Shown piece after piece: positions 1 through 28,427 of a stretch of 28,427 bases of DNA. Location of the stretch: positions 1 to 28,427 of the forward strand of contig JAGLRI010000001.1 in assembly GCA_023136395.1 (NCBI GenBank), given 5' to 3'. Source of the stretch: Candidatus Bathyarchaeota archaeon (GTDB taxonomy: Archaea; Thermoproteota; Bathyarchaeia; Bathyarchaeales; Bathyarchaeaceae). Below the pieces are notes generated by a model. That model made no database searches. It was not told where the DNA came from and was given only the letters and a program-made list of their open reading frames with translations. The translations under genes were made by a program, and so were the position numbers. The first letter of the stretch is position 1. The number at the start of each line of letters is the position of its first letter.

Positions 1-30
1 CTGTAAATGTTAAAGCCTCAAAGAATTGTT

Positions 31-642
31 TTATAAACCTAATTTTTCATAAAGCTTTTCCTTTCTCTTTGCAACCATTTTTTTAACATTTTCAAATATG
101 TTGTTACCTCGAGTGTCTATTGCAACTATTAAAGGCCCAAAATTTGTAACCTCAAGTATCCAGAAAGCTTCAGGAATTCCGAGATCTAACCATTTTACAT
201 CCTTCACTTCTTTAATTGCTTTGGCTGCTAAGACAGCTGCTCCTCCAACGAAAACTCCGTATACTGCTCCATACTTCTTCATCGCTTCGGTTGTTTTCTT
301 GCCCATTCCACCCTTCCCTATAATAACCCTTACCCCAAATTTCTCAATAATCTGATCCTCGAGTGACTCCATTCGCATACTTGTTGTTGGGCCAGCTGCT
401 ACAACTTCCCATTTTTCATTTTTCTTTACTACAGGCCCACAGTGATATATTGCTAATCCCTTAAGTGGAATTGATACTTTTTCTCCTTTTTCATGTAGCT
501 CTAATAGTCTCTTGTGACCTTCATCTCTTGCAGTTACAATTGTTCCGGTAATGTGGATAGTGTCTCCCACATTTAACTTTCGAACGTCATCAATTGAAAT
601 TGGCGTCTTTAAGTTTAAAATAACCAGTTTATATCTCCTCAT
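31..642 (-). CDS. Class I fumarate hydratase / L-tartrate dehydratase, beta subunit
   Basis: 203 aa; motifs GTIVTARDEGH, YHCGP, GPTTSMRME, IIGKGG. The start overlaps the alpha-subunit stop (ATGA). The true start could be slightly downstream (CTG at 627, behind the AGGAG at 639-635). Confidence 0.9.
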   Translation of the reverse strand: MRRYKLVILNLKTPISIDDVRKLNVGDTIHITGTIVTARDEGHKRLLELHEKGEKVSIPLKGLAIYHCGPVVKKNEKWEVVAAGPTTSMRMESLEDQIIEKFGVRVIIGKGGMGKKTTEAMKKYGAVYGVFVGGAAVLAAKAIKEVKDVKWLDLGIPEAFWILEVTNFGPLIVAIDTRGNNIFENVKKMVAKRKEKLYEKLGL

Positions 643-1520
643 AAATATGGTGTTAAATACTCAACCGTTCCATCAGAGTAAATTTTTGCAGAAGATCTTC
701 TGGATGCCCAACAACAGATATTTATTGCAACTGGAAAGGAGGCTGGATGTCTGCATCCATATTCTAAATGAACATCAAGGACGGTTGGACCACATCCCAT
801 ACCCATGACTCCAACACCAAGTTCGTTCAGTGAATCTAAAAGCTCCTCCTCAAGCTGAGCTAGCTCTCTTTGAGGGTGTCTTGAGCCAACAGGTCTTAAG
901 AGAGCTCTTTTTGCAAGATCCATTGCGATATCAGCGCCCCCAGCAACAGCCACTCCAACGAAAAGGGGAGGACATGCTTTCCCTGCTTCTGCGACTGCAT
1001 CTATAGCTGTTCTCTTAATTCCATCCAGCCCTTCATTTGGATTGCACATTCTCAGATAAGAGAGATTCTCAGAACCACCTCCTTTGAGGAAAACCGTTAG
1101 TTCGAGTTGATCGCCGGGAACAATTTCCCAAAGTATATGAGGAAATTCGCTTCCAACGTTATTTCCAGTATTTCCCTTCAATAGATCAACTGCATTTGGT
1201 CTTAGGGGTATTTCCTCTGTTGCTCTAACAAGTGCACTAATAAGTATTTCCTTCAGCTTCCCTAATTCTTTGAAGTTATCACCCACCCTCAAGTAATAAT
1301 AAATGGTACCTGTATCCTGGCAAATTGGTTTGTTACTGTTCTTTGCCAGCTCTATATTCTTCAAGATGGACTCAAGTAGCACCTTTCCCATAGCAGTTTT
1401 CTCCGTCTTTTTTTTATTTATTAGAGCTTCCTCAACATCCTTTGGGAGCCTTGTTGCTGCTAACTTCAAAAGTTTAATCACCACATTTTCAATGACGTTT
1501 TTAAGCTCCAAAAATTTCAC
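639..1520 (-). CDS. Class I (Fe-S) fumarate hydratase / L-tartrate dehydratase, alpha subunit
   Basis: 293 aa; Fe-S cysteine motifs PICQDTG, KGGGSEN, ACPP and C-terminal HPAS..CCWASRR. Substrate (fumarate vs tartrate) cannot be resolved by eye. Confidence 0.9.
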   Translation of the reverse strand: MKFLELKNVIENVVIKLLKLAATRLPKDVEEALINKKKTEKTAMGKVLLESILKNIELAKNSNKPICQDTGTIYYYLRVGDNFKELGKLKEILISALVRATEEIPLRPNAVDLLKGNTGNNVGSEFPHILWEIVPGDQLELTVFLKGGGSENLSYLRMCNPNEGLDGIKRTAIDAVAEAGKACPPLFVGVAVAGGADIAMDLAKRALLRPVGSRHPQRELAQLEEELLDSLNELGVGVMGMGCGPTVLDVHLEYGCRHPASFPVAINICCWASRRSSAKIYSDGTVEYLTPYL

Positions 1521-1665
1521 CCTATAAAAACGCGGGGGTTGTACTTTTTAATTTATACATAGCTAATTAGTGATGTATGCAACACCCCAAGTATAAATAT
1601 TCTACCAACAAATTCCTTTAAATATATCTACTCCAATTTTTTTGTATCTAGTTGAGGCATTATAA

Positions 1666-2655
1666 ATGGCTAAAGAAGCCCTTTCAACAAAAAAAGAATA
1701 TAAACGCCTCGAAGACCTTCCAGGAATTGGGTCTACGACTGCTAGAAAGCTCCGCGAATTAGGCTTTCACACCATAGAAACTTTAGCAACGGCTACTACT
1801 CAGGAACTACAACGGGCAGGTATTGGAGAAAAAAAAGCGGGAGAGATAATTTGCGAGGTACGATCATACATCTCTCTTCCTTTTATCAGAGTAGACGAAT
1901 TACTTAAAAAACAGCAAACTGTTTTGAGACTAACCACCGGTAGCAAGTCACTTGACGACCTTGTGGGAGGAGGACTTGAAACTCAAACTATAACAGAGTT
2001 CTACGGGGAGTTTGGATCGGGGAAGAGTCAGATTTGCCATCAATTATGTGTTAATGTGCAACTTACTCCTGAGAGAGGAGGATTTGGTGGCGGAGCTTTA
2101 TATATTGATACAGAAAACACCTTTCGAACTCAACGCATTATTCAGATGGCGAAGCATTTGGGATTGGACCAAGATGAGGTTGCTAAGAACATCATTTATG
2201 CTGAAGCATATAACTCCGATCACCAGATGTTTCTGGTGGATAACGCGGATAAGGTAATTAATGAGAATAATATTCGTTTGATCATCGTGGATTCCTTGAC
2301 CTCTCATTTTAGGAGCGAGTATATTGGTAGAGAGCTGTTAGTAGAGAGGCAGCAGAAACTCAATAAACACCTACACAAACTAATTAGATTAGGGCGGGCT
2401 TTCAACGTGATTGTAGTCGTGACAAATCAAGTAATGGCTAAGCCAGATGTTTTCTTCGGTGAATCCGTATATCCTGTTGGGGGTCACATTCTTGCGCACA
2501 CAAGCAACACTCGATTATTCCTTCGAAAACCAAGAAGGGGCCCTATAAGGATCGCTCGCCTCATTTCAAGTCCATACCTACCCGAGGGAGAAAGAATGTT
2601 TACAATCACCGAAAATGGGATAGAAGATCTTTCAGAAGATGATCAACGGAGATAA
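1666..2655 (+). CDS. radA: DNA repair and recombination protein RadA
   Basis: 329 aa; N-terminal HhH (LEDLPGIG), Walker [19 protein letters not shown], Walker [20 protein letters not shown]. No intein. TATA-like TTTAAATA at 1617-1624. Confidence 0.97.
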
Positions 2656-2661
2656 TGATAA

Positions 2662-3006
2662 TTGCCTATTTCCCCTGCTGTTGTAACGCGGTTCGTTAGA
2701 CGCTTAATGGAAAGAAGATTTGCTGAGGCAGATCGTGTATTGGAACCGTTAAGAAAAGGAGCACAAAAAAATGATTGGGAGAAAGGATATCTCCAAGCCC
2801 TCAATGGCATGCTCTTAGCCGCGCGCGCATCGGATGATGACAGGCACCTTTTTCTTTCAAACATAAAATCTAGTAAAAAAGGTGAATTGCAAAAATACCG
2901 TCGCGAATTTTTAAAATATGCTAAGAGTGGGCTTCATGCAGATTATGATCGTGGTTTCTTCTCGGCCTGGGCTGAGTATATAAGGGTAACTTCTAAAGTA
3001 AAATGA
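2662..3006 (+). CDS. Hypothetical helical protein, probably co-transcribed with radA
   Basis: 114 aa ORF with a TTG start 6 nt after the radA stop and GGAG at 2648-2651. Internal repeat DWEKGYLQAL / DYDRGFFSAW. Confidence 0.7.
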   Translation: MPISPAVVTRFVRRLMERRFAEADRVLEPLRKGAQKNDWEKGYLQALNGMLLAARASDDDRHLFLSNIKSSKKGELQKYRREFLKYAKSGLHADYDRGFFSAWAEYIRVTSKVK

Positions 3007-3090
3007 GTGTAATCAACAAAACGATTCTGATAGTTAACGATTTACTTGAAAAGCAGATATGGATTTATGTTAATAAGACCACTAACCTAT

Positions 3091-3381
3091 TTATCCAGAT
3101 GGATGTGTGATAGTATACACTAGAATCCAGGTCACGATCCACATGATAAAATATGTACCTATACCCGTTGTAAACACCTTTTTTAAGTCCTCAGATGCTT
3201 CTCCCCATTTACCAGCAAACCAGCGTTTAAGGATGTAGTTGGTAAGGATGTAAAAAATTAATACAATGCCTACACCATTCATAAGATTAAGGTTAAAAAA
3301 CAATCCTAAAAAACCGCTTATTACTGCTGCAGTGATGCCTAAACAAACTCTGCTCCAGTAAATAACACTTAAAGGCTTCAA
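3091..3381 (-). CDS. Small 3-TM membrane protein resembling the Rab5ip family (EMC6 / OPTI-RAB5IF-like)
   Basis: 96 aa; three hydrophobic segments; VIYWSR...GFLGL at the N-terminus and TYFIMWIVTWILVYTITH at the C-terminus; TTG start with AGGAAG SD at 3395-3390. Confidence 0.65.
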   Translation of the reverse strand: MKPLSVIYWSRVCLGITAAVISGFLGLFFNLNLMNGVGIVLIFYILTNYILKRWFAGKWGEASEDLKKVFTTGIGTYFIMWIVTWILVYTITHPSG

Positions 3382-3408
3382 ATTAATTTCTTCCTAGGGG
3401 TAAATATT

Positions 3409-5400
3409 TTGAAGGAGGAGATGTCTAGTTTTGACATAGCCACTATTACCCCTGAAATCAACAAAGTAATTAGGGGTGCATGGATAGATAACATTTACCA
3501 AAGTAATCATTCAACCATTCTTTTAAAGTTTCGCCAACCCGGCAAGTCCCCAATTAATTTGCTTATAGAATCGGGAAGACGCCTTCACATAACCTCCTAC
3601 ACCGTAGAAAAACCGCTAAAACCTCCAATTTTTTGCATGGCCCTCCGAAAGTACTTGAAGAACGGGAAGGCGGTGGAGATTATTCAACACGAGTTTGACC
3701 GAACTGTGGTAATTAGCGTAAACACAAAGAGTGGAGAATTTAAACTCGTATCTGAACTGTTTGGTGTTGGAAATGTTATCCTGGTAAGTCCAGAAGATAG
3801 AATTCTTCATGCTTTGCATTATCGAAAAATGAAAGATAGAAGCATATGGCGTAATGAAATCTTTCAATTCGCTCCTTCAAAAGGTAAAAACCCACTTAAA
3901 TTAAATCGCCAAGATTTGAGTGAAATAAAGAATTTAGGGCAACAAGAAATTGTGCGGGTTCTTACAAAAGTTCTTAGTATAGGCGGACTTTATGCAGAAG
4001 AAATTCTTTTGCGCGCTCAAATTGACAAAAAAATGCCATGCGAACTAATTTCTGAACAGGAGATTGACAGACTCTTTAAACATCTTCGTCAAATCATCTC
4101 CTCCATTAGTGTTGGAAACATAAAACCAAATATCGTTTTTGATGACGAGAAGGGATGGATCGACGTAACCCCCATTTCCCTTAAAAAACACTTAGGTTTA
4201 AAACAAAAATTATTTAAAACTTTCAATGAAGCATTGGATGACTTTTACACGAATACAAGTTCGAATCCTAAAGTTGTTGATGTGGAACAAGAATTAGCAA
4301 GACAAAAAAGAATACTACAAAGTCAACTAAAAGCCCAAAAAGTTCAGAAAGAAAAGATTAAACAAAACAAAAAGATTGGTGACACGATCTATTTGCACTT
4401 TAATGAACTACAGTTTCTCCTTCAAAAAATCATGGATGGGAAAAAGAATGGTAAATCTTGGAAGCAAATAACTTTTAATATTTTAAAGGAAAAGGAAGAG
4501 GGAAAGATTCCAGCTGTCTATTTTCACTCCTTAGAGCCTGAAAACCGAATTTTTAATATTTGCATAAAAAACCTGAATTTTTCACTAGCGCTTCATCTTT
4601 CCATTCAAACTAGCGCAAATGACTATTATTCAATTGCAAAAAAAGCTAGAAAGAAATTGGAAGGTGTTAAGAAAGCCATAAGAAAAACCCAAATAAACAT
4701 AGAAGAGCCTCAACGGCAGTGGATTGAACTAATAAAAGAAAAAGATGAACTGCCGCGTAAAAAAAGGAAAGAGGCGTGGTACGAAAAATTCCGGTGGTTT
4801 CATTCGTCAAATGGATTTCTCGTTATTGGAGGAAGGGATGCCACAACAAATGAGATCATAATCAAGCGTTACATGGAACCCTACGATAAAGTTTTCCACG
4901 CGAATATCCATGGCGCACCCTTCGTTTTAATTAAAACCGAGGGGAAAATCCCACCTGATCAAACAATGAATGAAGCAGCCAAGTTTGCAGCCTCATATTC
5001 ACGGGCTTGGAAGGAGAGATTAGGCTCAGTCGATGTCTATGAATTTTCTCCTCAACAGGTAAGCAAAAGCCCACCATCAGGTCAGCATCTCAAGAAAGGA
5101 TCATTCATTATCTCAGGTCAAAAAAAGTCGTTTCGGAATGTTCCCTTAAGGATTGCCGTTGGAATTAAGTGGAAAAAAAAGTATCTTATAGTTATTGGAG
5201 GTCCTACGGAAACTATTGCTAATCAAACAAACAATTACGTTGAAATAATCCCAGGTGAGCAGAAAAGCGGAAGGCTTGCCAAGCAAATACGAGGATTATT
5301 AGCCAAGAGAGCACCTGAGAACCTAAAAAAACAAATTCTAAGGATTTCCTTAGAGGAAATACAAAAATTCACCCCGGGGGGTAGAGGGAAAATACCATAA
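3409..5400 (+). CDS. rqcH: Ribosome quality control protein RqcH/Rqc2 (NFACT family)
   Basis: 663 aa; NFACT-N (MSSFDI, FCMALRKYL, EFDR, ELFG.GN), coiled coil, NFACT-R (WYEKFRWF.SS.GFLVIGGRDA, HANIHGAP), SKSPPSGQHLKKGSF and NFACT-C. Confidence 0.93.
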   Translation: MKEEMSSFDIATITPEINKVIRGAWIDNIYQSNHSTILLKFRQPGKSPINLLIESGRRLHITSYTVEKPLKPPIFCMALRKYLKNGKAVEIIQHEFDRTVVISVNTKSGEFKLVSELFGVGNVILVSPEDRILHALHYRKMKDRSIWRNEIFQFAPSKGKNPLKLNRQDLSEIKNLGQQEIVRVLTKVLSIGGLYAEEILLRAQIDKKMPCELISEQEIDRLFKHLRQIISSISVGNIKPNIVFDDEKGWIDVTPISLKKHLGLKQKLFKTFNEALDDFYTNTSSNPKVVDVEQELARQKRILQSQLKAQKVQKEKIKQNKKIGDTIYLHFNELQFLLQKIMDGKKNGKSWKQITFNILKEKEEGKIPAVYFHSLEPENRIFNICIKNLNFSLALHLSIQTSANDYYSIAKKARKKLEGVKKAIRKTQINIEEPQRQWIELIKEKDELPRKKRKEAWYEKFRWFHSSNGFLVIGGRDATTNEIIIKRYMEPYDKVFHANIHGAPFVLIKTEGKIPPDQTMNEAAKFAASYSRAWKERLGSVDVYEFSPQQVSKSPPSGQHLKKGSFIISGQKKSFRNVPLRIAVGIKWKKKYLIVIGGPTETIANQTNNYVEIIPGEQKSGRLAKQIRGLLAKRAPENLKKQILRISLEEIQKFTPGGRGKIP

Positions 5401-5477
5401 CGCTTTAAAATATTTAAACAAATTTTGGAGAATGATTTAATAGATAACTAACCAATCTACGTAACGGAGGTCTAGCT

Positions 5478-6053
5478 GTGGCCGAAATAATCGTGAGGGA
5501 GCGAATGCTGGTTAAAGACGTTATGTCAAGCCCCGCAATTACAGCCAATGAGGATACTTCCATTAATAAAGTAGCCCGTTTAATGGAACAATATAAAATA
5601 GGGTGTATAATTGTAACAAGTAAAGATGGAAAACCTTTAGGAATGATCACTGAGAGAGATCTGGTGCTTCGCGTTTTGGTTAAAAACGCTCAAACAAGCA
5701 AGATAACTGCCAAGATGGTGATGACGTCACCTCTCATTACCATAGATCTTGATGAGACGATAAGCGAAGCAGCCAGAAGAATGAGTCAGCTTGATATTCG
5801 AAGGTTTGCTATTATATACCGAGGAAATCTTGTCGGCATAATTTCAAGCAAGGATATTCTCGCGGTTACACCTGAACTCATAGAAATCATGCAAGAGAAA
5901 GCTCGGATTGAAGGATTTGTAGAAGAGGAGATACAGCGTTCCCCTCTAGCAGGATATTGCGATCAGTGTGGACGTTGGTCTGACACCTTAAAGGAGACTG
6001 AAGGAAACTTTCTCTGTAAGGAATGCCAAATTGAATTTGAAGTTGAATACTGA
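5478..6053 (+). CDS. CBS-pair protein with C-terminal Zn ribbon
   Basis: Two CBS repeats (VKDVMSSP...GMITERDL; KMVMTSP...GIISSKDIL) and C-terminal CDQC...CKEC; GGAGGT SD at 5466-5471 before GTG. Confidence 0.88.
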   Translation: MAEIIVRERMLVKDVMSSPAITANEDTSINKVARLMEQYKIGCIIVTSKDGKPLGMITERDLVLRVLVKNAQTSKITAKMVMTSPLITIDLDETISEAARRMSQLDIRRFAIIYRGNLVGIISSKDILAVTPELIEIMQEKARIEGFVEEEIQRSPLAGYCDQCGRWSDTLKETEGNFLCKECQIEFEVEY

Positions 6054-6166
6054 AGAGCCAAACGCCTGCATATTCAAGATGACAAATCTATACTATTTGC
6101 AGCCACAGGTATCTTTAAGGTTAACTACATAGTGCATCAAGTTGAAGCATCTGGGTGGTCTCTAGA

Positions 6167-7513
6167 ATGAAGAAATTACAATTAGTAGATCTAAATCTAA
6201 TCAATGCAAAAATTTTTTTAAAGAACGAATTTATTGAAGCAGGAATATCTATTGAAGCAAATCGAATAAATAAAATAGCTAAACTACCAAATATGCCCAA
6301 GGCATCAAAAACAATTGATGTTAATGGCAATATCGTTTTACCAGGTTTGATCGATGTTCACGTCCATCTTCGGGATCTTAAGCTGTCTTATAAGGAAGAC
6401 TTTAACACTGGGACTTGTGCAGCAGCCGCCGGAGGCTTTACAACTGTTCTAGACATGCCTAACACACAACCCCCTACAAACACGCCTGAACGTCTAAAGA
6501 AAAAAATTCAACGAGCAAAAAATCGAGTAATTGTGAACGTTGGTTTTTACGCCGCTTTTCCTAAGCAATTTAAACAAATTGTGGAAATGTATAGAAACGG
6601 AGCAATTGCTTTCAAAGTCTTCCTTTATCACCCCATAACTGAGCTAGATGTAAACTGTGACGATGTACTCCTCAAAGTCTTTAAGTGTGCTAAACAATTA
6701 AATCGACCAGTAGCCGTCCACGCCGAAGAAGGCGAAATAGTCCAAAGAATTGAAGAAGATCTCCGAAAATCTGGAAAATCGTCGCTGAACCACCATCTTA
6801 AAGCCCACTCAATTAAGAGAGAGGTTAATGCCGTACAACGAGTAGTAAAACTTGCTAAACAAACAGGTTCACATATACATTTTTGTCACATAAGTGCAGC
6901 TTCTTCAATAAGACACATTAAAAAATTAAAACAACACATAACTTGTGAAACCACTCCACATCACATATTTTTAACAAAAGATGTCCTTCGTAAGTGTGGA
7001 AGTATAGCTTTAATGAATCCTCCGCTAAGATCACGTCTTAACACAACTAGGTTATGGCACGCCCTCAATGATGAGTGGATAGACATCCTCGCAAGCGATC
7101 ATGCTCCTCATGCATTACAAGAGAAAACGAATGAAAACATCTGGGAAGTTTCCCCTGGAATACCTGGACTTGAGACAACTTTACCTTTAATGTTAACCCA
7201 AGTGAATAATGGAAGAATGTCATGGGGTCGTTTAACCCAGATTCTTGCAACAAAACCCGCTGAAATATTTCAATTGAATAGAGGTTTCATTAAAACGGGC
7301 AGTGTTGCAGACCTGGTCATTGTTGATGTGAATCAAGAATACAAAATAGATTCATCAAAATTCTATTCAAAAGCTAAGTACTCCCCATTTGACGGACGAA
7401 AAGTTAAAGGCAAACCAATAAAAACCTTTGTTAGCGGTTGTTTGGTGTACGATTCAGGGGAAATTGTTTCAGAACCTGGATCTGGAACCATTTTGACTGG
7501 ATCTTCCCATTAA
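6167..7513 (+). CDS. pyrC: Dihydroorotase (amidohydrolase family)
   Basis: DVHVHLRD, DMPNT, HAE, HFCHIS, ETTPHH, NPPLR, ASDHAPH, PGLET, KYSPF. The likely start is ATG 6167 (GGGTGG at 6153-6158) rather than the listed 6155. Confidence 0.85.
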   Translation: MKKLQLVDLNLINAKIFLKNEFIEAGISIEANRINKIAKLPNMPKASKTIDVNGNIVLPGLIDVHVHLRDLKLSYKEDFNTGTCAAAAGGFTTVLDMPNTQPPTNTPERLKKKIQRAKNRVIVNVGFYAAFPKQFKQIVEMYRNGAIAFKVFLYHPITELDVNCDDVLLKVFKCAKQLNRPVAVHAEEGEIVQRIEEDLRKSGKSSLNHHLKAHSIKREVNAVQRVVKLAKQTGSHIHFCHISAASSIRHIKKLKQHITCETTPHHIFLTKDVLRKCGSIALMNPPLRSRLNTTRLWHALNDEWIDILASDHAPHALQEKTNENIWEVSPGIPGLETTLPLMLTQVNNGRMSWGRLTQILATKPAEIFQLNRGFIKTGSVADLVIVDVNQEYKIDSSKFYSKAKYSPFDGRKVKGKPIKTFVSGCLVYDSGEIVSEPGSGTILTGSSH

Positions 7514-7570
7514 GGGCCATTGGATTGATAATGATTACTGAATGCCTTAGGCCAGAAAATAGAAGAATAA

Positions 7571-8719
7571 TTATAAATGGAAGATCTGCTGCGCTTCAGC
7601 CATTCCAGCTCCTATTTCAACGGGATAATTAACATCGTTTAAAGCGTTTTCGAGGGCGCTAATTGTTAAGAGAGTTTCTTTTTCAGAAATAATTCCCATA
7701 CACCCTATTCTGAGAAGTGATTGCTTAAGTTTTTCATGACCTCCAGCTACTATAACCCAATACTTTTCTTTCATGATTTTTCGAACTTCAGTGTTATCAA
7801 CACCAGCTGGTACATCTATAGCGATTATAGTGTTTGAACGAAATTTTTCTTTTGGAAAAGGCATCAACCTTAACGCTTTTATAGCCGAGTAAAAAGCTCT
7901 GGCACATTTCTCATGTCGTTTAAATCGGTTTTCGAGACCTTCTTCGTGTAATAATGTTAATGTTTCATCTAATGCATAAAAAAGTGGCAACGAAGGAGTG
8001 GTCGGATTCTCCCGTCTTTTACTGGATTCCCGAAAATTAATTAGATCAAAATAGTATGGTTTAGCTGTAGTATCTTCTATGGTTTCCCAAGCCCTTTTAC
8101 TTACTGAAATAACTGCAAGTCCGGGAGGACAAGCCAAGCATTTTTGACTCCCAGCCACACACAAATCTACTCCCCATTCATCTACAGGTAAATAATCCCC
8201 GCCTAGGATCGAAACCGCGTCTACTATGAGCATTATACCCTTTTCCCTGGCAACCTTTCCAATTTTAGGGAGATCACGCACAGTAACACCCGTAGACGTT
8301 TCATTATAGACAAGAGCTATAGCTTTCACGTTCTTTTCTAGATCAACAATCTGCTTTAGATCCTCTACGATAGGAGCCTTCCCAAATTCCACAGGTAATT
8401 CAATAACTTCTCCACCACGGCGAATTACTTTATCTTTCAGCCGCTCACTGAAAACACCAAAAACTGGAACAATAACCTTGTCACCCGAATTTACAACATT
8501 GCTAATTGCACATTCAATCCCACCTGTACTTGATGATGTCAATATGAAAACGTCGTCCCTAGTTTGAAAGACATACTTCAAGTTCTCGGTCACACGCTCA
8601 TAGAGAGCATGAAACTCCGGTCCTCTATGATTTATTATGGGTTTAATCATTGCTCGCATAACCTGATCTGGGATGTTGGTTGGACCAGGTAACATTATTA
8701 GATGTTTTTTTCCTTTCAA
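7571..8719 (-). CDS. Class V PLP aminotransferase (alanine-glyoxylate / serine-pyruvate type)
   Basis: 382 aa; MLPGPT, HRGPEF, SSTGGIE, YNETSTG, VDAVS, GSQKCL (PLP lysine), LRIGCMG. Confidence 0.92.
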   Translation of the reverse strand: MKGKKHLIMLPGPTNIPDQVMRAMIKPIINHRGPEFHALYERVTENLKYVFQTRDDVFILTSSSTGGIECAISNVVNSGDKVIVPVFGVFSERLKDKVIRRGGEVIELPVEFGKAPIVEDLKQIVDLEKNVKAIALVYNETSTGVTVRDLPKIGKVAREKGIMLIVDAVSILGGDYLPVDEWGVDLCVAGSQKCLACPPGLAVISVSKRAWETIEDTTAKPYYFDLINFRESSKRRENPTTPSLPLFYALDETLTLLHEEGLENRFKRHEKCARAFYSAIKALRLMPFPKEKFRSNTIIAIDVPAGVDNTEVRKIMKEKYWVIVAGGHEKLKQSLLRIGCMGIISEKETLLTISALENALNDVNYPVEIGAGMAEAQQIFHL

Positions 8720-8838
8720 TGTTAATCTCTCTACGATATCAGATTAAAGATTACAAAAACTCCAATTTCTTATCAAATAAATTGTATAATATTTTTTGAT
8801 AAGGGAGAAGCAACTACAGTAGAAGAAGTTATGAAGGA

Positions 8839-9645
8839 TTAAGGATTTTCACCCCACGTGATGAGAGGATGGAAAAGGTCTAATCTTCTATCACTCCAAA
8901 GATCGTTGTATTCTGTAATTTTTTTATTTTCCGCTTGTTTTATGTCAATCTCAATAACCTTAACTTCCTCAGACTTGCCACTTTTTGAAAGAATTTTCAT
9001 GTTTGGATTAAGTATCTGGCTTCCACCAGTGAATCGAACTCCTCTTTCAACCCCAATTCGATTTGCAGTTATGATGAAAATCTTGTTCTGAATCGCAGCT
9101 CCGAGGAGTGCTGTTTGACAATAGGGTAAAACTAGATTAGCTGGGTGACATATCAAGTGGGCTCCCTTCAAGGCAAGTATCCGAATGACCTCGGGGAAAA
9201 ACCAATCAAAACATATCATTATACCGATTTTTGCTTTAGAGACATCATAAACAATGAATTGACTATCACCCATTGAGAAGTATATTTTTTCTCTGTTAAA
9301 GAGATGAGCTTTTCTATATACACCCATAAATCCAGTGGGACCAACAAGGATCGCAGAATTATAATATTTTCCTTTCTCCCTTTCGCATACTCCTGCAACA
9401 ACGTAAACCCGTTTCTCTCTTGCGAAGGTTGCTAGTACTTCTGTTGTTTCACCCTCTGGTACATCTTCAGAAAGGGATTTTAATTCCTTCTTCGATCTAA
9501 AAACATAACCGGTATTACAGAGTTCAGGCAAAACAATGAGATCAGACCCTTGCTGAACTCCTTCATCTAACAATTTTAGGATTGTTTTAACATTTCTTCC
9601 TTTTTCCCCAAAAACGGGGTTAAATTGGATATATCCAACTTTCAT
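8839..9645 (-). CDS. Nitrilase / carbon-nitrogen hydrolase family protein
   Basis: 268 aa; catalytic E-K-C triad in LPELCNTGY, YRKAHLF and ICFDWFFPE. Confidence 0.92.
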   Translation of the reverse strand: MKVGYIQFNPVFGEKGRNVKTILKLLDEGVQQGSDLIVLPELCNTGYVFRSKKELKSLSEDVPEGETTEVLATFAREKRVYVVAGVCEREKGKYYNSAILVGPTGFMGVYRKAHLFNREKIYFSMGDSQFIVYDVSKAKIGIMICFDWFFPEVIRILALKGAHLICHPANLVLPYCQTALLGAAIQNKIFIITANRIGVERGVRFTGGSQILNPNMKILSKSGKSEEVKVIEIDIKQAENKKITEYNDLWSDRRLDLFHPLITWGENP

Positions 9646-9714
9646 CCAATCACATCTAACTAAAATATATTTAAAGAAAATACGTGATATCCAAATTTTT
9701 CTTTTTTACTTACG

Positions 9715-10239
9715 CTAGATCCTATCCGTTTTTGTTAAGTCCCTCAGCCTTTCAATACCACCAATCTCCTCAATTAACTGACTCACGGGCGTTGGTACAA
9801 GGTCCCTCCATTTTTCCCCATTCACCATTCTTTTCCGTATCTCAGTTGCAGATAATATTTTGCGTTTGTGAAAAGGCACTGGTTTAACTTCGAAGCCACC
9901 ATCAATGAATAACCGGCGAGTTAGCGGTTCGTTGGTATAAATCATATGGAATTTTGGTGTATAACCTACAATCTGAGCGACCCACAACATATGGATGTGT
10001 ACATCAGGTACTGGAATTATCCAGCATCTTGACATATCAATTCCCTCTACCTCCAAGGTTCGTTTAATCATCGTAACACGTTCACCCGTAGTGAATGGAT
10101 TATCTAATGTATGACTGTATTGAGAACTTCCAACCACTACCACGAGCTCGTCAACAGTTCCTAAAATATCCTTTACGGCTTTCAAGTGCCCTATATGAAA
10201 TGGTTGGAACCTGCCTACGAAAATTGCACGTTTTACCAT
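9715..10239 (-). CDS. nadM: Nicotinamide-nucleotide adenylyltransferase (archaeal NadM)
   Basis: 174 aa; FVGRFQPFHIGH (HxGH), SSQYSHTLDNPFT.GER, SATEIRKRM. Confidence 0.95.
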   Translation of the reverse strand: MVKRAIFVGRFQPFHIGHLKAVKDILGTVDELVVVVGSSQYSHTLDNPFTTGERVTMIKRTLEVEGIDMSRCWIIPVPDVHIHMLWVAQIVGYTPKFHMIYTNEPLTRRLFIDGGFEVKPVPFHKRKILSATEIRKRMVNGEKWRDLVPTPVSQLIEEIGGIERLRDLTKTDRI

Positions 10240-10460
10240 GAGTCTTTCCTCATAAAGGGTTTTATTTACATATTACCTACCAGATTCTTTCTAGCCTCTT
10301 CGTTATTATTTCTATCTTCTTTTAGAAGTGTATATTATAGAATATGGAAGCATTTTATTAAATTGGAAGTAAAAAACCCTTTTTAATAAGAGTGATAAGA
10401 AAATTTACAAGATTTAATATTGTTAAGGTCCATATTTCCAAAGGTAAAAGGAGAAGTTAC

Positions 10461-11090
10461 ATGACATTTCAGCTAACTCTTGAAGAGGTGGAATTCCTAG
10501 TGAGACTCGCTCGAAGAGCAATAGAAGAGTACCTTAAAAAGGAAATAACTATCGAGGTGCCTGAGGAAACCCCTCCGAAGCTTTTGGAGCAATACGGGGT
10601 TTTCATCACATTATATAGTATTAAACGCCAGAAAAAGGAGTTAAGGGGCTGTATTGGTTTTCCTTATCCAACCATCCCCCTGGTACAAGCTGTGATCAAA
10701 TCTGCGATCAATTCCGCGGCACAGGATCCCCGTTTTAATCCAGTCTCCCTTGAGGAGCTTGATCATATCGTGCTTGAAGTGAGCGTACTCACTCCTCCCC
10801 AGCTGATCGAAGTTGAGAAGGCGGTAAACTATCCTTCAAAAGTGATTGTTGGGCAAGACGGATTGATTATCGAAAGAGGTTACTACAGGGGTCTTCTTCT
10901 ACCTCAAGTACCGGTGGAGTGGAATTGGAGTGAAGAAGAATTTCTTTGCCAATGCTGTATGAAAGCTGGCTTATCACCAGACAGCTGGTTACTCAAGGGA
11001 ACGAAAGTATACAAGTTTAGTTGTATTATTGCTCAAGAAACTACCCCAAAGGGTAAGGTTACTATTATAGATATGCGTGGAGATCACTAG
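10461..11090 (+). CDS. AMMECR1 domain protein (AmmeMemoRadiSAM protein A family)
   Basis: GVFITL, LRGCIG, DPRF, EVSVL, GLLLPQV, FLCQCCMKAGL. The likely start is ATG 10461 (AGGAG at 10449-10453), not the listed 10392. Confidence 0.92.
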   Translation: MTFQLTLEEVEFLVRLARRAIEEYLKKEITIEVPEETPPKLLEQYGVFITLYSIKRQKKELRGCIGFPYPTIPLVQAVIKSAINSAAQDPRFNPVSLEELDHIVLEVSVLTPPQLIEVEKAVNYPSKVIVGQDGLIIERGYYRGLLLPQVPVEWNWSEEEFLCQCCMKAGLSPDSWLLKGTKVYKFSCIIAQETTPKGKVTIIDMRGDH

Positions 11091-11099
11091 AAAAGGAAG

Positions 11100-11127
11100 G
11101 TTACCCCACTTCCGGTAACTGTTTTTC
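11100..11127 (+). terminator. Possible terminator hairpin after AMMECR1
   Basis: GTTACC (11100-11105) / GGTAAC (11114-11119) 6-bp stem followed by TGTTTTTC, 10 nt after the stop codon. Confidence 0.35.
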
Positions 11128-11496
11128 TGTTAGTTACAGATAGCTCCCAACGGATGTATTCATTCATGATTTGTATTTTTAATTCGTGCTAATGCGTGAA
11201 AATTGAAGTGTTAACTGTATTGAATTTTGGCTTTCAGCTACTCAGCCAACATCTCCAACACTTCGGGTGGAAGCGAGAGAGTCATGTGCCCTTGCGACTA
11301 CCTTAATCTCATCAAACACTTTATTACAGGAATATTATAATTTAAGAGGAAGTAGATCCTTATGAGAAAATAAAAGATGCATGCATTCGCGTTAATTCAC
11401 TAATCGTCTAATAAAATGTTGTATTCAAATAGTTTTTTCATAATTTAGCAAACTTTTAAAACATATTTGATTAACTAAAAATCAGGTGTAACGCTT

Positions 11497-11862
11497 TTGG
11501 GAAAAATTGTGAAGTTTAAAGACGTTTTAAAGACCAAAACGCCTGGAGTGAGGAACAGCTTAAGACTCGTCGATGAAGATTTAGGTGCCAAGAGAATGTC
11601 AGTCAGGTTAACAGAGTACGAACCTAGAGCGGTTCATAAACATTACCATTATCATGAAAAGAGAGAGACAGTATACATTGCACTTGAGGGAAACGCAACT
11701 TTGAAGTTGAACGGAATAGAGCACCAGTTAAAACCTAATACCGTTGTTTTCATCCCTCCCGGTGACAAACACGCCGTTACTCGTGTAGGAGAAGAGGGAT
11801 TTAAAATGCTTGAGATAACTTCGCCCCTAAGTTCCAAAGATATTATCTATGTGCAAGAATAG
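11497..11862 (+). CDS. Cupin domain protein
   Basis: 121 aa; metal motif HYHEKRE followed by YIALEG, and FIPPGDKH. Confidence 0.88.
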   Translation: MGKIVKFKDVLKTKTPGVRNSLRLVDEDLGAKRMSVRLTEYEPRAVHKHYHYHEKRETVYIALEGNATLKLNGIEHQLKPNTVVFIPPGDKHAVTRVGEEGFKMLEITSPLSSKDIIYVQE

Positions 11863-12001
11863 ACTCTACCGCGCATATCATTAGTAGTCCTCTAATTACG
11901 GATATAGAAACCATTCCGAATATGAAAAAAGCGAGATTTCTATCTCCATACAAACCTAACTATGAGAAAGAAAGCCATCGTAGAGGGGAAGATGTATAGT
12001 G

Positions 12002-13144
12002 TTATTCATAAAGTTCTATTATTTCTGAAGTTTTATCTAAAGCATTAAACTTACTAGCATAATCTCCTATTTTTTTAATGTTTCTTTTATAAAAATCATA
12101 GTTTTCTTCAATTTTTTTAATAGCAAGTGCTAACTCTTTTTTGTTTCTAACGGAGAGAGCACAGCCTAAATTCTCTAATTTCGCAGCATTTGCTTTTTGC
12201 TCAATTTGGGTTGGCATACAGATTATGGGCTTTCTGTATTTTAATGCCTCAAAACAGGTTCCATGACCACTAGGAATTATGAAGATTTTTGCTCTTTTCA
12301 TGTATCCTTTTCTTGTTTCTTCTTTTAACCAGCCAAAAATTTTACATCGTCCATACTCTCTATAAAAGTTATTGAAAGGTTCGCCTAAACTTACTATGCT
12401 TTCGTGATCTAAACTAGATAAAACGGGTATTACTTCTCTCTTTAAGTTTTCTCTAGAGCCGAAAGGCCCTGTTATTGAAGCGTAAATAAATTCTTCTGAT
12501 CCTTTCTCAGGATTCATATTTAAAAAAGGACCAACAAATTCAACTTTTTTTCTAATTCCAAGTTGGTTTAAATCACCTAAATTATATTCACAGATAGTGT
12601 ATGGTGGTGGGAGATCAGGGATTATTATTTTATTACAGTTTTTGATGTATCTCTCCACTAATTTCTGACCTGGATAGAGAAAAAAATTAATAGGAAAATT
12701 GTATTTGGGTTGAATAATATTGGTGATAAAAATTGAGGGTTTTCCCAATCTTTGTACCATTCTTAAAGAAGTAACATCTCCATCAGATACCAGTATATCT
12801 GCTTTGATTTTAGAAAAAATTTCCCTTTCATCATAATATCGATAAATTGTTTCTATCGAACTTGGCCTTTTTATCTTGATCTTTTTATGATCGTAATCAT
12901 ACTTTGGTAAAGGAATAAAGACGTTTAAAACAGAGGCTGTTGGCATTATACCATACGTAGTTTCATGCCAGGCTATAGGTGTGCAGTAAAAAACATCCTT
13001 AAATTTATTTTTTAATAGTTTGTATGCATTTCCTCCGGTGGCAAATGATACCTTGTGTCCTCGATTTATCAGTTCATTTCCAAGTTGCATACTTCTAGAA
13101 GCATGCCCCAAACCTAAATCATTACAAGTATAGAAAACCCTCAC
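12002..13144 (-). CDS. GT-B glycosyltransferase (GT28 C-terminal / MJ1255-like)
   Basis: 380 aa; N-terminal GLGHASR, LVSDGD, FVGP, C-terminal SGHGTCFEAL...P.Q.EQ..NA; GAGGAG SD upstream of GTG. Confidence 0.85.
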   Translation of the reverse strand: MRVFYTCNDLGLGHASRSMQLGNELINRGHKVSFATGGNAYKLLKNKFKDVFYCTPIAWHETTYGIMPTASVLNVFIPLPKYDYDHKKIKIKRPSSIETIYRYYDEREIFSKIKADILVSDGDVTSLRMVQRLGKPSIFITNIIQPKYNFPINFFLYPGQKLVERYIKNCNKIIIPDLPPPYTICEYNLGDLNQLGIRKKVEFVGPFLNMNPEKGSEEFIYASITGPFGSRENLKREVIPVLSSLDHESIVSLGEPFNNFYREYGRCKIFGWLKEETRKGYMKRAKIFIIPSGHGTCFEALKYRKPIICMPTQIEQKANAAKLENLGCALSVRNKKELALAIKKIEENYDFYKRNIKKIGDYASKFNALDKTSEIIELYE

Positions 13145-13317
13145 CTTAGTTCCAAATCCTCCTCACTTACGAAAATAGAATAAACAATAACATACTTATA
13201 AGACGCCAAGAAGGGATCAACGGTTTTTCCATCACCTAAAACTGACCAATTGTCAAACTAAAGAGTAATATCTTAGGTACATTTTAAGAGCTTAGGTATT
13301 TTCAAAATCTCCATTAA

Positions 13318-13890
13318 TTAGGCGTAATAAATCAAATTTTCCTCTTCCAGTTTTTGATGGAGGTTATTAACTGCTTGATATGCAGTCTCCTCCTTTCTTG
13401 TTCCAGTACAAACAAGTTTTCCGCTTGCAAAGACGAGAATCACAGCTCTTGGATTGTGCATTCGGTATATAAGACCGGGAAATTGTTCTGGTTCATATAT
13501 AATTCTTCCACCCATTCCTCTTGCGGACTCGTATAATTGTAAGAGATCAATCGCCCCGCCTAAACTTGCAGAGGCTACGATATTTACAATTTTAATAGTC
13601 ATTTTACATATATTGATCATGCTGCCTTCCTTTAACCGGTTAATAACATTATTCAAAGCACCTCTTGCTTCGTTTTCAGACCTTGCACCGGTACAAACCA
13701 TTTTACCTGAACTAAAAATAAGAGTAGCGGTTTTTGGCTTTTTTAGTCGAAATATCACTCCAGGAAACTGTTTCGGGCGGTATTCTACACTTGGAAAAAT
13801 TCTTACTAATGCATTTAAGTCGATCTTATGCTCTGAAGATGCTGAAGCCACAACATTCACGATGTTAATGGTTGCTTCAACCATTGTCAT
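13318..13890 (-). CDS. tbp: TATA-box binding protein
   Basis: 190 aa; two direct repeats (NVVAS...QFPG..FR...LIFSSGKMVCTG and NIVAS...YEPEQFPGLIYR...LVFASGKLVCTG) with all four DNA-intercalating Phe. Confidence 0.97.
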   Translation of the reverse strand: MTMVEATINIVNVVASASSEHKIDLNALVRIFPSVEYRPKQFPGVIFRLKKPKTATLIFSSGKMVCTGARSENEARGALNNVINRLKEGSMINICKMTIKIVNIVASASLGGAIDLLQLYESARGMGGRIIYEPEQFPGLIYRMHNPRAVILVFASGKLVCTGTRKEETAYQAVNNLHQKLEEENLIYYA

Positions 13891-13994
13891 TTAGAATACC
13901 ATTAAAAAAACATTTAGTATAAATTTAAAAAAGGTTTTTCATGTCTTGGATTGAGTTAATTTGCTTTCAAATAGAGTCACAATACCTGATTCCA

Positions 13995-14465
13995 TCAATT
14001 TAACATTTTCTTTGATTCACTTAGAGTCTTTTTTATTCGTTTCCAATGAGCCCCTTGCCAGTATATTTGCTCACAACTGGAACACGCCCAAAACTTGTCA
14101 TAATTGGACAAAGTTCTCTTTGGAACTTTACTTACAACTTGATCTTTAAGAATGGGTTTAATTTTTGTATTACATTTTGGACAACGAGAAATAGTGACAT
14201 CAATTTCAAGATTAAGGTTAAATCGCTTTGCCAAGTTAGTGAGTTTTTCAGCCTTTGTTGTTCCCTCAACAACGAAGACAGTTACTCCCTGAGTCATGCA
14301 TTGTTGGTAGAGTTCAATGTCGCGAGTAAGTAAGATGCGGTGTTCCGTCTTTGCGATCTGGATTAACTGCTTATCATCTAAGAAACTGGAGTATTTTATG
14401 TCATACCCTAACATTCGTAGCCATCTAGTAAGTTTACCTAGCATTCCATCCGCTACGAACTTCAC
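13995..14465 (-). CDS. Mut7-C RNase (PIN-like plus Zn ribbon, DUF82/COG1656)
   Basis: 156 aa; FVADGMLGKLTRWLRMLGYD, LLTRD, RCPKCN, FWAC..C.QIYWQG.H. Confidence 0.92.
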   Translation of the reverse strand: MKFVADGMLGKLTRWLRMLGYDIKYSSFLDDKQLIQIAKTEHRILLTRDIELYQQCMTQGVTVFVVEGTTKAEKLTNLAKRFNLNLEIDVTISRCPKCNTKIKPILKDQVVSKVPKRTLSNYDKFWACSSCEQIYWQGAHWKRIKKTLSESKKMLN

Positions 14466-14607
14466 TTATGCCACTCCATGATTTGCCACTAATATGTGAT
14501 TTTTTATATCATATTATTATATCATCTCTAAAGGAAAGATAAAAATATAAACTCGAAATTTAAGGGGGGTAACCGATTTATTGATGATACTATTGCGATT
14601 CTTTATA

Positions 14608-14661
14608 TGTACAAGCCAAGCATCTTTCTATGTACAATAATGTACACATAAGATTTAATAT
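14608..14661 (+). promoter_or_regulatory. trpB2 promoter with TRP boxes
   Basis: TGTACA at 14608, 14631 and 14641; BRE-like CATAAGA 14647-14653; TATA TTTAATAT 14654-14661; a CGTACA variant follows at 14670. Confidence 0.8.
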
Positions 14662-14716
14662 AACCTATACGTACAAATAAGGGAACAATATTACAATTTT
14701 AATAAGGTGAAGAGAT

Positions 14717-16102
14717 GTGCCATCTAGAAAAATATTATTAGACGAAGAGGAAATGCCTAAACAATGGTACTGCATACTGCCTGATCTACCTAAACCACTA
14801 CCCCCAACGATAGAACCAGCAAAGAAGGCGCCGGGACCAGGAATCGTTCCCTTAATATTTCCTAAAGAGATCATTGCCCAAGAGTTTAGCAAAGACAGAT
14901 GGGTAGATATACCTGAAGAGGTAAGAGAAATATACCGGATCTGGAGACCTACACCATTATACCGGGCAGTTGGATTAGAAAAAGCTTTGAAGACTCCCGC
15001 TAAGATATATTACAAGTACGAAGGCACTAGCCCTTCCGGAAGTCATAAGCCAAATACCGCCGTTGCACAAGCTTATTACAACATGAAAGAGGGTAAAGAG
15101 CGTATAGCTACAGAAACGGGAGCAGGCCAATGGGGTTCAGCTATAGCCTTCGGTTGCATGACTTTCAAGCTCGATTGCACTGTATACATGGTTAGAGTAA
15201 GCTACGATCAGAAACCTTATAGAAGAGTAATGATGGAGCTTTGGGATGCTAAGGTGCATCCAAGCCCAAGCACAAAAACAGAAGCTGGCAGAAAAATTTT
15301 GAAAGAAGATCCCGAGAGCACTGGAAGCTTAGGAATAGCTATCAGCGAAGCCGTCGAGGATGCTCTTACTCATGAAGAAGCGAACTATGGTATAGGCAGT
15401 GTTTTCAACCATGTCCTCTTGCATCAAACCGTGGTTGGATTAGAAACCAAGAAGCAGCTTGAAAAAGTCGAAGACTATCCTGACGTAATAGTTGGGTGCA
15501 TTGGTGGAGGGAGCAGTTTCTCAGGTCTCTTCACGCCCTTTTATTATGATAAAGTTTCAGGAAAAGCGCCTAAGGATACCCGGTTTTTAGCTACTGAAGC
15601 TACGGCTTGTCCCTCTATCACTAAGGGAGAATATATGTTTGATCACGGTGACACAGCAAGAATTACCCCTTTGATCAAGATGCATACCTTAGGCCACGAC
15701 TTTATTCCACCACCAATTCATGCTGGAGGCTTACGTTACCATGGTATAGCCCCCATTTTATCGATGCTGGCACAAGAAAAGAAGATAGAAACGCGAGCGT
15801 ACGATCAAGTAGAGGTTTTCGATGCTGCCAGACTCTTTGCTCAAACTGAAGGGTTGGTGTCAGCTCCCGAGCCATCTCACGCCATTAAGGGTGCCATTGA
15901 CGAAGCACTAAGATGTAAGGAGACCGGGGAGGAAAAAACTATTCTTTTCATGCTTTGTGGTCATGGTCATTTTGATATGCAAGCTTTTGATGACTACCTT
16001 CAAGGTAAACTTTTACCATATGAGTATCCAGAGGAAGAAGTTCAGAAATCCATGAAAAGGTTGAGAGAACTGTATCCATGGATTGATACCCTACCTTACT
16101 AA
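14717..16102 (+). CDS. trpB2: Tryptophan synthase beta chain type 2 (TrpB2, stand-alone)
   Basis: 461 aa; [61 protein letters not shown]; GGTGA SD at 14706-14710. Confidence 0.96.
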
Positions 16103-16264
16103 CCACTATATTTATCACAGCTAAGATCATTCCATAAGGAGCTTCCAAAATCCTTAAACATTAATGAAAAACTTGTACATTTGCATGCATTATTATTCAA
16201 CTTCATTCATCATTAGAAAATTAAGATTGCCAAAAAGTACCATTATTTTCTTTTGACTAAAAAA

Positions 16265-16293
16265 TTTATATCTTGTTTGTACATAATGGTACA
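16265..16293 (+). promoter_or_regulatory. trpY promoter with TRP-box pair downstream of TATA
   Basis: TATA TTTATATC 16265-16272; TGTACA 16278-16283, N4 spacer, GGTACA 16288-16293; an extra TGTACA lies at 16174. Confidence 0.75.
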
Positions 16294-16306
16294 TATTTGT
16301 GATATT

Positions 16307-16810
16307 ATGTGGAACAAAGTGATGGAGTGCTTAAAGGGTTATCCGGAGCGCCTTTTAGTAGCTAGGGTACTCATAGAAAACGGTCTAAGTGTGAAAGAGG
16401 GTAAAATCTATTGTAATGATATTGAGCTTCCACCGGTCAGAATAGGTCGTGTTGCAAAGGTTGATAGAAGAACAGTAACTGAAACAATTAAAACCATCGA
16501 AAAAAAATCCGAGTTGAAAATTATTTTTAGGCATATAAAATCAGCTGGGCATTCGTTGAAAGAAGTTGCGAAATATTTTAACTTAGGTGTAGTGGAAATA
16601 ACTCCGGAAAATGCAAAAATGCCGGGGATTCTAGCAAAAACGGCTTCACTTATAGCTGAGAGGAATATAAGTATCCGACAAGCGATAGTGGATGATCCAG
16701 AACTTTCACCAGAACCAAGACTTACAGTGATTACTGAGACAAAAATTCCTGGGGAACTCATATCTGCTTTTTTAAAGATTGAGGGCGTTGCTAAGGTTTC
16801 AGTGTATTAG
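16307..16810 (+). CDS. trpY: Tryptophan-sensing transcription regulator TrpY (COG2150, HTH plus ACT)
   Basis: From ATG 16307: MW...GYP.R..VA..LIE.GL...GKIYC.D.E......R.A.VDRRTV; PGILA..A.LIA...ISIRQA..DDPEL...PRLT.ITET.IPG..I..FLKI.GV..VS.Y. The first 18 aa of the listed ORF (16253) are promoter sequence. Confidence 0.88.
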   Translation: MWNKVMECLKGYPERLLVARVLIENGLSVKEGKIYCNDIELPPVRIGRVAKVDRRTVTETIKTIEKKSELKIIFRHIKSAGHSLKEVAKYFNLGVVEITPENAKMPGILAKTASLIAERNISIRQAIVDDPELSPEPRLTVITETKIPGELISAFLKIEGVAKVSVY

Positions 16811-16849
16811 TCTAGATTTTTCATGTTAAATCTTTTTAATTTTAATAAA

Positions 16850-16880
16850 TGTACGTTTTTGTACACGTAAGCTTTAAATA
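16850..16880 (+). promoter_or_regulatory. trpE operon promoter with TRP-box pair
   Basis: TGTACG 16850-16855, N4 spacer, TGTACA 16860-16865, BRE-like CGTAAGC 16866-16872, TATA TTTAAATA 16873-16880. A T-rich tract precedes it after the trpY stop. Confidence 0.8.
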
Positions 16881-16927
16881 TGACGTGTGAGTTCATATTT
16901 TTCCTTCACCATCAAGAGGTATTGAGT

Positions 16928-16951
16928 ATGGGGTATTGTATTTGGCGATAA
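16928..16951 (+). CDS. Putative trp leader peptide MGYCIWR*
   Basis: ATG GGG TAT TGT ATT TGG CGA TAA with GAGGT SD at 16916-16920; ends 4 nt before the trpE TTG. Confidence 0.5.
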   Translation: MGYCIWR

Positions 16952-16955
16952 TGCG

Positions 16956-18350
16956 TTGAGCAAGCGATTTCAACAGAATAGCAATTTTCAACTGAAGTTT
17001 AAAAAATTACCCTTTTTGTATTCGCCTTCTGAGATCTTCTTAAGAATTTATAAGTGTTATGAACATGCTTACCTCCTTGAGTCAATAGAAGGTCCAAAAA
17101 AATTAGCTCAGTATTCGTTTATTGGATTTGCGCCTAAATTGAGGCTAAAGGTAAAAGATGGCGAAATAATACTCCAAGATATCAAACTAGACGAAGAAAT
17201 TAGGATAAAAAACGAAGACCCTCTTCATATAGCAAGGAAGATTCTAGGAAGAAGGTCTCCCATTGCGAGATTTAGATTTATTGGTGGTGCTGTAGGATAT
17301 ATTTCCTATGATGCAATACGATACTGGGAAAGGCTTCCTGATTTTACTGTTGATGCCTTGCGTTTTCCCGATATTGAGTTGGGCATATTTGATGATGGCG
17401 TTGTGTTCGATCATAGTAGAAGGGAGGTTTTCTATTATTATTGGAATGAAGATCGTTTCGATGAGCTGAATAAGTTATTAAAGGAACCTGTTGAATCTGA
17501 GGCGTTATACTTTACAAATCCCAAGGTAAACGTCTCGAAGGAAAGGTTTGAGGAATCAGTGCAGAGAGCTAAGGCATATATAGCATCTGGCGACATCTTT
17601 CAGGTTGTTCTCTCAAAAAGATACGAGTTTGTTATCAAGGGTGACTTGACGAGTTTCTATATGTCCCTCCGAAAGGTAAACCCCTCTCCCTATATGTATT
17701 TCTTAAAAATGGGTGACCGCCAAATCGTTGGGTCAAGCCCCGAAATGCTTTTTAGAGTAGATAATGGTTTTGTGGAGACTTTTCCCATTGCTGGTACAAG
17801 ACCATACGTAAAAAATCCCATTGAAAATGAGGCATTAAAAAAGGAGTTATTGTCAGATCCCAAGGAACGTGCTGAACACGTAATGCTTGTAGATTTAGCT
17901 AGAAACGATGTTGGTCGAGTCTCAGAATTTGGAAGCGTTTCTGTTCCCGAATTCATGAAAGTTCACCAATACAGCCACGTTCAACACATAGTATCAAGGG
18001 TAGTTGGTAAACTGAAGGGGGGGTGCGATTGCTTTGACGCATTGAGAGCTGTTTTTCCAGCAGGTACAGTTTCAGGAGCACCCAAAGTAAGGGCTATGGA
18101 GATCATCGAAGAATCTGAGCCTACAAAGAGAGGACCTTACGCGGGGGCTGTTGGCTACTTCTCCCATAATGGAAACGCAGACTTCGCCATTACCATAAGA
18201 ACCCTCGTTGCAAAAGGAAAAAAATGTTACATTCAGGTTGGAGGTGGTATAGTAGCTGACTCTGTTCCTGAGAGAGAGTGGTTTGAAACAGAGCATAAAG
18301 CTCGGGCTCTACTGAAAGCTCTAGAACTATGTGGAGAAAACCAACAGTGA
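16956..18350 (+). CDS. trpE: Anthranilate synthase component I
   Basis: 464 aa; LLES and NPSPYM (Trp feedback site), GDIFQVVLS, PIAGTR, KERAEHVMLVDLARND, FPAGTVSGAPK. The TTG start has no evident SD. Confidence 0.96.
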   Translation: MSKRFQQNSNFQLKFKKLPFLYSPSEIFLRIYKCYEHAYLLESIEGPKKLAQYSFIGFAPKLRLKVKDGEIILQDIKLDEEIRIKNEDPLHIARKILGRRSPIARFRFIGGAVGYISYDAIRYWERLPDFTVDALRFPDIELGIFDDGVVFDHSRREVFYYYWNEDRFDELNKLLKEPVESEALYFTNPKVNVSKERFEESVQRAKAYIASGDIFQVVLSKRYEFVIKGDLTSFYMSLRKVNPSPYMYFLKMGDRQIVGSSPEMLFRVDNGFVETFPIAGTRPYVKNPIENEALKKELLSDPKERAEHVMLVDLARNDVGRVSEFGSVSVPEFMKVHQYSHVQHIVSRVVGKLKGGCDCFDALRAVFPAGTVSGAPKVRAMEIIEESEPTKRGPYAGAVGYFSHNGNADFAITIRTLVAKGKKCYIQVGGGIVADSVPEREWFETEHKARALLKALELCGENQQ

Positions 18351-18928
18351 AGGTTCTTGTCATCGACAATTACGATTCGTTTGTTTATAATCTTGTTCAA
18401 TACATTGGAGAACAAGGGGGAATCCCTCTGGTCTACAGAAATGATAAACTAACCCTGAAACAAGCAGAGAATTTTAAACCAGACAGGATTGTTATATCTC
18501 CAGGTCCCGGTACACCAGAAGATGTCCGGTATTTTGGGATTTGCTCCGATATCCTACAACACCTAAGTTGTAAGATTCCAACCTTAGGCGTTTGCCTTGG
18601 TCACCAAGGAATAGTTTCAACCTTTGGGGGAAAAATAATACCCGCAAAGAGGCTGATGCACGGTAAAACAAGCTTAATAAAACATGATGCTCAAGGCGTC
18701 TTTAAAAGCTTGAAAAATCCTATCGTGGCTACTCGCTACCACTCTCTCGTTGGGGAAAGAACGTCAATGCCTTCATGCCTTAAAATAACTGCTGAGTCAC
18801 TCGACGATGGAGAAATCATGGGAGTTCGTCACATAGTATATCCAATTGAGGGGATCCAATTTCATCCCGAGTCGATTTTAACTGAGATGGGAAAGAAACT
18901 CATAAAGAATTTTCTTGAAAGGAGATGA
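18347..18928 (+). CDS. trpG: Anthranilate synthase component II (glutamine amidotransferase)
   Basis: IDNYDSF, ISPGPG, GVCLGHQ, RYHSL, QFHPES. The likely start is GTG 18347 overlapping the trpE stop (GTGA), with GGAG at 18333-18336. Confidence 0.95.
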   Translation: MKVLVIDNYDSFVYNLVQYIGEQGGIPLVYRNDKLTLKQAENFKPDRIVISPGPGTPEDVRYFGICSDILQHLSCKIPTLGVCLGHQGIVSTFGGKIIPAKRLMHGKTSLIKHDAQGVFKSLKNPIVATRYHSLVGERTSMPSCLKITAESLDDGEIMGVRHIVYPIEGIQFHPESILTEMGKKLIKNFLERR

Positions 18929-18934
18929 AGGAAG

Positions 18935-19996
18935 ATGATAAGGGAAGGCATACGAAAGCTGATTGCAGGTATGACCCTTGCGTATAATGAATCAAGAGAG
19001 ATAATGAACGAGATAATGTCTGGTAATGCAACGCAAGCACAAATTGGCGCATTCTTAACGGCCTTGAGAATGAATGGAGAAACGATCGATGAGATCTCTG
19101 CACTTGCTTCAGTAATGAAGGAATTTTGTTACCAAATACATCCTCAAGTAAATGGGCGTCTCGTAGATACTTGCGGAACAGGTGGAGATAAAATAAAAAC
19201 CTTCAACATCAGCACTACTGCTGCCTTCGTTATTGCTGGTGCCAAGGTGTCAGTGGCTAAGCACGGGAATCGATCAGTAACTAGCAAAAGTGGAAGCGCA
19301 GACGTTTTGGAGAAACTCGGTGTTAATCTCAACGCAACACCAAACGTTGTAGAAAGTAGCATCGAGGAGGTTGGAATTGGCTTCATGTTTGCCCCAACAT
19401 TTCATAAGGCTATGAAACATGTTATTGGACCAAGAAGAGAAATAGGAGTGAGAACCGTTTTTAATGTTCTTGGACCCTTGACGAATCCAGCGAACGCAAG
19501 CGCCCAATTATTAGGGGTTTATGATAGAGCATTACTAGAGCCTCTGGCAGGGGTATTAAAGAAACTTGGATGCGAAGAAGCCATGGTCGTGCATGGTCTA
19601 GATGGACTGGACGAAATTTCCACTATTGGTAAAACAGCTATCGCATGGCTAAAGGAGGAAGAAATTAGCTTATTAGAAGTAGTTCCTAAAGACTTTGGCA
19701 TCGAAAAGACAAGACTAGAAGACATCATGGGAACAACACCCGAAAAAAGTGCGGAAATAACATTCAAAATCTTGACTGATCAACACAAGAATGGAGACCC
19801 AAAGAGAGATATTGTATTAGCGAATGCGGCAGCAGGGATTCTACTAGGTGGAAAAGGTAGTGATTTCTGTTATAGCGTCGAATTAGCCTGTGAATCCATC
19901 AAAAGTGGGGCTGCATATAAAAAACTAAAAATGCTTATTGAAGTTGGTGGCGGTGATAAGGCGAGGCTCGAGGAGCTGGAAAATAAATATGGCTGA
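18935..19996 (+). CDS. trpD: Anthranilate phosphoribosyltransferase
   Basis: DTCGTGGD, FNIST, KHGNRS..SKSGSAD, RTVFNVLGPLTNP, GLDEIS. Confidence 0.96.
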   Translation: MIREGIRKLIAGMTLAYNESREIMNEIMSGNATQAQIGAFLTALRMNGETIDEISALASVMKEFCYQIHPQVNGRLVDTCGTGGDKIKTFNISTTAAFVIAGAKVSVAKHGNRSVTSKSGSADVLEKLGVNLNATPNVVESSIEEVGIGFMFAPTFHKAMKHVIGPRREIGVRTVFNVLGPLTNPANASAQLLGVYDRALLEPLAGVLKKLGCEEAMVVHGLDGLDEISTIGKTAIAWLKEEEISLLEVVPKDFGIEKTRLEDIMGTTPEKSAEITFKILTDQHKNGDPKRDIVLANAAAGILLGGKGSDFCYSVELACESIKSGAAYKKLKMLIEVGGGDKARLEELENKYG

Positions 19997-20768
19997 TTTT
20001 CTGGATGTCTTGGGACAAAAAGCACGGAAAAGGGTGAAAGAGGGTTATTATAAAGTCACAAAACAGATAATAGCTCCCACTAAAGGTCTAAAAGAGGCAG
20101 TTCTTGAGTGTAAAAACGCTCCCATAATTAGTGAAATCAAAGTTGCTTCACCAACAATGGGCGTTATCAGAAAAAAAATTGATGTAAATAAAGTTGCCAT
20201 AGCAATGGAAAAGGGTGGAGCAATTGGAATTTCGGTACTAACCGAGCCCAAACATTTCAAAGGATCAATAGATACTTTCATTAAAGTGAGGTCCCAAGTT
20301 GACCTTCCCCTCCTTATGAAAGACATTGTTGTAAACCGAACACAGATTGAGGCTGCAGCAAAAATGGGCGCAAATGCAATCCTTTTAATAGAGGCTCTCT
20401 TCAAACGTGGCTACTGTGATTGCGATGTTCATCGAATGATTGCTGAAGCTCATTCACAAAAACTTGAAGTTTTATTGGAGATTCTTACCGAAGAAGAGTT
20501 CATATCAGCTATAAAAACTGAAGCCGATTTAATCGGTATTAACAATCGTGATTTAAGAACACTTGAAGTAGATCTTGAAGTAACAAGGAGAATCTTGACA
20601 AAAAATTGCATTAATGAAAAGTTAATTGTAAGCGAAAGTGGCATTAAGAGTTCTGCTGACGTCCGCTTTCTCCACGAATGTGGTGCCCACGCTTTCTTAG
20701 TTGGGTCCTCTATCATGAGGAGTAGTAACATCCAAAAAATGGTCAAGGAGCTAGTGTTGGCTCTATGA
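19989..20768 (+). CDS. trpC: Indole-3-glycerol phosphate synthase
   Basis: ISEIKVASP, SVLTEPKHF.GS, LMKD, GINNRDL, SESGI, LVGSSIM. The likely start is ATG 19989 (MADF), overlapping the end of trpD. Confidence 0.95.
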   Translation: MADFLDVLGQKARKRVKEGYYKVTKQIIAPTKGLKEAVLECKNAPIISEIKVASPTMGVIRKKIDVNKVAIAMEKGGAIGISVLTEPKHFKGSIDTFIKVRSQVDLPLLMKDIVVNRTQIEAAAKMGANAILLIEALFKRGYCDCDVHRMIAEAHSQKLEVLLEILTEEEFISAIKTEADLIGINNRDLRTLEVDLEVTRRILTKNCINEKLIVSESGIKSSADVRFLHECGAHAFLVGSSIMRSSNIQKMVKELVLAL

Positions 20769-21415
20769 GTAGAGTAAGAGTGAAAATCTGCGGAATAACA
20801 CGAAAAAAAGATTTAGCAGCGGTTATTGAAGCTGGGGCTGATGCCGTGGGATTCGTTATTGGTGTACCCTCATCACCCAGAAACTTGACGCTCGATGAGG
20901 CAAGAAAAATGATAAAAAATACAATTTTTATCAAGACCGTTGCGGTAACAGTTCCTAATAATCTTGACAAATTAAAAAAGATCCATGAGAATCTAAGGCC
21001 AGATATTCTTCAAATTCACGGTGATAGATTATCTGACTCTATCATTCGAGAAGAGTTACCTAAAACACGTTTAATAAGAGCTGTTCAAGTAACGTCCAAT
21101 GGAAGTATTAAGACTGTTGTTGATGCAGCAAATAGCTTTGACGCTATTCTTTTAGACTCTTATGTTTTGGGTAAGTATGGTGGAACAGGCAAAACTCACG
21201 ACTGGCAACTGGACAAATGCGTTAGAGAAGCCATTCAACCGAAACCGCTAATTCTTGCTGGGGGTTTAAATCCTACCAACATTAAAGACGCCATACGCAT
21301 CGTCCAGCCATATGCTGTTGATGTTTCTAGTGGTGTCGAATCACATCCGGGAATTAAAGACCCAAAAAAAATTTACAAATTTATAAAAAATGTTAAGGAA
21401 GCGGAAATATGTTAA
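20765..21415 (+). CDS. trpF: Phosphoribosylanthranilate isomerase
   Basis: KICGIT, ADAVGFV, QIHG, LLDS, GGTGK..DW, LAGGL.P.N, DVSSGVE; ATGA overlap with trpC. Confidence 0.95.
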
Positions 21416-22608
21416 AATTTAGTCAATATCCAATTGAGGGAAAATATGGAAAATATGGTGGACAATTTGTTCCAGAAACTTTAATGGTTGCCATTAAAGA
21501 ACTGGAAGAAGCCTATAAAAAATCAAAAGTAGATCAAGATTTTCAAAAGAAACTTAAATATTACCTCTCGGAATACGCTGGAAGACCTACGCCATTATAT
21601 TATGCTGAAAATTTAACTAAAAAGATAGGAGGCGCGAAGATCTACCTTAAACGTGAAGATCTCGCACATGGAGGAGCCCACAAGATAAACAACACCATAG
21701 GACAAGCCTTACTTGCAAAAAAGATGGGAAAGAAAAGAGTTATTGCAGAAACGGGTGCCGGACAACACGGGGTCGCTACAGCCATAGCCTGCGCTACTCT
21801 TGGGTTGAAAGCCGAGATCTACATGGGTTCTAAAGACATGAAACGACAAAAGCTCAATGTTTTCAGGATGAAACTTCTTGGCGCAGAGATTCATCAGGTA
21901 GAGTCCGGATCCAAAACTTTAAAAGACGCTATTAATGAAGCCTTGAGGGATTGGGCTACCAACGTTCAGACAACCTATTACCTTATTGGGTCCGTTGTCG
22001 GTCCTCACCCATATCCAATTATTGTTAGAGACCTCCAAAGTGTAATTGGTAACGAAATTATGAAACAGATAATGCTAAAGGAGGAACAACTACCTAGCGC
22101 CTTAATCGCTTGCGTAGGAGGTGGAAGCAACGCCATAGGAACTTTCTACCCATTTCTGGATTATCCATTAGTCAAGATGTATGGTGTTGAAGCAGCCGGT
22201 TTAGGACTCGATTCTAGTAAGCACGCTGCATCACTTTGCGTAGGAGCGGAAGGCGTCTTTCACGGCATGCTAACATATGTACTTCAAGACGAGCATGGAC
22301 AAATACAAACTACACATAGCATCTCTGCAGGACTTGATTATCCAGGAGTCGGACCAGAACATTCCTTCCTCAAGATGAGGGAAAGAGCTCGATACGCTAC
22401 TGCTACGGATGAAGAAGCAGTAAATGCCTTCCTTGAATTATCAAAGAATGAGGGAATAGTCCCAGCGTTGGAACCCGCACATGCCTTGGCTTATGCCATT
22501 AAACTTGCTCATACGATGGGAAGAGACAAAATAATCGTAGTGACCTTGTCTGGAAGGGGTGACAAGGATGCAGAAGTGGTAGCGAAACATCTAGGGGTGA
22601 AGATATGA
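21409..22608 (+). CDS. trpB: Tryptophan synthase beta chain type 1
   Basis: [64 protein letters not shown]. Confidence 0.97.
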
Positions 22609-23426
22609 GAGAAATAGAAAAAATGTTTCTAACTCTGAGGAGACGGAAGGAAGGAGCGCTCATAGCCTATGTCACGGGAGGGGATCCCAAACCAGAATAC
22701 ACCCCTAAAATCGCTGAAGCTTTAATTAAAGGAGGAGCAGACATTATTGAGCTCGGAATCCCCTTTTCAGATCCAATCGCTGATGGCCCAACTATTCAAG
22801 CAGCAACAGTACGAGCGCTGAAGGCAAAAACCACACCGAGGACCGTGTTAAAAATTATTAAGAAAATAAAGGAGAACCATAGTGTACCCATCATAATCCT
22901 CACTTACTACAATCCGATTTACAGGATGGGACTTGAGAATTTCTTCAGATTAGCAAGTAGATACGAACTTGATGGTTTAATCGTTCCGGACCTACCCATA
23001 GAGGAAGCCTACGACTACAAAAAAGTTGCAGAGGAATACGATATAGATACAATCTTCCTAACAGCCCCCTCAACATCACAAAAAAGACTTGAGAAAATAA
23101 TTAGCTACACCTCGGGTTTTCTCTATCTTGTATCCATCTTTGGTGTGACTGGAGCTAGAGAAAAAATTCAAGATCTAACCATCAAACTTATTAAAAAAAC
23201 TCTTCCACTAACAACTGGAAAAATTCCTTTAGCCGTAGGTTTTGGGCTTTCAAAACCAGAACACATAAAAACCGTTATACTAAACGGAGCAGATGGAGCC
23301 ATAGTAGGAAGCAGCTTCGTTAAAATCATAGAAGAAAATCTAGAGAATAGCAAAAAAATGCTTAATAAAATCGAAAATCACACAAAAAAGTTAAAAAAAG
23401 CAACCGTGAAAGAGTGTTCTAATTAA
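22605..23426 (+). CDS. trpA: Tryptophan synthase alpha chain
   Basis: [41 protein letters not shown]; ATGA overlap with trpB. Confidence 0.97.
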
Positions 23427-23433
23427 AATAATC

Positions 23434-23835
23434 CTAAAAACTATTGCTTGCAAGTTTAACTAAGGTATTTGTGTTTAAGACTGCTGGAAGCGCTCTGATT
23501 TTATCGACCTTTTTATTTAGCTCATTTATTGTATAAGCCTGGATTAGGGCAGCAACATCATAATCACCTGATACTTCAAAAATTTTTTCTGAAACCTCTT
23601 TCATTTTCAAGGCTACATTTCTAGTTTCATTGGGATCCGTTTTCACCAGAATTATTCCCTCCACTTCAACTTTTGTTTCAATAGTGAACTTAGTTATTAT
23701 CCCCTGCTCAAGTAACTTCTTTACTCTCATCCTCACTGCTCCTTCAGTTAAGCCAATAATTTCCGCCATTTTCACGTATTTTGTTCGAGAGTCCCGCTTT
23801 AATATTCCAAGGATTTTTTCATCTATTTCGTCCAT
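23434..23835 (-). CDS. lysM: Lrp/AsnC family regulator, LysM-like
   Basis: 133 aa; D.ID.KIL..L..D.R.....A...G..E.AVR.R...L...G.I..FTI HTH, and RAM domain (EVSGDYD...I.....N..VD.IR). Divergent from the lysine operon. The symbol rests on overall resemblance plus context. Confidence 0.75.
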   Translation of the reverse strand: MDEIDEKILGILKRDSRTKYVKMAEIIGLTEGAVRMRVKKLLEQGIITKFTIETKVEVEGIILVKTDPNETRNVALKMKEVSEKIFEVSGDYDVAALIQAYTINELNKKVDKIRALPAVLNTNTLVKLASNSF

Positions 23836-23872
23836 ATGAATTGTTGTTATAAATATGAAAATAAAAACATTG

Positions 23873-23912
23873 CTACGAAAATCGCAGTATGATTAATTTA
23901 CGATTTTCGTAG
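23873..23912. promoter_or_regulatory. Two inverted semi-palindromic operator sites between lysM and dapA
   Basis: CTACGAAAATCGCAG (23873-23887) and TTACGATTTTCGTAG (23898-23912; reverse complement CTACGAAAATCGTAA). Confidence 0.7.
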
Positions 23913-24000
23913 TAAAAATATAAAAAACGAAAGGTTTAAAAGTTCCTAATGTTCTGCTTTCAATAAACCCGTCAATTAATGGAAAGGTGAATATAAGAAA

Positions 24001-25038
24001 ATGAAAGTGTTCAGCGGCTGTTATACTGCACTTGTAACGCCAATGAAGAAGACTTGTGAAGTTGACTACGAAAGCTTACAGAGATTGGTTGAGTTTCAGG
24101 TAAGAGAAGGTGTGCAGGGCATTCTTGCTGTTGGGACTACTGGTGAATGTGCGACGTTAACTTGGGACGAACACGTCAAAGTCATTGAAAAAATACACGA
24201 GGACATCAATGAAAGATGTGAGACAATTGGCGGAACAGGAAGTAACTGCACAGAGGAAGTTATAAACGCCTCAAAAAGCGCGTGGGATTTTGGGGTAAAA
24301 TCCTTGTTGCTTGTAGATCCATATTATAACGGACCAAGCTCCATTGAAATAAGAAAAGAGTACATCGAACCAGTAGCGAAACGATTTCCTGAAGCCGAAA
24401 TTATTCCATACGTGATTCCTGGAAGAACAGGCACCCAACTTTTACCACAAGATTTAGCCATCCTACATTCTGAGTACAAAAATGTAAATACTGTCAAGGA
24501 GGCAACAGGTAACTTAGAAAACATGAAATTAACCAGAAAGTTTTGCGGGAAAAATTTTAACATTCTTTCTGGAGATGATGATAAAACGTATCAAATGATG
24601 ACATCTCCAGAGATCATGTCTAAAGGCGTGGTTTCAGTGGCATCGAACGTCGTCCCTAATGCAGTTCAGAATATGGTTCAAAGCATTCTTGATGGGGACC
24701 TAGACGAAGCTGTTAAGCTTACTAAAGCGCTTAAACCCATGTTTAGAATAGTAACAGTCAAGACAGAGGAAGAAACACCGTTTGGTCCTATGATTTGTAA
24801 AGCCAGAAATCCTCTGCCTTATAAGACTTTAATGAATATTTTGGGAATGTCCACAGGTCCCTGCAAGCAACCATTAGGAAAGATGACAAGGAAGGGAGTG
24901 GAAACTATACTAAATGAAGTGAAAGAGGTCTATGTAAATAATCCCGAGATACTGCAACCAATAGAAGATTTTTTCGATGTTGATATGAGCAACCGCTTGT
25001 ACGAGGAGAAGTTTTGGAAGGAATATTTCTATGATTAG
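24001..25038 (+). CDS. dapA: 4-hydroxy-tetrahydrodipicolinate synthase
   Basis: TALVTP, GTTGE, GTGSN, PYY, PGRTG, catalytic VKEA, LSGDD; extended C-terminus. Confidence 0.9.
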   Translation: MKVFSGCYTALVTPMKKTCEVDYESLQRLVEFQVREGVQGILAVGTTGECATLTWDEHVKVIEKIHEDINERCETIGGTGSNCTEEVINASKSAWDFGVKSLLLVDPYYNGPSSIEIRKEYIEPVAKRFPEAEIIPYVIPGRTGTQLLPQDLAILHSEYKNVNTVKEATGNLENMKLTRKFCGKNFNILSGDDDKTYQMMTSPEIMSKGVVSVASNVVPNAVQNMVQSILDGDLDEAVKLTKALKPMFRIVTVKTEEETPFGPMICKARNPLPYKTLMNILGMSTGPCKQPLGKMTRKGVETILNEVKEVYVNNPEILQPIEDFFDVDMSNRLYEEKFWKEYFYD

Positions 25039-25819
25039 TATTTGCATAGCTGGTGTTACCGGTAGAATGGGAAGTACACTCCTTAGAGAAGCCTTAAACA
25101 AAAGTTATCAGATTGTTGGAGCTGTTGAGTCTCCAAATAATGTAAACATTGGGAAAAGCTTAAGAGAGATTGGGCTGTGTAGCTCAGACGTTAAATTAAT
25201 GAGCTCAGCAGATTTAAGTGAATCTATAAAAAACGCAGACGTTTACATAACTTTTACCACACCGGATGCGGAGGTTTCTAATCTTCCCGTTGTCGCTGAG
25301 CTTGGGAAGAGGATTGTGATGGGTACTACTGGTTTCACTAATGAACAAATGGAAAAGATCCGGAAAACAGTTTCCAGCAAGGTTCCAGCTGTTTTTTCAC
25401 CTAACTTTGCTTTGGGCGTAAATGTTTTGTTCAGGTTGACCAAAAATTGCAAGGCTTTTCCGTCGGAATACGACTTCAGCATAACTGAGATCCATCATAC
25501 CGGAAAGAGGGACGCTCCCAGTGGGACAGCAAAAGAAATTGCCCGAATAGTTTCAAGTTTTAAAGATTACACTAAGGTTATTTATGGCAGAGAAGGATTA
25601 AGCCTAAGGAAATCAGATGAACTAGAAATCTTATCTTTGAGAACGGGGGGTGTTCCTGGGGTACACAACTTAGTAATCGCCGGTCCATACGAAATGATAA
25701 GAATAGAACACACGGCTTTCTCAAGAAGTGTGTTTGCTCAGGGCGCCTTATACGCTGCAGAATGGGTTTACAAACAAAGCGAATCGAGAATTTATAGCAT
25801 GGAAGATGTCTTACGCTGA
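25031..25819 (+). CDS. dapB: 4-hydroxy-tetrahydrodipicolinate reductase
   Basis: G.TGRMG, MGTTG, SPNFALG, EIHHTGKRDAPSGTA, H...SR..FA.GAL.AA.W. Confidence 0.95.
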   Translation: MISICIAGVTGRMGSTLLREALNKSYQIVGAVESPNNVNIGKSLREIGLCSSDVKLMSSADLSESIKNADVYITFTTPDAEVSNLPVVAELGKRIVMGTTGFTNEQMEKIRKTVSSKVPAVFSPNFALGVNVLFRLTKNCKAFPSEYDFSITEIHHTGKRDAPSGTAKEIARIVSSFKDYTKVIYGREGLSLRKSDELEILSLRTGGVPGVHNLVIAGPYEMIRIEHTAFSRSVFAQGALYAAEWVYKQSESRIYSMEDVLR

Positions 25820-25831
25820 ATTCAGTTGTGA

Positions 25832-27016
25832 ATGCATATGGATGATAGAGCAGTAATCAAATTTGGTGGTGCGGACCTTTCCACTGGCTGGGGGATCAGG
25901 AGATCAGCTGAAATGGTAGTTAAGTCTAGTTATAAAGAAGTTGTCGTGGTTGTTTCAGCTATTGGGAAGACAACAGATAAGTTAGAAGAGATAATATCAC
26001 AAATTAACATTAGCGACCAGGATTACGCTGAAATCGTTTCAATTGGTGAAAGAACTAGTGCTAGAATTTTCTGTTCCGCGTTAAGATCCCTTGGAGCTAA
26101 TACCAGCTATTTCGACCCCAGCTTAGATAATTGGCCATTAATCACGGACTCGAATTTCCGTAACGCTAAACCAAATATGAAGGAAACGAAGAGCCTTGTT
26201 AAAAAATTTTTAGAGCCCATGTTAGGAGAAGCAATTCCGGTAGTATGTGGTTTTCTTGGGCGTGACCGTCACAGAAAAATCACCACGCTTGGCAGAGGCG
26301 GAAGCGATATAACCGCTTTACTACTTGCAAACTGTTTGGAAGCAAATGAAGTGATACTCGTTAAGGATGTGGAGGGTGTGCTTTCATCGGACCCTAAAAT
26401 AGTGCCAAATGTTAAGCCTTTTGATAAACTGGACATCCACGAGATGTTTGCCCTAGCGCAGGGAGGCGCAAAAATTGTTAGAGCAGAGGCATTAACATAT
26501 AAACGTCCAAACCAGAGACTCAGAATAGTTGGTTTCTCATCAAACAACCTTGTAAAGGGAGGAACGGAGATCACTGGCACTTTCAATCCATTTTCCGTAG
26601 AGATTAATCAATATGAAGGCTTATCAGCCATCACTGTGGTTTGCAAAATTAACCCGGAAAACCTTAGTACACTTTTCTCAACACTTCACCAAAAAACCAT
26701 TTATGGAGTCAGTACGGGGAAAAATTCCATTACCGTTTTTTCCCAGCATAAGGACATTGAGGAAACTATTAATAAATTACACAATCGCGAAAACTTCAAA
26801 GCTATCAGCTATAGGGATAAAGTTGGAATTATTGAAGTAACTCATCCGGTTTTTATTGATTCTCCGGGATGGGTTTCGAAAATTGCTGGTGAATTGGCAT
26901 CAAAGGACATTAATATTATTGAGATTACTACGGGCAAAGCAACAATTAACATTTTTATTGACGAAAAGCGCCTTAAGGATGCAAGTAAAGTGGTAGGTGA
27001 AGTGTTTGAAGCGTAA
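25832..27016 (+). CDS. lysC: Aspartate kinase with C-terminal ACT domains
   Basis: KFGG, VVSA.G.TT, GER.S, GFLG, TTLGRGGSD.TA, DVEGV.S.DP. The start could be ATG 25838. Confidence 0.92.
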   Translation: MHMDDRAVIKFGGADLSTGWGIRRSAEMVVKSSYKEVVVVVSAIGKTTDKLEEIISQINISDQDYAEIVSIGERTSARIFCSALRSLGANTSYFDPSLDNWPLITDSNFRNAKPNMKETKSLVKKFLEPMLGEAIPVVCGFLGRDRHRKITTLGRGGSDITALLLANCLEANEVILVKDVEGVLSSDPKIVPNVKPFDKLDIHEMFALAQGGAKIVRAEALTYKRPNQRLRIVGFSSNNLVKGGTEITGTFNPFSVEINQYEGLSAITVVCKINPENLSTLFSTLHQKTIYGVSTGKNSITVFSQHKDIEETINKLHNRENFKAISYRDKVGIIEVTHPVFIDSPGWVSKIAGELASKDINIIEITTGKATINIFIDEKRLKDASKVVGEVFEA

Positions 27017-28058
27017 AGTAGCAATCTTAGGTGCAACAGGAGCTGTTGGACAGAGATTTATTCAACTGCTTCAGGACCATCCATGGTTTGAAATAGAGGT
27101 ACTTGCAGCATCGGTGAGATCCGCGGATAAGAAGTATAAAGACACGCGTAAATGGATTTTAAGTTCTGATTGTCCTCCTGAGATTAATGAAATGACAGTA
27201 GTGAACACAGATATTAAATCAGTAGAAAAAGCAGGCAACGTGGATTTTGTTTTCTCTGCTTTGCCGGGTGGGATAGCAGGACCTGTTGAGGAGGAATTCG
27301 CTATGAAATATCCAGTCGTTAGTAAAGCTAGCGCCCATAGACTAGAGGTGGATATTCCTCTCCTCATACCAGAAGTAAACCCAGATCATCTAGCCATAAT
27401 ACCAATCCAGAAGAGCAATAGGAATTGGAATGGATTTATCTCTACAGACCCAAACTGTTCAACGATACAATTGGTAATTACCCTTAAGCCACTCATGACT
27501 TTCGGTCTCAAAAAGGTTATTATTTCAACGATGCAAGCTTTGAGCGGTGCGGGTTACCCTGGAGTAGCCTCTCTAGAAATTATTGACAATGTTATACCCT
27601 TTATTAATAAGGAAGAAGAGAAGACTGAGTCCGAACCGTTAAAGATTTTGGGAACCTTTGATGGAACAAGAGTGCAACAAGCAAACATTGCTATTAGCTC
27701 AAGTTGCAATCGTGTTAACGTTAAGGATGGTCATTTACAATCAGTTTTTGTCGAGTTGGAGGAAGAGACAAGCATAGAAGAGGTAGTGAAATCCTTTGAA
27801 AAATTTAAAGGAAAACCTCAAAGATTGGGGTTACCTTCTGCTCCTGACAATCCGATAATCGTGAGGGGTGAAGAGAATAGACCTCAACCGAGATATGATA
27901 GGGATGAGGGAAAAGGAATGAGTGTCGTAGTTGGCAGGATTAGAAATGACCCAATATTAACCGTTAAATACATGTGTTTGGGGCACAACACAATAAGGGG
28001 AGCTGCTGGCGCAGGAATTCTCAGCGCGGAACTTATGGCTGTAGAAGGATACATTTAA
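27006..28058 (+). CDS. asd: Aspartate-semialdehyde dehydrogenase (archaeal type)
   Basis: LGATGAVGQ, catalytic PNCST, QALSGAG, CNRV...GH, GHNTIRGAAG. The likely start is TTG 27006 (GGTGA at 26996-27000). Confidence 0.95.
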   Translation: MKRKVAILGATGAVGQRFIQLLQDHPWFEIEVLAASVRSADKKYKDTRKWILSSDCPPEINEMTVVNTDIKSVEKAGNVDFVFSALPGGIAGPVEEEFAMKYPVVSKASAHRLEVDIPLLIPEVNPDHLAIIPIQKSNRNWNGFISTDPNCSTIQLVITLKPLMTFGLKKVIISTMQALSGAGYPGVASLEIIDNVIPFINKEEEKTESEPLKILGTFDGTRVQQANIAISSSCNRVNVKDGHLQSVFVELEEETSIEEVVKSFEKFKGKPQRLGLPSAPDNPIIVRGEENRPQPRYDRDEGKGMSVVVGRIRNDPILTVKYMCLGHNTIRGAAGAGILSAELMAVEGYI

Positions 28059-28093
28059 TTAAACCTATTTTGAAAATCAGGAGAGTATGAGAA

Positions 28094-28427
28094 ATATTCC
28101 TTTCTAAAATACTAGAAAATAGAAAAGGGGCCTTGTATATTGACGAAGTCTCAGCCATAGAACTGTCAAAGAAATTTAACACACCATTGTATATAATAAG
28201 CGAAAAAAGAATCAAAGAAAATTATAAACGCCTCTACAATACTTTTTATCAAAAATACCATAAAATAAGAATTTATTATTCTGCAAAAGCAAACACAAAC
28301 CTATCTATACTAAGGATATTGAAACGCGAGGGAGCATACATAGACGCTGTTAGTCCTGGAGAAGTGTTTTTAGCCTTAAAAGCGGGGTTTACTCCAGAAA
28401 AAATTTTGTTCACTGGAACAAGTGTGA
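28094..28427 (+). CDS. lysA: Diaminopimelate decarboxylase, 5' part (runs off the window; start codon uncertain)
   Basis: Own translation (frame of 28094): IFLSKILENRKGALYIDEVSAIELSKKFNTPLYII...YSAKANTN...GAYIDAVSPGEV..AL.AGF.PEKILFTGTSV, containing the PLP lysine motif AKAN. Not in the ORF track. Confidence 0.9.
   Translation, partial: MFLSKILENRKGALYIDEVSAIELSKKFNTPLYIISEKRIKENYKRLYNTFYQKYHKIRIYYSAKANTNLSILRILKREGAYIDAVSPGEVFLALKAGFTPEKILFTGTSV

Follow-up and report, generated by a model that had tools for sequence, protein, structure and literature searches.

Small membrane proteins of Bathyarchaeota that are labelled 'hypothetical protein' in public records include the one encoded in the window, by which we mean the whole 28,427-nt stretch of DNA that was analysed (G+C content 38.8%). 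Its gene stands head-to-head with a gene for the ribosome-rescue factor RqcH (Table 1), and the locus raises the question of whether the protein is a helper subunit of a membrane protein insertase, as a likeness to EMC6 and OPTI would suggest, or whether its neighbour points to another role. The genome assembly comprises 1.42 Mb in 253 contigs and is 81% complete. The close relatives of the window are Bathyarchaeia, including six loci that a related-locus search with a small alignment returned, and the window DNA was found in cold-seep and marine-sediment metagenomes, all of them DNA data sets. Scans for Rfam families, tRNAs and bacterial-type promoters and terminators gave nothing relevant. 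Further along the window (16956–22608 and 24001–27016) ordinary biosynthesis genes are found, coding for anthranilate synthase, an anthranilate phosphoribosyltransferase-like protein (PF00591), PALP-family (TrpB-like) proteins, a DHDPS-family protein and an amino-acid (aspartate-type) kinase.

Table 1. Features of the window around the EMC6/OPTI-like gene, with positions counted from the first nucleotide of the window.
Feature	Position	Strand	Remarks
RadA recombinase	1666..2655	+	Pfam Rad51, 296 bits; on the 3' side of the EMC6-like gene, same syntenic block
114-aa protein, no known family	2662..3006	+	Tail-to-tail with the EMC6-like gene; begins 7 nt after RadA
EMC6/OPTI-like gene	3091..3381	-	96 aa plus stop, TTG start, three TM helices; from ORF, hydropathy, Pfam, profile and fold match
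Spacer between divergent starts	3382..3408	.	27 nt; 39 nt if RqcH begins at ATG 3421
Archaeal RqcH/NFACT ribosome-rescue gene	3409..5400	+	NCBIfam RqcH_arch; Pfam NFACT_N and NFACT-R_1
CBS-domain-pair protein with Cys-rich, zinc-ribbon-like tail	5478..6053	+	Pfam CBS, 102 bits; 77 nt downstream of RqcH

Family membership by sequence and fold

The TTG start of the EMC6-like gene is supported by its homologues, which open with the identical MKPLS(V/I)IYW in 37 of 41 related genomes. Among 1.84 billion representatives, all searched with HMMER, homologues turned up in 109 clusters (50% identity) at E ≤ 0.001, and a six-frame search of the genome with PF07019 gave exactly one match, the window gene itself (22.5 bits). 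The reading frame is a real conserved gene, and a chance ORF is excluded. Kyte-Doolittle hydropathy gives three hydrophobic segments (residues ∼12–29, 34–50 and 72–90), and the AlphaFold model has helices at residues 3–29, 33–58 and 63–92. The three transmembrane (TM) segments of a preliminary description, made from the DNA letters, were thus borne out, and the two strings it had quoted, VIYWSRVCLG...GFLGL close to the N-terminus and TYFIMWIVTWILVYTITH close to the C-terminus, are both present in the translation.

Against the Pfam family EMC6 (PF07019) the protein scored 23.5 bits (E 8.1e-5, profile positions 1–81 of 81) and, as a single sequence, passes the curated cut-off of 23.3 bits only marginally. 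A phmmer search of all PDB sequences returned a single match, OPTI (7tut_9), at E 0.067. With a profile of 94 aligned family members (A2), human OPTI (PDB 7TUT chain 9) was matched over its entire length at E 3.3e-9, EMC6 followed at E 0.047–0.062, and the first unrelated chain appeared only at E 0.44. The alignment of OPTI with the family is collinear from end to end and takes in motifs outside the TM segments, namely IYWxR before TM1, TxG at the opening of TM3 and WxxxYT at the end. PF07019 was matched at E ≤ 0.01 by 47 of the 94 members (best 4.9e-9). Narrow profiles, meant to distinguish OPTI from EMC6, gave matches too weak to be read either way, to OPTI at E 0.21 for eight Bathyarchaeial sequences and to EMC6 at E 0.27 for 11 Asgard sequences. 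The archaeal Pfam model EMC6_arch (PF19094) was matched by 10 of the 94 relatives at E ≤ 0.01; the window protein misses its cut-off of 26.7 bits (12.6 bits, E 0.19), and a six-frame search with this model found no match anywhere in the genome. Since this cut-off is missed, the protein is filed under PF07019 and under the broader concept of 'archaeal EMC6-like' proteins. The strings that had been given for the human proteins also reappeared in the HMMER alignments, which show LDVIYWFRQ (given as DVIYWFRQ...) and, at the C-terminus, MVIWIIFYTAIH for OPTI, and YCRT...AGILGL and YVLFWTFLY for EMC6.

The AlphaFold2 model, built on the A2 alignment, has three helices, a pLDDT of 78.2 and a pTM of 0.60. 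When it was compared by Foldseek with 350,542 PDB chains, ranks 1–5 were all taken by OPTI or EMC6 (TM-scores of 0.60–0.75): OPTI with a TM-score of 0.68 and 27% identity, three entries of human EMC6 with 0.71–0.75, and yeast EMC6 with 0.60; rank 6 falls to a probability of 0.63. Sequence and fold evidence agree on EMC6/OPTI membership, and the EMC6/OPTI (Rab5ip) type first proposed for the protein now has both a profile match and a structural match behind it. Judged by the profiles and the model, the window protein is a genuine relative of the eukaryotic EMC6 and OPTI, which are helper subunits of membrane protein insertases. Three homologue searches returned no eukaryotic sequences, and the tree is archaeal-only. 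Its backbone is unresolved; the window protein falls in a group of 42 rows with a bootstrap value of 91 (under the star level of the tool), which takes in two of the three named Bathyarchaeota sequences, and the Loki-type sequences form one long-branched clade.

The DUF106 gene and the proposed insertase

The topology was predicted from the charged residues of the 94 aligned sequences. The mean K+R count is 2.8 for the N-terminal tail, 0.17 for loop 1, 4.2 for loop 2 and 0.18 for the C-terminal tail. This distribution obeys the positive-inside rule, so that the N-terminus is predicted to be cytoplasmic and the C-terminus to be outside. Many relatives (174–403 aa) carry PKD, CARDB or MG2-type Ig-like domains C-terminal of TM3, and these domains, being of the extracytoplasmic type, agree with the prediction. 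The best-conserved positions are Y8, W9, R11, G15, G36, Y44, K68, T71, G73, G75, Y77, W81 and W85.

Several variants were seen among the relatives. Ig-like C-terminal domains are carried by P0134, P0042, P0013, P0014 and L050:219-782 (minus strand), and one of the carrier genomes (G029) is from the order to which the window belongs. In one member (G127 of family f15, L047:545-1018, minus strand) the N-terminus is lengthened by ∼55 residues, a polybasic stretch with many Lys, Glu and Ser, provided that its TTG start is right, and the longer open frames of other f15 genomes (143–221 aa) suggest a similar extension. In G018 (L009:560-1231, plus strand) a 224-aa ORF on the same strand immediately precedes the EMC6-like gene; its match to TRAP_alpha, the translocon-associated protein alpha subunit, is sub-threshold (E 0.001, 18.8 bits versus a cut-off of 24.7).

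An Oxa1-family partner had been expected outside the window, and this is where it was found: the genome does contain such a gene, a sole PF01956 (EMC3_TMCO1/DUF106) gene on contig C29 that codes for 170 aa (61 bits) and immediately follows secY, with the gene for ribosomal protein L34e coming next, and the window has none. In a phmmer search of the PDB the DUF106 protein matched MJ0480, the YidC-like protein of archaea, best (E 1e-5) and then TMCO1 (E 0.055). Foldseek with its single-sequence AF2 model (pLDDT 70) gave generic long-helix matches (ABC exporters, PspA, CHMP3), all at E ≥ 0.5, and was uninformative; the identity of the partner therefore rests on the Pfam and MJ0480 matches.

The existence of archaeal relatives, also stated in the preliminary description, is indeed on record (PMC8675477, PMC9630114). 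Lewis and Hegde (2021) reported that each archaeal proteome has one EMC6-like protein, whose gene lies apart from the secY-yidC ribosomal cluster, and that a heterodimer of MJ0480 and MJ0606 from M. jannaschii is predicted with high confidence (PMC8675477); by the same account no biochemistry of YidC in archaeal cells exists. Sundaram et al., who name OPTI, already mention 'GEL complex homologues in archaea' (PMC9630114). The layout observed here, with one EMC6-like gene that is unlinked from the DUF106 gene beside secY, is the one described in PMC8675477. The pairing of the two proteins is one that we infer from their homologues: every characterised member of the family (EMC6, OPTI and GET2) is an obligate partner of an Oxa1-superfamily protein (PMC9630114, PMC8675477).

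Overall, the window protein is quite probably an archaeal EMC6/OPTI member that serves as the small subunit of a two-subunit insertase of the DUF106/YidC type. Its 96 residues would form three helices in the cytoplasmic membrane, the N-terminus facing inwards and the C-terminus outwards. By analogy with EMC6-EMC3, OPTI-TMCO1 and GET2-GET1, the protein most likely attaches to the lipid-facing side of the single Oxa1-superfamily insertase of the genome. This insertase would be the DUF106 protein, or archaeal YidC, encoded beside secY. The pair would help TM segments with short outside tails into the membrane, probably alongside SecY on translating ribosomes. A counterpoint to the proposed insertase role is that the EMC6-like gene adjoins RqcH and not its presumed DUF106 partner.

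The divergent pair with the RqcH gene

The RqcH gene product (663 aa) scores 619.6 bits against NCBIfam RqcH_arch (cut-off 400) and has two start candidates, TTG 3409 and ATG 3421. A CTTCC motif (GGAAG on the minus strand) precedes the EMC6-like start by 8 nt, a GGAGG motif lies ahead of ATG 3421, and the palindrome AAATATTT is located at 3402–3409. The spacer is too short for two separate promoters with leaders. Since the Shine-Dalgarno-like motifs of both genes lie within these 27–39 nt, each promoter would have to reach into the opposite gene. Spacers of 26–40 nt with back-to-back CCTCC/GAGG motifs were also found in Asgard and other loci.

The persistence of the pair was determined in a phylum sample of 121 genomes from 29 families, in which the A2 profile detects the EMC6-like gene in 93. 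By comparing the coordinates of the NFACT-R and EMC6-like matches by hand, the two genes were found on opposite strands, divergent and at direct-neighbour spacing in 86 of these 93 genomes, or 87 when one is added whose contig breaks inside NFACT (G033). The six exceptions have extra DNA between the genes (G040, G078), the genes far apart (G068, G133) or on different contigs (G153), or no NFACT match (G086). Among the closer relatives with both genes (n = 35), 21 have them adjacent, 8 have 1–3.6 kb in between, and in 6 they are separated or their arrangement is undetermined. The eight relatives with an insert keep the divergent orientation; in the four whose inserts were inspected (G010, G023, G040 and G017; loci L007, L008, L010 and L004) an ABC-2 transporter, a dockerin protein, a CHASE4 histidine kinase and a MazE antitoxin were seen. 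Outside the phylum, three Asgard assemblies (Promethearchaeota, Ca. Borrarchaeum and Ca. Lokiarchaeota) have NFACT and EMC6 head-to-head, 26–40 nt apart and with outer neighbours that differ from those of the window; being one narrow clade of ≥70% identity, they are counted as one lineage. RadA, which flanks the EMC6-like gene opposite RqcH, served as a control and is adjacent in only 43 of the 93 phylum genomes; two genomes keep RadA beside the EMC6-like gene and have RqcH elsewhere.

The pair is set in a conserved block that was found in contigs of divergent members and matches the window: (fumarase)-RadA-small ORF-EMC6-like/RqcH-CBS-(Mut7-C). The small ORF after RadA is kept in relatives and in three divergent loci; the 114-aa protein of the window has no Pfam or NCBIfam match, and its Atlas clusters contain Bathyarchaeota only. 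In three other loci (L052, L053, L054) NFACT likewise has a CBS gene after it, and this recurrence suggests that there may be an RqcH-CBS operon. Within a region that rearranges slowly, the RqcH pair is the core that persists best, and it is no isolated oddity.

Some further neighbours were noted. Mut7-C adjoins the block in L054; at the corresponding place in the window, the CBS and amidohydrolase genes leave no space for it. An AMMECR1 gene, a published archaeal NFACT neighbour (PMC4075521), lies at window positions 10392–11090 on the plus strand, ∼5 kb from RqcH. In the Loki-type loci (L017:4955-6208, L018:6178-7430 and L019:5290-6036) a KaiC/RadA-like ATPase (PF06745, 248–253 aa) is encoded two genes downstream of EMC6; the gene in between is an AsnC-type regulator in L017 and L018 and has no Pfam match in L019. 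RadA of TACK members lies beside the EMC6-like gene in another orientation than this ATPase, and the resemblance may be coincidence.

In principle, an arrangement this persistent could tie the EMC6-like protein to ribosome-associated quality control, besides or instead of its partnership with YidC, the pair reflecting co-regulation or a physical link. We consider this rather unlikely, and equally so the version in which the protein serves as a docking point at the membrane and recruits RqcH to large subunits stalled on the insertase. The pair does outlast the RadA neighbourhood, spans 27–39 nt in the window and recurs in the phylum, in the close relatives and in the Loki-type assemblies, but divergent pairs can last through interlocked promoters alone, and in TACK members this pair is part of the larger block RadA-orf-EMC6-like/RqcH-CBS. 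Separation is also tolerated: in the eight relatives with inserts 1–3.6 kb lies between the two genes, with unrelated genes in the four inspected, which shows that the link is not obligatory, and in two genomes RadA is still adjacent and RqcH lies elsewhere. The archaeal NFACT neighbours given by Burroughs and Aravind are Mut7-C and AMMECR1, with no membrane protein among them (PMC4075521), the RqcH pairing is unmentioned in PMC8675477, and the literature searched yielded no link of EMC6, OPTI or TMCO1 with NFACT, NEMF or Rqc2. The pairing is more likely to reflect a compact bidirectional promoter region that resists disruption than a functional coupling of insertion and rescue. It is conceivable, if doubtful, that the divergent pair is an ancient functional unit that couples a YidC-type insertase to ribosome-associated quality control. 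Such a unit might act, equally tentatively, through joint regulation that clears large subunits stalled on the insertase or through docking of RqcH by the small membrane protein. In its favour, the pair with its shared 26–40 nt spacer persists from Thermoproteota to Loki-type Asgard archaea across changes in the genes that flank it.

The phyletic pattern bears on both the pairing and the partnership. The PF01956 family was detected in 91 of the 121 phylum genomes, and both profiles fail in families f16, f23, f24, f28, f30, f31, f34, f37 and most of f29; f10 is the sole whole-family discrepancy between the two. This shared detectability fits co-evolving partners. It fits as well the statement in PMC5898192 that most crenarchaea encode highly diverged YidC orthologues, and it is weak evidence because the co-variation probably reflects few independent events, or one or a few fast-evolving clades. 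In 18 Thermoprotei-like genomes without a genome-wide match, the region upstream of NFACT was inspected: a divergent EMC6-like ORF was present in five (f16, f29), one has an unrelated-looking 97-aa ORF with three TM segments (hhalign probability 0.3%), and in the remaining 12 no EMC6-like ORF was found there, with none in f23, f28, f30, f31, f34 and f37. This lack of an EMC6-like ORF beside NFACT in several families is a further point against a quality-control role. The PF19094 matches in five Thermoprotei-like genomes were spurious.

The protein could also act by itself, for instance as a small intramembrane chaperone or scaffold, and have no obligate complex with DUF106. Its gene is unlinked from the DUF106 gene, and the lineage-specific Ig-like domains outside and polybasic extensions inside suggest contacts that are independent of such a partner. 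The obligate partnerships of EMC6, OPTI and GET2, the high-confidence prediction for the archaeal pair and the co-varying detectability of the two families speak against solo action, which is very unlikely in our estimate. Finally, that an unrelated small hydrophobic protein resembles EMC6 and OPTI through its TM composition, as the marginal single-sequence scores (PF07019 and phmmer) and Foldseek E-values of only 0.02–0.05 might suggest, is highly improbable, since this reading found no support in the profile and fold searches, where A2 separates OPTI from other membrane proteins (E ≥ 0.44), the alignment includes the non-TM motifs and the top five chains are all OPTI or EMC6.

Comparison with known systems and implications

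The proposed insertase subunit was compared with four known systems. OPTI (RAB5IF/C20orf24), the obligate partner of TMCO1 in the GEL complex of the multipass translocon (PDB 7TUT chain 9; PMC9630114), is the best sequence match and the highest-ranking fold match, with three TM helices, IYWxR before TM1 and a W..I.FYT..H ending in common. It differs in being a eukaryotic ER protein with a 40-residue N-terminal extension, whereas the window protein has 96 aa and belongs to the cytoplasmic membrane, and it works with TMCO1 in a larger Sec61-PAT-BOS assembly that is absent from prokaryotes (PMC9630114); the presumed partner here is an MJ0480-type DUF106 protein. EMC6 is of the same PF07019 family, has the highest TM-scores to the model (0.73–0.75, rmsd 2.3–2.6) and has helices of equal order and length, but its sequence match is far weaker than that of OPTI (E 0.05, 19% identity), and it is part of a multi-subunit complex with eight conserved subunits (PMC7785296), for which no archaeal counterpart was found here. 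GET2/CAML, the partner of GET1, is likewise a three-TM partner of an Oxa1-superfamily insertase (PMC8675477, PMC9630114). It has a cytosolic extension for GET3, which the window protein lacks, and GET2 was not matched in the PDB sequence searches or among the best 50 Foldseek rows.

The archaeal EMC6-like proteins (M. jannaschii MJ0606, Lokiarch_50810 and others, with predicted YidC/MJ0480 partners, PMC8675477; Pfam EMC6_arch, PF19094) embody the same concept, and the window protein most likely belongs to the same orthologous group as those of the MJ0606 type. One copy per genome, a DUF106 gene in the secY-ribosomal cluster and an EMC6-like gene away from it are shared features. The window protein and most of its TACK relatives differ in scoring higher on the eukaryote-based EMC6 model than on EMC6_arch (47 versus 10 of 94). 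Archaeal EMC6-like partners of YidC have already been published, and the window protein adds a further example of them; by itself it is ordinary for the specialist, and the less ordinary feature is the stable head-to-head pairing with RqcH.

With public records still reading 'hypothetical', the result is useful for annotation. In the published view, the eukaryotic EMC6, OPTI and GET2 are descendants of an archaeal YidC partner, and the protein adds a well-supported Bathyarchaeial example to this view; it also shows that TACK-group proteins, beyond those of Asgard alone, are recognisably OPTI-like by plain sequence profiles. If the pairing with RqcH is functional, it would offer a handle on how archaea treat ribosomes that stall during membrane protein insertion and on what archaeal RqcH does. 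Were the divergent pair truly an ancient unit that links insertase and rescue factor, it would be an archaeal forerunner of the quality control at the ER translocon.

Follow-up and report, generated by a model that had tools for sequence, protein, structure and literature searches.

The tryptophan locus and its host

Three units, trpB2, trpY and trpEGDCFBA, lie in tandem on the plus strand of the window, by which is meant the whole 28,427-nucleotide stretch of DNA analysed. The host is a bathyarchaeon (Bathyarchaeia), an uncultured inhabitant of marine sediment. Its assembly comprises 1,422,836 bp (1.42 Mb) in 253 contigs and is 81% complete. A preliminary description of this DNA had called for taxonomic placement of the contig and had taken the host to be apparently not a methanogen. 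The placement as a bathyarchaeon agrees with that view, as does the failure to find MCR alpha in the 81%-complete assembly.

The first gene, trpB2 (14717..16102), begins with GTG behind a Shine-Dalgarno-like GGTGA at 14706-14710. Its product is a TrpB-like PLP enzyme of the stand-alone type, which scores 706 bits on NF009057 (cut-off 366) and matches Pfam PALP. The second gene, trpY (16307..16810), encodes a 167-residue regulator assigned to the TrpY family by the NF053754 profile. In the third unit, the trpEGDCFBA operon (16944..23426), each of the seven genes matches Pfam and NCBIfam families. The identities trpB2, trpY and trpE, originally assigned by reading the DNA, are thus confirmed by profile matches, and trpGDCFBA follow downstream of trpE.

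The translational leader of trpE (16916..16951, plus strand) contains a Shine-Dalgarno sequence GAGGT, an ATG at 16928 and a 7-codon open reading frame, MGYCIWR, with its stop codon. The trpE frame runs from 16944, and a conventional ORF call begins at TTG 16956. The frame is reachable only via a +1 shift at ATT-TGG-C (16940-16946), a Trp codon. The same leader layout and frame offset recur in about 85 of 93 related trpE loci, and one orthologue (L106) is in frame. The +1 frameshift at the Trp codon would provide trpE with a second, translational layer of control.

Predicted operators and core promoters

Upstream of each unit lies a predicted operator composed of two hexamers with a 10-bp period. 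Before trpB2 this is a perfect 16-bp dyad, TGTACA-ATAA-TGTACA (14631..14646, plus strand), recognized from the sequence and from relatives. A putative core promoter (14647..14662, plus strand) follows directly, with a BRE-like CATAAGA at 14647-14653 and the TATA element TTTAATATA at 14654-14662; its layout is that of the conserved trpE promoter. Before trpE, the operator TGTACG-TTTT-TGTACA (16850..16865, plus strand) is predicted from the sequence and from 80 related trpE promoters. Its core promoter (16866..16880, plus strand), identified through relatives, consists of a BRE-like CGTAAGC (16866-16872) and the consensus TATA element TTTAAATA (16873-16880). In both the trpB2 and the trpE promoter, the operator directly abuts the BRE, and 7 bp separate its end from the TATA element.

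The trpY promoter is built differently. Its TATA box TTTATAT (16265..16271, plus strand) resembles the TTTATAC conserved in 67 related trpY promoters. The predicted operator, TGTACA-TAAT-GGTACA (16278..16293, plus strand), lies between TATA and ATG, over the expected transcription start. All three pairs are as the preliminary description had them, and they share the core GTAC-N6-GTAC within the 16-bp dyad.

Additional boxes on the plus strand accompany these operators. A TTTATA with a single TGTACA (14602..14613, box at 14608-14613), 23 bp upstream of the trpB2 operator, is a possible auxiliary site. A second single TGTACA (16174..16179) follows the trpB2 stop by 72 bp and precedes the trpY operator by 104 bp. 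It is either an auxiliary site or a chance occurrence; the chance expectation for the 204-bp trpB2-trpY spacer is about 0.035 copies. A near-box, CGTACA (14670..14675), missing from the earlier list of boxes, is found 7 bp downstream of the trpB2 TATA element and may also be functional. Its offset from that element is close to the offset of the first box of the trpY operator from the trpY TATA.

Distribution of the boxes in the assembly

The window contains seven exact copies of TGTACA, at 9998, 14608, 14631, 14641, 16174, 16278 and 16860. The copy at 9998 falls within a cytidylyltransferase-like (nadM-like) ORF (9715-10239, minus strand), as had been noted. The other six fall in the three spacers that precede trpB2, trpY and trpE (14466-14716, 16103-16306 and 16811-16955), 600 bp in total. 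A chance or compositional origin of the boxes could draw on the AT-rich composition of these spacers (26-30% GC) and on the ordinary count for the window as a whole, which lies inside the shuffle range (7 against 4.9 +/- 2.3). The enrichment lies in the placement of the copies and not in the window total. Genome-wide, TGTACA occurs 241 times in 1,422,836 bp (0.169 per kb), so that 0.10 copies are expected in the 600 bp where six are observed (Poisson P(>=6) = 1.4e-9). A recount thus reproduces the six intergenic positions first reported, and clustering at P of about 1e-9 argues against chance.

The genome-wide motif count that had been proposed was made on the core GTAC-N6-GTAC. The whole assembly holds seven copies: three at the trpB2, trpY and trpE promoters and four within coding sequence. 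The probability that three of seven land in these 600 bp is 2.6e-9. Further targets were sought by scanning the assembly for strict and one-mismatch dyads and, in both orientations, for composite patterns of dyad plus TATA. No further intergenic full dyad occurs in the sequence of this 81%-complete assembly. Beyond the three promoters, the best intergenic candidates lie before genes for two GNAT acetyltransferases, an HflX-like GTPase and a DUF6506 protein; these genes have no link to tryptophan, and none of the candidates was accepted. The earlier claim of a complete regulon cannot be supported, because the assembly is 81% complete and divided among 253 contigs.

The dyad in related promoters

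Conservation of the dyad is widespread among relatives, which are non-independent samples, so that the counts given here overstate their statistical weight. In 80 distinct related trpE promoters, the position of the dyad is constant, at -22 relative to the start of the TATA element: strictly in 34, with at most one mismatch in 56 and with at most two in 69. The adjoining motif ..AAG.cTTAAATA is almost invariant across the same 80. In all 12 related trpE loci checked for adjacency to trpY, the two genes are apart. Of 80 related trpY loci, 58 have a dyad with no more than one mismatch in the 110 nt before the gene. When 67 trpY promoters are aligned, 11 carry a strict dyad, and 29 one with at most one mismatch, at an offset of 13-14 from the start of the TATA box. 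TrpY-linked trpB2 genes carry a strict dyad within 110 nt upstream of the start in 28 of 62 cases, and one with at most one mismatch in 48 of 62; the layout of most of these promoters is dyad-N8-(C/T)TTAAATA. The box pairs first noticed at the three promoters are therefore kept at the same promoters in many relatives.

A second class of TrpB2, which occurs in genomes lacking TrpY or as a second copy not linked to trpY, serves as a control: a dyad with at most one mismatch precedes none of 17. TrpY itself co-occurs in 12 of 13 TrpE-positive relatives. The same position of the dyad in about 80 related promoters and its absence from control promoters make a chance or compositional origin very improbable, and for practical purposes its conservation refutes it.

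The variation among relatives bears on the unit that is recognized. Some trpE promoters carry symmetric half-site variants, GTAT-N6-ATAC in six and GCAC-N6-GTGC in one. These keep the dyad yet break the palindrome of each hexamer, and so the recognized unit looks to be the pair, a 16-bp dyad, and not the lone hexamer. Operator variants were also compared between trpE and trpY/trpB2 promoters in genomes with a distant TrpY subfamily (36-43% identical). In one such genome (G019), the left half is GTAT at both the trpE and the trpY/trpB2 promoters, a match that is no more than suggestive; the other genomes showed no clear correspondence. Listed population variants from four metagenomes flank the GTAC cores, none falling within them; in the trpY operator, 16288 G>A leaves the core intact. 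Extra upstream GTAC cores are present in some relatives only. Among the close relatives examined, neither of the single boxes (14608 and 16174) is conserved, and the box at 16174 has no counterpart in the spacers of two close tandem relatives (L175 and L177).

The TrpY protein

The gene between trpB2 and trpE had been read as a regulator of the TrpY family, and the profile supports this. Its product scores 193.1 bits against NF053754 (TrpY_fam; cut-off 180), with residues 2-164 aligned to profile positions 1-163. A Pfam ACT match is present at 23.6 bits, under the gathering score of 27. The AlphaFold2 model (pLDDT 89) has an N-terminal helical domain and an ACT fold, with residues 94-166 forming a beta-alpha-beta-beta-alpha-beta unit. 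Foldseek aligns the model with the ACT domains of IlvN, PGDH and Rel at an rmsd of 2.6-3.0 A. The predicted build is that of a putative DNA-binding N-terminal part joined to a C-terminal ACT domain. The protein is probably a homodimer: its same-chain model scores 0.70 against 0.10 for the best control, a mark reached by 21 of 30 proteins solved as same-chain pairs and by none of 23 solved as single chains. A predicted homodimer fits a dyad operator. A sequence search of the PDB found no relative.

The Lrp/AsnC proteins (FFRP: LysM, PH0061 and Escherichia coli Lrp) are similarly organized, with a small N-terminal DNA-binding domain and a C-terminal beta-alpha-beta-beta-alpha-beta domain that binds amino acids, and they act as oligomers at promoter-proximal sites. 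The domain arrangement of TrpY is not superposable on theirs, however. Whole-chain Foldseek matches to Lrp/AsnC proteins are weak (E about 1e-4, rmsd about 10 A), and the trpY product has no Pfam or NCBIfam match to HTH_AsnC or AsnC_trans_reg. TrpY is a family separate from Lrp/AsnC. The bacterial TrpR aporepressor and its trp operator offer an analogy and not a homology, being unrelated in fold and in transcription machinery.

Gene order

The tandem order trpB2>trpY>trpE that had been proposed is real. Logan contigs from four runs of four studies, independent metagenomes, bridge the trpB2-trpY-trpE junctions and rule out a chimeric assembly. The order is atypical for this lineage. In most relatives trpB2 and trpY are divergent, and trpE is found within 4 kb downstream of trpY in none of 80 related trpY loci. 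The closest relative of this TrpY has the same flanks, with trpY followed by lysM/dapA and the operon missing.

The characterized TrpY system of Methanothermobacter thermautotrophicus, a methanogen, is the natural reference (Xie & Reeve 2005; Karr et al. 2008; summarized in PMC6737238). In that organism trpY diverges from trpEGCFBAD, the promoters overlap and trpB2 lies elsewhere, whereas the bathyarchaeal units are tandem with three separate promoters. The divergent trpY/trpE arrangement is a trait of the reference locus and not of the mechanism. The regulon had been described as differently wired; this holds for gene order only, as the inferred targets (trpY, the trpE operon and trpB2) are the same three as those reported for Methanothermobacter TrpY (PMC6737238 for trpY and trpE; Karr et al. 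2008 for trpB2).

Proposed mechanism of control

The two systems share a protein family (NF053754) and the hexamer TGTACA, which we take to be the TRP-box consensus of the M. thermautotrophicus protein. The expected logic would also be the same: a tryptophan-sensing ACT protein repressing its own gene and biosynthetic genes. In Methanothermobacter, the TRP boxes bound by TrpY lie between trpY and trpE; the protein represses trpY in the absence of tryptophan and both units in its presence (PMC6737238). Two further differences set the bathyarchaeal system apart. Its functional unit clearly looks to be a 16-bp dyad, set against the BRE at a constant position, and trpE additionally needs a +1 frameshift at a Trp codon.

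Sites, enrichment, conservation, fixed promoter geometry and co-occurrence with trpY are matters of direct observation. Binding by TrpY, tryptophan as its ligand and the sign of control are suggested by family membership and by the Methanothermobacter precedent. On balance we favour the reading that this is a bathyarchaeal tryptophan regulon under a TrpY-family protein, with dyad operators at three promoters and repression by tryptophan-loaded TrpY. (i) TrpY would most likely read the 16-bp dyad TGTACA-N4-TGTACA, with its core GTAC-N6-GTAC. (ii) At its own promoter, TrpY on the operator over the expected transcription start would exclude RNA polymerase, giving autorepression. (iii) At trpB2 and trpE, tryptophan-loaded TrpY would most likely hinder assembly of TFB and TBP at the BRE. 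(iv) TrpY may extend onto the additional boxes (14608, 14670 and 16174). (v) With plentiful tryptophan, the trpB2 and trpE units would both be off.

Family membership does not guarantee a role, as the TrpY homologue of Thermococcus kodakarensis fails to bind its trp promoter, which is bound by Tar (PMC6737238). The dyads could likewise be genuine operators read by another regulator, with TrpY in a different role. We regard this as improbable. The dyad agrees with the TRP-box consensus of the characterized TrpY, lies beside the promoter of trpY itself in most loci and follows trpY across genomes: 12 of 13 TrpE-positive genomes have TrpY, and none of 17 controls carries the dyad. Tar (TK0271) resembles the present case as an archaeal regulator of the trp operon whose palindrome lies just upstream of BRE/TATA, the position of the trpE and trpB2 operators. 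It is nonetheless a different protein, an activator with a different site (TGGACA-N8-TGTCCA), and also controls the aro and tyr-phe operons (PMC6737238). A Tar-type palindrome is not present at these promoters; a single match with two mismatches, inside trpD (19603), is at chance level.

At trpE and trpB2, TrpY could act in either direction, because archaeal activators, Tar among them, likewise occupy sites just upstream of the BRE. TrpY might work in two modes, repressing its own promoter while recruiting or stabilizing TFB/TBP at trpE and trpB2 so as to activate them at low tryptophan, with tryptophan releasing or rearranging it. This is a tentative alternative that we consider unlikely. About 70 of 80 trpE promoters, and most TrpY-linked trpB2 promoters, keep exactly the same spacing between operator and BRE/TATA, and such rigid spacing is expected when two proteins must touch. 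It may, on the other hand, mean no more than that the operator reaches into the margin of the TFB footprint. The trpY promoter read in reverse presents the same operator-N8-TATA unit, and in one group of divergent relatives trpY and trpB2 appear to share a lone TATA flanked by one operator. Known archaeal activators other than Tar bind upstream of BRE/TATA. Tar does so as well, yet the characterized member of the TrpY family is a repressor at both the trp operon and trpY (PMC6737238). The core promoter of trpE also argues against activation: its BRE/TATA is near consensus and nearly invariant in relatives, whereas weak core elements are usual where an archaeal promoter depends on an activator. 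A near-consensus archaeal core promoter suits an intrinsically strong promoter governed by repression. Methanothermobacter TrpY reportedly represses trpB2 too (Karr et al. 2008).

A still more doubtful proposal makes TrpY a direction-selecting switch on a shared TATA, blocking trpY while contacting TFB at the adjoining BRE to activate, not repress, trpB2 or trpE when tryptophan is scarce. If this were true, TrpY would be a dual activator and repressor whose sign is set only by the side of the TATA on which its operator lies.

Significance for tryptophan control in Bathyarchaeia

With repression by tryptophan-loaded TrpY as the favoured reading, the locus is a new, well-supported but largely ordinary example of the known TrpY switch in an unusual gene order. 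A literature search found no paper on TrpY in Bathyarchaeia. Crenarchaeota are almost wholly without homologues of TrpY and Tar (PMC6737238), which raised the question of how that branch of the archaea regulates its trp genes. The only characterized archaeal tryptophan repressor system is here extended from methanogens to Bathyarchaeia, an abundant uncultured lineage of sediments. The comparative data define the operator precisely, as a 16-bp dyad whose half-sites vary symmetrically, and the fixed promoter geometry provides a means to test activation against repression.

The conserved core of the regulon in Bathyarchaeia appears to be the trpY-trpB2 pair. TrpE was not found with the query used in nine of 21 TrpY-positive relatives, seven of which are 92-100% complete. 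This pattern suggests that TrpB2 serves salvage, under tryptophan control, in organisms without de novo tryptophan synthesis. In this bathyarchaeon, TrpY operators and the trpE frameshift would stack two tryptophan-sensing layers at one locus.

Genes, TrpY protein and host

The locus comprises a GTG-started trpB2 gene for a TrpB2-type enzyme (14717–16102; NF009057, 706 bits), trpY for a TrpY-family regulator (16307–16810; NF053754, 193.1 bits, cut-off 180) and the trpEGDCFBA operon (16956–23426). The structure model of TrpY is confident (pLDDT 89). Its C-terminal half matches ACT domains at 2.6–3.0 Å superposition, while the full chain is only loosely like Lrp/AsnC regulators; a sequence search found no solved structure of any TrpY relative. 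The protein is predicted to form a homodimer, with a score of 0.70 versus 0.10 for the best control, a mark reached by 21 of 30 solved same-chain pairs and by 0 of 23 solved single chains. The host is a bathyarchaeon: of the 80 trpY loci closest to it in the genome collection (TrpY identity 64–78%), nearly all carry the label Bathyarchaeia or Bathyarchaeota. MCR alpha was not found in the assembly, which is 81% complete. Metagenome runs containing the window's DNA derive from cold seep and marine sediment, and DNA near-identical to 14400–17400 is present in such metagenomes from several studies.

TRP boxes in the window and the assembly

The window contains seven exact copies of the TRP box TGTACA. 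One (9998) lies within a cytidylyltransferase-like gene; the others (14608, 14631, 14641, 16174, 16278 and 16860) occupy the spacers before trpB2 (14466–14716), trpY (16103–16306) and trpE (16811–16955), which together span 600 bp at 26–30% GC. The total is ordinary (7 versus 4.9 +/- 2.3 in shuffles); the clustering is not. The assembly (1.42 Mb, 253 contigs, 39% GC) carries 241 copies, or 0.169 per kb, a rate at which 0.10 copies are expected per 600 bp against the six seen (P = 1.4e-9). Each spacer holds one pair of boxes with a 10-bp period (14631–14646, 16278–16293, 16850–16865). The core of this dyad, GTAC-N6-GTAC, occurs seven times in the assembly, three times at the trp locus (P = 2.6e-9 for 3/7 landing in the 600 bp) and four times elsewhere, always within coding sequence. 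The preliminary description called the regulon complete. An assembly that is 81% complete supports less: within it, no other intergenic full dyad occurs. The best one-mismatch dyads across the assembly precede genes unrelated to tryptophan. Two of them (G000:C22:512 and G000:C157:3818, in the window's own assembly) are found 92 and 35 nt ahead of different GNAT acetyltransferase genes, which may be coincidence.

Gene order

The tandem order trpB2, trpY, trpE is real. Its junctions are covered, with few differences, by Logan metagenome contigs of four runs, each run from a separate study: X2 (15605–17400), X5 (15083–17400), X7 (15916–16951) and X12 (16217–17122). The closest TrpY relative, 87% identical, is encoded at locus L174, which has neither trp operon nor trpB2. 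There, trpY is followed directly by a lysM-like gene and dapA (L174:985–2435), which in the window (16307–24100) come after the trp operon; upstream of trpY an RDD/zinc-ribbon gene replaces trpB2. The 6.6-kb operon of the window thus sits exactly between flanks conserved in L174, which rules out an assembly artefact as the source of its position and identifies it as an insertion or deletion between those flanks. In the window (23434–24001), the lysM-like gene encodes an Lrp-family regulator and is transcribed divergently from dapA-dapB-lysC-asd; paired palindromes occupy the spacer between them.

In the 80 related trpY loci, trpB2 and trpY usually diverge; about a dozen close relatives have them in tandem. 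The 4 kb downstream of trpY contains trpE at none of the 80 loci, nor at L175–L177, and trpY adjoins trpE in none of the 12 related trpE loci checked for adjacency. The order in the window is rare. Two TTTTT runs come immediately past the trpY stop, ahead of the trpE operator (16811–16849). They resemble the oligo-T terminators of archaea and would be in keeping with separate transcription of trpY and trpE.

Operator geometry and the trpE leader

Upstream regions of 93 related trpE loci, aligned by TATA box, yielded 80 distinct promoters with the consensus ttaAtGTAcatTTtTgTaC.ca.AAG.cTTAAATA. The offset between dyad and TATA start is fixed at -22. Strict dyads number 34, those with up to one mismatch 56 and those with up to two 69. 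The window's trpE promoter fits the consensus perfectly and is the sole perfect composite match in its genome. Just downstream of the TATA box, at +10 to +22 from its start, the 80 promoters share a conserved aCatt...GT.t element. In 12 of them it amounts to a second dyad with at most two mismatches (at most one in 3), so that TATA is flanked on both sides; in the window (16881–16895) it is degenerate.

The layout dyad-N8-TTAAATA is common to trpE promoters and the TrpY-linked trpB2 genes of relatives, whose dyad is strict in 28/62 and within one mismatch in 48/62. In trpY promoters the dyad lies on the opposite side of TATA, 13–14 bp from the TATA start, and therefore covers the expected transcription start. 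It is within one mismatch at 58 of 80 loci, and the window has the same layout (TTTATAT-N6-TGTACA-N4-GGTACA-N13-ATG).

Some lineages carry the symmetric half-site variants GTAT-N6-ATAC and GCAC-N6-GTGC. These preserve the overall dyad and break each hexamer's palindrome, which argues that one dimer would read the box pair as a single operator. Symmetric half-site changes were noted in the trpE promoters of loci L090, L092, L101, L103, L107, L114, L126 and L166. Right half-sites are degenerate in six genomes with a distant TrpY subfamily, 36–43% identical (G011, G013, G016, G018, G019, G025). Together, the changes and the distant subfamily may reflect co-evolution of regulator and operator. Among the single-base spacer variants listed from four metagenomes, a listing short of sixteen further variants, the GTAC cores are spared and the flanks hit; one population variant, 16288 G>A, changes GGTACA to AGTACA.

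Alignment of trpE leaders (window 16916–16958) revealed a second, translational layer: trpE has no start within its own frame. The Shine-Dalgarno sequence at 16916–16920 serves ATG 16928, which opens a seven-codon ORF, MGYCIWR, ending in a stop. Entry into the trpE frame requires +1 ribosomal frameshifting at ATT-TGG-C after a five-codon leader. The layout, frame offset and NTT-TGG site recur at about 85 of the 93 loci, many of which lack a start codon in the trpE frame; in one orthologue, L106, the leader is fused in frame to trpE.

Proposed regulation

Karr et al. in 2008 reportedly described TrpY control of trpB2, with repression there requiring TrpY to assemble further than the boxes themselves. 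The inferred targets in the window, trpY, the trpE operon and trpB2, are the same three as those of Methanothermobacter TrpY, and the locus is therefore read as a tryptophan-responsive repressor system acting on all three units. Methanothermobacter TrpY binds TRP boxes within overlapping trpY/trpE promoters; without tryptophan it represses trpY, and with tryptophan both units (PMC6737238). In the proposed mechanism, TrpY on the trpY dyad would occlude the transcription start (autorepression), and at trpB2 and trpE, where the operators abut the BRE, it would interfere with TFB/TBP. Extra boxes at 14608, 14670 and 16174 possibly assist. The main rival, to be kept in play, is that TrpY activates when bound next to the BRE: the operator-to-BRE spacing is rigid, and Tar, a different protein that regulates trp in Thermococcus kodakarensis, activates and binds upstream of BRE/TATA (PMC6737238). 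No Tar-type palindrome occurs at the window's trp promoters. The BRE/TATA of trpE, nearly invariant and close to consensus, would suit an intrinsically strong promoter under negative control. Family membership alone is no proof, since the T. kodakarensis TrpY homologue leaves the trp promoter of that species unbound (PMC6737238).

The trpY–trpB2 module

Searches of 41 related genomes detected TrpE in 13, TrpY in 21 (including 12 of the 13 with TrpE) and TrpB2 in 35. By score, TrpB2 divides into two classes: ~700-bit genes, which usually adjoin trpY, and ~570-bit genes, which either are unlinked second copies or come from genomes lacking TrpY. A dyad within one mismatch precedes 0 of 17 ~570-bit genes, against 48 of 62 in the ~700-bit class, so the operator travels with its regulator. 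Nine TrpY-positive genomes gave no TrpE match with the query used, which marks the trpY–trpB2 pair as a conserved regulon core in Bathyarchaeia. Seven of them are 92–100% complete (G018, G025, G028, G029, G032, G033, G038) and have trpY adjoining or together with ~700-bit trpB2. The kind of system is already known; new are the Bathyarchaeial lineage, the rare fused gene order, the sharper fixed-geometry operator model and the trpY–trpB2 core module. Probable tryptophan auxotrophs seem to retain the pair, in line with indole salvage by TrpB2 under tryptophan control.

Follow-up and report, generated by a model that had tools for sequence, protein, structure and literature searches.

The window, meaning the whole 28,427-nucleotide stretch of Candidatus Bathyarchaeota archaeon DNA analysed here, contains a tryptophan operon headed by trpE, with a trpY gene adjoining it. 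The features of the trpE 5' region and its surroundings are as follows:

16253..16810, + strand: trpY, TrpY-family transcription regulator (NF053754, 192.6 bits against a cut-off of 180, residues 20-182 matched)
16850..16865, + strand: TRP-box pair TGTAC-N6-GTACA, presumed operator for TrpY, 5' of the trpE promoter, found in the same place in relatives
16873..16880, + strand: TATA box TTTAAATA of the trpE promoter; TTTAAATA or a similar sequence is kept in relatives
16916..16920, + strand: initiation Shine-Dalgarno (SD) sequence GAGGT serving ATG 16928 (anti-SD complementarity peak at -17..-14)
16928..16930, + strand: ATG, read here as the trpE start codon (0 frame); start conserved in relatives
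16930..16936, + strand: internal SD-like GGGGTAT (family consensus RGGNAUH), presumed frameshift stimulator, from anti-SD duplex energy
16937..16939, + strand: TGT, putative E-site codon at the moment of shift (family pattern NRY, in 113 of 131 loci)
16940..16943, + strand: putative slippery A-UU-U, the P-site ATT plus the next T (TTT, 16941-16943, in all 131 loci of this design)
16943..16945, + strand: TGG (Trp), 0-frame A-site codon and presumed "hungry" sensor (TGG in 130 of 133 loci)
16949..16951, + strand: TAA, 0-frame stop for non-shifting ribosomes (product MGYCIWR), read from the sequence
16944..18350, + strand: trpE body in the +1 frame (GGC GAT AAT GCG TTG ...), by TIGR01820 and Pfam
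18329..23426, + strand: trpG, trpD, trpC, trpF, trpB, and trpA (Pfam GATase, Glycos_transf_3, IGPS, PRAI, PALP, and Trp_syntA)

The trpE body is a full-length match to the family TIGR01820 (TrpE-arch; 534.9 bits, cut-off 512.05) and contains the Pfam domains Anth_synt_I_N (PF04715) and Chorismate_bind (PF00425). As mechanically listed, its open reading frame (ORF) starts at TTG 16956, in the +1 frame relative to ATG 16928. That ATG opens a short ORF, ATG GGG TAT TGT ATT TGG CGA TAA (16928-16951), with the product MGYCIWR*; a first-pass annotation had described the SD, the ATG, the short ORF, and its offset from trpE, and all four are present in the sequence as described. The register spacing of GAGGT is 8 nt, compared with 7-10 nt in relatives and a genome-wide mode of 7-9 nt. 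Judged by the usual archaeal TATA-to-start distance, the transcript would begin at about 16903. Most of the genes from trpG to trpA overlap at their ends, which makes translational coupling to trpE probable. Trp is scarce in the operon proteins (0.37% against 1.16% in the genome's long ORFs), as had been claimed, and the count of six Trp residues is corrected to 8 in 2185.

In Methanothermobacter thermautotrophicus, TrpY represses trpEGCFBAD and trpB2. The Bathyarchaeota operon resembles that system in that a TrpY-family gene adjoins trpE and TGTAC-N-GTACA boxes precede trpE, trpB2, and trpY itself; with putative TRP boxes in the trpE promoter as well, it has the makeup of a TrpY-controlled trp operon. 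The window holds three TRP-box pairs (16850-16865, 16278-16293, and 14631-14646), where chance would give 0.09. The pair at 16278-16293 lies inside the trpY ORF as listed, and the true trpY start is probably downstream of 16293. By analogy with Methanothermobacter TrpY, the boxes would serve as operators. The Methanothermobacter system acts on transcription only, whereas the frameshift considered below would be an extra, translational layer.

The arrangement in front of trpE is widely conserved. A common layout of start codon, four codons, NUU, UGG, and trpE in the +1 frame is found at 131 of 145 distinct trpE loci, which represent the majority of the sampled Bathyarchaeia families together with Jordarchaeia and Freyarchaeia and include complete chromosomes. 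An out-of-frame start followed by a Trp codon at so many loci is far beyond chance, and the earlier observation of one Trp codon in an SD-served short ORF before trpE extends to related archaea. The scripted count took in 133 loci, two of which later proved to be false assignments, leaving 131. The start codon lies exactly four codons 5' of NUU in 129 of the 133 (ATG 115, GTG 14, TTG 4); at locus L139 it has moved two codons upstream with the frame unchanged. A 0-frame start persists despite changes in its identity or position.

The sequence at the end of the short frame is more tightly constrained. The P-site codon is GTT at 59 of the 133 loci, CTT at 49, ATT at 19, and TTT at 6, and all 131 loci carry NUU-U there. 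In the cultured relative Ca. Bathyarchaeum tardum M17C-01, the sequence reads ATG AGG GAT AAT GTT TGG C. TTT itself is never replaced by TTC, as against 47% TTT among the Phe codons of trpE bodies. TTTGG is invariant save at L125, where UAG stands for UGG and the site reads CUU-UAG-C; L125 and the two false assignments make up the three loci lacking an A-site TGG. The L125 genome holds a second, ordinary trpE copy, and L125 could be a decaying gene. At L026 and L081, each known from one metagenome-assembled genome (MAG), the 0 frame is fused directly to TrpE. The trpE genes with ordinary starts (L028, L056, L092, and L124) lack the motif.

At 65 of 131 loci, the part of the trpE frame that runs from the upstream stop to the conserved domain contains no ATG, GTG, or TTG, and at 91 it contains no ATG; with no canonical start in that frame, recoding would be required. 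At those 65 loci, the full-length product would need both frames, the downstream one having no canonical start of its own; the window has TTG 16956 as a conceivable in-frame start. The likely reading is that trpE is expressed via a programmed +1 frameshift at AUU-UGG-C (16940-16946) that also serves to sense charged tRNA-Trp. Ribosomes would bind the SD, initiate at ATG 16928, and read MGYCI in the 0 frame, which would leave peptidyl-tRNA-Ile on AUU (16940-16942) as UGG (16943-16945) enters the A site. With Trp-tRNA plentiful, UGG would be decoded and translation would end at the TAA two codons on, yielding MGYCIWR and no TrpE. With Trp-tRNA scarce, the A site would stay empty, the P-site tRNA would slip from AUU to UUU, and GGC would be read. 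The whole trpE body would then be translated, as would, by coupling, probably trpG and the genes after it. Transcription would be gated separately by TrpY at the TRP boxes. We infer from this anatomy that the slip does occur and that its rate responds to Trp. A +1 frameshift at the Trp codon would make the "leader" the N-terminus of TrpE (MGYCI-GDNALSK...), and the predicted product, MGYCI joined to GDNALSKRF..., has about 473 aa.

Comparison of the loci also indicates where the frame would change. Because a trpE-frame TAG or TAA stands directly before TTT in nine genomes (L121, L122, L137, L138, and L139, which are five species of one genus, and four Korarchaeum-type contigs), reading in the trpE frame must begin after that codon; because L125 has UAG for UGG, reading in the 0 frame must end before it. 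These two limits overlap exactly at NUU-U and so locate the shift there. Any of GUU, CUU, AUU, or UUU may occupy the P site, since slipping onto UUU needs NUU-U.

These same stops weigh against a frame change immediately 3' of the start codon (AUG-R-GGN), whether by a shift or by A-site binding out of frame. Such a change would make TrpE begin M-G-I-V-F-G and leave the Trp codon to be read only by non-shifted ribosomes. Variation at motif positions 5-13 does follow a 3-base period in phase with the trpE frame, and at positions 7, 10, 13, and 19 it accords with such an early shift, the substitutions being conservative (G-[IVMAT]-[AVMT]-F-G). However, the trpE-frame stops fall at positions 11-13, the exclusion of TTC and the conservation of UGG would have no place in such a scheme, TrpE proteins with ordinary starts lack a G-I-x-F-G N-terminus, and re-pairing of the initiator tRNA on UGR is impossible. 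An early shift is therefore very unlikely. The periodicity is instead attributed, though this is not proven, to the SD-like element together with an E-site preference for NRY.

The first-pass annotation had taken MGYCIWR for a separate leader in front of an independent TTG start masked by a weak stem. More generally, TrpE might be initiated on its own, from TTG 16956 or from other or non-canonical codons, with ribosome behavior at UGG unmasking the start or permitting reinitiation. TTG 16956 does lie within 4 nt of the TAA at 16949-16951, that TAA overlaps an ATG-CGT-TGA minigene, and in 28 of 131 relatives the codon that immediately precedes TTT is ATG or GTG. Neither TTG 16956 nor the GTTGA/TCAAC stem is conserved in relatives, however, and the start-less trpE frames at 65 loci leave such an initiation event without a canonical codon. 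The 0-frame stop falls anywhere from 0 to 27 codons past the site, which gives no fixed geometry for termination and reinitiation. Conserved structure is also lacking, the TTT invariance and the NUU rule would go unexplained, and the ordinary-start trpE genes do not carry the motif at all. Independent initiation behind a separate leader is thus distinctly unlikely. A relay through the TAA-ATG-CGT-TGA-TTG minigene was considered and rejected; it is specific to the window, since half of the relatives lack any start codon that a relay could reach. Of the earlier proposal, a translational Trp sensor layered on TrpY survives as the best reading, given the NF053754 match and the TRP boxes at 16850-16865, with a +1 frameshift as the mechanism in place of a separate leader.

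RNA structure appears to play no part. The stem GTTGA/TCAAC (16955-16959 / 16970-16974) can be drawn in the sequence, but the window leader folds no better than its shuffles (z -0.32). No terminator-like site is found in that leader either, in agreement with the earlier statement that no terminator/antiterminator pair is visible. The 60 nt past the slip site are A-rich and G-poor across the 131 loci and carry no structure signal (mean z -0.1). Together with the lack of stem conservation, these values led to rejection of an attenuator or masking structure.

The internal SD-like element is the other conserved component. Measured against the 16S 3' tail, GGAUCACCUCCU, its duplex energy averages -8.1 kcal/mol in the family and is -6.1 in the window, compared with -2.6 for background and -7.3 for initiation SDs. 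Its register spacing from NUU is 6 nt at 88 of the 109 loci, closer by 1-3 nt than the mode of 7-9 nt for initiation sites. Spacings of 6 nt also occur at ordinary starts, and the value is only modestly below initiation spacings. The element, lying just past the start, would pair with the 16S 3' tail and probably promote forward slip as in bacterial prfB, and it is presumed to stimulate the shift on this basis. A role for the E-site codon is suggested by analogy with the prfB E-site effect.

A one-base misassembly of the G run or a trpE pseudogene would mimic a frame offset, and the MAG is fragmented (253 contigs, 81% complete) with a G4 run at the site. The first-pass annotation had itself allowed that the run might hold only three G, in which case ATG 16928 would simply be an in-frame trpE start. 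Contigs from four runs, each of a different and independent study, span 16928-16951 with identical sequence and no indel at the level of assembled contigs, their substitutions lying elsewhere, so the GGGG run is genuine. The offset recurs in all 131 loci, complete chromosomes among them, with variable sequence (AGGG, AGGA, GGGT) replacing the G run, and the trpE body is intact and above the TIGR01820 cut-off. The probability of an artefact or pseudogene is negligible.

The sensing function is a separate matter from the slip. NUU-UGG could slip constitutively at a fixed rate, setting a low level of TrpE or persisting as a frozen accident, with UGG retained as the U for the slip and the GGN read in the +1 frame. 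UGG could in part be such a by-product; GGN is also the +1 codon at the yeast Ty1 site, and one locus has UAG in its place. Against this, UGG occupies 130 of 133 sites, its decoding hinges on the end product of the pathway, and a slow A-site codon is a known trigger of slippage. The device is also confined to Trp genes, namely trpE here and, among the matches listed from a wider search, trpB2 in Korarchaeum-type contigs, with nothing else in the genome. Constitutive slip without sensing is accordingly an unlikely account of the site.

Within the genome, strict, loose, and generic NUU-U scans for the motif on other genes found trpE only. A look-alike on contig C13 was rejected as the antisense strand of a membrane-protein-like ORF. 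At trpS (C210, start about 5546), the start is ordinary and CTT-TGG is an out-of-frame by-product of an internal RRGLIFGHR motif. When 185,579 species genomes were scanned for the pattern, at least 120 stretches matched, and those listed were examined. Among the matches listed, at least 34 trpE genes have the right ORF architecture, and at least 4 have the leader coupled to trpB2, the Korarchaeum-type contigs linking the module to this gene by a +1 ORF of 31-36 codons. The other long +1 ORF cases among the matches listed are internal protein motifs, including bacterial ones such as WGINFG in long ORFs, and the remaining bacterial matches listed lack that ORF architecture. More likely than not, Archaea possess a portable module (SD-like element, 6 nt, NUU-UGG-N) through which proteins of the Trp pathway would be made only when charged tRNA-Trp runs short, fused to trpE in Bathyarchaeia and some Asgard archaea and coupled to trpB2 in Korarchaeum-type genomes.

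The closest known counterpart is bacterial prfB (release factor 2), which uses an autoregulatory +1 frameshift at CUU-UGA-C preceded by the SD-like AGGGGG. In both systems, ribosomes would enter in one frame and finish in the +1 frame at a site near the 5' end, and a P-site NUU followed by U (here AUU-U, 16940-16943) would allow the tRNA to re-pair on UUU. Both have a slow A-site codon whose decoding depends on the pathway's own product and an internal SD-like sequence nearer the P site than at initiation, and the L125 site CUU-UAG-C brings the likeness to a stop codon. The prfB stop is read by a release factor, whereas at all loci but L125 the archaeal site presents a sense UGG read by tRNA. 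prfB senses a translation factor, while the archaeal site would sense amino acid supply, with feedback via Trp-tRNA and not TrpE itself. The host is an archaeon, the shift is at codon 6, the SD-like element abuts the start codon, and the spacer is 6 nt in place of the 3 nt of prfB.

The yeast Ty1 +1 frameshift occurs at the heptamer CUU-AGG-C, which contains a hungry AGG codon. The two sites are almost identical in their logic, with NUU in the P site, a slow xGG in the A site, and GGC after the slip, and in each the availability of one tRNA would set the rate. In Ty1 a constitutively rare tRNA-Arg fixes the Gag:Pol ratio, whereas the limiting tRNA here would be charged tRNA-Trp, tied to the product of the operon. 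In trpL attenuation, the pace of the ribosome over Trp codons in a short 5' ORF likewise signals how much charged tRNA-Trp is available and governs expression of trpE and the genes after it. The archaeal locus differs in having a single UGG in place of a tandem pair, no terminator/antiterminator RNA or alternative hairpins, and a structural gene without its own start in half of the loci. Its output would be a frame change instead of transcription read-through, and the short ORF would join TrpE.

Programmed +1 frameshifting in prfB and Ty1 is covered in the review PMC5009743, and the antizyme (OAZ) +1 frameshift senses polyamines (PMC5009743, PMC8211752). Like the archaeal site as proposed, the metabolite-responsive OAZ shift closes a feedback loop on its own pathway. 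The OAZ site combines a stop codon with a pseudoknot 3' of it, and its metabolite stimulates the shift, whereas lack of the metabolite would stimulate the archaeal shift with no downstream structure.

Leader-peptide attenuation, T-boxes, and TRAP are bacterial, and to our knowledge little is known of translational sensing of amino-acid supply in archaea. A literature search found no published description of a frameshift at trpE or at a Trp codon in archaea, although such absence is not proof. A 2021 review of archaeal recoding lists one demonstrated programmed frameshift only, a -1 shift in fucA1 (PMC8211752). If confirmed, and as far as the literature found extends, the trpE site would be the first +1 programmed frameshift of a cellular gene to be demonstrated in Archaea. 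Under the same proviso, it would be the first case in nature of "hungry-codon" frameshifting that provides a biosynthetic operon with its feedback sensor, an archaeal counterpart to attenuation in bacteria. Such a sensor would be simple and free of RNA structure and would give the hungry-codon phenomenon a physiological role. The slip site is short and sharply defined and is thus directly testable with reporters. In well over a hundred Bathyarchaeia genomes, gene callers assign trpE the wrong start (TTG 16956 in this case) or may label the gene as broken, with consequences for metabolic reconstruction in a sediment lineage that is abundant worldwide.

The trpE gene considered here comes from a MAG of 253 contigs that represents an uncultured bathyarchaeial organism living in cold-seep or marine sediment. 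The window contains the following tryptophan-related features.

14631-14646: TGTAC-N-GTACA box pair before trpB2, upstream of the TATA-like TTTAATATA
14717-16102: trpB2
16253-16810 (+): trpY, TrpY-family regulator gene (NF053754, 192.6 bits)
16278-16293: TGTAC-N-GTACA box pair inside the trpY ORF as listed, at its 5' end
16850-16865: TGTAC-N-GTACA box pair upstream of trpE
16916-16920 (+): Shine-Dalgarno (SD) GAGGT, 7 nt before ATG 16928
16928-16951 (+): start-codon-frame (0-frame) ORF ATG GGG TAT TGT ATT TGG CGA TAA, encoding MGYCIWR and a stop
After this ORF: trpE (TIGR01820, 534.9 bits)
Downstream of trpE, to 23426: trpG-D-C-F-B-A

The short Trp-codon ORF that the first-pass annotation placed between an SD and an out-of-frame trpE is present at 16916-16951. 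The long anthranilate-synthase ORF lies one base (+1) from the ATG of MGYCIWR, with TTG 16956 as its start in a mechanical ORF list. A run of only three G, which would make ATG 16928 the plain trpE start, is contradicted by contigs from four runs in four different studies; these cover 16928-16951 with no indel at the site, and their differences from the window are substitutions outside it and a single indel, at 16837. This check used assembled contigs, not raw reads, and together with the comparative data it excludes a one-base error in the G run.

The trpE 5' regions of the window's relatives, 80 named genome records, and 60 further genomes across the class comprise 145 distinct loci. One design recurs in 131 of them: TRP box, TATA box, SD, start codon, exactly four codons, NUU, and UGG, with trpE in the +1 frame. 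The conservation of SD, start, and Trp codon that the first-pass annotation had proposed looking for in related archaea is thereby found, and the design is almost certainly real. The raw script count was 133, from which two false assignments were removed; within it, start codons are ATG (115), GTG (14), and TTG (4), and the NUU codon is GUU (59), CUU (49), AUU (19), or UUU (6). TTTGG forms five invariant bases, with free variation in the flanks on either side. Most sampled Bathyarchaeia families have the design (family f24 does not), as do five records from Jordarchaeia or Freyarchaeia, one of them a closed chromosome. Bathyarchaeia-type trpE with the module also occurs in MAGs with the bacterial labels Deferrimicrobium, Limnocylindrales, and Sulfotelmatobacter (loci L037, L055, and L090), whose contigs are probably mis-binned.

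Loci with ordinary in-frame starts (L028, L092, L056, those of family f24, and the second copy in genome G275) carry no trace of the motif. In two further loci, the start-codon frame runs directly into TrpE: L026 (JAOZFL010000121.1) has one extra G after TGG that brings its ATG frame (MRNNIW...) in frame, and L081 (JAVZOA010000025.1) has a continuous GTG frame with TGC where others have TGG. In each of these "repaired" variants, the switch may truly have been lost, or the assembly may contain an indel.

From the upstream in-frame stop to the start of the conserved domain, the trpE frame lacks ATG in 91 of the 131 loci and lacks ATG, GTG, and TTG alike in 65; in 67 loci, a TGA overlapping the start codon (A-TGA-GG) closes it. 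TrpE identity among the compared loci falls to about 57%. Judged from these sequences, recoding is required, because 65 of 131 trpE genes that are intact and conserved to this degree have no ATG, GTG, or TTG start in their own frame; a start missing from an intact, widely conserved enzyme gene cannot be an accident.

The site of the frame change is bounded on both sides. In five congeneric species (L121, L122, L137, L138, and L139) and in four Korarchaeum-type contigs, the trpE-frame codon directly before TTT is TAG or TAA, so in these nine genomes the trpE frame is not in use before TTT. Locus L125 reads CUU-UAG-C, with a start-codon-frame stop in place of UGG, and therefore the start-codon frame is not in use after NUU. 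A stop instead of a Trp codon at the shift site is exactly the layout of prfB, the bacterial release factor 2 gene with a +1 programmed frameshift. L125 (C40) is one of two trpE copies in G275; the other, L124 (C34), has an ordinary in-frame ATG. The sole solution common to all variants would be a +1 move with NUU in the P site, and a +1 frameshift at NUU-UGG is highly probable. The NUU tRNA would re-pair on UUU, after which GGN would be read; such re-pairing would explain why any NUU is allowed in the P site, yet the next T is never C. TTT occupies the site in 131 of 131 design loci, versus 47% of Phe codons in trpE bodies. In the window, TrpE is predicted to open with MGYCI and continue as GDNALSKRF...

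Following the start codon is a stretch with consensus RGGNAUH, or GGUGAUC in one genus, that shows complementarity to the 3' tail of 16S rRNA, GGAUCACCUCCU (taken from one complete relative). In a sliding duplex calculation, complementarity peaks at the initiation SD and, more strongly, at +2/+3. Mean duplex energies are -8.1 kcal/mol for the internal element, -7.3 for initiation SDs, and -2.6 for windows inside trpE; the internal element lies below the background 5th percentile in 78% of loci and is weaker in the window itself (-6.1 kcal/mol). The prfB shift is stimulated by an SD-like sequence too close to the P site. The trpE element may be a comparable stimulator, as its register spacing in 88 of 109 loci is 6 nt upstream of NUU, tighter than the initiation spacing, which is 7-10 nt among these loci and 7-9 nt across the genome. 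An NRY codon occupies the E site in 113 of 131 loci, and no RNA structure was found downstream of the shift site.

The variable positions between start codon and TTT (7, 10, and 13) are third positions of the trpE frame, which would read G-[IV]-[AVMT]-F-G, a pattern like that of a translated frame. This is the best argument for a frame change right after AUG, giving a TrpE that begins M-G-I-V-F-G. However, nine genomes have trpE-frame stops in that stretch, TrpE proteins with ordinary starts show no such N-terminus, and the TTT and UGG constraints also count against it. An early shift is accordingly very improbable, and for these reasons the third-position pattern is attributed to the SD-like element and the E-site preference.

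The codon that slippage at NUU-UGG requires to be left unread is the only Trp codon, and the gene that holds it is the first of the Trp pathway. Trp makes up 8 of 2185 residues (0.37%) in the operon proteins versus 1.16% in the genome's long ORFs. Motif scans of the window's genome found the motif at trpE alone. Its trpS (G000:C210:5546-6700, L135) starts in the ordinary way; within that gene, a CTT-TGG preceded by an SD-like GAGGA was rejected as a frameshift site, because it is out of frame and results from the conserved RRGLIFGHR motif. A pattern scan of one genome per prokaryotic species matched at least 120 stretches, and among the matches listed, the right ORF architecture occurs only at trpE (34) or in a short leader before trpB2 (4).

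L178, about 2075 (-): trpB2-leader site
L207, about 7340 (+): trpB2-leader site
L238, about 6784 (+): trpB2-leader site
L264, about 371 (+): trpB2-leader site

These four contigs bear one label each: Korarchaeum, Thermoproteota, Nitrososphaerota, and uncultured archaeon. The leader consists of an SD and ATG GGG GAT YTA GTT TGG CTC TGA/TAA (0 frame MGDLVWL), and its +1 frame, 31-36 codons long, terminates at RTG-C-TGA, where it overlaps the start codon of trpB2; this arrangement suggests frameshift-dependent translational coupling instead of fusion. Because two wirings occur in two Trp genes, we infer that UGG is a functional input of the switch and not a by-product. The first-pass annotation had read MGYCIWR as a separate Trp-sensing leader peptide before an independently started trpE; the sensor is partly supported, but the mechanism is replaced by a +1 frameshift in which the "leader" would be the TrpE N-terminus. 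The whole model, Trp sensing included, is likely.

No relevant full-text report was found on trpE or anthranilate-synthase frameshifting in archaea, frameshifting in Bathyarchaeia, or hungry codons with tryptophan biosynthesis. The archaeal entries in a comprehensive 2016 frameshifting review are limited to haloviral cases, magnesium chelatase, and Sulfolobus, with trpE and anthranilate synthase absent (PMC5009743), and neither tryptophan nor anthranilate synthase is mentioned in a 2021 review of recoding in archaea (PMC8211752).

The window holds three TGTAC-N-GTACA box pairs, versus 0.09 expected by chance. The trpY ORF as listed has one of them within its 5' end and matches the family model only from residue 20 on, so the true trpY start is probably later than listed and trpY is probably autoregulated. 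Short contigs of other organisms from the same sediments (runs X5 and X11) match only 16848-16881, the TRP box and TATA, and diverge on both flanks; this confinement indicates a promoter module common to co-occurring archaea. Convergent with the end of trpA is an AsnC/Lrp-family regulator gene (HTH_AsnC-type and AsnC_trans_reg) at 23434-23835 (-).

Follow-up and report, generated by a model that had tools for sequence, protein, structure and literature searches.

A LysM-like Lrp/AsnC regulator divergent from a diaminopimelate lysine operon in Bathyarchaeia

Lrp/AsnC regulators with links to lysine or to a shared operator

To our knowledge, LysM is among the few archaeal transcription activators that are understood in detail, and we know of it only on the LysW/aminoadipate genes of the Sulfolobales. 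LysM of Saccharolobus solfataricus was reportedly described by Brinkman in 2002. In Sulfolobus, LysM is an activator in the absence of lysine; 11 bp separate its box (half-site TTCGA) from the lysW BRE/TATA downstream, an accessory site covers the BRE/TATA itself, and the protein carries Ala36. In both LysM and FL11, the side chain of lysine is contacted by residues 97 and 121 (Song et al. 2013, PMC3597687). Pyrococcus sp. OT3 FL11 (PH1519) regulates globally and mostly represses; its box, CGAAAwwwTTTCG, is read via Leu24, Ser36, and His39. TvFL3 of Thermoplasma volcanium combines Asn24, Ser34, Glu35, Gly36, Thr37, and Arg39 with the SELEX optimum TACGA[AAT/ATT]TCGTA, and this optimum shifts to TTCGA when Gly36 is replaced by Thr (Yokoyama et al. 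2009, PMC2715240). Ptr2 of Methanocaldococcus jannaschii activates the ferredoxin and rubredoxin genes by recruiting TBP from just upstream of the BRE/TATA; its half-site is GACGA, it has Tyr24, Glu35, and Arg39, and no link to lysine is known.

The regulator described here resembles LysM of S. solfataricus and S. acidocaldarius (PMC3597687) in being a short Lrp/AsnC protein with the Glu/Asp pair at the lysine-contact positions, in Tyr24, Glu35, Ala37, and Arg39 of the recognition surface, and in a palindrome of 13-15 bp, built around CGA-www-TCG, that precedes the BRE/TATA of a lysine operon by about 10 bp. It differs from LysM in Gly36 for Ala36 and TACGA for TTCGA, in its separate clade and a score under the LysM family cut-off, and in its putative target, a diaminopimelate (DAP) operon rather than lysWXJK, from which it diverges, whereas LysM is embedded in the lys cluster. 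With TvFL3, compared by published residues, it shares Glu35, Gly36, and Arg39, and the SELEX optimum of TvFL3 is exactly its conserved box; where it has Tyr24, Thr34, and Ala37, TvFL3 has Asn, Ser, and Thr, and Asn24 is also found in Thermoplasmata members of the regulator's own family. The Glu/Asp pair is the one through which FL11 senses lysine; unlike the regulator, FL11 is 150 aa long with two short insertions and has a different box.

The lrp-dap locus, its recurrence, and the rest of the pathway

We analyzed a 28,427-nt stretch of a Bathyarchaeia genome (the window). An earlier note had reported a short, LysM-like Lrp gene divergent from dapA-dapB-lysC-asd-lysA; gene calls and profiles bore out the genes and their orientation, each lying where the note had put it. 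The features are as follows.

23434-23835, minus strand: lrp, 133-aa Lrp/AsnC (FFRP) regulator, LysM-like by Pfam, NCBIfam, trees, and residue table
Within the lrp product: recognition residues Y20, T30, E31, G32, A33, R35 (FL11 numbering 24, 34-37, 39)
23857-23867, minus strand: predicted lrp TATA element TTTTTATTTTC, 22-32 nt before the ATG, read from the sequence
23874-23886, unstranded: candidate operator box O1, TACGAAAATCGCA, one mismatch to TACGAWWWTCGTA, adjoining the lrp promoter
23899-23911, unstranded: candidate operator box O2, TACGATTTTCGTA, perfect match, upstream of the dapA core promoter
23915-23927: second TATA-like run, directly after O2 (3 nt)
23928-23942, plus strand: predicted dap operon BRE (CGAAAGG) and TATA box (TTTAAAAG)
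23986-23990: dapA ribosome-binding site GGTGA
24001-25038, plus strand: dapA, 4-hydroxy-tetrahydrodipicolinate synthase, 345 aa (TIGR00674, 225 bits vs cut-off 206)
25031-25819, plus strand: dapB, 4-hydroxy-tetrahydrodipicolinate reductase (TIGR00036, 209 bits vs cut-off 122)
25832-27016, plus strand: lysC, aspartate kinase with ACT domains (TIGR00657, 258 vs 209; Pfam AA_kinase and ACT)
26997-28058, plus strand: asd, aspartate-semialdehyde dehydrogenase, archaeal type (TIGR00978, 435 bits vs cut-off 301)
28133-28427, plus strand: lysA, diaminopimelate decarboxylase, N-terminal 98 codons (TIGR01048 positions 9-103), cut by the contig end

The lrp and dapA genes stand head to head across a 165-bp spacer; dapB overlaps dapA by 8 nt and asd overlaps lysC by 20 nt. 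Because trpA, which ends 8 nt from the lrp stop codon, is convergent with it, lrp is not part of the trp operon. The end of the window joins the reverse complement of contig C181 through an exact and unique 29-nt overlap, and lysA runs on in frame into that contig to a total of 414 aa.

This pairing is found in about 30 Bathyarchaeia metagenome-assembled genomes (MAGs). A further 29 MAGs have an orthologue (55-68% identity) head to head with dapA, and in seven more the dap operon is 1.1-5.5 kb from the regulator on the same side; more distant relatives adjoin DAP operons in Thermoplasmata and Micrarchaeota. Since it recurs in about 30 MAGs and the operator motif occurs in all 32 head-to-head spacers, the arrangement is far beyond chance.

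The earlier note was also right that dapL, dapD, dapF, and ddh are absent from the window, and a search of the whole genome located the missing step elsewhere. A Ddh gene (TIGR01921, 439 bits vs cut-off 181) lies on contig C249, so that together with dapA, dapB, and lysA of the locus the genome holds the Ddh variant of the DAP pathway; of dapF a frameshifted remnant of about 98 codons is left, and dapL was not found in the assembly, which is 81% complete. We looked for the operator box upstream of ddh on C249 and found none. C249 was considered as a mis-binned bacterial contig and rejected as such, its GC content and tetranucleotides being typical and an archaeal/eukaryotic Elf1 gene adjoining ddh.

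The LysW genes, which the earlier note had supposed to be replaced, are still present about 1.5 kb past lysA, linked with argG/argH; the Lrp at their head is a different one and not LysM-like. We rejected this second Lrp, a fragment beside argG, as the "true" LysM: its orthologue, which is complete in the nearest relative, carries Phe39 together with an Asp/Asp pair, gives near-equal LysM, AsnC, and LrpA scores, and groups with a non-LysM paralog of S. acidocaldarius. Every match in a search for homocitrate synthase fell under the cut-off, and this search cannot separate the enzyme from isopropylmalate or citramalate synthase, so that absence of the aminoadipate route from the genome is only suggested.

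Family placement, candidate operator boxes, and predicted ligand residues

Pfam recognizes the two expected halves of the regulator, an AsnC-type winged helix-turn-helix (PF13404, residues 1-41, 51.4 bits, cut-off 27) and the RAM or AsnC_trans_reg ligand-binding domain (PF01037, residues 62-126, 28.2 bits, cut-off 25), and the protein aligns over its full length with the FL11 and LrpA structures. Its best curated family is NCBIfam LysM, NF040947, at 123 bits, a 69-bit margin over LrpA (54) as the next; this is below the equivalog cut-off of 180 bits, and Sulfolobaceae LysM proteins of the characterized type score 201-220. Identity to the characterized S. acidocaldarius LysM (LysM_Sa) is 38% over the full length, and identity to LysM proteins of its own GTDB family is only 40-41%. 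Among solved structures, the lysine sensor FL11 comes closest (phmmer, 65 bits, E 5e-17).

Phylogeny places the protein similarly. In trees built with 12-15 Lrp paralogs and leaving out FL11, LrpA, Ptr1/2, and TvFL3, the regulator forms part of a LysM-like group that excludes 12 other Lrp paralogs, among which S. acidocaldarius contributes three (100/92, declining to 71/93 after three paralogs were added); a quick tree, in which the two outgroup paralogs fell within the ingroup through a long-branch effect, was superseded. Within this group, the regulator belongs to its own clade (98/87), DAP-linked throughout and with Thermoplasmata included, separate from the Sulfolobaceae clade that holds S. 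acidocaldarius LysM (100/96). The protein thus groups with LysM against other paralogs, as had been supposed, yet outside the canonical LysM clade, and is best explained as a regulator of the lysine pathway that belongs to the LysM-like branch of archaeal Lrp/AsnC (feast/famine) proteins.

A box matching TACGAwwwTCGTA with at most two mismatches is present in 32 of 32 head-to-head spacers (shuffled spacers: mean 1, maximum 5), twice per spacer in 20. The window contains two matches against 0.10 expected. Across the 1.42-Mb assembly, there are just six with at most one mismatch, two of them in the lrp-dapA spacer, and O2 is the sole perfect match to TACGAWWWTCGTA; we take the remaining four, three within ORFs and one before nucS, as chance. 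Between the centers of O1 and O2 there are 25 bp, which places the boxes on opposite faces of the helix.

The recognition residues of the regulator, Tyr-Thr-Glu-Gly-Ala-Arg, differ from the Tyr/Phe24-Ser34-Glu35-Ala36-Ala37-Arg39 that accompanies TTCGAwwwTCGAA in LysM and include the Glu35, Gly36, and Arg39 (E31, G32, R35) of TvFL3, together with the TACGAwwwTCGTA boxes. With Gly for Ala at position 36, a TACGA rather than a TTCGA half-site is expected, so the published recognition code would predict the observed box from the residues of the regulator. The link between Ala36 and TTCGA comes from the published work only, as we found no TTCGAwwwTCGAA box with at most one mismatch in the Sulfolobaceae and Nitrososphaeria LysM loci, where natural sites are degenerate.

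The positions of the boxes are fixed although the spacers vary from 105 to 426 bp. A CGAAAAAC-ATAAATA motif is conserved in 29 of 32 orthologous spacers and aligns with the predicted BRE/TATA of the window, which suggests that 23928-23942 serves as the dap operon promoter. From the end of the dapA-side box to this motif there are 9 nt in 24 of the 29 spacers, 10 nt in one, and 16 nt in the window and three others. As for LysM, the main box lies upstream of the BRE/TATA, here as predicted promoter elements. On the other side, 21 of 32 spacers have a box that begins 33-38 nt from the lrp ATG (38 nt for O1), and the predicted TATA element, 22-32 nt before the ATG, points to a leaderless or near-leaderless transcript; O1 is likely an autoregulatory site. 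The 16-nt gap between O2 and the BRE and the TATA-like run right after O2 would also allow a repressive geometry in the window. An Rfam scan of the whole window returned no family, hence no riboswitch or known RNA in the leader, and a scan of the spacer for bacterial promoters and terminators gave nothing meaningful, its sole "terminator" being box O1.

In the ligand-binding domain, E87 and D111 of the regulator align with the lysine-contact positions 97 and 121 and are invariant in 29 orthologues (alignment A1). Every Sulfolobaceae LysM that we examined has the same Glu/Asp pair (E97/D121 in Saccharolobus sp. A20), and other Lrp paralogs differ at these positions. By analogy, lysine would be the effector of the regulator. 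The text of PMC3597687 gives "glutamine" at position 97; all the sequences we compared have Glu there.

Mode of regulation and wider meaning

We consider it probable, by analogy with Sulfolobus LysM, that the regulator is an activator of the DAP operon that lysine releases. Its dimers would occupy both TACGAwwwTCGTA palindromes, each 13 bp long, between lrp and dapA, with O2 placed where Sulfolobus LysM and M. jannaschii Ptr2 bind when they activate by assisting TBP/TFB. When lysine is scarce, the regulator at O2 would switch on dapA-dapB-lysC-asd-lysA and the aminotransferase gene after lysA; lysine bound in the C-terminal RAM domain via E87/D111 would lower DNA affinity and bring the operon down, and O1, beside the regulator's near-leaderless promoter, would provide autoregulation. 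Counting against this model are the opposite helix faces of O1 and O2, the lack of a box before ddh, the LysM score under the cut-off, the place outside the canonical clade, and the lower support for the LysM-like group in the larger tree.

The same protein and boxes could instead repress, the bound regulator blocking the dapA and lrp promoters with or without lysine, as FL11 does. FL11 is generally a repressor and, at 65 bits, the closest solved structure; O1 abuts the regulator's own core promoter, the TATA-like run at 23915-23927 starts 3 nt past O2, and even Sulfolobus LysM has its accessory site over the BRE/TATA. Set against this, the box lies upstream of the BRE, as at LysM- and Ptr2-activated promoters, since the promoter motif shared by 29 of 32 spacers follows O2 at a distance of 9 nt (16 nt in the window), and the profile score is nearer LysM (123 bits, LysM model) than FL11 (65 bits, phmmer). 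We therefore regard repression as unlikely. The effector is a separate matter. The products of lysC and asd also serve threonine and methionine, so another aspartate-family signal could act: a local Lrp might sense a different metabolite of that family or of nitrogen metabolism, with aspartate, threonine, methionine, meso-DAP, glutamine, and arginine as candidates. Arginine, glutamine, and a number of further amino acids also affect LysM of Sulfolobus, and the only evidence on specificity is the Glu/Asp pair, read by homology. That pair nevertheless shows no variation within the clade and matches the residues with which FL11 and LysM contact lysine, and relatives sit on lysine-specific genes of both pathways (lysW-K; dapA/dapB/lysA), which makes an effector other than lysine rather improbable.

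The earlier note had proposed that regulator and operator were retained while the pathway beneath them was exchanged. Much of this resemblance stands: the protein is LysM-like, keeps the lysine-contact residues, and has its operator upstream of the BRE/TATA as at lysW. Taken literally, the proposal is that a canonical LysM and its operator stayed in this lineage while DAP genes replaced the LysW/aminoadipate genes. LysM is indeed the best-matching family, and G162, G176, and G294, of the same GTDB family but another genus, are without dapB and have LysM beside a homocitrate-synthase-like gene and lysWXYZJK. The regulator nonetheless belongs to a separate, non-canonical clade (98/87), is only 40-41% identical to LysM of its own GTDB family, and has a TACGA rather than the Sulfolobus TTCGA half-site, and the LysW genes were not replaced, being next door under another Lrp. 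Moreover, the DAP link is common to the whole clade, Thermoplasmata included, and a swap can therefore not be assigned to this lineage; we give the literal version little credence. A swap of the proposed kind is visible in a sister LysM-type clade, where the same regulator type and TACGA box stand before lysW in G176, G294, and G270 and before dapA in G148 and G288, a clean case of a regulator kept across a non-orthologous pathway displacement.

One regulator family thus appears to govern both unrelated archaeal lysine pathways. A sister lineage of LysM sits on the DAP operon in Bathyarchaeia, Thermoplasmata, and Micrarchaeota, with a predictable change of one residue and one base in the operator, so the family seems to follow the end product, lysine, rather than the enzymes. 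More tentatively, and with some doubt, a single module (a LysM-type FFRP, the Gly36 helix, and a TACGAwwwTCGTA box that precedes the BRE/TATA by about 10 bp) may be the archaeal lysine switch on both non-homologous pathways, moved more than once, and the locus would then record three successive rewirings: a LysM-like switch placed on the DAP operon, the neighboring LysW genes handed to arginine synthesis under another Lrp, and DapL/DapF replaced by a laterally acquired Ddh that is not yet in the regulon. The locus puts the FFRP recognition code to a natural test and offers a testable regulon in uncultured archaea, with predicted sites and a predicted ligand. Our literature search found no paper that describes a link between a LysM-like regulator and a DAP operon; the automatic annotation in IMG already labels some orthologues "regulator of lysine biosynthesis".

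A regulator divergent from a diaminopimelate operon

The source genome, a Bathyarchaeia MAG, totals 1.42 Mb across 253 contigs and is 81% complete. Its lrp gene encodes a 133-aa Lrp/AsnC protein matched by both domains of the family. Across a 165-bp spacer, dapA, dapB, lysC, asd, and the first 98 codons of lysA follow on the plus strand, with gene junctions (-8, +12, -20, and +74 nt) as tight as expected for a single transcript. Curated models confirm all of these genes and the pairing is strongly conserved in relatives, bearing out the earlier description of a regulator divergent from dapA-dapB-lysC-asd-lysA. On its other side, the regulator is convergent with trpA, which ends 8 nt from the regulator stop codon. 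Rfam returned zero family matches across the whole window. The C terminus of DapA runs ≈40 residues past the coverage of the Pfam and TIGRFAM models, in an extension that overlaps the start of dapB; the protein's length is conserved among relatives (about 344 aa).

Features of the regulator-dap locus in the window
23434-23835, minus strand: lrp, 133-aa Lrp/AsnC regulator
23874-23886: box O1 (lrp side), TACGAAAATCGCA, match to the TACGAWWWTCGTA-type palindrome
23899-23911: box O2 (dapA side), TACGATTTTCGTA, match to the TACGAWWWTCGTA-type palindrome
24001-25038, plus strand: dapA, encoding DapA of 345 aa

A scan with one genome per species yielded 80 loci. Orthologues of the regulator (55-68% identity) stand head to head with dapA in 29 MAGs, and in 7 further MAGs the dap operon lies on the same side, 1.1-5.5 kb off; the remaining loci are on cut contigs or have an available upstream stretch without dap genes. 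Distant relatives (37-51% identity) from Thermoplasmata (loci L056, L067, L073, and L077) and from Micrarchaeota and other DPANN (L058, L083, L088, and L090) also adjoin diaminopimelate (DAP) operons, in some cases as the first, co-directional gene. IMG annotates some orthologues as "regulator of lysine biosynthesis," and our literature search found no paper on LysM-family control of archaeal DAP genes.

All 32 head-to-head spacers contain at least one 13-mer with no more than two mismatches to TACGAWWWTCGTA, as compared with a mean of 1 and a maximum of 5 for shuffled spacers, and 20 of the 32 hold two boxes. Two matches were observed in the window versus 0.10 expected; the whole assembly has six at one mismatch or fewer, the sole perfect one being in the lrp-dapA spacer. 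From the end of the dapA-side box to a conserved CGAAAAAC-ATAAATA (predicted BRE and TATA) is 9 nt in 24 of 29 spacers and 16 nt in four more, the window's included; the lrp-side box begins at a distance of 33-38 nt from the start codon of lrp in 21 of 32. Because the two boxes are anchored separately despite spacer lengths of 105 to 426 bp, each seems to serve its own promoter.

Family placement and predicted action of the regulator

Among curated families, LysM, the Sulfolobus lysine regulator, matches best (123 bits, below the LysM equivalog cut-off of 180 bits), followed by LrpA (54 bits), and identity to LysM_Sa is 38% over the full length. We anchored the canonical LysM clade by exact look-up of locus L096 as the Sulfolobus acidocaldarius LysM (AAY80128), on which Song et al. 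(PMC3597687) worked; LysM proteins of Sulfurisphaera, Saccharolobus, Sulfuracidifex, Metallosphaera, and Nitrosarchaeum were identified in the same way. A tree of 77 sequences, built without FL11, TvFL3, Ptr1/2, and LrpA, sets 65 LysM-like proteins apart from 12 other Lrp paralogs of S. acidocaldarius and four Bathyarchaeia genomes, this one included (support 100/92), and the same split is found after the addition of 3 paralogs (71/93). Within the LysM-like group, the regulator falls in a clade (98/87; 21 rows, of which 18 are DAP-linked) that is separate from both the Sulfolobaceae LysM clade (100/96) and a "LysM-type" clade of Bathyarchaeia and Nitrososphaeria (98/91); the 142-column alignment does not settle the branching order of the three. 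The expected grouping with LysM thus holds at the level of the LysM-like group and fails at that of the Sulfolobaceae clade. By analogy, the regulator is LysM-like in predicted action while lying outside the curated equivalog, and it is most aptly described as a LysM-like, DAP-operon-linked feast/famine regulatory protein (FFRP) with predicted TvFL3-type DNA specificity.

That specificity is predicted from the SELEX-derived recognition code for archaeal FFRPs of Yokoyama et al. (PMC2715240), in which residues 24, 34-37, and 39 (FL11 numbering) read bases a-e of abcdeWWWe'd'c'b'a', and in which the G36T mutant of TvFL3 selects TTCGA. Throughout the regulator's clade these residues are Tyr, Thr, Glu, Gly, Ala, and Arg, for which the code predicts TACGA, the specificity type of TvFL3 and the sequence that the spacers carry. 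This fit between residues and box is the main argument that the regulator would bind these sites. It also shows that the operator differs from the Sulfolobus one.

LysM and FL11 prefer lysine over arginine over glutamine, which has been attributed to residues 97 and 121, whose side-chain oxygens bind the lysine side chain (Song et al., PMC3597687). The corresponding columns hold E87 and D111 of the regulator, invariant among 29 orthologues. Glu and Asp likewise occupy these columns in FL11 and in all Sulfolobaceae LysM proteins (at exactly 97 and 121 in that of Saccharolobus sp. A20), and other Lrp paralogs have different residues there.

Published work describes LysM as an activator when lysine is absent. 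In this it resembles Ptr2, which recruits TBP from a position equivalent to the main LysM site; at Sulfolobus lysW, 11 bp separate that site from the BRE/TATA downstream. Because the dapA-side box is placed in the same way relative to the predicted dapA promoter, we favor a scheme in which the regulator at this box would activate the dap operon, lysine would release the activation, and the lrp-side box would let the regulator control its own gene. The main rival is that the regulator acts as a repressor.

Elsewhere in the assembly, contig C232 (L180) carries an Lrp paralog (12589-13032, minus strand; 62 bits against the LysM model) with Asn/Lys as ligand residues. Divergent from it is an isopropylmalate/citramalate/homocitrate-synthase-like gene (13433-14476, plus strand), and two more such synthase genes lie upstream on this contig. 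Possibly the two divergent genes form a regulator-target pair for branched-chain amino acids.

The DAP route and the LysW genes beyond the window

The last 29 nt of the window match the reverse complement of the end of contig C181, exactly and uniquely, and the lysA frame runs on across the joint to a total of 414 aa. Read in the window's orientation, C181 continues with a dapF stump and an aspartate-aminotransferase-like gene, with which lysK-lysJ-lysZ-lysY(argC)-lysX-lysW-argH-argG is convergent. Divergent from argG, a second Lrp gene is cut to its first 39 codons by the contig end.

Features on other contigs of the assembly
C181 (L011), 9552-9847: dapF stump, frameshifted, about 98 codons, just past the window end
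C181 (L011), 278-8255, plus strand: argG-argH-lysW-lysX-lysY-lysZ-lysJ-lysK, convergent with the dap operon
C181 (L011), 8-109, minus strand: second Lrp gene, cut by the contig end
C249 (L175), 740-1723: ddh, meso-DAP dehydrogenase, 439 bits versus a cut-off of 181

In the nearest relative, G359 (L015/L176), the operon reads dapA-dapB-lysC-asd-lysA-dapF-dapL-aminotransferase, with model scores of 318 bits for DapF and 517 bits for the LL-DAP aminotransferase. Here, only codons 1-59 and 56-98 of dapF are left, split between two frames with a stop after them (64-70% identity to the G359 gene). Searching the genome for dapL, dapF, and ddh, as the earlier note had proposed, recovered besides this stump a ddh on C249, and dapL was not found anywhere in the 81% complete assembly. 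C249 is archaeal, because its GC content and tetranucleotide make-up match the genome and an Elf1-type gene adjoins ddh. A sample of 80 other Bathyarchaeia genomes yielded no Ddh. The replacement of DapL/DapF by Ddh looks recent and lineage-specific, with Ddh laterally acquired. A search for an operator box upstream of ddh on C249 found none.

The LysW (aminoadipate) genes sought by the same note are present as well: the system, lysW/X/Y/Z/J/K, begins ≈1.5 kb beyond lysA and is joined to argG and argH, the final two arginine genes. For the second Lrp, a full orthologue exists in G359 (L176, 16521-16961; 146 aa, 68% identity over the portion on C181). It carries Phe39 and pairs Asp with Asp at the ligand positions, the LysM, AsnC, and LrpA models all give it nearly the same score, and in the tree it joins another, non-LysM paralog of S. 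acidocaldarius. The second Lrp, heading argG-(argH)-lysWXYZJK, is not LysM-like and may regulate the arginine branch of the LysW system; therefore, the LysW genes here look committed to arginine under another Lrp, the LysM-like protein staying with lysine synthesis.

Possible exchange of lysine pathways among relatives

Three genomes of the same GTDB family and another genus (G162, G176, and G294; 94-97% complete) yielded no dapB and no orthologue of the window regulator. Each has LysM (163-170 bits) between a homocitrate-synthase-like gene and lysWXYZJK; in G176 (L125) and G162 (G162:C1:1576595-1578315) the synthase-like gene, of 412 aa, is directly behind LysM, and LysM is divergent from lysWXYZJK. 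Closely related Bathyarchaeia therefore differ in the lysine pathway used. In a neighboring family, regulators of the same LysM-type clade are divergent from dapA-dapB-lysC-lysA (G148 and G288) or from lysW (G222 and G061). G176, G294, G270, G148, and G288 each have a single TACGA-type box per 10-20 kb, exactly in the regulator-target spacer. Because this box precedes the regulator's target in both LysW- and DAP-linked loci, it is direct evidence that a single regulator-operator type serves either pathway, and the LysW-linked outgroups of that LysM-type subclade suggest a LysW-to-DAP move within it. The DAP link of the window regulator's own clade is old, and a swap there has no assignable direction. 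The proposal that regulator and operator were retained while the pathway beneath was exchanged thus finds its case in the sister LysM-type clade, with the same box before lysW or dapA. It is an unlikely account of the window lineage, where the LysW genes remain under another Lrp, the operator is TACGA rather than that of Sulfolobus, and the DAP link is old.

One further locus, L071, recorded as Candidatus Sulfotelmatobacter sp. (Acidobacteriota), has an archaeal LysM-type gene divergent from lysW-X-Y-Z-J-K. This gene nests among Bathyarchaeia and Nitrososphaerota sequences, and L071 is probably a mis-binned archaeal contig.
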